This document shows positions 1 to 64,000 of a DNA stretch of 64,000 nucleotides, piece after piece. The position numbers and the translations under genes are program-made. This stretch comes from Macrostomum lignano. Lineage: Eukaryota. Each line of letters opens with the position of its first letter. The first letter of the stretch is position 1. Under the pieces are notes generated by a model, which did no database searches, was not told the origin of the DNA, and was given only the letters and a program-made list of their open reading frames with translations. The stretch covers positions 1-64,000 of the forward strand of contig NIVC01001942.1 of assembly GCA_002269645.1 (NCBI GenBank). The letters run 5' to 3'.

Positions 1-255
1 AGGCCAATTTTCGTTATCAGGAACGGCAATTGAAACCAGGGCGTGAGATCTGCTAGCTTGTACTTAGCCCCACCATTATAAGAACTTTTTGTTTTGACCA
101 TTTACATTGCTATGAAATGTTCGTGTTAATGAAGAGCTGGTCAGCTTCTCAGCGGGAGCCTGAGACAGTAGTATCGACCTTGATGTTTGTTTAGGACTGC
201 TATAGTTATTAGTAATACACTAACAGCTCGAAAGAAAACGATGGTTGGTCCTCAC

Positions 256-9416
<9,161 letters not shown>

Positions 9417-10575
9417 ATCTAAGCCAATTCAGTCTCTAACGTGATAAATAACAATGGAGGGCGATCAGTTTCCAAGCGGAACGGACAGTCAAACAGGCGG
9501 TCTTGTCGGCGACATCGAACGGCAGTTGCGGCATTGTTCCAGCGGCAGAACACCGGACCAATTAGACCAAAGGTAACGCCAGCAGCTCGTTCACTTCCAC
9601 TATATGTAAGCAGCGATTCCTTTTATAGGGAGTAAATAAGGTTATAAAGTGCAGTGCAGCGAACGGCGGAAGGCGATTCCTTTATTATTCCGTCCAATAG
9701 GGAGTAGCAGTCTTTAACTTGAAAAGATTTTCGCTTTGTATAAAAATCGATAAATTCCCTGCTATAGAATACTGGATAGCGCTAGACTTGGACAGGTGAA
9801 TAAACAATAAACAGGGAATACACAATTGAAGAAGAGAGAATTGAGAGGCTTTTTCAGGCATTTGGCACCTGCCGAGCCTCTGCGCTAAAATTGGTCGGGA
9901 AGGGGACGGAGTTGAGCAGACACGTCAGTAAAACTGAGCCATTTTGAGCTGCTGCTGCTGCATTTAAGGCCTTGGCTATGCGGCACTGGGACTGGCCCGG
10001 CCATGCACTGCTCCCGCGGGTCTCACCAGTTGGGACCAATTGGGACCCGACCTCCCAAGCCTCTGCCAGCCAGCCAGCCTGTTCCGCGCTCCATGGTCCC
10101 GCAATTAGCAATCGAAAATTGGCGACTAAATTTTGCTCGGATAAATCAAAGGGGGCAGGCGAGCTCGGGGGCTGGCGCGCGTAGGGCTTTGAGCATTCTC
10201 ATGCTCGAACTCTATGATGCACGATTGCACTGGCACTGCCAGTAGATGAACTTGAAACGGACCAGTTCAAGAGCATCAAATATGGCTATATATTTAACTT
10301 TTATATCAATACGAAAGTTACGGAAATCAGCCTGTGCTGATGGCAAGCCGTCATCATGCCATCAAGGACCACTGTAGTAGAAGGACTCTGCACTGCTGCT
10401 TTGTCTTCACCTGAAATATTTATTGTAATTGCCTACTGAGAACTCCGAATGCATCACAGAAGAAAGCAACGGGCAGAAAATTGAGCAGTTGTGACACAAA
10501 CTTATACACTATACAAAAAACATTAGCCGCGAGTGCAGACTCCTACTACAGTGGTCCATGCATATCCGCAGCAAC

Positions 10576-10767
10576 TTCCACCCCGAAACCAGTACTTTTC
10601 TCAGGTCTCAGCTCAAAGTGACGCAATTCACGTGTCTCAACAGTGGGTGATGTAATTTGCGTCACAGAGGCCCCAGCTTAGGCTGGTGAGGATCCAGAGT
10701 GGAAAGTCATGGCTTCAGTTGGATTAAAACTGCCACTTGTTGTCCACTGGCTGGTTTCAGGGTGGAA
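10576..10767. mobile_element. Small MITE-like element
   Basis: 17-bp inverted repeat TTCCACCCCGAAACCAG / CTGGTTTCAGGGTGGAA (1 mismatch); inverted homolog at about 3105-3272 and a degenerate piece at about 11215-11265. Confidence 0.6.
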
Positions 10768-11504
10768 ACTTTACCATGTCGCTGATCTATTTAAAAAACT
10801 ACATCCAATCGCGTCAGATCGCAAACTTGGGTTACAAAGTACTCATGTAGGAATTTATTCATGCAGAATTCTTGGCTTTGTCCCCCCACCATCAGACTGC
10901 ATGCCAAGCCTGCTCTTCTTTGTCTCTTTTCAGCTTCAGGTTTGTCTCTTCTCAGCTCTCTTAATTAGCTCCTCTTTTCTCCCCTCTCCTCTCTTCTCCT
11001 TTATTCCCTCCCCTCTCCTTTCTCCTATCTCTCTTCTCTATTCACTCTCCTCTCTCCCTCTGGCCCGCAGTAATGCGTTAGGTTCTCTACCTGGCCATTG
11101 ATGTAAAAGTTTTCCGATCTCTGAAGTAGAGGATTTCAAAGCAGGTTTACTCAACAACATTAAAAAGTCGCCACCTTTGACAGTGCGCAGTAAATTCCAG
11201 CTCAGTATTGACTTTTGAGTGACGCAACTTGCGCCACGCGACGCAGAGCTGGGCTGGGTGAGGAGGGATTGGGAAGAGCGGAGGGCGAAGACTGGATAGA
11301 TTGAAGCTTCCGCCCGGTTTTCATTGTTTTTTTTCTAGCATTTTTAAAAATCAAAATGGTTGGCCAGGTGATAAACACTGGTTGCAAAAAACATTGCTCA
11401 CTGGGGCAAAGACTGCGACTTTTCAATGTTGCTGAGTATATTCTGACCGCAGGGGCGCCGTAATCTAGCGGTCTAGCGCGGCGCTCTGATGTCAGATGTG
11501 ACAT

Positions 11505-11825
11505 GGTCGAGGCTCGATTCCAAGTGCAGTCACATTAATTCGGGGCTAAATTGGAATCTCGGATTGGCTCTGCTTGTGCAATTAACCGCTCAGCTTGAGG
11601 CCCAACCCCAAGGCACAGTGAAGTGTACATGCCTAACGATAAATAAAGTTAGGGCCGCTGTTCACTCCTGTGAGTGTGTGCCTGTGCGTATGACTGCGTA
11701 CGTATCCGCGCGCTTGTGTGCCTGCTTAGGGGAGTCAGCGGAATGGGCAGCAATGCCTCTCGTCGGTTGTGCCTATGTCGCTTAAAGTGCGCCAGGGTGC
11801 ACACAGCCCCTGCCTCTGATGAAAA
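11505..11825 (+). mobile_element. SINE family B, 5'-truncated
   Basis: Homologous to 4734-5091 from the B-box (GGCTCGATTCCAAGTGCAGTCAC) to the CCCCTGCCTCT tail. Confidence 0.85.
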
Positions 11826-12685
11826 ATTTTTGACCGCAGAACTTCATTTCTACACTTGGTGCTGATTTTAAAAGAAATTATTATCCACTGCGATTGCCTT
11901 TACTAGCTATCGTCGAATGCAGTTCTATAGCTAGTGGATGGGGGCTCTAGACTAGACTAAAAGGTTACCTTAACGAATTTATGCTCATCTGAGTTTCAAA
12001 TTAGCCGCATGTCGTGTACCAATTTTAACTGAACCTTAATACGAGTACTAACCGCCAAAATACATGTACAGTCAAAGCCGTGCTCACACATAAATCAATA
12101 ATAAAAAATAAGCTACCAAATAGTTTACAATTATGTATAAAACACGCGATAAGCTGATTGCGAACAATAACGAATGCTGTTTTTATTAGAGTTGCAACTT
12201 ATGAAATATTTAGCAATAAAAAGCTGACAGGAAGTCATGCCTAAGCACCATTTGAAAAGTACAGTCACACACAATAGACAGCGGGCCACAGCATATTAGC
12301 TAAATGTGATGATATTTTAGATACAATAACAAAATAGATTGAAAAACTGGAAATGCTAGCTTGTTAAAAAAGTATTGAAATAATTACTTTATCATTGCTG
12401 CTAAATGCAAGCACAGCAAATAATGCGACACACCAATAAAACGAAGGTAACATTGTTTTACAAAAATAGAATGAATATATAAGAGAGACCAAATCGAGAA
12501 CAATGATTGCACAAACACAGGAGAAATGGCATTATTTAGCTAGCTAATAAAAATGTAGGACAAAAAAGTCCCGACAACACTCAAAAGCTACTATAAGTAG
12601 ACAAGTAGCAGTTTACACGATATACTGATTAAAAATACAAAAATAAGTGATTGGTGAAGATCAGTGACCAGCGATCGGATTCCAC

Positions 12686-14949
12686 TCACTCCTGACCAGC
12701 CACCGGCGAGGTGCCGCGACCTCCGCAGTGCGGGCAGGTGCCGCTGCCGTCTTCAGCGACGGCGTAGGCAGCGGACTCGGCAATAGCAGCGGCGGCGGCG
12801 TCGGCGTCGTTAATCATGGCAGCCAGCAGGTCGGTCAGCTGCCGATTCTCCTCGGCCAGTTTGGCATTCTCTTCCAACGATTCGGACAGAGCCTGTCGGC
12901 GACTCTCGGCCAGTCTGGCCAGATATTCAGGCGAGTCCGGCTGCTCCTCGGCCGTCAGCCAGGCCAGCTCGGCGTCCGGCACACCGGTCTGGACGTTGGC
13001 ATCAGTCAAAGCTGGCGGCAGCTCCGTCTGGGTGGCGGCTTCGCCGACGCGACGCCGATTCGAACGGCTGCTGAGAAATGGGAGATTGAGTAGTTAGCCT
13101 ACAGTGACTGGGTGCTAAGAATGGGAGATTGAGTAGTTAGCCTACAGTGACTGGGTGCTAAGAAATGGGAGATTGGGTAGTTAGCCTACAGTGACTGGGT
13201 GCTAAGAAATGGGAGATTGAGTAGTTAGCCTACAGTGACTGGATGCTAAGAATGGGAGATTGAGTAGTTAGCCTACAGTGACTGGGTGCTAAGAAATGGG
13301 AGATTGGGTAGTTAGCCTACAGTGACTGGGTGCTAAGAATATGAGATTGAGTAGTTAGCCTACAGTGACTGGGTGCTAAGAATGGGAGATTGGGTAGTTA
13401 GCCTACAGTGACTGGGTGCTAAGAATGGGAGATTGGGTAGTTAGCCTACAGTGACTGGGTGCTAAGAAATGGGAGATTGGGTAGTTAGCCTACAGTGACT
13501 GGGTGCTAAGAATGGGAGATTGGGTAGTTAGCCTACAGTGACTGGGTGCTAAGAAATGGGAGATTGAGTAGTTAGCCTACAGTGACTGGATGCTAAGAAT
13601 GGGAGATTGAGTAGTTAGCCTACAGTGACTGGGTGCTAAGAAATGGGAGATTGGGTAGTTAGCCTACAGTGACTGGGTGCTAAGAAATGGGAGATTGAGT
13701 AGTTAGCCTACAGTGACTGGGTGCTAAGAAATGGGAGATTGGGTAGTTAGCCTACAGTGACTGGGTGCTAAGAATGGGAGATTGGGTAGTTAGCCTACAG
13801 TGACTGGGTGCTAAGAATGGGAGATTGGGTAGTTAGCCTACAGTGACTGGGTGCTAAGAAATGGGAGATTGAGTAGTTAGCCTACAGTGACTGGATGCTA
13901 AGAATGGGAGATTGAGTAGTTAGCCTACAGTGACTGGGTGCTAAGAAATGGGAGATTGGGTAGTTAGCCTACAGTGACTGGGTGCTAAGAATATGAGATT
14001 GAGTAGTTAGCCTACAGTGACTGGGTGCTAAGAATGGGAGATTGAGTAGTTAGCCTACAGTGACTGGGTGCTAAGAAATGGGAGATTGGGTAGTTAGCCT
14101 ACAGTGACTGGGTGCTAAGAATATGAGATTGAGTAGTTAGCCTACAGTGACTGGGTGCTAAGAATGGGAGATTGGGTAGTTAGCCTACAGTGACTGGGTG
14201 CTAAGAAATGGGAGATTGGGTAGTTAGCCTACAGTGACTGGGTGCTAAGAATATGAGATTGAGTAGTTAGCCTACAGTGACTGGGTGCTAAGAATGGGAG
14301 ATTGGGTAGTTAGCCTACAGTGACTGGGTGCTAAGAAATGGGAGATTGGGTAGTTAGCCTACAGTGACTGGGTGCTAAGAATGGGAGATTGGGTAGTTAG
14401 CCTACAGTGACTGGGTGCTAAGAAATGGGAGATTGAGTAGTTAGCCTACAGTGACTGGCCGCTCTCAGACTACATCTAACCTGAGCCAAGAAGTTCTATA
14501 AATGTTCAGATTTTCTAGAGTAGAAAAGTTAAGCAAAAATAGCCGTAGTTAGCACCCAGGCAATAAGGGATCTTTTATATGGTATTTTATTGATCATAAA
14601 TCGAGGATAGTCGTTAGAGTTTGCACAGTGGTATCTTTAACTTTCAAACCATCAGACACTGCACATTTTTTCATACATAGGGATGGACCTAAAGACAGAT
14701 TCTAGTACCAAGCAAAGATCCCAAGGATACCCGATTTCTAATCTCTAATTGACAAAACCAAGCACCAATAATCCCATTGATATTGTATTTGAATTCATAA
14801 ATCTGCATAGACACAGACCTGCTAATAGTTGATTTAGCATCAGCAAATGGCTTGAATGCTGTCTTCTTCCGCAGCACAGTTGGCTTCAGCGCTTCCATTC
14901 TCAGACTGTGAGCAATATTTTCTTGGCCCAGATCAAACTTGGATGCCAT
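12686..14949 (-). CDS. GMNN: Geminin-family coiled-coil protein
   Basis: Exons complement(join(12686..13070,14819..14949)), phase 2 compatible. QPDSPEYLARLAESRRQALSESLEENAKL matches the geminin signature P.S.Y...AE.RR.AL.E.L.EN.KL. The upstream exon has a weak donor (GTCTGT). The 3' end may instead splice at GA|GTGAGT near 12688. Confidence 0.7.
13071..14458. repeat. 43/44-bp minisatellite (~32 units) abutting the geminin 3' splice site
   Basis: Unit AATGGGAGATTGAGTAGTTAGCCTACAGTGACTGGGTGCTAAG(A). Confidence 0.97.
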
Positions 14950-15657
14950 TTGAATTTATTGGATCTGATAATCTGCAATGATTATTGGTTCATTAGGGGT
15001 AGATAATGGCAAGTTCATTTTACCAATTGAATGCATGATTATATTATCATAAATAGGTAATAGTTGTAGCAACATTTTCAGTCAAAATCAAGCTGCCAAA
15101 ATCAACTAGTAGGGGCCTAGTTTTAAAGATTGCACATGAATGACTTCAATTATTAAAATAATAGAAAACACAAAGTAAAAAGTTCTAATCCAATATAAAA
15201 AACATTAAAATGACTAATGACTAAGAACATGTTTAATGTGAAAAAACATTTGAATGTTTTTAATACTAAGTGGGGGTAAAAAACTACCTAGATTAAATTT
15301 TAAATTTAATGGCTTACCATAGCTTGTTCCTACTATAACAATAACAATTAGACTTTTACTAATCCTTTTTTCTTCTAAAAGTCAAACCCTATTAGATGGC
15401 AGATAAACTAGTTTTCTAGGCTTATTTTGCTTCTATTTTATTTATATAACAGGTTCACAAATATCTTAACATTTCCTAAATTTTCTAACAGTTTTTTTAG
15501 ATTTGATAGGCCCTCTATATTGGCAAAATTTGTTTTAGAATAGTTTTTTATTTTAATAAGTTATATATTATTGAAATAGGTACTAGCTAATAGAAAAAAG
15601 CTTATAATATAATGGAATAAATATATATGTTTATTTGCTAAAATTTTCTAGCATACA

Positions 15658-15842
15658 CATGGGTAGCGGGAGCTTATAGCATTGGGGGCATGTACCCCCC
15701 AGAAAATGAATCAATGTGGTAATTTTTAGTGCTTTTTCTGATTTGAGGCCCTAATTAACAGCTTATAAAGGTATATATACCCCTTTGCCCTGTGCCCGAT
15801 GCTCCCCCCCCCTCCTTAAAATATTAGGCTCTACCACCCCTG
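15658..15842. mobile_element. hAT-type MITE
   Basis: Imperfect TIR CATGGGTAGCGGGAGC / GCTCTACCACCCCTG; 8-bp TSD AGCATACA at 15650-15657 and 15843-15850. Confidence 0.8.
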
Positions 15843-16493
15843 AGCATACAAGCCACTTTCTTGATTATAATAGTAGAGAATTGAAGTACACTATTTCAAC
15901 AAATGTGTATAATGTATTAGTAACCTAGGCCTTTGAAATAAATATATAAAAAGAGTTAAGAATCTTTTGAATTATCGAACAACCATTAGTAATGCCATAG
16001 GCCTATAGGATTTGTAATTGATAATTAGGCCCCCTAACAATGTTTGCCACTTGAGCACTGAAACTATTAGGTATAAATTATATTGACAATTATATTAAGT
16101 TTAGTTAGTTTTACTTGGTAAATAGTTTAACAATAAAAAAGAGATAATATAAAGAAGCAAAAGGATAGTATTTTAGATAATAAAAAGCAGCTATTTTTTA
16201 GGGTTTTTAGATATGACATCAGAATTAGATTAATATTTACTATGAATGATATTGATAAATCTCTATTAAAGTCTAATAAGTTATTATTTAATAGCTTCAT
16301 TTACTTTAAATAAGATACAATTTCATTTTACTTTAAAGCCAGAAAAGGGGCTAAAAAGTGTATAGATAAAGCTAGGGCAGAGCCTATAGGCTATGCCTAT
16401 GCCTATATTTTGCATAGTCTATTTGGCTATATAGGCCTACTACATTATATCAGCCACATGTAGAAAGAAAAATATAATGTTCCATCTATATTA

Positions 16494-16510
16494 CAATGGC
16501 ACTTCCGGAT
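16494..16510 (-). promoter_or_regulatory. Candidate core promoter motif of the geminin-like gene (ETS site plus overlapping YY1-like GCCATT)
   Basis: Minus strand ATCCGGAAGTGCCATTG in a small GC-richer island about 1.5 kb upstream of the ATG; motif match only. Confidence 0.35.
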
Positions 16511-16810
16511 CCATAGCCGTTAGAAAATGGGTTCTGGTGCCCCGGAACTCTAGCCATTGCCTATTCTACTATTGAATACTTCAATACTGTGAGCCGGCAA
16601 TTGTCAAGTTCCATTTGTTAAATTATTTTGACTCAAGAAAAGTAATCTACAAACTATTTTAAGTAGGCCTACAAATAAATACTTTTAAGAGACATAAATA
16701 ATTATGTCTCTTAAGCACTAAGAACTAATTCTAATCTAAAGTTGTCTTGTACTCTGTTTTTTAACTTGTTGTGTCGATCGCGTAGTGCTACATCCCAAAA
16801 ATTCAGGTAG

Positions 16811-19800
16811 GAGGCTTTTCATATTAGTAGTAGTAGTAGTAGTAAGTTGGCTCAGGCAAGAAGCCTGTTTGGCCAGTATATTTCTGTGTATTTAAGTTAT
16901 TTTAGCATTAGTTGTTTAATTACGATTAAGTTCAAAAGGTTAAATTTGTTCAAAAGGTTAAATTTTTACACGAGTTACGATGCGAGTTACGATATTTGTA
17001 AAATTATTAAGGTATTTGAAAGAGCGTTTTTTTGTAAAAAGATGTAGTATTTTGCAAGCGCGCAATATTTCAAAGCGTGAAAAACAAACGAAAAATGAAC
17101 AAAAACGAACTTCGAAAGAACTTTAACGTTATGGAGTCAGAAAATGTAGAAAAAAATTTGTTGTTTCAATTGGTAATTTTTTTTACAATTTTTTATATCT
17201 CGGTGAAGTGGTCTCGAAAAACATTTTTAAAGCACAAAATATACCCCTTGTTAAGTTTCCTACCAATTTGTTAATTTTAACTCTTACGGAACTGTACGGA
17301 CGCAGAATAAGGAACTAAATATAATATTCAACAAATAAATGTTTTATACTAATGCATAAAACTAATTTTTTGTTCAATGAATATTGCAATAAATGCTTTT
17401 TAAAGTAAATATTTAGTTGGATTTTGTTAAACTGCTTAATTTGTTTACTTCGCGCCTGTTTGTGTTCTGAAATACTCTCGTTTTTTAGCTTACGAACAAA
17501 TAGGCAAACGACAATGATGTATAAATAATTTTACTGAATGGATGGAATGACACGCTACGTATAGGTGTAGGTGTCCTTAAGTTGGTTATAAAATTGCTTC
17601 ATCCATGCTGTAATTTATATTGGTAGTCTAGTTCAGATTAATATTTTATTATCCATGTCCCATTTGATTTGCCCATGTCAAGAATTTTTTTGCTAATGAC
17701 GTAGTAATGAGACATGTAGTGTAAATACGAATTCGTAAAGCTTAGAATTACTTTGAAATTGAGACATGTTTTTATAGCCATAGTCCATAGACTATTCATA
17801 TTATTAACTAATACTGAACTGCTTACTATAGCCCATAGGCATAACTATGCACTCGCACTTGTAAATATACCCCATGTATAGCTAAATAATTAATAAGTAG
17901 CAGGTAAAACAATTAATAACTTTTTTAAATTTTTTTAACTTTCAAACTTTGTATATTAAAATGTAAATAGAATATAAAAAGTGGCTTGGAATATTTTGAA
18001 AAAGATTAATATATTTTCATTCATGATATATTACAACTAGAGTTTTAAGAACTTAGAACATAATTACAATATAAGAAGCAAAAAGTAATATCTATTCTCT
18101 TCAGAAATGCATTTGAATATAGCAATATTTCCTATTGGATAGTTTTGATCAAAAATCAGGGAATTAATGTCTACTAACAGATTTAATTTATATTGTAATC
18201 TATTTTATATTCCTAATCTGCTCTAATAGAAATTATTTAACCTTATTTAAAATGATGTTTTTCACTTTTATTCAAGCAATGCCAGGACTTCTTTGAGACT
18301 GCTCTTCATATGCCTTTCATTCTGAGCTCTAGGCCTTAGGCCTTACCTACCTAAAGCCCAATGTAAACAATGAAACTAGTGGAGTTCCTGCATGTCATCT
18401 TCACAATTGGTTGAGTGAATCAAGCACTTTATTTATGTACAAACCTAGTCTATCCAAACAAACTGTTGCAATGTTGGCGACTCCACTTAGCAGCCCACTT
18501 CTGCCCACAGGCCACAGCTGGTTCAGGAGGTGCTGCGCAGCTTACTTTTGGATTATGGCACCGCGAATTCTGGTGGCTATGTGGCCTACATTTTCGCACA
18601 TACCACGAGGCGCACCTTTTTCTTTTTAAGGACCTTATGTTTGTCAGCGTGCTATTGTGTAGGCCTATTGTGTAGGCCTGAGATATACCGAAAATATTGC
18701 TTTGAATTTAAGTTAATTGATCTGCTTCAGGACTTTAATACTTGTGCCTAAAACTTCTAAAACCTATTGTTGTTGTCTGTTCGTCTTTTTCTTTTTAAAA
18801 ATTAAAAGGCCTTAAAAGCTTTATTTAGAGCTTTGTGAGATTCGAATTTGTCTTGAAACTTGAAACTTGAAACTGGATAGGGGCATAGCCAAATAACTTG
18901 TCTACCCTTCTTGAGACAGCCACATGGATTTTCTGTTCTGATCTGTACGGAACTTTAAGCGCATGGTTTAAAAATGTTCACTTATGTCAAATCGGGGGTA
19001 TCGGTTTACCTCATCTTACTTTACTTACACATACATGCATACGAGTATTTAGCTTCAAAATTGATTTTGACTTGGAAGGCTATTATATCTGAGACAAATG
19101 AAAATATGGAATATTTTGGGCTTGTGCCGGGCTATCGTAGCTATATGTTCGTTTTCTCTATTTGGTACTCGTACTCGTACACTGGCATTCTGTCTTGAGT
19201 GCTCTTTACGAGTATAGAGTTGTTTTTTATCTTCCTCTTTACTTTCCATCGTACTTTATAGTGTAGCTACAGTACGGAAGTTTTATCTCCATAGGTTGTG
19301 TCGTTATCGTAAGGATTATATTCTGTTTCTACAATACATTTATCGCATCGAGTACAGCCGGAGCTAAGTGTTTTTCTCGTTTTATGACATTTTATCTCCT
19401 TGGCTTAAAAGTAATGTAAGAAGTTTAAAACTACATGTACTTTCCTCAACTAACACCATCGTCGCGTGTAATCGACGTCATACTTTACAATTCTCGAGCA
19501 TTCATGCAGCTGACATCGCAGAAGAAGTTCCTTTGCCGGTTGATGTCAGTTTGCGGAGGCAGATCGACACACTGAGAGTGCAACCAGCGCTTGCAACCAT
19601 CGCACTGCACCCACTGGGCATCTGATGGCTGCAGACAGATCTCAGCATCGCATGCATTAACCTCGGCGACAGCACTCCGAGCGCCACGCCCTCTTCCACG
19701 GCCACGGCCTCGTCCATGCCTGCGTCCGCATCCACCGCTTCGTCCCTGGCCCTGTTCACTATCAGCGACAGAGGAAGAGGCAACAACAGTACTAGCACTA

Positions 19801-22800
19801 GTGCGAGAATTCCGTGTGGCGTTGATTGGCGTCCAGAGCAGAGGAGCAGGACAAGAACATGGTGTTCCTGGTAGGCATGTGCAGGTGAGTGCTCGATACT
19901 GAACCTGCAGTGGGGGGCATTTTTCGGTTCACCATACGTGATGCATCTTGGAGATGTCCCGCATGTCGGACAACTTCAGCATCTCCAGTATGTTGCGGAA
20001 CTCCTGAATATCCCGCTCCTCAATCAAACAAGATAACACCTTTAGCGGATTGTCAGCCGATCGTATAGCCGATAGGACGTCCTGTGGCGTGATGACATTG
20101 CCTCGGCTGACAACGATTTGATCACAGCGGCGCTTAACAGCCGCGCCGACACCATCGGCAGCTCCTTTGCCATGGCCAGCCTCGGTGTACAACCATTGCC
20201 ACTCAGTAATGTCAAGGTGCAGCAGTAGACGATTGAAGATATATATCATCTTCCTGCTGTGATATTGACTGGATGGTGAGTCGCTAAGCATCGACACCCG
20301 GCGAATGGGGACGCCCAGATTTTCGCACTCGTTCAGAAAAAACAGTAGTACAGGCTTGAGGTGCGCGGCAATTGCATCGGCAGTCTTAGCCTTGACGTCC
20401 GAAACAGTAATAAATGAAGTCGGCTTCCATCCACTGACGTATCCAACTCCCTGATGCAGGACTATACTGTCTTGATCGCCAAAGTGCGCTGACTGCACCT
20501 CTTTGCTGTATTTTGCCGCATAATTCTCCGAGAAGTCGACGTGCAGTAAAAGGTGGCCAGGCTGCAGCGTCAACTTGAGGAACTTTATTGCGCGAAACTG
20601 GTTCCTAATGCGGTGAAAGTGGGAGGCAAAGGCTCGCAGTTTGCAGTGAAGCAGACTGACTGCTTCCTGGCACTCTGCTATCAACTTGACCACCTCTACA
20701 CCGCTGCGACCGTCCGTGCGCTGTCTCCAAGCCTCATACGTCACGCGAGGCTTCGCAGCCGCTACCTCGTTGACAACTGGCGACTTCGTCCTGCAGTCAT
20801 CACAGGCACGCATGAGGCAGGCAGGAGAATCGTCCCTGCAGACGAAGAGCTGCAGCAGATCGCGAAGGCTGGTGCAGGGTATCAGGCGAGCAGTGTGCAT
20901 AGCCTTCGCCAGATACTCCAAATTTGTGCATTGCATGCACATGCACAGCGGCCTGTCGCAGAGACGCGGCTTGACTACCTGTAATGAATTGAGACAAATT
21001 CGATTGAATTGGAATTGAGTCGGAGTTGTACACCAAAGTCTCTAGATTGAAGTGTCGGTCTCATATTTTTTTAATTTATTTTTTCGTAGGAATAACATAT
21101 ATAGCAGCGAAGAAGTACTGTACGTAGAAATCGATTAGATTTGGGCTTTGTCAATCAAGGGAGGGTGTAAAATGATATGTTAGCTGCACAAGCTGGCACA
21201 GTTCATAGCAGTATCAGATAATTAATTAAATTTACCTCGAACGGTTTCCACCGTCTAAATGTAGAGAGGCTGATCTGGCGACGCTCAGGAAACTCGGCGA
21301 GGTACTTGCTATGCAGCGACTTCAGGGTGTCACACAAGTATCGCTTCTGCCGCTTCTCCTTTTCGCCAGTCACGCGGTCGACGCCCGTGATTGTCTCATG
21401 CTTTGCAGCACTGGCACGGGAATTTTCATCGTCATAAAAGAAGTCGACAATGTGCTGTTGTCTCTCTTTGATTCGTTTTACTAGGCTTGCCTTTTCAGAA
21501 TTTTCGCTGTTGCACCAAAAAACTTCAGCACTGCCTTGCGCTGTGCCCCAACTGGTGTGCTTGCCACAATGCACCGTGTCATCTTCCGGCAGATGGAAAA
21601 ACGCCGTACTCTGGCAATCGCATCCTGTATTACATGCCTCGCCATTTCAGCATCTTTGTGTCGGCGCTCCGCCTTAGCTGATTGGCGCTGCTCTCTGCGC
21701 AGTTTGAGACGCAACTTGTTGATGGTCCGCTGATGACTAAAGATAGCATCGTCGTAGTGCTCAACCAACTTCCTGCGCTCTCGTAACCGGGCAGCATCAG
21801 AGCGGGAAAGTTTTGACCGTGTCGTCCTTTCTCCGGCATCTGGGGTGGTGAACAGCCATGGTAGCGTCGATAGGCGCGCCGTCTCTCATGCTGCAGGTAG
21901 TCAGCATAGCTGTCAAATTTTTTTTCTATGTAGCGCTGCTGCTGTTCCTGCTTCACCTGTTTCCTAGATGGCCTAAATGGCATGCTCTGAAAAGGTTAGA
22001 AAATACATATAATGAGAACGGGAATTTCAGCTCAGATATATTGGCATATTTTTTCTCTCTCCGTATTTTATGCACTACTGCTAGTAGCAGTAGCATTCTC
22101 TCCTTTCCTTTTTCTTTTCATCTTATACTTTTCCGTAATATTTTCATCTCTAGCTGTTTCTTGTTTTCTTCTTTTTCTTTCATAGCTGAAAGGTACACTG
22201 TGGAGATGGAACATTTTACTGTCAGAGAGATAATGAGTGAACGCTTTGTCTGTATTTTTTGCTGTCTTCTTGTAGATTTCAAGATATTAAATTACGAGTA
22301 TCAAGTTATTTGAGCATGATTGCATAAGTTATTCTAATGTTATAATCTTCATGATGCCCAAAATTATTGATCCTAGGTAAATCTGATTTCAATTAAATAA
22401 ACCAATGAATTTGGTTCTAAGTAAATTTAAAGTCAATCAGACCTGATTAGTTGGTGTTAGTAAGTGACGTCTCTGATTAATCTTTGATATTCTACTATCT
22501 TTGGTGGCCTTAGACTAGAATAGCTAGTCATTAAAAAATTTAACTGACAGTCAATAAATAAATGTTTAAAGTAATTTTTACAAAAATTAACTCAACTTAT
22601 TCAGCATGAAATTTAAAGCATAATAAATATAATCAAAAATAACTAACTAAATCCTAATTCATTACAAATTGTGCATTAATTGGCAATAAAATTAAATTAG
22701 GTCCTCCCTGCTGTAAAGCAAAAAAAATGCTTCTTTATAGGGTTCTTTGCAGTGCCTTTATGAAATATCTAAGCTTTTCATTGTACATGCTCCACACAGT

Positions 22801-23846
22801 GGGCTTCCGGAGAAAAAAATCATGACAAAAACTAACATATATGACATTCAGGAGCCAACAAAGAGTGCCAGTTAGTAAAGAAAAAAAATGCTTCAAGCTT
22901 GATAAGTGTGTAATAACATATTGTAATTCTAAAAGCTGGCAATTATTCATTTTGTTACAACAGACTACTGGAGAAAATCACTTTGTGCTCCCTAACTATT
23001 AAAAAGTATCTTTATATTGTTGTAGAATATTATACAGTAGGTAATATGTTAAGGTTTTTTAATAAAAAAGCTTGGATTTAATGCTAAATTATTTCTAAAA
23101 TAGAAAAGTGAATAATCCTATTAGATACATCAATGTAGATTAGTCTTTAACCTATTCTCATATGAGCATACATGTGGGATGCCATAATTAATGTTTACTA
23201 CCAAAACGAAGAATATTCGAACTCCAACAGGGTTTGTACAATAAAATCATTACTCATGCATGCATTTAACGCAAATTAACTTAAAACTTTCAATATCTAC
23301 CTTAATTCCTACATTTTTGTAGCCCTAATTTGTAAATCATATAGACATTTTTCGCACGTGGTCAGCGTGGTTGAATTTCCGCCAAAAAATTATCGCTGAA
23401 AAAAGGACATATTTTGTCTTTTAGAGGGGCGAAAAAGACTAATTTTTTTTCAATTATGGTAATATTATTTATATTTCACGGTTTAATGGAAGATTAAACC
23501 AGTCATACTCATTAAAAAAACAGATAAAACTTGGTATTACAAAGGTTGAATGGTGTAAACTCGCGATGCCCTCGTTTTGACTTTGCCCAAAATTCCAATA
23601 TTACCAGTTCCAGAATCAGAATCGGATCGGATCTTCCAAGAAAAACAGCAGTAAAACTATTTAATTCTGTTGAATGTTTGACTGCCTTAACAACCTCACT
23701 TAGCACAATTTTTCACTTTCTTCTTGGCGATTGTCATTCAATAATAAAAACTTTATAGCACGTATCTCCCTCTACTTATGGAGACAAGTTATACTTCACA
23801 AATTGGTTCTGGTTCTGGAACCAGAACAAGCAATATGAAAAGGCCT
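16811..23846. mobile_element. Harbinger-type MITE copy 2, split by a ~6.77-kb insertion (16827..23597)
   Basis: Left TIR remnant GAGGCTTTTCAT at 16811; remainder of the MITE at 23598-23846 ending ATGAAAAGGCCT; TAG on both outer flanks (16808-16810, 23847-23849); ATATTA duplicated at both insertion junctions (16821-16826, 23598-23603). Confidence 0.65.
19485..21983 (-). pseudogene. Disrupted DDD/E-type DNA transposase (Sola3-like motifs, tentative) with C-terminal PHD finger
   Basis: Two exons (21236..21983 with 2 frameshifts; 19485..20978) joined by GT-AG intron 20979..21235. Motifs FYDDENSR, QKRYL, VDFSENY..EVQSAHFG, SDSPSSQYH, TEAGHGKGAADGVGAAVKR. In-frame TGA at 19929-19931, then LTCTC, an RG repeat and a PHD finger (19506..19652). 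No TIRs identified. Confidence 0.8.
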
Positions 23847-26016
23847 TAGGTTTTTAACCAACCTATACCGGCCGAGATCGATCTGACGTGCGACATTTAA
23901 CATAATTTGAATTCGTCCCTCAATGCGTGTATGATTTGAATGTATCGCAAATGCAATTCTGATATTGTAATATAATCTTATTTTTATTTTACAGTCAAAT
24001 TTCATGTGCTTATATACATGCTATATTTTGATTCTTCCTAAATTTAGGATGACAGAAAATACATTTATGTCCATTTGAACTCACCGGCTTTGTAGAGCCC
24101 TCAATTAAGATTTAAGTATCAAGTAGAACTTAGCAGTGCTACAAAAACATTACTGATAAATAATATTACTGTACCTCGTGAGCTTTTTGCAAAATGCAAA
24201 AAGCAAAATGCAAAATACATGATGGATGGAGCTTTCATATGCATAAATGTATACTTATAAAGGTAGTACATGTATGACGTTGCATTCCTGCACGATAGCT
24301 CAAATGCATGTACAGCACGCACTAACTTTTGTTGCAATTTCCAATTAATTACACATGCTTGATGGCTGTGAATATACAATTCTACTTTTTACTGTTAAGA
24401 GTGCATCTAAATTAATTTTTAATTAGTGTAATTAATTCACAAATTTGTGCCGCGTGCGTTCATTTTTTTACAATAGTAACATGTACAGGCATGCCGAGCT
24501 TTAAATTAAAATAATAGGAAAATCGCGACTTGTGCAATAATCTATAGGCCATACAATAATAACACACGAACAGTTAAAATGAAAAGAAAAGTGTGTACGA
24601 ACTTTGTTCACTTTAGTCACAAACAACGAATAAAATTGCGCTATACACTGCGCACATAATACTGAACTGATGCGTGCTAGCATATATTTATATTTAAAAT
24701 TCATTTTATAAAGAACAGGCAATAGAGAGTAAAGGGCTTTGATATATAATTTGAGATTGGGTCAGATAAGCACCCGTGGATTTAGGAAGATAAAATTGGC
24801 GACACATGCTTGGAAAACACAGTAAGCGAAGCAAAAGCCGTTGGTAATAAGTTTTAATAAATATTTAAACAAAAAAACACCCAGACAAACTAACTCAATG
24901 AGTACAATAGCTATTATTTTAACAACGAGAGGTATGAAGGGTGAGTTGGATTGATGCAGCAAGCAGACAGCTAATCCGGTAACTCTGAATGAGAACGGGT
25001 AAAAATTGACAAGACGAAATAAAACAAAATCTGACGGAGATGCGTGCAGGTGTTGCTAACAAGTCCGCGGCTGTTTGAAACCAAAACGGCAAGGGTTAAG
25101 TAAAACACGGGGGAGATTTTACAGAAAACAGGGCATTCCGTGGACTGAGAGCGATACGATAACAAACTACTACCAGCTATAAGGAACAGTAGAGCTGCTT
25201 AACAAGAATGGAATGCAAAAATGTACAGAATATAAATTGAGATTAACGGCATATAAAATATGCACATTGGGAAGTAATAAAAATGAGAACACCAAACTGG
25301 TGTACCAATATGACGAGGCAAGCAAGGAGAAGCGCACCGAACACACAAGTCTAATGAGAAATCACAATTGAAACAATGACAAAAATAGTTGGAGCACAAA
25401 AAACCTAATAAAAACTGGAATGTTGCCATCGAAGCTGTGGGGTTTGGAGAATTTTTGGTGAGCAAAACAGCCAAATAGGTGTGGACAAAATAACCGGTAA
25501 TATATATATATATAGCTCACAGGCTTGCTTGGTCTTCTCTCTATTAGAAGCAGCAACAGCAATTCGATACTAAAAAGGCCAATTATTCTCTTTCAGCCAG
25601 TCCACCGGAAACTAAGAAAACATCAACTCTGATAAGAGTTATCAACACAGCGCCCACCAGAGGCAAACTCAAACACCAGGAAAAATGAGATTACACATTA
25701 AATTGATGGGACTCGGCAAAAAAACTATGAGATTAAGACGAATTTTTGATGAGGACTTTGCGACTAGATGGAAATTTGCTCTGTTAGAGCAAAAACATTT
25801 GTTGGAATACATGTAGCCACAGATACTTAAATAGCTAGACATGTCACTGAAATAAAAAATCTAATAAACTTTAATTGATTCAACGTTTTTAAGCTGCAAC
25901 AACCGCCGCTGGCTTTCTACAAGCAGACCCAATAAATTAGCAACTTAATTCTGTTTGATTGTCCTGTGTGCATAGCGAGCAAGAGGGAAAAGGGCCCCAA
26001 GTCCCAGCCAGACCGA

Positions 26017-26278
26017 GAGGCTCTTCACGGCAATCGATTCCAGAACCAGAATCGGTTCGGATTTCCAAGAAAAAAAGCAGTATAACTTTTTAACTTTGTT
26101 GAATGTTTGACTGCCTTAACAGCCTCACTTTGCACAATTTTTCACTTTCTTCTTGGCTATTGCCATCCAATAATCAAAATTTTAAAGCACTAATATCTCT
26201 CTAGTTTAGGAGACAAAAAGTTATACTTTACAAATTGGTTCTGGTTCTAGAACCAGAACAAGCAATATGAAGAGCCTC
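26017..26278. mobile_element. Harbinger-type MITE copy 3
   Basis: TIR GAGGCTCTTCA / TGAAGAGCCTC; interior homologous to 1524-1783 (inverted) and 23598-23846. Confidence 0.75.
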
Positions 26279-26329
26279 CGATACACAGTTAGGTTTTCCT
26301 CCCTTTTGTCCGCTTGTCTGAATTTGATC

Positions 26330-26560
26330 TCTTTACTTTCTGCTCTCTCATTGGCTGAGCTAGATTTCCCTGCCCCCCTTAGGCTGAGTTTCGTCCGTCT
26401 AACTTTGACTTCTCTCTCCTTACTGCTCTCTCATTGGCTGAGCTAGATTTTCCTGCCCCCCTTAGGCTGAGTTTCGTCCGTCTAACTTTGACTTCTCTCT
26501 CCTTACTGCTCTCTCATTGGCTGAGCTAGATTGGGCCAGACTGAGTTTCGTCCGTCTTGC
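26330..26560. repeat. 83-bp tandem repeat, about 2.7 copies
   Basis: TGCTCTCTCATTGGCTGAGCTAGATT recurs at 26341, 26424 and 26507. Confidence 0.9.
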
Positions 26561-27232
26561 GTTCACTTGTATATCAAGTTAAATGCTTTCTCTTCATTCT
26601 TAACCCTATATGCTCCTGGGGCCACAACCCCGAGGAAGGAAAGAAAATTTAGCTGCTACATTAAATTTAAGTAGCATGCGCAGACATATTACTGAAAAAA
26701 GAGTAGACGCTCTGCTTTTCATAACTTCAATTTCTAGTGGCATAGGAAGCTATTCTAGTATCTGTGTATGTAGCTAGGCTTTTCTCAGACAGATTCGATT
26801 GTTTCTTTAGACATCTCTTAATAAAGCGGCTAATGTATTGAGAAAGACTAAACACTGACTTAAAAAGTTGACATAAATGTAACAATTAAAGGAGCAAATA
26901 ATAAAGGAGATCGCGCGCGTTTTTTAGTTAATTGTTTAGAAACATTATGACAATCATTAAAACAGTTAAGTTGAAACAAAATAAACTAAATTGGATGATT
27001 TTATTGCTAAGTTGAAAGGCACTATTTAGGAAAGCTTATTAATTGCAGTCAATAAAAAAGGTATAGAGCGATTTTTGAGTTGTTTAAGGGGCGTTTCTTG
27101 GAATAGCTTAAGGCCTAAGGGCTACTTTTACAGTAGTTTAAGGAGTCTCTTGGAATAGCTTAATGAAGATTCTTATACTTACTGAACAAGGAGAATTTTT
27201 ATTTAGGCAACCTGTGGGCTGATTTTTGGAGC

Positions 27233-29336
27233 TCACAGCGTCGACTTTGCCGACTCTTTGTTACCGCCGCCGCGTCGGCCGGCGCTTTCGCTGCGCGCCT
27301 TCCGCCGACGGAACAGCCAAGATCCGGACAGCCGCTTCCGCCAGCTTTGCTGACCGGACTTGCCAGCTGCTTGCATCTGGTGAAGGCCGCCGCCAGTCAC
27401 GGAGCGAACGCTGCCAGTGACGGAGCCGCCGCCAGCATTGGCGGATTCGTCCTGCTGCTGTTGCGGAGGCCGCGGCGTCTCCAGCGGGCTGACAACCCAC
27501 AGACGGAGTGCCGATCTGCTCTCCCGGATTAGACGGCTCAGGTGCTCGTGCGATGCCCATTTCACATCCTGGTCGCCGACTCCGATGACTACATCACGCG
27601 GCTCCAGGCCGTTCGCCTTCGCCTGGCCGCTGTCGTCTACTGAGGCCACGGTCACTGGAGCCTCGCCGGCCAGGCTGAACCCGAAGCTGCCGCTGCCGCC
27701 GCCGTCGCCTTCGCCGCGATGTAGCCGAATTTCCCGCGGCTGCGACCAGGCGTTGCGCGAATTGAAAAACCCGATTGGGCCCAGCGCGGTGAACAGGTCC
27801 TGCACCGGGTGGCGGTGGAAGTTCGGCTCATCTGGCGACAGGGCGCGGCCGATGCGGGCCCGGATGCCGCTGGAGTAGAATGAGACCAGCTGGGCGCTGG
27901 GCTCCAGCTCGATGTCCATGTGCAGCGTGCGGGCTCTGGCGGGCAGGGGTAGGTGAAACAAGTGTTTATAATAATAATAAATATTCCCAAGAGAGCTGCA
28001 AGCATCCTGGAGCAATGCCTTCGACGACATCGTCCCACAACCAGCGCTGAGGCAATTCTGCCCATTCCGCTGACTCCTGAGCACATGCCAGCGCGCCAGT
28101 ACTGTACGCAGGCACGCACTCATACACACGCTCACACAGGGTGTACAGCGGCCCTGACTTTCTAATCGTAAGGCATGTGCACCCTTGGTGCCCGCTAAGC
28201 TGCTCTGCCCCCTGAAAGGATGCCTTCTGCAAACACGAAAGTTTGAAGCTCGAAACCTCACAAGCATGAAACATCACATCTTCGAAAAAAAATTGAAGCT
28301 TGGAAGTTTCGTGCTTGTAGAAATGATTGACAAGACTTTTCGACGATAGGAAATTTGGAGCATGCGAAAGTGACTCGGCGAAATGATTTTATTGATGAGC
28401 AGCTGAGGATCTGGGAGGGTGCAGGCGGTGGCCTGGCAACTGAGGATCTGGGAGGCTGGCTCAGCACCTGAGGATCTGGGAGGCTGGCTCAGCACCTGAG
28501 GATCTGAGAGGCTGGCTCAGCAACTAAGGATCTGAGAGGCTGGCTCAGCAACTGAGGATCTGGGAGGCTGGCTCAGCACCTGAGGATCTGGGAGGCTGGC
28601 TCAGCAACTGAGGATCTGGGAGGCTGGCTCAGCATCTGAGGATCTGGGAGGCTGGCTCAGCACATGAGGATCTGGGAGGCTGGCTCAGCAACTGAGGATC
28701 TGGGAGGCTGGCTCAGCAACTGAGGATCTGAGAGGCTGGCTCAGCAACTGAGGATCTGGGAGGCTGGCTCAGCAACTGAGGATCTGGGAGGCTGGCTCAG
28801 CAACTGAGGATCTGGGAGGCTGGCTCAGCAACTGATGATTTGAGCAACAATGGCAAAAACTACTATCAGTAGCTTCAACTCAAATGAGTTAGTCCTTCAA
28901 CGAGTTAAAAGTTAGTATCCCACTATAAACACTTGATGTCAAGAAATATTTTCAAAACAGAGAGCTAAACAGACAGTTGAACACTATATTTCAATACAAA
29001 AAACATTTCGGTTAAATACAGGATTCTCATACTGAGCAGTTCTATTTTTAGTGCTGCAGGTACAGAGCGTACCGGCTAATTCCGCTAAGTAAAGAATCTT
29101 TTAAAACCAATTCATTAGAACTTACTTAGAGTGCAGCCGATTTAGAGTGTTGCTGCACACTGCCAGGTCACTCAGCTTCTTGTTAAGCGACATCAACCGG
29201 ATGGCCTCCTCGAAGCACGACATGGCCTCGGCTGCGTACAGTCGGGCTGAGGGATTCCGTGTGAGAGTTGAGTGAGCCGAATAGAATACTAGATTTTTTA
29301 TGCTATCATGCAGTCACGGATTGAGAGGGGCAGACA

Positions 29337-29369
<33 letters not shown>

Positions 29370-29436
29370 GGCAGACACTAAGACAGAAAGACAGACAGAC
29401 AGACAGACACACACACAAACAGACAGACAGACAGAA

Positions 29437-29529
<93 letters not shown>

Positions 29530-29580
29530 GGCAGACAGACAGACAGATAGACATACAGACAGACAGACGGGCAGACAGAC

Positions 29581-29637
<57 letters not shown>

Positions 29638-32600
29638 GTAGCAGGTAACTAACCAAAGGCCCGCAGCTCGCCGGAGGTGGTGGGTTTCCTAGAATTCCTG
29701 GCCAGCAGGACTTCGGTCAGCCTGGTGACAACCTCGGCCACTGGAACGGCCGTCCCGGACAAGGCCAGGGCGTCCACCATGAAGTTGGCCAAGGCGAGTC
29801 GGGCCAGTCCTTTGAAATAGTTGGTTTTGAGCTGCACCAGAGTCAGCCAGGTGTCCGGTATGAAGTCCGAGTAGCGCAGAATGTCGCCGGACAGTCGAGT
29901 GTCGACATTGTTGAATACGTCGCTGATAAACTCGGCGGCCTGAGCCCGGACCAGGTAGAACTCGGCCAGGCCCTGGATTGAATTCGGCTTTGACTGCGGC
30001 TGCTGGGCTGTAGGTTAATGCAGGTAAATTATTTGGGGTCATTTGAGGTCACTAGTTGGAGCAACTGAGTTGCTGAGATGCCATGGCTCAATGGGGAGTT
30101 GCTGAGATGCCATGGCTCAATGGGGAGTTGCTGAGATGCCATGGCTCAATGGGGAGTTGCTGAGATACCATGGCTCGATTGGTGAGTTGCTGAGATGCCA
30201 TGGCTCAATGGGGAGTTGCTGAGATACCATGGCTCAATGGGGAGTTGCTGAGATACCATGGCTCAATGGGGAGTTGCTGAGATGCCATGGCTCAATGGGG
30301 AGTTGCTGAGATACCATGGCTCAATGGGGAGTTGCTGAGATGCCATGGCTCAATGGGGAGTTGCTGAGATACCATGGCTCAATGGGGAGTTGCTGAGATA
30401 CCATGGCTCGATTGGTGAGTTGCTGAGATGCCATGGCTCAATGGGGAGTTGCTGAGATGCCATGGCTCAATGGGGAGTTGCTGAGATGCCATGGCTCAAT
30501 GGGGAGTTGCTGAGATACCATGGCTCGATTGGTGAGTTGCTGAGATGCCATGGCTCGATTGGTGAGTTGCTGAGATGCCATGGCTCAATGGGGAGTTGCT
30601 GAGATGCCATGGCTCAATGGGGAGTTGCTGAGATGCCATGGCTCGATTGGTGAGTTGCTGAGATGCCATGGCTCAATGGGGAGTTGCTGAGATACCATGG
30701 CTCAATGGGGAGTTGCTGAGATGCCATGGCTCAATGGGGAGTTGCTGAGATACCATTTGGGGAGTAATAAAAAGGTGGGGTGATAAAAATGCATTTCTAA
30801 GAAAACGACTTATTCAAGCACTCACAAGGCTGCTGCTGCTGATAGTCCAATTGATATTGACACTCGTAGGCTTGCGCTCTCAACAGGTTTGCAGTCATCT
30901 CCAGTACGGCCGACTTCATATCCATACTGGGCGCATTTGTGTAGTTCTCCGCCACGAACAGGATTGCGCCCCAGCTGCGCAGCAGCCATTTTAGCGCCGC
31001 CTCCGGCTGCTGACGGGCCGACGAGAGCGCCAGCTGGCTGCATACGGCCGCCAAATTGTAGGCCATGCAGGCCTTCTCGAATGCCAAGCTGCGCTGGGTG
31101 AAGGCCACACCGGTGAACGAGTCGAACCAGTGGAAGAATAGGCTGTGCGAGCGCCACGGGGCGAAGAACCTGCGGTCCAGGTACCTGGGTGAGAGAGCCA
31201 GTTAGCGACTGATTCAATGAGCGAGTGAATTCCTAACTGAGTTCACAAGTTTACGAGTTCAGGAGTTTATGAGTGAGTTCAAGGTTCAAGGTTCGTCCAC
31301 CATCCTGCGCCGGCGGCGACTTCAACTGGCGGGCCACGTGATCCGGGCCGAGGGCTACTGCCCCCAACCTGTTCAGGACGTCCTGCTGCTCACCTTGCAG
31401 GGTCCGTTCAGGCAGGGTCGGGCCCGAACCCGTCGATACGTGGACTGCCTGCTGTGCAACGCTGGGGCGCCCGACACTGCCAACGAAGCGGACTTTGTTC
31501 GCTCCCAGGCTCTGCGGCGCGCCATCTGACGCGCCCTGCTCTAACTGTGACTGTGCATGCGGGGTCGCGTATTTTGTTGTTGTTGTTGTTGTTGTTGTCA
31601 AGGTTGAGTTCATGAGTTCATGAGTGAGTTCATGAGTGGGTTTATGACCAAGTTCAAGGTTGAGTTCATGAGTTCATGAGTGAGTTCAGGAGTGGGTTTA
31701 TGACCAAGTTCAAGGTTGAGTAAATGAGTTCATGAGTTCATAAGCGAGTTCATGAGCGAATTTATGAGTGAGCTCATGGGTGAGCTCATGAGTTTATGAG
31801 TGAGTTCATGAGTGAGGTTATGAGTTAATGAGTTTACAAATGATTAATTCATGAGCGAGTTAATCAGCTACAAGCAGTCAGCTGAAGCGGCCAACTTACC
31901 ACAGGTGATTCAAGTAGACAAAGATGTCCGCCACGCCCTGCTCGGAGCGCAGCGGCCTGCGCGCGGCCTCTCGCAGGCGGTTGAGCTCAACAAAGCAGTG
32001 CCGATAGTCGTCCCGCCTGGCGCTGTAGTGCTCCTCGATGAAGTCGGCCAGCGCAGGCTCATAGTCCAGCGGCCGAGTCTCCTTCAAGCCCAGCGGGATC
32101 ATAGGCAAACAGGCGCTGGTGTCCTGGTACACCTCCAGCGCCTCGTTGATGTCGGCGAGTTCCCGCTGAAGCAGGTCCAGATTAGAATAGGCGTATTTCA
32201 ATTCAACAGAAATTTGCGCCTTGGCCTGTTTGTCTCGCGTCACCCTCAGCATGTTCTCAGCGCCTTTGGTCAGCTGCAGCTCGCGGTGAATTTTCTCGTT
32301 CACCTCGCAGCGCTTCACCTGAAGGCGGGACCGGCCGGTCTGGCGGACAGCCTGGCCTCGTTGTGGCTGACCGGGCAATTCTGATTGCCGCTCTTCCTGC
32401 TGCTGCTGTTGCTGTTGTTGCTGCTCTTGACGCTTGCGCAGATGCTCTAAATATTGCTGCTGCAAAAGCAGCTTCTGCTCTTCTAATTGTTGCTTTTTTT
32501 GCTGCGATAATTGCAGCGAAGCGGCGCCATTGCTGGTGGCGACGTGTGTCGGCGTAGCTGACGGCCGAGGCGGAGTCGGCGGCGGCTGAGGCTGCGGCTG

Positions 32601-32763
32601 CTGAGGCGAAGTTGGCGCTGATTGGCGGGGCGGAGGCCGCGGCGCCGGCGGCTTGTTGGAGCGAGGCGCCCGGCCAGCCGACTGGCCCGGCTGCTGCTGA
32701 CGGTGCAGCCCCAGGCCGTTGCTCACTGCAGCTCCGCCGGAACTGGTACCGTTTTGCTGCTGT

Positions 32764-32795
<32 letters not shown>

Positions 32796-32864
32796 CCGCT
32801 GCTGCTGCCCGTTGCGAGGCAACTCTTCAGCGGTAGCCGACTTGCGGTATCCCACTGCTGTCGC
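27233..32864 (-). CDS. RHPN: Rhophilin (HR1 + Bro1 + PDZ), first coding exon not found
   Basis: Exons complement(join(27233..27935,29126..29246,29654..30007,30826..31184,31900..32864)), phases consistent. HR1 [19 protein letters not shown]...[12 protein letters not shown], Bro1 [15 protein letters not shown]...HWFDSFTG...[39 protein letters not shown]. Confidence 0.93.
27985..28210 (-). mobile_element. SINE family C, internally deleted
   Basis: GGGGCAGAGCAGCTTAGCGG head joined directly to the CATGCC..CGATTAGAAAGTCAGGGCC body. Confidence 0.7.
28402..28834. repeat. 28-bp minisatellite (CTGAGGATCTGGGAGGCTGGCTCAGCAA), rhophilin intron
   Basis: About 15 tandem units. Confidence 0.95.
29333..29638. 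repeat. (GACA)n microsatellite
   Basis: Begins about 15 nt inside the 29653 donor. Confidence 0.97.
30066..30755. repeat. 29-bp minisatellite (GGGGAGTTGCTGAGATGCCATGGCTCAAT), rhophilin intron
   Basis: About 23 tandem units. Confidence 0.95.
31294..31598 (+). mobile_element. RTE-type LINE 3' end with (TTG)n tail
   Basis: [13 protein letters not shown]...[10 protein letters not shown]-terminal motif of RTE-clade ORFs, stop at 31529, (TTG)n tail, TSD CAAGGTT at 31287-31293 and 31599-31605. Confidence 0.8.
31606..31860. repeat. Degenerate GAGTTCAT-based repeat (also 31215-31290, split by the LINE)
   Basis: Recurring GAGTTCAT/GAGTTTAT/GAGTGAGT octamers. Confidence 0.8.
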
Positions 32865-32969
32865 CTGAAAATGGGCACGCGGAAGAGGCAGAGGTGTAGA
32901 ATAGTTAGTATGTTTCAAATGTTCTCACAAATCATTATAAACATGCGCTTACAGTTCACAGATGCAAAT

Positions 32970-33215
32970 TGAAAGGAAGAAGAGGGTGAGAGGTGAGTGG
33001 GAGGTAGAGAAAGAGGGCAGAAGGGGAAGGAAGATAAGAAGAGGTGAAGAGGGAGAAGCTGTGGTGGAGATGGAGAGGGAGAGAGTCAGAGTGAAGATGG
33101 GGATAGGTAAAGGTAGATAAGAGAGGGAGAGAGATAGAGGTAGATAGGAGAGGGAGAGAGATAGAAAGGTAGATAAGAGAGGGAGAGAGATAGAGGTAGA
33201 GAAGAGGGAGAGAAT
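32970..33215. repeat. GA-rich low-complexity tract (polypyrimidine on the transcribed strand)
   Basis: Almost exclusively A/G on the + strand. Confidence 0.85.
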
Positions 33216-34017
33216 AGAGCAAGTGAAAGCAGACAATAGATTTCGGCTACTGAAACAAATTTCTAATGCCTACTAGATAAAAAAAGAAATAAATAAGCAA
33301 TTTAAATATCTTTAAACAAGTATTCGGCAGAAAAAAATGAGCAAAAAAGTAAAACTCCTAAAAATTGATTTATCTGCTTAGTTTGTGCTTCAGTCAGTGT
33401 AGCGCATGGAGTTCAGTTTTAGGCTTTGGGCTTTGTGTATACTAGTAAAGCCTGATGCTTAAAGTCGGTTAAAGTCGCAGAAATGGATAGCAGTAGGACT
33501 GAGCGCGCATTAAGTAGTATACAACCAAAATAATTAGTAAATTACTTAGAAAGGGTTTGAAAAAAGCAATAAATTTTAATTTAAAACAAACACACGCTTG
33601 GCTTAATTAAAAGTACTCTAATGCCTAATAAAGGCAATCTAAAGGCTGTTTATGGAGTATACGAGTAATAAACCAGTCAAGAGACCACGGTAGCTTAAAA
33701 ATTTTTAAATCCTTTAAAAACCTTGTTAAAGTACAGCAGTATACTCGTATTGTCATAATTGCATGGTCTTTTGACTGGTTAACGTTGCCTATACTACAGA
33801 TTATAAAAGTCCATTTTAATAGACTCCTGTTCGTGCTCTGATTAATAATAGTTGGGAGTACGCACCAGGGCCAGAGGTTGGCTCTCTTTTTAAAGCAACT
33901 TCTGCCTACATTTTCAAGGGCTACAGAACAGGAGTCAATTAAATTATCAATTAAAAGAGAAACTTAGCCAAAACAAAAACAGTAGTCCATCCAGTATTAA
34001 TATCGCTAGTCAGAAGC

Positions 34018-37000
34018 TTAAACAATCGCCCTAGCTGCATTGTACTGCAGGCTGGCTTTGAACTGGTGCAGGTCTCCAGTCCAGACGATGCACTCTTCTT
34101 CGTCGCCGTCCTTGGCTTGGCTGTCGACAGTGTCTGTTGAGTAGCACAGCGGCATGGCGAATGGCTTCTTGCCAGCCCGGCCGGACACTTTCTTGGTCGC
34201 GCCTTCCGCCTTGAACAGTGTGGGGGATGAATAGTGATTATTGCAGGAGGGCTGCCAGCGCAACGCCTTCGGCGATATCGGCTCACAACCGGCGCTGAGG
34301 CCATTCTGCCCATTCCACTGACTCCTGAACACACACAAGCGCGCCAATACTGTACGCAGGCACGCAGTCATGCACACGCTCACGTGGAGTGAATAGCGGC
34401 CCTGACTGTCTAATCGTTCACACAAGCCCCAAGTGAATGAATGTGCCTGCACGCGGAATCTAACCAGGGGTCGTGGCACGAGAGTCAGAACCGTTTAATA
34501 AAGTGAGCTACTCTGCCCCTGTGTGTGACAGGAGGCTTAGAGACAGTTACGAGTATATTAAATAGCCACCTGGCAGCAGGTCGGTAATAAGTATATATTC
34601 TAATAAAAATGAGTCAGGTTTACGGGCACGAGCTTATAGCAGATGTCACCCAGTATATTAGATACAAAGTATTAGGCAGAAACCGCAGCTGGACAATTAA
34701 AGATCAAAGGTGCTAAGCTATTAACAGCACCGACTGCTTGCATCGCACCTTCCAGTGACGAATTGTTTCTGCAAACTTCGTGCCATTGAATTATTAGCAT
34801 TGAAAGCCAGTCTAGACACCTTTAAACTTGAGCTGACCCGCTCTACTGAACTCGAACCTATTCTCTACTCTGCCGAATCTACTCAGACACCCATTCTACT
34901 CTTACTTTACAAAAAAATCTACCCATTTCCACTCTACCCTACTAAAGCCTACTCAGATACACTCTACTCTACCAAAACCTATCAACATTCAATCTACTCT
35001 ACCAAAACCTATCAACATTCAATCTACTCTACCAAAATATATCCAGATTCAGTCTACCAAACCTACCAAGACGCACTCTACTCTACCAAATTCCACCAAG
35101 ACTCACTCTACTCTACCAAGACTCACTCTACTCTACCAAGACTCACTCTACTCTACTAAGAGTCAATTTACTCTAACAAAATCTACCAATACTCACTACT
35201 CTAGCAAAATCTACCAAAACTCACTCTACTCTACCAAAATCTACCCAGACTCACTCTACTCTACCAAACAAGACTCACTCTAATGTATCAAAATCTACAC
35301 AGACTCATTCTGCCAAAACCTACCAACATCCAATCTACTCTACCAAACCTACCAAGACCCACTCTACTCTATTACGAGCTATAATCTACAAAATCTACTC
35401 TACTATATAAAAGACGATGAAGCCTCTCTACCATAATCTATCCCCGATTTTACTATACTCTACCAAAACACCCAGACGCACTCTACTCTAGCATAATATG
35501 TACCAAAATCTACTCCACTCCACCAAAAGCTACAAAGATCTAAACCATGACCCAACTCACCTGAAAGGTGAATGACCGCCTGCCAGTGGAGCGCAGAGCC
35601 CGCTGATAGAACTCGATGGCCTCAGCCTTAGTAACCGAGTGCAGCAGCATCTCAGCCTCGGTGTAGTGCAGTCCAAAAGCGGCAGGCGGACAGGCCGGGC
35701 CATTGTCCAGTATCGCGCACCAGTACCGATCAGCCTGCTGAGTCATGCCGACATCCTCAACCAGCAGCAGGTCGACAAGAGACCTGGCGTAATTCGAGAA
35801 CGCCTCGTCCGACATGCCGGTCAATAGCTTGAGAAAGCGACCGCCAGTGAACTTGTCCACCCTGGCCTGCAGCTGGGCCATGCTGAACTGGTCCGCCTGG
35901 CTGTTCACCTGCACCATGAACCCGATGGCGCCGTTAGTCTGCCGACTGTCGCAGTACACTTGGTAGCCTAGCTGGTGCTTGGTGCGCAGATAGTCGTAGC
36001 ACGGCTCGGACATCATGTGCTGAAACCAGTCGGCAGGTTGGAACTTGTTTGTTTGACTACTTACAGTAGCAAAAAACTACACAGGTATGTCTAATCAGAA
36101 AGTGAGCATTCGAAAGTGCTTCCTATATAAAAACTATTGCTATTTTTGTGCCGAAAAAACAATGAAAAAGTTTATATCTCCGTGTAGTGTATTTTTCTGT
36201 TTAGGGGGTGGCCGTACCGGCCCTCTCATGTGCCAGCGACCCAGGCTCGATTCCAAGTGCAGTCACATTAATTTGGGGCTAAATTGGAATCTCGGCTTGG
36301 CTCTGCTCGTGCAATTAACGGCCTTAAGAGCCAACCCCCAAGGCGCAGTGAAGTGTACATGACTAACGATAAATAAAGTTAGGGCCGCTGTTCACTCCTG
36401 TGTGAGTGTGTGCCTGTGCGTATGACTGCGTACGTATCCGCGCGCTTGTGTGTTGATGTCGTTTAAAGTGCGCCAGGGTGCACACAGCCCCCCCTGCCTC
36501 TATAAAAAGTCCATTTGTCTGGTAAAGTCAGTCTTCAAATATTTTCTAAGAAAGCAGTTTTTCCTTGCCTAGTACTTGAAATTTGTAATGGCTAGAGAAT
36601 CTAAACCTGTAATGTTGCTTTAACTAATGCTTTTCTAATATAGAAATTAATAGAAGAAATGTGGCAGGTGTGGCAGCCAACCTTTATTAATTTGCCACCC
36701 TCCGGTCTGCTCTGCTTAACTTGCAGCGCTGGCGGTGGGGTTTCTTAGAATATGGCATATTCTATGAATAACTTTTCGGTAAATCCTTTTACAAATACAT
36801 GTACAGTCACAGTACTATGCACACTAGCAGTGCGACAGTTCCGGGATAGATTGAAAGCACACAAACTAGGCTAGCATGGCATATCATTGCCGGTGATTCG
36901 TGTATAATTTGCGACAGAATGAAACCTGAAACCGGGGCTAGTAATAGGATCTTCCACTGAATCGCAGCAGTAACAAAAAAGGGATATAAAAAGGTTCTTA

Positions 37001-40000
37001 ATCTTAATACGGATACGGAATGGAATTGAGAGGGAGTCAGCTGACTGATACTGACTGATTAAGATGATTAAACCCGGATCCCGACCGAACTCGAGGGTAA
37101 TATGTATAATGTGTTAAGCGGCGGAGCAATCAGCAGGGAAACCGTACATTTGACTAAAAGGAGGAAATTAAAGTACATTTAGACATTTTCGGAAGTACTG
37201 AGGTGAGGTGTCGCTGGGGGTACTCTAGTGAGGTACCACTGAAGGTAATCTAGTTAGGTATCTCTGGGGTCCTTTAGTAAGGTATCTCTGGGGAGGGATC
37301 TCTGGGGGTACTCTAGTGAGGTACAGTTGAAGGTACTCTAGTTAGGTATCTCTGGGGGTACTCTAGTGAGGTACAGTTGAAGGTACTCTAGTTAGGTATC
37401 TCTGGGGGTACTCTAGTGAGGTACAGTTGAAGGTACTCTAGTTAGGTATCTCTGGGTGTACTCTAATGAGGTATCTGTGGGGTTCTATAGGGAGACCTAA
37501 AAACTAAAACACCTGCCATCCAAGTTCCCATAAAAAGTAAACTTAAAAGCAATTAAGAAACGTAAAGGCTATTGCACAAACCAGCAGCAGATTCGAGATC
37601 ACGTAGTCGCGTAGAGTTGGCGGGAATTCGAACTGAAAATACTCCAACAATGCGCTATTCACGTCGCCAGATTTGAGATTCTCAACGCAGACGCCGCAGC
37701 GGCCCGGCGGCAGAGTGGCGCACGTGTTCTGCGGGAAAGGCGGGGATATCATGGAGTACACGATAGGTATTGATAGCTGTTAATCAAAAAGGAGTGGTTC
37801 ATGGAGATCTGTCTAGAAATCTGGCGTTGAAAACCACTTTTTATTTAGCAAAAAACTTCCAAAAGTCTTCCTTCATAGCCAAATGTCTTCCATTATAGCC
37901 AAATGTCTTCCCCCATAGCCAAATGTCTTCCATCATAGCCAAAAGTATTCCTTCATAGCCGATGTCTCTCTTCATAGCCATATGTCTTCCATCATAGCCA
38001 AATGTCTTCCTTCATAGCCAAATGTCTTCTTTCATAGCCAAATGTCTTCCTTCATAGCCAAATGTCTTCCTTCATAGCCAAATGTCTTCCTTCATAGCCA
38101 AATGCCTTCCTTCGTAGCCAAATGTCTTCCTTCATAGCCAAATGCCTTCCTTCGTAGCCAAATGTCTTCCTTCATAGCCAAATGCCTTCCTTCATAGCCA
38201 AATGTCTTCCATCATAGCCAAATGTCTTCCTTCATAGCCAAATGTCTTCTTTCATAGCCATATGTCTTCTTTCATAGCCATATGTCTTCCATTATAGCCA
38301 AATGTCTTCCATCATAGCCAAATGTCTTCCATCATAGCCAAATGTCTTCCTTCATAGCCAAATGTCTTCCTTCATAGCCAAATGTCTTCTTTCATAGCCA
38401 TATGTCTTCTTTCATAGCCATATGTCTTCCATTATAGCCAAATGTCTTCCATCATAGCCAAAACTATTCCTTTATAGCCGATGTCTCTCTCCATAGCCAA
38501 ATGTCTTCCTTCGTAGCAAATTTACTGCTTTTTACGAGCTATTAAATAGTATAAAACAACTAGCAACCGTTTATTGCAAAGAAATGAGACTCAAGATAGA
38601 ATCCGCTACTCCAGATTTTATATTAGGAGTTCCTTGGTTCTGGGCGCATATTTACGTAGCTAATCAATCACGGAGAAAGAAATAAAATTTAGCAATCCAG
38701 CAAAAGTGATAGCTAGTGGACTCATCAATCTGGAAATAGCGCAAAAATAGAAGAGATGCCTAATTTCAATCTTCTCTCAGCTTCTTCTCCTAGAATTTTA
38801 AAAAAGCTCATTTTTCAACGATAGTTTAACTTCTCCGCATAGGAGTTCCTGACAATCCAGAGTCCAGACCGAGGATAACTCTGCACAATTGGACAACAGA
38901 TCCGTTAGCCAATAGAACTCCTTGCTAACTCACTAGATAGCTATTATACATGGATACTGCAGTAACCATTATACAGCGTTGTAGTTAATTTCAACCGAAA
39001 AAATCTTTCATAATCAAAACGACACAGCACGAAAAGTGCAACAGCAAACAGTCATGCCGTTTGTACCCCCAACAAGAAAGATGCAGACCAACATGAGCAC
39101 AGTAGGAGGCGACGGACGCGAGGAGAAAGTGCTATCGGACAAGCGGAAGCTGATAGGCAGCGCTATTGGCGTGCTGATGCACGGCGCCATGGCTGCCACG
39201 GCCGATGCGGTTTTCGCTGCCAATTCATGCACCAGCGTCACGGGTGAGTGACGGACAGCGATTGGTTCGAATTGAGAACACATTCTTGTACGATTTAATA
39301 GAAAAATCTGTTTTAAGAAACAATTCTACAAAATGCCTTTAATTCTTCGTCCTGCAAAATTATTAAGATGGACCAGGTTCAAGAGACATTGGAGAACCTT
39401 TAAAACTACTTCATTCAAGGTCAAGTGTCTTCCTTCGTAGCCAAATGCTTTCCTTCATAGCCAAGTGTCTTCCTTCGTAGCCAAATGCTTTCCTTCATAG
39501 CCAAATGTCTTCCTTCATAGCCAAATGTCTTCCTTCATAGCCAAATGCCTTCCTTCGTAGCCAAATGTCTTCCTTCATAGCCAAATGCCTTCCTTTATAG
39601 CCAAATGCCTTCCTTCATAGCCAAATGCCTTCCTTCATAGCCAAATGTCTTCCTTCATAGCCAAATGTCTTCCTTCATAGCCAAATGCCTTCCTTCATAG
39701 CCAAATGTCTTCCTTCATAGCCAAATGTCTTCATTCATAGCCAAATGTCTTCCTTCATAGCCAAATGTCTTCCTTCGTAGCCAAATGTCTTCTTTCATAG
39801 CCAAATGTCTTCCATTATAGCCAAATGTCTTCCCCCATAGCCAAATGTCTTCCATCATAGCCAAAAGTATTCCTTCATAGCCGATGTCTCTCTTTATAGC
39901 CAAATGTCTTCCATCATAGCCAAATGTCTTCCTTCATTGCCAAATCTCTTCCTTCATAGCCAAATGTCTTTCTTCATAGCCAAATGTCTTCCTTCATAGC

Positions 40001-43000
40001 CAAATGCCTTCCTTCATAGCCAAATGTCTTCCATCATAGCCAAATGTCTTCCATCATAGCCAAATGTCTTCCATCATAGCCAAATGTCTTCCTTCGTAGC
40101 AAAATGCCTTGCTCTGTAGCCAAATGCCTTCCTTTATAGCCAAATGCCTTCCTTCATAGCCATTAAATGAATTCCAACAGAAGACCTTGAGCTCATTAAA
40201 ATGGAGCACTGGTTAACCAAATGTGTTGACAAGCAAGCATCCATCAAGCATATTTCGCATTCTATAGCAAAATATCTAATACAGCCTTCAATCTTTTTGC
40301 CCCCAGCAAGCCATTAGCCATTAGCGGTGCTCATATTTGGCTACAATTTTCGGATATTTTATTCGTGAGAAAACGAATATTGATACTAATTATCTACACT
40401 CGTAGCTATGTTCAAGGAGACACGCAAATATCATTCGATAATATATAGTAGTATATGCCAAGCTATACTCGCCTGCCCAAAATTTGCATCAGGAGTTAAA
40501 GCGAATCCCAAGCGCTATGAAAAAAATGGTTGGTTGGTAGCAACTAGTTGCGACCACACTGCTAATGTGGGCCCAAATCGCATTACACTGTAGAAAGGAA
40601 ATAAAGAATGGGAAATATTAAAGAATTTTGCTCCATTTCCCGATCCGACGTTGATTTAATATTCATAATTAATAGATCCAACCAACTTATACGCACTAGA
40701 AAGTATATTTGCATTAGATGAGGACTGGGAAACCCCACGGTAAGTAATCGAACCGATTAACTAGATTTCAGCAATTGAGACTCGCTAATCATTTCAACTA
40801 GAACCACCGCCTTTGAAGTCTAAAAAACTCTACTCTCTACTTTAGCACAATATTGCGCAGCAGCCCCCACACCACCTATTAGTTAGAATCGATTGAGAAT
40901 TGAGAATCTGGTCTCGGTTTGTCTCTATGCAAGCAGCAAGCATCCCATAGGAATCCGTAAAGATAGAAACGAAAGCTGCAAAGGAGAGCCAGACAGCAGT
41001 TGCAGTTAGTAAGATAAATAGCCCCTACGAGCGCACACTTCGTCAAGCAATGCTTTCTTATATGAGAGATGGCAAGGGAAGCTGAGCAGGCCGAGCATGT
41101 CCGGTTCGAGTGAATTGGCTAATGTACTAAATTAAGTAGCCTAGCCTAGCATTCACAGCCGGTCAGCCGTGAGGCAACGGATAGCATCCAGGCAGCATAC
41201 AAAACTTTCTTTGTCTGATCAACGGCTGATGAGAGCAATGCACTTTTAATCTATAGGCGTCTTTACTTTTGTTAACCAATCGGTCTGATGCCGTTCGTTT
41301 TGAATAGGAAATATTTGTGACACACTGAAAGATCTGGGGAGTAGCAGTGACCCAGTGAATGATCCGGACAGTATCAGTAACCCAGTGAATGATCCGGACA
41401 GTATCAGTGACCCAGTGAATGATCCGGACAGTATCAGTGACCCAGTGAATGATCCGGACAGTATCAGTGACCCAGTGAATGATCCGGACAGTATCAGTGA
41501 CCCAGTGAATGATCCGGACAGTATCAGTGACCCAGTGAATGATCCGGACAGTATCAGTGACCCAGTGAATGATCCGGACAGTATCAGTGACCCAGTGAAT
41601 GATCCGGACAGTATCAGTGACCCAGTGAATGATCCGGACAGTATCAGTGACCCAGTGAATGATCCGGACAGTATCAGTGACCCAGTGAATGATCCGGACA
41701 GTATCAGTGACCCAGTGAATGATCCGGACAGTATCAGTGACCCAGTGAATGATCCGGACAGTATCAGTGACCCAGTGAATGATCCGGATAGTATTAGTGA
41801 CCCAATGAATGATCCGGACAGTATCAGTAACCCAGTGAATGATCCGGAGAGTATCAGTGACCCAGTGAATGATCTGGACAGTACCAGTGACCCAGTGAAT
41901 GATTCGGACAGTATCAGTGTGTGAATTGGCTGTCTTATACCGATTTGAACTATACTGCCTTTTGCGTTTGGCTGCTCAATTTTAGCTTACCACTATAGAC
42001 CCTCCCCCTCCACTGAACTGATCGATTTCTGTTTTTACGTACAGTACTTCTTCGCAATGTACATCGTTCGTCCTAACTACATGTACTCAGTTCTATAATA
42101 CAATATAAAGGACCAACGCGTTAGTTAAGAAACGCTGTTTACAACTTGCGGCTCAAGCCAATTCAATCGCTTCGTCTCAATCTCAATTCATCACAATGGC
42201 GACGAGGACTTTTGGCCAAATTCCAGAACTTTCAGCTGAATCAGACCTTGAAATCTACGCTGAGCGCATGAACCAATATTTCATATGCAACAAAGTTGAG
42301 ACTGCCGAGGCCAAGCGTGCTATCTTTCTTACTGCCATTGGTGAGAAGTACTACAAATTGCTTCGCGACTTGTGTCAGCCACAGAAACTGACTCAAAAAT
42401 CCTACGAAGAGCTGCAGGACATACTAAAGAAGCATTGCTCGCCCGAACCTTCGGAGATCGCCGCACGTTTCAAATTTCAGCAACGTCTTCAGCAAGATGG
42501 TGAATCTTTCGCTAACTTCTTGGCAGGACTAAAAAACGCTGCAAACCATTGCAAGTTTGGCGAGTCCCTTCAGGAGCGACTTCGAGATCAGTTTTTGTTC
42601 GGAATGAGAAGCGACAATTTCCGCTCTAAGCTACTCGAGAGTTCGGATCATTCGTACGCTGGGCTGATCAAACTGGCCTTGGACCTCGAAGCTGCTCACA
42701 AATCTTCAAGCGAGATGGCGCACACTTCAGCAACCAATCGAGTCAGCGCGAATCCATCAGTGGCACGCCCGAGAGCACAGTACAACATCAGCCAACACTC
42801 TGGTCCCGCTGGATCAGCATCCAAGCCAGGGACCTGCGACAGCTGTGGAGGTCCACATTCGCGTCAGAACTGTAAATTCCGTAATTCGAAATGCCATGCT
42901 TGCGGGAAGGTTGGCCACATTAAGAAGGTTTGCAGGTCAGCAAAATCTGTGAAACTCCTGGAGGAGAATGAAACCGGGTCTCAGTACGACGAAGAAAACT

Positions 43001-46000
43001 ACGAGGAAGAGCCAATATTTCATGTCTCAATGACTTCCAAGTCCCCGATTCTGGTGCCTCTGCAAATCGAGGAAGTGCAATCTCATTTTGAGCTGGACAC
43101 AGGATCTGCTGTAAGTCTCGTTCCTAAGGCATTCTATGATAGCCATCTGTCTCATCTGCGACTGCATCCGTCCAAGACGACTCTGCGAACCTACACGGAC
43201 CAGGAGTTCTCTCCGATCGGAGAAGTAACAGTGAAGGTCACTTACGAAGGGCAGGAAGCTTCTCTGCCGCTACTCGTGGTGTCTGAAGGCAGCGCTCGAC
43301 TCCTGGGACGCAACTGGCTAACCGTCATCCGCCTAGAGTGGCCTCGCTTGACAGCACCCGTCAACTCGTTGATCGCAGCACCTAACGATATGGCTACTGA
43401 GCTGGTCCGTCAGTTTCCGGATGTCTTCGCCGAGGGTCTCGGTAAGTATCGCCTCAGTGAAGTCGACCTTCATTTACAAGAAAATGCTACGCCAAGGTTT
43501 TACAAGGCGCGACCGATTCCCTATGCTCTGCGTGAGACCGTCGATTTAGAGCTTCAGCGCATGGAATCAGAAGGGGTCATCACTCCAATAGCGACTTCTC
43601 AATGGGCTGCCCCAATTGTGCCAGTAGTAAAGAAGGACGGGTCTGTACGAATCTGCGGAGATTACAAGTGCACATTCAATTAGGTCGCAAAGCAAGAGCA
43701 CTACCCGCTGCCGAGGATCGAAGATTTATTTGCGAGACTGGGTGGCGGCCACAAATGGAGCAAACTCGACCTGGCAAAGGCATTTCTGCAGCTCCCAATA
43801 TCAGAAGACAGCAAACAGTACCTCGTTATCAACACTCAACGTGGACTGTTCAAGGTGAACCGCCTGCCATTCGGTATCTGCTCGGCCAGTGCAATTTTTC
43901 AACGCATCCTTGACAGTCTGCTCGGGCATCTCAACGGCGTCCAGGTTTATCAGGACGACATCCTGGTTACCGGGTCTTCACTGGCGGCTCACAAAGAAAA
44001 TCTGCTGCAAGTCCTGCACAAGCTTCAAGAGGCCGGACTGCGTCTCAACGTCGCCAAGTGTGCTTTCTTCCAAGACTCCATCGACTATCTGGGCCACCGA
44101 ATTGACCAACACGGGCTGCGGCCGCTCGAGAGCAAGGTCGACGCCGTTCAGAACGCGCCGGCTCCGAAAGACGTATCTCAGCTGCGATCCTATCTGGGAA
44201 TGCTGACGCATTACGCCAAGTTTCTTCCCAATTTGGCATCAGTCGTGGCGCCGCTTAATCAGCTCTTGTCGAAAGGCGTCAGCTGGCTTTGGAGCGACCG
44301 CGAGAACGAAGCCTTCCAAGCATCGAAGCGAATGCTGCTCGAATCAAAAGCTCTGATGCACTTTGACCCAAATCTGCCGATTCGTCTCGAGTGCGACGCT
44401 TCCGCGTACGGCATTGGCGTGGTTCTCAGTCACCGGGTGGGCGGTCAGGATCACGCGATCGCATTTGCTAGCAAGTCGCTGACTTCAGCCCAGCGAAACT
44501 ATTCTCAGCTAGATAAGGAGGCACTAGCCATAATCTACGGTGTCCAACGCTTCCACCAATTCCTCTATGGGCGGCACTTTACGATTGTCACTGACCATCA
44601 GCCTCTGCTGGGATTGCTGGGCCCAGACAAAGAGATTCCGACACGTGCGGCTGCCAGGATGCAGCGATGGGCCATCCGTCTATCTGGATACCGGTACGCC
44701 ATGGAGTTCAGGCCCACCCAGAAGCACAGCAATTGCGACTCTCTTTCTCGATTGCCTCTAAAAGGAAACTTTATTGAAGAAGAGGCGGTGCACTCGCTCA
44801 CGCTCGAGGAGGACTCTTCCATTGCTGTGACTGCGGCTTTGGTCGCCAAAGCAACTCTGGCTGACCCTATACTGTCCAAGCTGCTTCGCCTTCTGCAATC
44901 CGGAGAGCGACTATCCGGCAAAGAATTTCCAGAGTTCGCTCATCAGCAAAACGAGATGACCATCGAAGCCGGCTGCTTACTCTGGGGGACTCGCGTTATA
45001 ATCCCGGAGGCCCTGCGCAAGGCCGTCCTACAGGAACTCCATTTGGCTCACACCGGTGCCAGTCGCATGAAAGCCCTGGCACGCAGTTTTGTTTGGTGGC
45101 CAGGGCTGGACAAGGACTTGGAGCAGTTGGCTAGAACATGCGAAACCTGCAAGGCTCACCAGTCTGATCCAGCCAAAGCTCCGGTGCATCCTTGGATATT
45201 TCCCAGCGAACCTTGGAGCAGAATTCACTTGGACTTTGCTGGTCCTGTTAATGGGCGAGTCTACCTTGTCATCATGGACGCTCACAGCAAATGGCCCGAG
45301 GTTCGTCTAGTCAAGGATACTTCAGCAGACAGCACCATCGCACATCTCTGTGAAATCTTCAGCCGTCTGGGCCTACCAAGAATTATTGTCTCCGACAACG
45401 GGCCTCAATTCATTTCCAGGGAATTCGCAAGCTTTACACGCAGCAACGGCATTCGGCATGTCACGTCAGCGCCTTACCATCCTGCTACGAACGGTCAAGC
45501 TGAAAGATTTGTACAAACACTGAAGCTGCACATCAGGAAATCCGGTCACTCGGCCGCTGCTTTGCAACGCTTTCTCTTCGCCTACAGGGTAACGCCGCAT
45601 TCGACTACAGGCACCTCTCCCAGCGAACTGCTTCTGGGACGTCGGCTGCGCTCCAGACTGGACCTTCTGCGGCCATCTCTAGTAGACCAAGTGCGCGATC
45701 GGCAAGAGGCTGCCGCTGAGTCCCAGCGCCGCACCCGGTTCTTCGGGATCGGCGACAATGTTCGAGTGAAAGGATTCGGCAAGGAATCCGGCTGGCTGCC
45801 TGGATTGGTCGTCGCGGCGTCGCAACGGAACTACGATGTTCGAGTTGGCACCAGCATCGTCCGGCGGCACGTTGACCAGATGCTGCCTGATTCGGCGCAG
45901 CCTCCGCCATCCGCCGCTGACTCTCAACACCTCGGCACCAGCATCTCGACTCCATCGTCGGCGCCTCCGGCTCTAGATGTTCTGAGCCCCGCGGCTGTCT

Positions 46001-49000
46001 CCGAGCCCGCTATTCAGCCACCATCGGAGGAAAGAGCCGCGGTCCCCGCAGGCCTGGCAGACAAGGCGGCAGCCGCGGACGCGGACGTACCTGACCAGTT
46101 GCCAGAGGGTGCGACCCGCCGATACCCGCCTCGAATTCGGTCATGTCCAGAGCGACTTCAAGTGGGGGTGTGATGAGTGACTGTGCGGAAGCTGACAATG
46201 ATCTTGAACTGACTTTTCGCAAATTCTCCTGTCTTTCATGCAACCCATTATTACGTATGTTTCTCCAATACAAATTATTGATTCACTACTAATTCTAGTT
46301 TTCGACAATGCAATATTTCGCTATTTTGTTCGACACAATTTTATTTCCTTACTTTTCATCTGCTCTGCAATTGTGTTTGCTAATTCGATTGTTTTCCAAT
46401 ACTACAATACTACATGTACGCTATCGTCGATTCGCTTTTCGTAAAAATTCGTCTCATTGATCCCACTTCCCCTTGGGGAGGGAAGTGTGAATTGGCTGTC
46501 TTATACCGATTTGAACTATACTGCTTTTTGCGTTTGGCTGCTCAATTTTAGCTTACCACTATAGACCCTCCCCCTCCACTGAACTGATCGATTTCTGTTT
46601 TTACGTACAGTACTTCTTCGCAATGTACATTGTTCGTCCTAACTACATGTACTCAGTTCTATAATACAATATAAAGGACCAACGCGTTAGTTAAGAAACG
46701 CTGTTTACAACTTGCGGCTCAAGCCAATTCAATCGCTTCGTCTCAATCTCAATTCATCACACAGTGACCCAGTGAATAATCCGGACAGTATCAGTGACCC
46801 AGTAAAGCATCTGGTGAGTATCAGTGACCCAGTGAATGACCCGGACAGTACAGTGACCCAATAAAGCATCTGATGAGTTATCAGTGACCCATTGAATGAT
46901 CCGGACAGTATCAGTGATCCAGTGAATGATCCGGACAGTATCAGTGATCCAGTGAATGATCCGGACAGTATCAGTGACCCAGTGAATGATCCGGACAGTA
47001 TCAGTGACCCAGTGAATGATCCGGAAAGTATCAGTGACCCAGTGAATGATCCGGACAGTATCAGTGACCCAGTAAATGATCTGGGGAGTAGCAGTGACCC
47101 AGTGAATGATCCGGACAGTATCAGTGACCCAGTTAATAATCTGGAGAGTATCAGTGACCCAGTGAATGATCCGGACAGTATCAGTGACCCAGTGAATGAT
47201 CCGGACAGTATCAGTGACCCAGTGAATGATCCGGACAGTATCAGTGACCCAGTGAATGATCCGGACAGTATCAGTGACCCAGTGAATGATCCGGACAGTA
47301 TCAGTGACCCAGTGAATGATCCGGACAGTATCAGTAACCCAGTGAATGATCCGGACAGTATCAGTGACCCAGTGACTGATCTGGACAGTATCAGTGACCC
47401 AGTGAATAATCCGGGCAGTATCAGTGACCCAGTTAATAATCTGGAGAGTATCAGTGACCCAGTGAATGATCCGGACAGTATCAGTGACCCAGTGAATGAT
47501 CCGGACAGTATCAGTGACCCAGTGAATGATCCGGACAGTATCAGTGACCCAGTGAATGATCCGGACAGTATCAGTGACCCAGTGAATGATCCGGACAGTA
47601 TCAGTGACCCAGTGAATGATCCGGACAGTATCAGTGACCCAGTGACTGATCTGGACAGTATCAGTGACCCAGTGAATAATCTGGAGAGTATCAGTGACCC
47701 AGTGAATGATCCGGACAGTATCAGTGACCCAGTGAATGATCCGGACAGTATCAGTGACCCAGTGAATGATCCGGACAGTATCAGTGACCCAGTGAATGAT
47801 CCGGACAGTATCAGTGACCCAGTGAATGATCCGGACAGTATCAGTGACCCAGTGAATGATCCGGACAGTATCAGTGACCCAGTGACTGATCCGGACAGTA
47901 TCAGTGACCCAGTGACTGATCTGGACAGTATCAGTGACCCAGTGAATAATCTGGAGAGTATCAGTGACCCAGTGAATAATCTGGAGAGTATCAGTGACCC
48001 AGTGAATGATCCGGACAGTATCAGTGACCCAGTGAATGATCCGGACAGTATCAGTGACCCAGTGAATGATCCGGACAGTATCAGTGACCCAGTGAATAAT
48101 CTGGAGAGTATCAGTGACCCAGTGAATAATCTGGAGAGTATCAGTGACCCAGTGAATGATCCGGACAGTATCAGTGACCCAGTGAATGATCCGGACAGTA
48201 TCAGTGACCCAGTGAATGATCCGGACAGTATCAGTGACCCAGTGAATGATCCGGACAGTATCAGTGACCCAGTGAATAATCTGGAGAGTATCAGTGACCC
48301 GACTGAAAAGTCCAGGATTTTTTACTCTGACGGCTAAGCGCAAAACCTTTTGCAAGCACTTTTTCGGTAGCTGAATAGCTAGGCTTATGAAATGAATAAC
48401 AGCTGAAGGAGTACAGAAGCTGAGCCGGAGTTGAGTTGGAAATCACGGCCAGGTCTGATAGTGCCAAAATGAGGCTGTGTGGCCTTGCCAGGGGCTGGCG
48501 CGGGAGTCGGGGAAAGAGGAACTGCATAGCGCGCAATCGAGCGTAGCGTAAGCGAATTAGAATTCGGCAACACTGGGACTGTAAGCATTCAAGCGTTGGA
48601 TCGGAAGGGTTTGAGAAAAATCCCATTAACTGTCCATCGCGGGCCTGAGTTAACACACCCCGGGGGGGGGGGCACAAAGCTTTATTCATACTTTCAGACT
48701 TTTATTATAACTAATAGACTGAATAATTATGCGGAGTAGAATTAAAAATAGGTCCCAATAACTTTAGAAGCCGCACGAGGCCAGTATTATTTTTCTATAT
48801 TATAGTTTCCTCAAATTCCATTATGCGAAGCCACTCGCTCTCAATAGTTTTCGCCCCCCGCAACTTTCCGCACTGCCTAAGAATCCCATTATGCCCTTGT
48901 GCTGCAGCCGCGGTGCTTCTCTATGCTTTTGCAGTAGGAAAATATTCCAAGCTACATTTTAGGAAAAAATCGTGTTCCCCTCCTAACAACTGACGGACTG

Positions 49001-52000
49001 GACTTAAAGTGCAGACGGGCCTAACAACCAAGATGTTTATAAAAGTTTATAAAAGAGTTCACAAAAAGTGTCAAACCTTCGGGTTGCTGCCTCCACCCGC
49101 CCCTCCCTTTTCCATGCCGACTGCCGCCTGTTGAAGTGACAGACAGAAGCAAGTCACCAAAGTGTAAGGAAAAATCTACCCCCTACCACAAAGCCAACTG
49201 AAACACTGAAATGCAAATTTGTTAGAGCGCCAGAGCGGTATTAGAGGACCCGGGCTCGAATCCCAGGAGTTTAGCTGCGCGAATAACAACCGTTAATGTC
49301 AATCTTAAAGGAAGATGCTAGAATGCTCAGGTGAGACGGCACCCTCCTGACTTGCCACCCTCCGTAGGATTTAGATAATCCACATGTTGCACCGACAGTG
49401 ACCGGAAGAAAGCAGTTGCAGAAATTAATTATGATTTATTTTTAAACCGAATTTCTATAACAATATGATTGAATACAAAGCATACGCTCGTATATCAGAT
49501 ACCGTCACCAGCATCTAAATATCTCAATTCCATATGCCTATGTATAGTTCAGAACATGATATCTAATCCGAATCCTAATTTCTTCAATTTCAACTCGATC
49601 CCAGATCCCATCCATCAAATATTAATCCATAGTATCTAGACTAGAAGGCAGCTCAGCGGTAAAAACGCGATCGACTCACGCGCTAGGACCCCTGGTTCGA
49701 TTCCGTGCGCAAACATTCCTTTGGGGCTTCGGTGCACGAAGTTTTGGGGTTGTCGTCCTATTTACAACCATGAAGGCCAACCCCCCAAGGCACAGAGAGC
49801 GTACATGCCTGACGATTAGAAAGTCAGGGCCTCTGTACAGCCTGTGAGCGTGTGTTTGAGTACGTGTCGGCGTACAGTATTGGCGCGCCTTTTTTGATTA
49901 CGCCTTCTTCCCCAATTGGACCAGATGTGCAACCGACAACACAGCCGCAGCCATTGCGCGGCGCATCTGAAGGCTGCGTACGGCTGTTCAGTCCAAGGAC
50001 TTTGGTCGCCACACACACCCTCAATTACCCCAGCTAATGCTGGCACCCATTTTACAGCTGGATGAACTGAAGCAATGCAGAGTCAAGTGTCTTGCTCAAG
50101 GGCACAAATTGTTCCAGTGGGATCGGGAATCGAACCCCTGACCTTAATCGTGAGTCCGACGCTCTAACTACTGGGCTACAGCCCCTAACCACTATGGGGG
50201 GGCTTTTATGTGCTCAAGAGTCATTGTAAGTGGGATAGGCAGAATTACCTCAGCGCTGGTTGTGGGACAGTGTCGCCGAAGGCATTGCGCCAGGGTGCCC
50301 ACAAGCAGCCTACAACCAGAGATAGGCCTAAATTTCCCCATTCCATCCCTCCCACACGCAGGCCTGGGTTTCGCTACGTGCGCAAGCAGCGCCCTGACCG
50401 CCGGACTAAGCGTGGCCCTGAGCTGCCTAAGCGGCCGACTGTTTCTCAATGCCCGTCTACAGCTGGGCGCGTGCGCAGCGCACGGCCTGGTGCTGGCCAC
50501 CGGCCTGGCATTCGTATTGGCCAGTTTCCTAGCCCAGGTCGGCTCACACAGGCAATGCGTTGCTATGCTAGTTGGCTCAGCTGCTGTTAGCCTACTGGTC
50601 TGCCTGCCCAGCTGCATTGTGGCCGCGGCTGTGCTAGTCAGCTGGTACAGGGAGCGCGGAACGCTGGCCTAGCGCATCGGCTACTTTGAAAATGGCATTC
50701 GTTTATCATTGAAACTTTTACTGACACTCAAAATGAGATTTGTTATTCAAGCAAATTGTATGCTTCGTATGCAATTCAGGGCTAAGTATCTGTTGTCTGG
50801 GTGGCTTGGCCATAGACTATAGACAATCAAGCCGAGGCCGAGATCTATGGTGCCGATCTCAGTTTGATTGTCCGAGTCGATTGTCTATGGTCAAATCATC
50901 CCAGTACCCATGCAGCCAGAAACAGAGTTACGTTAGGGCTGACTATTGATTAGAAATTGCTAAGACATTTTTTACCTGAAAGGGCTGCGGGCACCCTGAC
51001 GCAACGCCTTCGGCGACATCATCCCACACACCAGCGCTGACGGCAATTCTGCCCATTCTGCTGACTTTTGAGCCCTCATTTAATAATCTTGTTACGAATA
51101 CTTTAAGCAAATTTTGCACGCCATGCCTCTATATGAAGATCGCATATGTATTCTAATATTATGTATATATGTACTGTACCGCATCACACAGAGCTTTGTA
51201 GATTTGTTTGGCTGAGAGAATAATTTTTAAGTCACACTCTGAAATCCTACTTGCAGTAGAATAGACGAAAAGTGTATTAAAATCTCTGCATGAAATTTGC
51301 TACTCAATTTGATTAGCGACAGTACTGCAAAACTTATGACATAGCATAATTAGCATAATATTTTCATGTAGGTATGCGGTATGTTCTTTTGATTTCTTTT
51401 TTAAATATGCTACTTTTTCAGGAGTGCGGCCACAAAGGCGTGCGCTCTGATACCTCCCCCCTCTGTGGCCACTCGTGACCGGAGCGAGGTGTATTTTGTT
51501 ATTGTTTTTAAATGCCTAACTGATGACAGCTGATAGAAAATCAATATTGACACTTTTCTTCAAAACTAAATTACCAAGTAGTAACTGTACTCTCTCACCT
51601 GGCAGTTGGCAACTTCGCAGCCGGGATCCAGGACGGACACAATATAACGAAAGTAGTTCTTTGCGTCCTGTCAGCAGGGAAATAATTATAAGGAAAGCTC
51701 TTCTAAGCCGATCATAACACACAGAGTGGGAAAATCAAACAAATAATCCAGTGCATATTGAGCTATGGAGTGGCTAATTAAATAAAAATGGTGTGCTCAT
51801 TATATATACCTGTTGTGGCTAACTAATTATACATACGTGCTGTGCTAATTAAATTTACTTGTGGCCAATTCATTATAATTGATGTGGCTGGTTGAATATA
51901 CCTGATGTGGCTGATTAATATACCATCGTGGCTGATTAATATACCTGATGTGGCTAATTAATATACCTGATGTGGCTGATTAATATACCTGATGTGGCTG

Positions 52001-55000
52001 ATTAATATACCTGATGTGGCTGATTAATATATGATAGTGGCCGATTAATATACCTGATGTGGCTGATTAATATATCATTGTGGCTGATTAATATACCTGA
52101 TGTGGCTGATTAATATACCTGATGTGGCTGATTTATATACCTGATGTGGCTGATTAATATACCTGATGTGGCTGATTAATATACCTGATGTGGCTGGTTG
52201 AATATACCTGATGTGGCTGATTAATATACCTGATGTGGCTGATTAATATACCTGATGTGGCTGATTAATATACCTGATGTGGCTGATTAATATACCTGAT
52301 GTGGCTGATTAATATACCATTGTGGCTGATTAATATACCATTGTGGCTGATTAATATACCTGATGTGGCTGATTAATATACCTGATGTGGCTGATTTATA
52401 TACCCGATGTGGCTGATTAATATACCTGATGTGGCTGGTTGAATATACCTGATGTGGCTGATTAATATACCTGATGTGGCTGATTAATATACCTGATGTG
52501 GCTGATTAATATACCTGATGTGGCTGATTAATATACCTGATGTGGCTGATTAATATACCATTGTGGCTGATTAATATACCTGATGTGGCTGATTAATATA
52601 CCTGATGTGGCTGATTTATATACCTGATGTGGCTGATTAATATACCTGATGTGGCTGGTTGAATATACCTGATGTGGCTGATTAATATACCTGATGTGGC
52701 TGATTAATATACCTGATGTGGCTGATTAATATACCATTGTGGCTGATTAATATACCTGATGTGGCTGATTAATATATGATAGTGGCCGATTAATATACCT
52801 GATGTGGCTGATTAATATATCATTGTGGCTGATTAATATACCTGATGTGGCTGATTAATATACCTGATGTGGCTGATTTATATACCTGATGTGGCTGATT
52901 AATATATACCTGATGTGGCTGATTAATACACCTGATGTGGCTGATTAATATACCTGATGTGGCTGATTAATATACCTGATGTGGCTGGTTGAATATACCT
53001 GATGTGGCTGATTAATATACCTGATGTGGCTGATTAATATACCTGATGTGGCTGATTAATATACCATTGTGGCTGATTAATATACCTGATGTGGCTGAAT
53101 AATATATGATAGTGGCCGATTAATATACCTGATGTGGCTGATTAATATACCATTGTGGCTGATTAATATACCTGATGTGGCTGATTAATATACCATTGTG
53201 GCTGATTTATATACCCGATGTGGCTGATTAATATACCTGATGTGGCTGATTAATACACCTGATGTGGCTGATTAATATACCTGATGTGGCTGATTAATAT
53301 ATGATTGTGGCTGATTAATATACCTGATGTGGCTGATTAATATACCTCATGTGGCTGATTAATATACCTGATGTGGCTGATTAATATACCTGATGTGGCT
53401 GATTAATATACCTGATGTGGCTGATTAATATACCTGATGTGGCTGATTAATATACCTGATGTGGCTGATTAATATACCATTGTGGCTGATTAGTATACCA
53501 TTGTGGCTGATTAATATACCATTGTGGCTGATTAATATACCTGATGTGGCTGATTAATATACCTGATGTGGCTGATTAATATACCATTGTGGCTGATTAA
53601 TATACCTGATGTGGCTGATTAATATACCTGATGTGGCTGATTAATATACCATTGTGGCTGATTAATATACCTGATGTGGCTGATTAATATACCTGATGTG
53701 GCTGATTAATATACCTGATGTGGCTGATTAATATACCATTGTGGCTGATTAATATACCTGATGTGGCTGATTAATATACCATTGTGGCTGATTAATATAC
53801 CTGATGTGGCCGATTAATATACCTGATGTGGCCGATTAATATACCTGATGTGGCTAATTAATAATTAATATTGCCGTTTTAACTGATTAAATATACCCGT
53901 TATGGCTGACTGAATATACCTGATGTGGTTAGTAAATACGCCTGATGTGGATAGGACAAAAGCACCTGTATTTGCCAGTATATACCAAAAACACATGGCT
54001 TGACAAATCTATCACAAGCATTTATTCATTAACCCACCTCGGGTCCATGGTTGCCATGCACGTAGACTTTAATAGATAGCTTTGATAGCAGCCGCTTGTG
54101 AAACTGGCCAACTTGGGCCAGGGTTAGCGACTCCAAGCAGGCCAGCTGATCGTTGCGCAGGTAGCGATCCCGTTCCAACAGGTACAGCCGCATCTCGCTG
54201 GTATAATGGAAAAGTACAAGAAAAACACACACGCTCAGTTTAGGCTACTTGCAGTAGTTAGATGCGACTCAACTGAACAACATTTTTATGCTACTTATTG
54301 CCGAAGCCATTAAATATATACATCCTGAGCCAAAAATAGGTATTTTTGATTAACTATTAAGCAGAACTGGGTCCAACAGAGGCAAAAAACAGCAGAACGA
54401 TACACTCACAAATGCACAATTTCTTAGTTCTTCTACTTCAGTTGAGTTTATTGGCAACGGTTGGTCTAATTCCACTGACACAGCAATCAAGCTGGGCCAG
54501 CAGCCCCGCCCAACAACAAACAATTAGCCATAAGCTATTGGAATCAAATCGCAAGTCGCTTTATATTAGCTTGCTGATTGCTGAAATTCTGCAAGGTCTT
54601 GCTGCCCTTTCCTTGAAGAGAACTTTACCCATGGCGTCCTATCAGTCCGGCGCCCTTTCTCTCCGGTGCCATTTCTCTCTGGTGCCATTTCTCCCCGGTG
54701 CCAATTCACTACACCGCCAATTCCCTACACCGCCAATTCACTACACCGCCAATTCACTACATCGCCAATTCACTACATCGCCAATTCACTACATCGCCAA
54801 TTCACTACACCGCAAATTCACTACATCGCCAATTACTACATCGCCAATTCACTAAACCGCCAATTCACTACATCGCCAATTCACTACACCGCCAATTCAC
54901 TAAACCGCCAATTCACTACATCGCCAATTCACTACATCGCCAATTCACTACACCGCCAATTCACTACATCGCCAATTACTACATCGCCAATTCACTACAC

Positions 55001-58000
55001 CGCCAATTCACTAAACCGCCAATTCACTACATCGCCAATTCACTACACCGCCAATTCACTAAACCGCCAATTCACTACATCGCCAATTCACTACATCGCC
55101 AATTCACTACACCGCCAATTCACTACATCGCCAATTCACTACACCGCCAATTCACTACACCGCAAATTCACTACATCGCCAATTCACTACACCGCCAATT
55201 CACTACACCGCCAATTCACTACACCACCAATTCACTACACCGCCAATTCACTACACCGCAAATTCACTACAGCACCGAGTATATTGGGTTTCATAAAACT
55301 TACGCTATAAGCCGGGCTGGAGTAAGCAGCGAATTCACCATCATCTTTCGCACCTCCTCTTTGGCTAATCCAAAGTTAAGCCGCTGATCCATCAAGCTGA
55401 GCATCTCGCCAAATTGCTTCAGCTTTCGCCCGATGGTCGCATAGAGATTCTGAAATGAGTCGGCGAAGAACCGGAGTTGACAGTAGCGTCCTCACAAAAG
55501 GACTATATATAGTACATTTAGTAACTAAATAAAAACATAGCAGTAATGACAATGACAAACGAAAACTTACTAATGATATTTCTAACTGATTTTGGCTTGC
55601 GTTCCTTATACTAAGTAACTATGACTAGTAACTAGTTGCTTGGCTAGCAACAAACAGTGAAAGCAACGAAAAAGTCTTAATAGCAGGCATAAGGTAGCAC
55701 ATGGCACGGGAATTGCATATGCATGAGGCCCCACAGTTAAACAGTGCAGAATACATTTAAACAGCTCTTTAATTTAGTGGAATCGGAAAGGTAAACAGCT
55801 GCAGGCCTTCTATTCATGCTGCTTCAGAAATACATGCTGCAATACAGTTTCATTCCAACCAGTGCATTCCAACCAGTGCATTCCAACCAGTTCATTCCAA
55901 CCAGTTCATTCCAACCAGTGCATTCCAACCAGTGCATTCCAACCAGTGCATTCCAACCAGTGCATTCCAACCAGTGCATTCCAACCAGTTCATTCCAACC
56001 AGTGCATTACAACCAGTGCATTCCCAACCAGTGCATTCCAACCAGTGCATTCCAACCAGTGCATTCCAACCAGTGCATTCCAACCAGTGCATTCCAACCA
56101 GTGCATTACAACCAGTGCATTCCAACCAGTTCATTCCAACCAGTGCATTACAACCAGTGCATTCCAACCAGTTCATTCCAACCAGTGCATTACAACCAGT
56201 GCATTCCCAACCAGTGCATTCCAACCAGTGCATTCCAACCAGTGCATTCCAACCAGTGCATTCCAATTACAGCTTGTCATTGTAGCCCTCAACACGAATC
56301 ACTTACAAACAGCTTGTCATTGTAGCCTTCAACTCGAATACGAATAGAAAATGGCTCTACGTATAGAACTTCGTACCTATAAATTTTGTGATGGGGGTTT
56401 ATGTTAGTAGATAAACGCAAACGGGAAAACCGACTGCTGCATAACAAGTCTCGTAGAAAGCTTGAAAATCAGTCACATACCACAGATAGGCCTCGACGGC
56501 GGCGTACAACTCCTTGCTCAACTGAAAATCGAACATGTACAGCCACAGGTGCACCAGTGTTGAGCTGAAATGTACAGGTGCTCATTCTTGGATTGCACCA
56601 CCTGGCACGGCTCCACATTCTCAAACCATGCCGTTACCCTCCCACATTCCCAGACCATGCCGTCACCCTCCCACATTCCCAGACCATGCCGTCACCCTCC
56701 CACATTCCCAGACCATGCCGTCACCCTCCCACATTCCCAGACCATGCCGTCACCCTCCCACATTCTCAGACCATGCCGTCACCCTCCCACATTCACAGAC
56801 CATGCCGTCACCCTCCCACATTCTCAGACCATGCCGTCACCCTCCCACATTCCCAGACCATGCCGTCACCCTCCCACATTCTCAGACCATGCCGTCAGCC
56901 TCCCACACTCTCAGACCATGCCGTCACCCTCCCACATTCCCTGACCATGCCGTCACCCTCCCACATTCTCAGACCATGCCGTCACCCTCCCACATTCCCA
57001 GACCATGCTGTCACCCTCCCACATTCTCAGACCATGCCGTCACCCTCCCACATTCACAGACCATGCCGTCACCCTCCCACATTCCCAGACCATGCCGTCA
57101 CCCTCCCACATTCCCAGACCATGCCGTCACCCTCCCACATTCTCAGACCATGCCGTCAGCCTCCCACATTCTCAGACCATGCTGTCACCCTCCCACATTC
57201 CCAGACCATGCTGTCACCCTCCCACATTCTCAGACCATGCCGTCACCCTCCCACATTCCCTGACCATGCCGTCACCCTCCCACATTCTCAGACCATGATG
57301 TCACCCGCCTACATTCTCAGACCATGCTGTTCTGTTACCCTCCCACATTTTCAGATCATACCGTCAATTTGATTACCAGGCAAAAATGCTACTTACTTTT
57401 CTAGCGACTCACAAATAACAGGAGAGTCTAAGCTGACTCGAACGACGGCTGAAGTGAAATCCAAAGTGTCAATCAAATTAATAAATTGATTTTTATATAG
57501 TATATAGGAAAGCATCGCACAGAAAGCATTGCAAAAAAAAGCGAACCTCTTGGCGTCTTGAACTTGCGGTCCTTATAATAGAACAGGGGCCCGAACCGGT
57601 CCACGGCTGGGTCGCCAACGAGAAGGCGAACTGGGTACTGCGGGACAACAGGTTTCGTTCGGAGCCTACATGAGATAGTTAGCTTTCGACTTGCGAAGTA
57701 GGAGTATAGACAAATACTCGTAAATGTATCAAGGCTCATGGGATGTCGGAGTTCATGTCTGATTCTCTTAACCTCATAATTGAAAGATACCTGAAATCTT
57801 ATTGGCGATGCCTGGATAAAAGGCTGGATTCTCATTGAGATACCCGGATTCTAAGTGGAGATACCAGGATTTTTTAATGGAGATAGCTAGATTCTAAGTG
57901 GAGATAGCTGGATTCTAAGTGGAGATAGCTGGATTCTAAGTGGAGATAGCTGGATTCTTAGTGGAGATAGCTGGATTCTAAGTGGAGATAGCTGGATTCT

Positions 58001-59903
58001 AAGTGGAGATAGCTGGATTCTAAGTGGAGATAGCTGGATTCTAAGTGGAGATGGCTGGATTCTAAGTGGAGATAGCTGGATTCTAAGTAGAGATAGCTGG
58101 ATTCTAAGTGGAGATAGCTGGATTCTAAGTGGAGATAGCTGGATTCTAAGTGGAGATAGCTGGATTCTAAGTGGAGATACCAGGATTTTTAATGGATATA
58201 CCTGGATTCTCAGTGGATATACCTGGATTCGAGGTGAAATTATTTGAAAACTCGATAGACATAGATAGGTATCTTCATGGAGAATCCTATTAAGAATCTA
58301 GTTATCTTTTTCATTACAAGTACCTAAATTGGAAACTTAGCACAGAGATGCAATACAAATGAAATGTTAATATGAGCAATATTAAAACGCCAGCCGCGCC
58401 CACCTCCGGCACGCATTCCAGTCCCATCTCTCTGTAGGCCTCGCCCGGCGACGGCACGTTAAACTGCTCGGACACGAACTGGTTGGGCAGCGGCAGGTGC
58501 AGCCGGCAGGCGTTCAGCATCTCAGTGTCCGGATTCGTCACGCAGAGCTCCCAGTCGGCCATTGTGGCCTCGCTGAGCCTGCCGGAGACAAGTTTTATGT
58601 GCCAGTTGGAGACTGTCATATCGTATTTTTACGCCTTTAATCTTACGGTAATTTCTCTTTAGGCTTTACTGCTCCAGTTTTGGTACCAATTAAAATGATT
58701 TTTGTCGGGTTTAGAACACTTCTTAATAAGTAATTACTAACTATTAATAATCATAATAATAGTAGTAGTAATAATAATAACTGCATACACCTGCCCCAAT
58801 TAGGCCAGATATGCAACCGACAGTTCAGTCGCCGCTATTGCGCGGTGCATCTGAAGGCTGCGTACGGCTGTTCAGTCAAAGGACTGGGAGGTCGCCACAC
58901 ACCCTCAGTTACCCCAGCTAATGCTGGCACCCATTTTACAGCTGGGTGAACTGAAGCAATGCAGAGTTAAGTGTCTTGCTCAAGGACACAAACTGTTCCG
59001 AGTGGGTCGAGAATCGAACCCAAGACCTTACAGTCGTGAGACCGACGCTCTAACCACTACGCTATACAACCCTGCTAGGTGTCTATACATGTCCAAACTG
59101 ACAGCTGAGTGGGTGACTGCTGTTCATCATTGAGTGAGTGACTACAGTTCATCGAGTGGGTTGGCTGAGAATCGAACCCCCGACCTTCAAGTCGTGAGTC
59201 CGACGCTCTAACAACTAGGCTAGAATCCCTACCCTAGTTAGTTTAACTATTGAACTAACCATTGTTATTACCTAACAAATAAGTATTCAAACTTGTAGCG
59301 TCTTAGATTAACAATTTCAATTGGTCCCAACATCTTAGATGTAAAATCTTGACGCCAAACCGAAAGTCTAGATTTCAATCAACATTACAAAAAACTCTTA
59401 GTTGGTAATATAATACCAATACACGGGCAACGTGGAATTCTTAGATTCTAGAATATGTTCAATTAAAACTATCCAGCTTGTTGACAATACGCTGTTGAAG
59501 TCGGTAGGTTTGTTCTTTACTATTGTTTACTAAGTGTTGCGGTTTTAACTATTCAATTTATTAGTCTAGACTAGACTGCAAAGTATCGATAGAATAAGAA
59601 TATCCGCAAGAGGCCCTTCTTAAAAGTATAGATACCACAATATCCCAATAAAGGATTTATTGGTACTGTATATAGAATTTCTAAGACCTCCGTGCACTGA
59701 TTCTTTACCAACTGTCAGCAACCTTCTCCAACTTTTCCTCACCACTTCAACCAATTTTTCGTATCCCATTGCAACAGACTGCAAAATAATATAGCTTTAA
59801 TAGAGTCTTGGCTATGGCTATAGCATACCGCAGCCTTGCCTCTTCCTGTCGTGTCTTTTTAATGTAATTCTAAAACTGTTCTGACACTGAATCCAGTTCG
59901 CAC

Positions 59904-59938
<35 letters not shown>

Positions 59939-60553
59939 TCGCTAGCCATAGCTCATAGGAATGCAAATTGGAGTGAAGCGCAAATTTAAGCAAGGCTTTT
60001 TTACTCTTTTTCACATAGTACCCGATTTCCTATGGAAACGTATGCGCCAGCACAGCACTATTAGCCATTTCGTTGCGATTGGAGCCTGCTAAAAATAGCA
60101 GGTTTTCCATAGGTAATTGCTAATATTCTCAGTGGGCAGAGCGGCTAAGATTGTACAACAATAGGCCTAGTATTTTTCTTCTTGTTTTATTCAGTAAAGT
60201 GTATCGTTTCTTTAAGGACGAGGTATCGGGGTTTGTGCATTTGTATTTGAAGGCTGGCCTATTTGCCTCTATAATACATTGAAACCGATAGGATGCTATG
60301 GTTTTATCAATACAAAACTAAAATTTTCGTTGCCAATATGAGACGGCAGTAGCGCTGAAACTGAAATGTTGGAATTCATTATTTAGTATAGTGTTACTAA
60401 GCTTTGCAAAGATTTTTTGTTTAGTTTATTTAGAGTTTCTGACCAATTTGACGGTTTTAAAAACCTATAAGGAAATGCTTTTTGGCTATAACTAAAAACT
60501 GGGAGGTAACTGCATGTAACTATGAAGGCATAAAGGAAAGGCAGATAGACAGG

Positions 60554-60619
<66 letters not shown>

Positions 60620-60642
60620 CACAGACAGACAGGCAGACAGGC

Positions 60643-60679
<37 letters not shown>

Positions 60680-60680
60680 C

Positions 60681-60747
<67 letters not shown>

Positions 60748-60808
60748 CACAGACACACAGACAGACACACAGACAGACAGACAGACACACAGACAGACAG
60801 ACAGACAC

Positions 60809-60842
<34 letters not shown>

Positions 60843-63612
60843 GCACCTGTGCTCAGCGAATCGCACCGCCGGTCCATCGGTGACCTGATCGCAGATTGGT
60901 CCATACGAGCGCGAGGTCAGCAGAATGCAGCAGTTCCGAGGCCGCAGTCGTTTCCGATAGTCCTCAATTGCTTCGGGGTTAAATCGGCGCACGATCCGAT
61001 CGCCCATCAGCCACATCTCCGGCTGCAGGCGGTGCATGTTGCAGCTGGCAAACTCAACGCTGTCGGCCGGCTCGTCCTCCTCCTGGAACCGGAAGGCCGT
61101 CCGCCAGATGCGCCTACGCTCGGCGTAGATTCTCGCCAGCTCGTTGAGCCGCTGGCCCATGAGGCCGATGTAGGCGTAAATGAGTCGAACGATTCTCTCC
61201 CAGGCCCGCAGTCCGGCCGGCGTGAGCCGGACGCCAACTTCGAACAGCGAAGCGGCTGGATTGTCGCACAGGCCGCGGTTGCGCACTCCGGCCCAGAGCT
61301 CGGCGGCCAGGCCGGCCCGGCGCAGGCAGTCCAGCACGCTGCCCGGGCCCTCGTGGGCCAGACAGATGGCCAATAGCCGGTGCGGCTGATCGTGCAGACG
61401 GGCTGGGGGCCCTGGCCAGGCCAGGCGCAGCCGGTCCATGTCCTTAGCCGGCAGCAGTTTGTACACCCGGCCGTGAAATTTGTCGCAGTTGGCGAATGGC
61501 GGGGCCAGAGAACGGGGCTCCGGCTGGCCAGGCTGCAGGCAGGCGAAGGACTCGCGCACAGTGGCCTCCAGTTCGTCCAGGCCGATGCGGCTCTGTACAG
61601 CCAGTCGCATGTTGCCGGCCGTGTAGTGCCGACGCCAATAGGCTTCGAGGCGTTGTCGAACGTCGATGCCCCGTTCGCGCGGTTGCTCCCACAGGGTGAA
61701 CCGGTTGCCGGACTTGAAGCCGCCCATGGGGTGGCCGGTGCCGGCCAGCCAGTTGTGAAAGAAATTCATTTGCGAATCAACATTGGTGCAGGCCAACTCG
61801 AATTCGCTGTGCACCGCCTGAACCTCGCGCTCCAGACTGGACTCGAGCAGCAGCGGCTTGCCGAGCAGGTGGGCGAATCTTGAATAATAAGTTGAAAACT
61901 GTTTATTATTAGTCTACTCGATAAGGCTGTTTTAATGTACTCTCCTAGCCTAGTGTTGTAGCCTAGTGGTTAGAGCGACGGACTCACGACTTAAAGGACT
62001 CACGATTTGTGTCCTTGAGCAAGACACTTAACTCTGCATTGCTTCAGTTCACCCAGCTGTAAAATGGGTGCCAGAATTAGCTGGGGTAATTGAGGGTGCG
62101 TGTGGCGACCCCCCAGTCCTTGGACTGAACAGCCGTACGCAGCCTTTAAATGCGCCGCGCAATAGCTGCGGCTGAGCTGTCGGTTGCACATCTGGCCCAA
62201 TTGGGACAGGTAATTCATTATTGCTTTTATTATAATCATTAATGTACTTTAAGATGGTCGCTTTTACAACTCAAAACTTTCAACAATGTCGAAGCACAAT
62301 GCGGAGATAGGAGACTCCCAAAGCCGAAAATTTGCTAATGTCAAAATATCTAAACTCATTCGACTTTTACTACTCACCTATCCAAGCAATCGGGCAGGCT
62401 CTGCTGCCTGACGCTAAAATAAAACAGCGTCTGCTCGGCATCAGTCCAAGCGTTGCTGCTGCCGCCGCATTCCTGTACAAACGCGTCGAACCCGTTCTCG
62501 TCAGGATACTTGGCCGAGCCCATGAACACCATGTGCTCCAGGCAGTGGGCCAGGCCGGGCAAATCCGGATCGTCCTGGGCGTTGCCGCTGCCGACGCAAA
62601 CAGCGGCGGCCGACAGCTTGGCAGTGCGGACCCGCTGGCTGCGCCTGGCCTCGGCCAGGCCGTCTCGATCGCCGCGTTCGCGATTGGCGACTGCCTCGAC
62701 CTCGCTGTCCTGCGCGTCTTCGTCTGGGTTCGACTCTTCACCGGTTTCTTCCTGGTTCTGCTTTTGGGGATCAAGGGAGTTGGGATTTCTCAGGGGCTAT
62801 AATATAATGATTTAATAATTGATTACACCTGCCCTAATATGCAGATGTGCAACCGACAGCTCCGCCGCAGCTATTGCGCGGCGCATCTGAAGGCTGCGTA
62901 CGGCTGTTCAGTCCAAGGACTGGGGGGTCGCCACACACACCCTCAATTACCCCAGCTAATGCTGGCACCCATTTTACAGCTGGGTAAACTGAAGCAATGC
63001 AGAGTTAAATGTCTTGCTCAAGGACACAAATTGTTCCGAGTGGGTCGAGAATCGAACCCAAGACCGACGCTCTAACCACTAGGCTATACAACCCTGCTAG
63101 GTGTCTATACATGTCCAAACTGACAGCTGAGTGAGTGACTACAGTTCATCATTGAGTGAGTGACTGCTGTTCATCATTGAGAGAGTGACTGCTGTTCATC
63201 ATTGAGTGAGTGACTGCTGTTCATCATTGAGTGAGTGACTGCTGTTCATCATTGAGTGAGTGACAATTTCCCTCCTTCACGCACAATTACCTGATCATTG
63301 TAATCAGATGGTCCATCGTCTTCATTATCCAACGCATTGTCGGCATCCTCAGACGTTGTCACCTCAATCCCGCTATTGCTCATACTTGAGTTGGCATTCT
63401 CACCGTCGCCATTTTGTTCGTTGCGTCGACGCCGACGTCGACGTCGGCCAGGATCTTCGTCGTAGTCCTCGTCGGCCGACAGGATGGCGCTAACTTCAAC
63501 CATGGCGTCCAGCGGCTCGACTGTGGACTTGCGACGCTTAACAGTTGGCAAATTGGCATCGTCGGGCTCATGAATCAGCAGCACTAGGAGGCCGTTGTCA
63601 AGCAGGATGCGC
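34018..63612 (-). CDS. NRDC: Nardilysin (N-arginine dibasic convertase, peptidase M16A), 5' exon outside window
   Basis: Exons complement(join(34018..34209,35561..36019,37582..37776,51599..51667,54038..54197,55304..55449,56307..56376,56481..56564,57397..57448,57547..57637,58404..58578,60847..61878,62378..62760,63291..63612)); all GT-AG, phases consistent, no internal stops. Acidic insert, HCLEH inverted zinc motif ([27 protein letters not shown]), [47 protein letters not shown]. Confidence 0.95.
34245..34520 (-). mobile_element. SINE family C
   Basis: Head GGGGCAGAGTAGCTCA...GGTTAGATTCC plus shared body. Confidence 0.7.
34840..35530. repeat. Degenerate CTACTCTACCAA/ACTCA repeat, last NRDC intron
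   Basis: Recurring CACTCTACTCTACCAAAA(T/C)CTAC motif with variable spacing. Confidence 0.8.
36204..36508 (+). mobile_element. SINE family B, internally deleted
   Basis: Homologous to 4734-5091 but lacking the GGAGTC..GGAATGGG block. Confidence 0.8.
37210..37480. repeat. 50-bp tandem repeat, about 5 copies
   Basis: GTACAGTTGAAGGTACTCTAGTTAGGTATCTCTGGGGGTACTCTAGTGAG at 37321, 37371 and 37421, with degenerate flanks. Confidence 0.9.
37862..38518. repeat. 20-bp minisatellite (AGCCAAATGTCTTCCTTCAT), left array
   Basis: About 33 units. Confidence 0.95.
39054..50672 (+). CDS. Putative four-transmembrane protein (~157-166 aa) nested antisense in an NRDC intron
   Basis: join(39054 or 39081..39243,50362..50672): donor ACG G|GTGAGT and acceptor TTCCATCCCTCCCACACGCAG|GC are both phase 1. 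The joined ORF is uninterrupted with four hydrophobic segments. No family recognised. Confidence 0.55.
39420..40162. repeat. 20-bp minisatellite, right array (same unit as 37862-38518)
   Basis: About 37 units; shares rare variant blocks with the left array. Confidence 0.95.
41335..41919. repeat. 30-bp satellite (GACCCAGTGAATGATCCGGACAGTATCAGT), left of the LTR element
   Basis: About 19 units, mostly identical. Confidence 0.97.
41920..46761 (+). mobile_element. Full-length Ty3/Gypsy LTR retrotransposon, Mag-like
   Basis: 276-bp LTRs at 41920..42195 and 46486..46761 (TG...CA, 2 differences); 5-bp TSD CAGTG; PBS TGGCGACGAGGA at 42197 (complementary to a tRNA-Ser 3' end); PPT GGGGAGGGAAG at 46475-46485. 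Confidence 0.97.
42196..46173 (+). pseudogene. Single gag-pol ORF (gag with tandem zinc knuckles, protease, RT, RNase H, integrase) with one nonsense codon
   Basis: [13 protein letters not shown] and [14 protein letters not shown]; LDTGS protease; RICGDYK, YQDD RT; HLAHTG..C..C; [19 protein letters not shown] integrase. TAG at 43681-43683 lies inside RT and both ORF-track pieces are in the same frame. Confidence 0.93.
46762..48300. repeat. 30-bp satellite, right of the LTR element
   Basis: About 51 units with a recurring AATAATCTGGAGAGTA variant. Confidence 0.97.
49645..50310 (+). mobile_element. SINE family C interrupted by a family A copy
   Basis: Head and body 49645-49890, remainder 50205-50310. 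Confidence 0.7.
49912..50186 (-). mobile_element. SINE family A (CORE-like)
   Basis: Homologous to 5480-5772. Confidence 0.85.
51880..53950. repeat. 21/22-bp minisatellite (GTGGCTGATTAATATACCTGAT), NRDC intron
   Basis: About 94 units with higher-order blocks. Confidence 0.97.
54690..55272. repeat. 16-bp minisatellite (CGCCAATTCACTACA[C/T])
   Basis: About 36 units. Confidence 0.95.
55850..56265. repeat. 14-bp minisatellite (CCAACCAGTGCATT)
   Basis: About 30 units. Confidence 0.95.
56615..57345. repeat. 29-bp minisatellite (CAGACCATGCCGTCACCCTCCCACATTC[C/T])
   Basis: About 25 units filling most of the 56565-57396 intron. Confidence 0.95.
57840..58230. repeat. 21-bp minisatellite (GGATTCTAAGTGGAGATAGCT)
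   Basis: About 18 units. Confidence 0.93.
58775..59072 (-). mobile_element. SINE family A (plus head fragment at 59165-59228)
   Basis: Homologous to 5480-5772. Confidence 0.85.
60540..60841. repeat. (GACA)n microsatellite
   Basis: Starts about 5 nt inside the 60846 donor. Confidence 0.97.
61950..62240 (+). mobile_element. SINE family A, B-box deleted
   Basis: TGTAGCCTAGTGGTTAGAGCG head; GAGCAAGACACTTAACTCTGCATTGCTTCAGTTCACCCAGCTGTAAAATGGG core. Confidence 0.85.
62815..63095 (-). mobile_element. SINE family A with a 16-bp deletion in the tRNA head
   Basis: Near-identical to 58775-59072 except for loss of the segment between the direct AGACC repeats. Confidence 0.85.
63127..63262. repeat. 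25-bp tandem repeat (ATTGAGTGAGTGACTGCTGTTCATC)
   Basis: About 5 units; about 2 units also at 59105-59155. Confidence 0.9.
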
Positions 63613-64000
63613 CTGGCATGGTTTGGCAAGTGAATTTGAAACTTTCCTACTATGTGCACATACATGTGCCATGCCAGTGAAATTTATACATTTTTACATG
63701 GACAAATGAAGTAGGACACTATAATACATTTTCTTAGAAATGAACTAAAGGCTGGTAAGGAACAGATATTTATCATATTTCGAGTACATTTAATATACTC
63801 TAGAGAATTCATAGTGTTAAATAGGCTTTAGCAATAGAAAATTTGGTAAATCCTATATACTAAAAATAAAAATCTAATTCCAATCCAATCAGGATACAAT
63901 GCGCCTTCTATCCCTCTGCTTAACATCATATCTTCACTAGAGCAACAGTTACTCATAAAAATCTTGAACACAATTGTATTCAGTTATGAGAAAAATATTA

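Follow-up and report, generated by a model that had tools for sequence, protein, structure and literature searches.

An M16 peptidase intron of 13.9 kb, in the window (the whole 64-kb stretch of DNA that was analysed), very probably encloses on its antisense side a genuine two-exon protein-coding gene of the + strand (39054-39243 joined to 50362-50672), whose 166-aa product is predicted to be a small integral membrane protein with four transmembrane segments. Judged by sequence comparison, this product is probably a member of a small uncharacterised family with one member in Macrostomum lignano and a further probable member in a metagenome eukaryote. What is observed here comprises an open reading frame, splice signals, two conserved exons, codon usage like that of the host and four hydrophobic helices.

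Exon structure, enclosing intron and repeats

The gene and the bordering parts of its host are as follows:
38522-39053, + strand: unique 5′ flank, free of repeats within the window and abutting the satellite that ends at 38521; presumed promoter and 5′ UTR
39054-39243, + strand: coding exon 1, 190 nt by direct reading (aa 1-63 and the first base of codon 64), encoding helix 1 after a charged N-terminus (MPF...REEKV..DKRKL)
39244-50361, + strand: phase-1 intron of 11,118 bp, with donor GTGAGT at 39244-39249 and a pyrimidine tract and CAG ending at 50361
50362-50672, + strand: coding exon 2, 311 nt (aa 64-166 and stop), with helices 2-4 and a C-terminus ending in WYRERGTLA
51599-51666, - strand: host exon at the 5′ border of the host intron (acceptor ctgacag/, donor CAG/gtgaga), its position agreeing with the alignment to insulin-degrading enzyme
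37730-51598, - strand: host intron of 13,869 bp with consensus splice sites
37591-37729, - strand: host exon at the 3′ border of the host intron (acceptor cccgcag/AAC), placed by alignment to insulin-degrading enzyme

By direct reading of the + strand, an ATG is present at 39054, with an in-frame stop upstream of it at 38982, and a second in-frame ATG follows at 39081. The M. lignano homolog described below supports a start at MPF (39054) rather than at MQTNM (39081). The peptide given in an earlier note on this DNA was therefore right in its residues and wrong in its start, as nine residues (MPFVPPTRK) precede MQTNM and the homolog shares MPF. The spliced coding sequence amounts to 501 nt and closes with a TAG stop whose final base is 50672. 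Downstream of this stop, no canonical AATAAA was found, the first ATTAAA being situated approximately 600 nt away, at 51276.

The donor (ACGG/GTGAGT) matches the consensus, and the 64 kb contain just 15 copies of GGTGAGT, both strands counted. The earlier note had recognised this phase-1 G/GTGAGT site correctly, but its position of 39244 has to be corrected, since 39243 is the last exon base. An in-frame TGA lies two codons beyond the donor, and an unspliced extension of the reading frame is therefore impossible. The acceptor reads ttccccattccatccctcccacacgcag/G, exon 2 beginning at base 50362; among all AGs between 50150 and 50450, the one at 50360 is the sole phase-compatible acceptor with a strong pyrimidine tract (0.8). 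The predicted joining of two + strand coding exons (39243>50362) is supported by a consensus donor, a pyrimidine-rich acceptor and one homolog that covers both exons. A single-exon reading, in which a 154-aa ORF would start from the ATG at 50208, was rejected: the ORF appears to extend to this ATG because the sequence there is repeat-derived, its upstream third being a repeat copy that neither homolog covers.

The host was identified as an M16 peptidase (NRDC/IDE-like) by its Pfam M16 domains and by a PDB alignment to insulin-degrading enzyme; a protein search with the host peptidase exon at a strict cut-off (E 1e-20) returned no match. The whole nested coding sequence (39054-50672, +) falls within a single host intron and overlaps no host exon. 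Accordingly, the suggestion of an antisense gene inside an NRDC intron agrees with the structure of the locus, in which the M16-peptidase intron at 37730-51598, its splice sites read directly, encloses the gene.

Both the nested gene and its surroundings are rich in repeats, none of which has an assigned strand except the retrotransposon:
37859-38521: 20-bp satellite, left array upstream of exon 1 (Tandem Repeats Finder)
39422-40162: 20-bp satellite in the gene's intron, its unit shared with the array at 37859-38521 (Tandem Repeats Finder)
41317-41918: 30-bp satellite, left part (Tandem Repeats Finder)
41919-46761, + strand: Gypsy-type LTR retrotransposon inside the 30-bp satellite, with LTRs at 41919-42195 and 46485-46761
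46762-48300: 30-bp satellite, right part (Tandem Repeats Finder)
49801-50303: interspersed repeats just 5′ of the acceptor (blastn of the window against itself)

The Gypsy element carries an ORF (43855-46173) with reverse transcriptase, RNase H and integrase domains detected by Pfam, and its target-site duplication is apparently CAGTG. Its insertion is young, since the LTRs differ by just 2 mismatches in 277 nt. Close to the acceptor, a SINE-like copy (49894-50190) sits within a second repeat (49801-49888 and 50208-50303). With the host intron mapped, the satellite delineated by Tandem Repeats Finder and the Gypsy LTRs located, the previously proposed order of nesting (NRDC, antisense gene, satellite, LTR element) was recovered in full. 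The gene's intron may once have been short and would then have been inflated by two satellites, SINE-like copies and the recent Gypsy insertion, while transcription would start from a promoter of the gene itself, within the 530 bp of unique upstream sequence. Expression could suffer from an 11-kb intron that is filled with satellites and holds a young retroelement.

Coding signal and relatives of the product

The two isolated GC-rich islands described previously are evident, with a GC content of 58% in exon 1 and 64% in exon 2, compared to 33-42% in the flanks, and both are single-copy within the window (blastn of the window against itself). Stop-free reading extends over exon 2 in three of the six frames, and exon 1 is overlapped by an antisense ORF of 89 aa; with three frames open over exon 2, openness by itself is no evidence of coding. 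A synonymous codon-usage score trained on the Pfam-verified exons of the window gave +0.28 bits/codon for the proposed frame (+0.31 for exon 2), compared to -0.12, -0.21 and -0.08 for the overlapping frames, which places the proposed frame fourth among 176 ORFs of at least 80 codons. Moreover, GC3 (0.70) is higher than GC2 (0.54). Scans of the window for tRNAs and Rfam families were empty.

A word-indexed protein search with the spliced product found no match, and relatives came only from an exhaustive phmmer (HMMER) search over 1.84 billion proteins. This implies that exhaustive profile search can recover short hydrophobic genes interrupted by very long introns full of repeats, where word-indexed search fails. 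The top relative is UniRef100_A0A1I8G810, a 141-aa protein of M. lignano (E 5.8e-23), to whose residues 1-140 residues 1-165 of the query were aligned. The two proteins are collinear from the common MPF start to the common C-terminus (RxRG-xL-x) at 42-49% identity, and the motifs they have in common include the initiator MPF, REEKVxxDKRKL, AAD, SCT, LPxCIxAAA and WxRxRG. In BLASTP with composition adjustment and the search space of the library, exon 1 (49% identity to aa 1-60) reached E 6e-9, exon 2 (41% identity to aa 59-140) E 5e-11, and the full product E 2e-29. Conversely, tblastn of A0A1I8G810 on the window matched exactly the two islands and nowhere else. A single M. lignano protein thus spans both exons end to end, which is the conserved homolog whose absence, according to the earlier note, would speak against the gene. 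Together with the ungapped metagenome ORF described below, it also counts against the other refuting condition of that note, namely that the two exons belong to different transcripts.

A0A1I8G810 is an unreviewed computational gene model with the automatic name 'G_PROTEIN_RECEP_F1_2 domain-containing protein'. It is 25 aa shorter than the product and has two 12-aa gaps, one exactly at the exon junction; because 12 aa are missing right there, the homolog leaves the exact splice point unconfirmed. As a result of these gaps it shows three hydrophobic segments compared to four in the window protein, which may be a gene-model artefact. In M. lignano there is only one 90% cluster, with one member, and a literature search by UniProt accession (A0A1I8G810) found no paper. 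The designation of the gene as undescribed is hence only partly apt: its homolog is already in UniProt, yet it is uncharacterised and automatically named.

The second relative (P0004) is an ORF at 3017-3424 of an ENA metagenome contig with 35% GC (ERZ25070786:ctg121051l, locus L001). It aligns to product residues 36-162 at 26-28% identity, with E 2.9e-15 in tblastn against that contig alone and E 8.7e-4 in phmmer at library scale; as a called protein of 125 aa, it gives E 1.0 in BLASTP at library scale, and the match is borderline. No nucleotide similarity was found between the window locus and L001, and the similarity therefore sits at the protein level. The product and P0004 have in common a four-segment hydropathy, ADxV in helix 1 followed by NxC, RQCVAM ahead of helix 4, and a Pro and a Trp within that helix. 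Shared by all three sequences are the Asp of AAD in helix 1, the Cys that follows this helix, the Arg of loop 2, C-x-A-M ahead of helix 4 and, in helix 4 itself, a Pro and the terminal Trp. The ORF in L001 is contiguous and its alignment ungapped across the window's splice junction; unlike the window, L001 thus has uninterrupted coding sequence at the intron site, and its intron seems to lie approximately 30 codons earlier. An N-terminal exon was not found within 3 kb upstream, and M16 peptidase exons were not found near L001. A weak transposase helix-turn-helix ORF lies 8.5 kb away in L001.

Several other searches and candidates yielded no further relatives. A JGI metagenome scan found none. 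Both a tandem-repeat protein of Elysia (P0002) and a metagenome repeat protein (P0003) were discarded, their E values rising far above 1 after composition adjustment, as was a weak tblastn match at 21363-21587 of the window, which contains a stop and gaps and runs antisense to another ORF. The product was also not found in a 15-billion-protein collection, an absence that is uninformative because no protein of this window was found there.

Predicted membrane topology and family tests

Hydropathy analysis gives four hydrophobic segments for the window protein and likewise for its relative in L001. The AlphaFold2 model, of low confidence (pLDDT 60.5, pTM 0.39), places helices at residues 20-56, 65-87, 94-120 and 127-161, and by both approaches the loops are 6-10 residues long. 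The four hydrophobic helices proposed earlier are thus seen in the hydropathy profile and in a low-confidence model. Lys and Arg number seven before helix 1, none in loop 1, two (both Arg) in loop 2, one in loop 3 and two (both Arg) in the C-terminal tail, a distribution of positive charge that suggests cytosolic termini on both sides.

In accordance with the earlier view that no family is recognisable, Pfam matched no family to the window protein at E up to 10 and gave nothing beyond sub-threshold noise for the two relatives, a PDB profile search gave nothing significant, and Foldseek against the PDB with the low-confidence model gave no significant match (best E 0.36, TM-score approximately 0.5). 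The small four-helix proteins (MS4A/CD20, MARVEL, claudin/PMP22, V-ATPase c, MAPEG/LTC4 synthase and Orai) resemble the product in having approximately 150 aa, four helices and probably cytosolic ends, and V-ATPase c subunits, LTC4 synthase and Orai are the best, though not significant, Foldseek matches. The description 'MS4A-like' holds for helix count and orientation but not for family membership, as the MS4A/CD20 profile (PF04103) gave no match at E up to 10. Tetraspanins (PF00335) were rejected because a large second extracellular loop (all loops have 6-10 residues), a CCG motif and a Pfam match are all lacking. A class A GPCR, as in the automatic name of A0A1I8G810, was rejected on the length of 141-166 aa, on three to four hydrophobic segments instead of seven, and on the lack of a 7tm Pfam match. 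The V-/F-ATPase proteolipid c (PF00137) is the top Foldseek match, but only at E 0.36 and TM-score 0.49 and with no Pfam match; proteolipid c has an essential Glu, whereas helix 4 of the window protein (127-161) has no Asp or Glu in the membrane span, the first acidic residue being E161 in the tail. IFI6/IFI27 (ISG12) proteins have an Ala/Gly/Ser-rich composition, and their family (PF06140) was rejected since none of the three proteins gave a Pfam match at E up to 10.

Its size, the brevity of its loops and its intramembrane polar residues hint faintly that the protein would be a membrane subunit with a structural or accessory role, not an enzyme. A bolder proposal, which we consider improbable, is that it founds, as its first properly modelled member, an unrecognised family of four-helix proteins of very small size confined to flatworms and their relatives, in which the conserved intramembrane Asp of helix 1, the His/Tyr of helix 3 and the Pro of helix 4 would line a proteolipid-like ion- or proton-conducting oligomer, and in which the antisense nesting would be conserved and would couple expression with the nardilysin-like gene.

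Alternative readings and comparison with known nested genes

The locus might instead be a silent relic, namely a recent pseudogene or unexpressed copy that was shut down by growth of its intron to 11 kb (satellites, SINE-like copies and Gypsy) or by satellite expansion around exon 1, and whose ORF has not yet decayed. The youth of the Gypsy element (LTRs differing at 2/277 positions), the presence of one 20-bp satellite on both sides of exon 1 and its 530-bp upstream block, the lack of a canonical poly(A) signal nearby and the absence of the protein from the 15-billion-protein collection are in line with such a fate. However, the ORF is intact, as are its start, its stop and the two splice sites, codon usage is still host-like, satellite-filled introns of this size are the norm in the window, the conserved host gene included, and no protein of the window was found in that collection, so that a relic appears unlikely. 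An artefact of GC-rich, stop-poor DNA, with the M. lignano entry an equally spurious model on related non-coding or repeat DNA, is very improbable. Although exon 2 is open in three of six frames, an ORF of 89 aa lies antisense over exon 1, and the Ala/Leu/Val/Ser/Gly-rich peptide has a composition prone to spurious matches (P0002 and P0003 are such cases), the match to A0A1I8G810 survives composition adjustment (E 2e-29), runs collinearly from the initiator Met through to the final residues, and is significant for each exon alone. In addition, the metagenome relative (P0004) comes from 35%-GC DNA devoid of nucleotide similarity, host-like synonymous codon usage is confined to the proposed frame, and neither island has a second copy in the window.

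Carriage by a mobile element, as passenger or accessory, would account for the gene's place in an intron among repeats but is scarcely credible. Partial inverted copies of one repeat do bracket exon 2 (50235-50303 and 50986-51056), the 900-bp block with exon 1 breaks a satellite array as an insertion would, and L001 contains the weak transposase helix-turn-helix ORF 8.5 kb off. Nevertheless, the exons are 11 kb apart and each unique in the window, M. lignano has a single 90% cluster with one member, and no transposase, terminal repeats or target-site duplication bounds a unit with both exons.

If expression of the two-exon gene is confirmed, a family of small membrane proteins that is still uncharacterised would gain a correctly modelled member, with its start codon fixed, its two-exon structure defined and its four helices given; the sole database representative so far is a shorter flatworm entry, which is probably mis-modelled and mis-named. 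The finding is real but ordinary, and no new biological question is opened, given how common both nested antisense genes and lineage-restricted small membrane proteins are.

EVI2A, EVI2B and OMG are genes within an intron of NF1. The antisense intronic arrangement is common in animal genomes, and approximately 10% of Drosophila genes sit in nested structures (PMC3814207, PMC5174743). As in known nested genes, a short gene is here enclosed entirely by a single long intron of its larger, conserved host, on the opposite strand and with no exon overlap; unlike them, the nested gene has an 11-kb intron of its own, which in turn holds further nested elements.

The candidate gene and its host intron

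Direct reading of the + strand showed a reading frame that opens with the ATG at 39054, is followed in frame by another ATG at 39081, and reaches the donor ACGG|GTGAGT, whose last exon base is 39243; an in-frame TGA lies two codons past this donor. The second exon is preceded by a pyrimidine-rich tract (50328-50361) ending in CAG and is open from 50362 to a TAG stop, which ends at 50672. Joining 39243 to 50362 gives a coding sequence of 501 nt and a product of 166 aa. GGTGAGT occurs only 15 times in the window, both strands together, and among the phase-compatible AGs near exon 2 the chosen acceptor is the sole one with a strong pyrimidine tract. Both exons are GC-rich islands (58% for exon 1, 64% for exon 2) between flanks of 33-42%.

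The host gene was identified on the minus strand by the Pfam domains Peptidase_M16_C, M16_M and PqqF-like_C_4 in ORFs 60905-61814 and 35540-36016, and an alignment of its concatenated candidate exons with insulin-degrading enzyme covers residues 664-917 of that protein at E 1.3e-14. Two directly read host exons delimit an intron of 13,869 bp, put at 13.8 kb in an earlier note, and the candidate lies wholly within it on the opposite strand. The nesting described there, with an LTR element in a satellite, the satellite in an antisense gene and that gene in NRDC, is correct by exon reading and intron contents.

Features of the host gene, the candidate intron and neighbouring genes
51666-51599, -, host exon (direct reading, ctgacag|GAC...CAG|gtgaga)
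37729 to about 37591, -, host exon (direct reading, cccgcag|AAC...)
37730-51598, -, host intron, 13,869 bp, between the two read host exons
39244-50361, +, candidate intron, 11,118 bp (splice-site reading)
39422-40162, 20-bp satellite inside the candidate intron
41317-41918 and 46762-48300, 30-bp satellite in two parts inside the candidate intron
41919-46761, Gypsy element with 277-bp LTRs, splitting the 30-bp satellite
49801-50303, SINE-like repeats inside the candidate intron
27233-32918, -, rhophilin-like gene (HR1, BRO1 and PDZ domains)
3224-3934, -, voltage-gated-type ion channel exon (Ion_trans)

The host M16 peptidase (60492-61814, -) is very divergent: its Pfam domain matches reach no better than E 1e-12 to 1e-15, and a search of its 303-aa exon against 5.8 billion clusters returned nothing at a cut-off of E 1e-20. 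A microsatellite, (CAGA)n at 60542-60842, lies immediately next to this exon, and the reading frame stays open through it.

Homologs of the candidate protein

A word-indexed protein search with the candidate product gave no match. When 1.84 billion representatives were searched exhaustively with phmmer, a 141-aa protein of the flatworm Macrostomum lignano was recovered (P0001, UniRef100_A0A1I8G810; E 5.8e-23), with query residues 1-165 aligned to its residues 1-140. The two proteins have in common the initiator MPF, REEKVxxDKRKL, AAD, SCT, LPxCIxAAA, WxRxRG and the C-terminal end. In pairwise comparisons with composition adjustment and a search space equal to the whole library, E was 6e-9 for exon 1 alone, 5e-11 for exon 2 alone and 2e-29 for the whole product. 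Since P0001 maps by tblastn to exactly 39054-39236 and 50385-50666 and to no other place in the window, both islands belong to one protein in another species, which removes the possibility, raised in the earlier note against its own two-exon gene, that no homolog exists or that the exons come from separate transcripts. The peptide proposed there is otherwise identical to the spliced product but lacked nine N-terminal residues (MPFVPPTRK), and its start codon was corrected with the initiator shared by P0001. The description "undescribed" holds only in part: the family is uncharacterised, but a homolog, P0001, is already in UniProt. The automatic name it bears there, 'G_PROTEIN_RECEP_F1_2 domain-containing protein', appears to stem from a profile that wrongly matched a short, hydrophobic sequence; a GPCR of only 141 aa and with no 7tm hit is not credible.

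P0001 shows two 12-aa gaps relative to the candidate, which suggests that splice sites are misplaced in the gene model from M. lignano, and because one of them falls precisely at the exon junction, this protein does not fix the splice point. By contrast, the point is fixed by a probable homolog (P0004), a 125-aa ORF in the ENA metagenome contig ERZ25070786:ctg121051l (locus L001). Together with its upstream in-frame extension, P0004 aligns to candidate residues 36-162 with 28% identity and is gapless across the intron position (NSCTSVTG|LGFATC vs NRCARIYGFGWAAG). Against the L001 contig only, tblastn gave E 2.9e-15. The match is a borderline one at library scale, where phmmer gave E 8.7e-4 and BLASTP gave E 1.0 with the called protein and 6e-4 with the extended ORF. 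The contig has a GC content of 35%, and no nucleotide similarity between it and the window was found; the likeness is thus at the protein level. Two other phmmer proteins, P0002 and P0003, were rejected as repeat and composition artefacts, and scanning the JGI metagenomes brought up no additional relatives.

Predicted protein structure

Kyte-Doolittle analysis gave four hydrophobic segments in the candidate (33-48, 72-92, 98-125, 128-159), four in the L001 relative and three in the shorter P0001. An AlphaFold2 model from the three-sequence alignment likewise contains four helices (20-56, 65-87, 94-120, 127-161), albeit with low confidence (pLDDT 60.5, pTM 0.39), so that the four hydrophobic helices noticed earlier are seen by both methods. 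The candidate has seven K/R before helix 1, two R in loop 2 and two R in the C-tail, compared with none and one in loops 1 and 3; by the positive-inside rule, both termini are expected on the cytosolic side. Among the positions conserved without exception in the three sequences are D51 (helix 1), C59, R89, F114, F119, C129-x-A131-M132, P146, W158 and R162.

For all three proteins, Pfam at E up to 10 returned sub-threshold noise only (BRI3, E 0.03). A profile search of PDB sequences likewise yielded noise, and Foldseek against PDB found nothing at E 1e-3 or better, in agreement with the earlier statement that no family was recognised. The top Foldseek matches were four-helix membrane bundles of a generic kind: V-ATPase c subunits, LTC4 synthase and Orai, at E 0.36-2 and TM-scores of about 0.3-0.5. 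The "MS4A-like" label fits in helix count and orientation and in nothing beyond those two. The family is real but uncharacterised; tentatively, the most likely role of the candidate protein would be that of a non-enzymatic structural or accessory subunit.

Coding evidence, repeats and interpretation

ORF length by itself is weak evidence of coding; three of the six frames of exon 2 are open, and exon 1 is overlapped by an 89-aa antisense ORF. A synonymous codon-usage score trained on approximately 1,000 codons from Pfam-verified exons of the window gave +0.28 bits/codon for the candidate frame and -0.12, -0.21 and -0.08 for overlapping frames; for the Gypsy ORFs it gave about 0 and -0.17. The candidate ranks fourth among the 176 window ORFs of at least 80 codons. 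Codon usage and homologs, as two independent lines, decide that the candidate is more than chance. It is very improbable that it is a compositional artefact with a counterpart in a gene model of M. lignano that is also spurious. Still slightly less probable is that a mobile element carried the gene along as a passenger. Of these alternatives the least improbable, although we consider it unlikely, is a relic that is intact yet silenced. We regard it as highly probable that the candidate is a genuine gene of two exons, presumably transcribed on its own, for a small four-helix membrane protein with both ends probably cytosolic; its intron would have been inflated by repeats.

The Gypsy LTRs differ at 2 positions over 277 bp (99% identical), and the element is young; its target duplication is apparently CAGTG. 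Its gag-pol frame (element region 42196-46173) is interrupted at about 43684-43854: ORF 1 ends at 43683, and ORF 2, from 43855 in a different frame, carries the second half of RT (RVT_1 profile positions 117-205 only), RNase H and integrase. The 20-bp satellite (CCAAATGTCTTCCTTCATAG) occurs in the same orientation at 37859-38521, starting ~130 bp from the host acceptor at 37730, and at 39422-40162; the 900-bp unique block between these arrays, with exon 1 and the sequence upstream of it, looks as if it interrupted one array. A SINE-like repeat of ~280 bp (49894-50190), with copies at 5496-5776, 58791-59064, 62819-63065 and 62002-62205 (-) that are 87-92% identical to one another, contains a tRNA-like stretch called by neither ARAGORN nor Rfam. 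Its insertion at 49894-50190 split a member of another repeat family (49801-49888 and 50208-50303; further copies at 28002-28178, 4460-4549 and 34258-34417), inverted partial copies of which flank exon 2 (50235-50303 and 50986-51056, 86% identity) and may be two independent insertions.

Tandem repeats account for a large part of the window's non-coding DNA. Nearly every intron contains a long minisatellite array of its own, with periods of 14-43 bp, up to 90 copies and 89-97% matches, such as those at 7554-7880, 8426-9307, 13069-14458, 28436-28839, 30067-30756, 51880-53863, 54700-55271, 55851-56266, 56613-57366 and 57823-58230. At 19929-20942 (-), in a block of 53% GC, lies an ORF of 337 aa that has no Pfam hit and no identical counterpart in the contig collection; it may encode a protein of a mobile element, and the neighbouring ORFs at 21203-21983 (-) may be part of the same element.

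The candidate extends an uncharacterised family, and its genomic arrangement is a common one; the finding is real and tidy rather than surprising. Nested structures include about 10% of Drosophila genes, with opposite-strand nesting common (PMC3814207), and nested genes usually originate as short genes inserted into long introns (PMC5174743).
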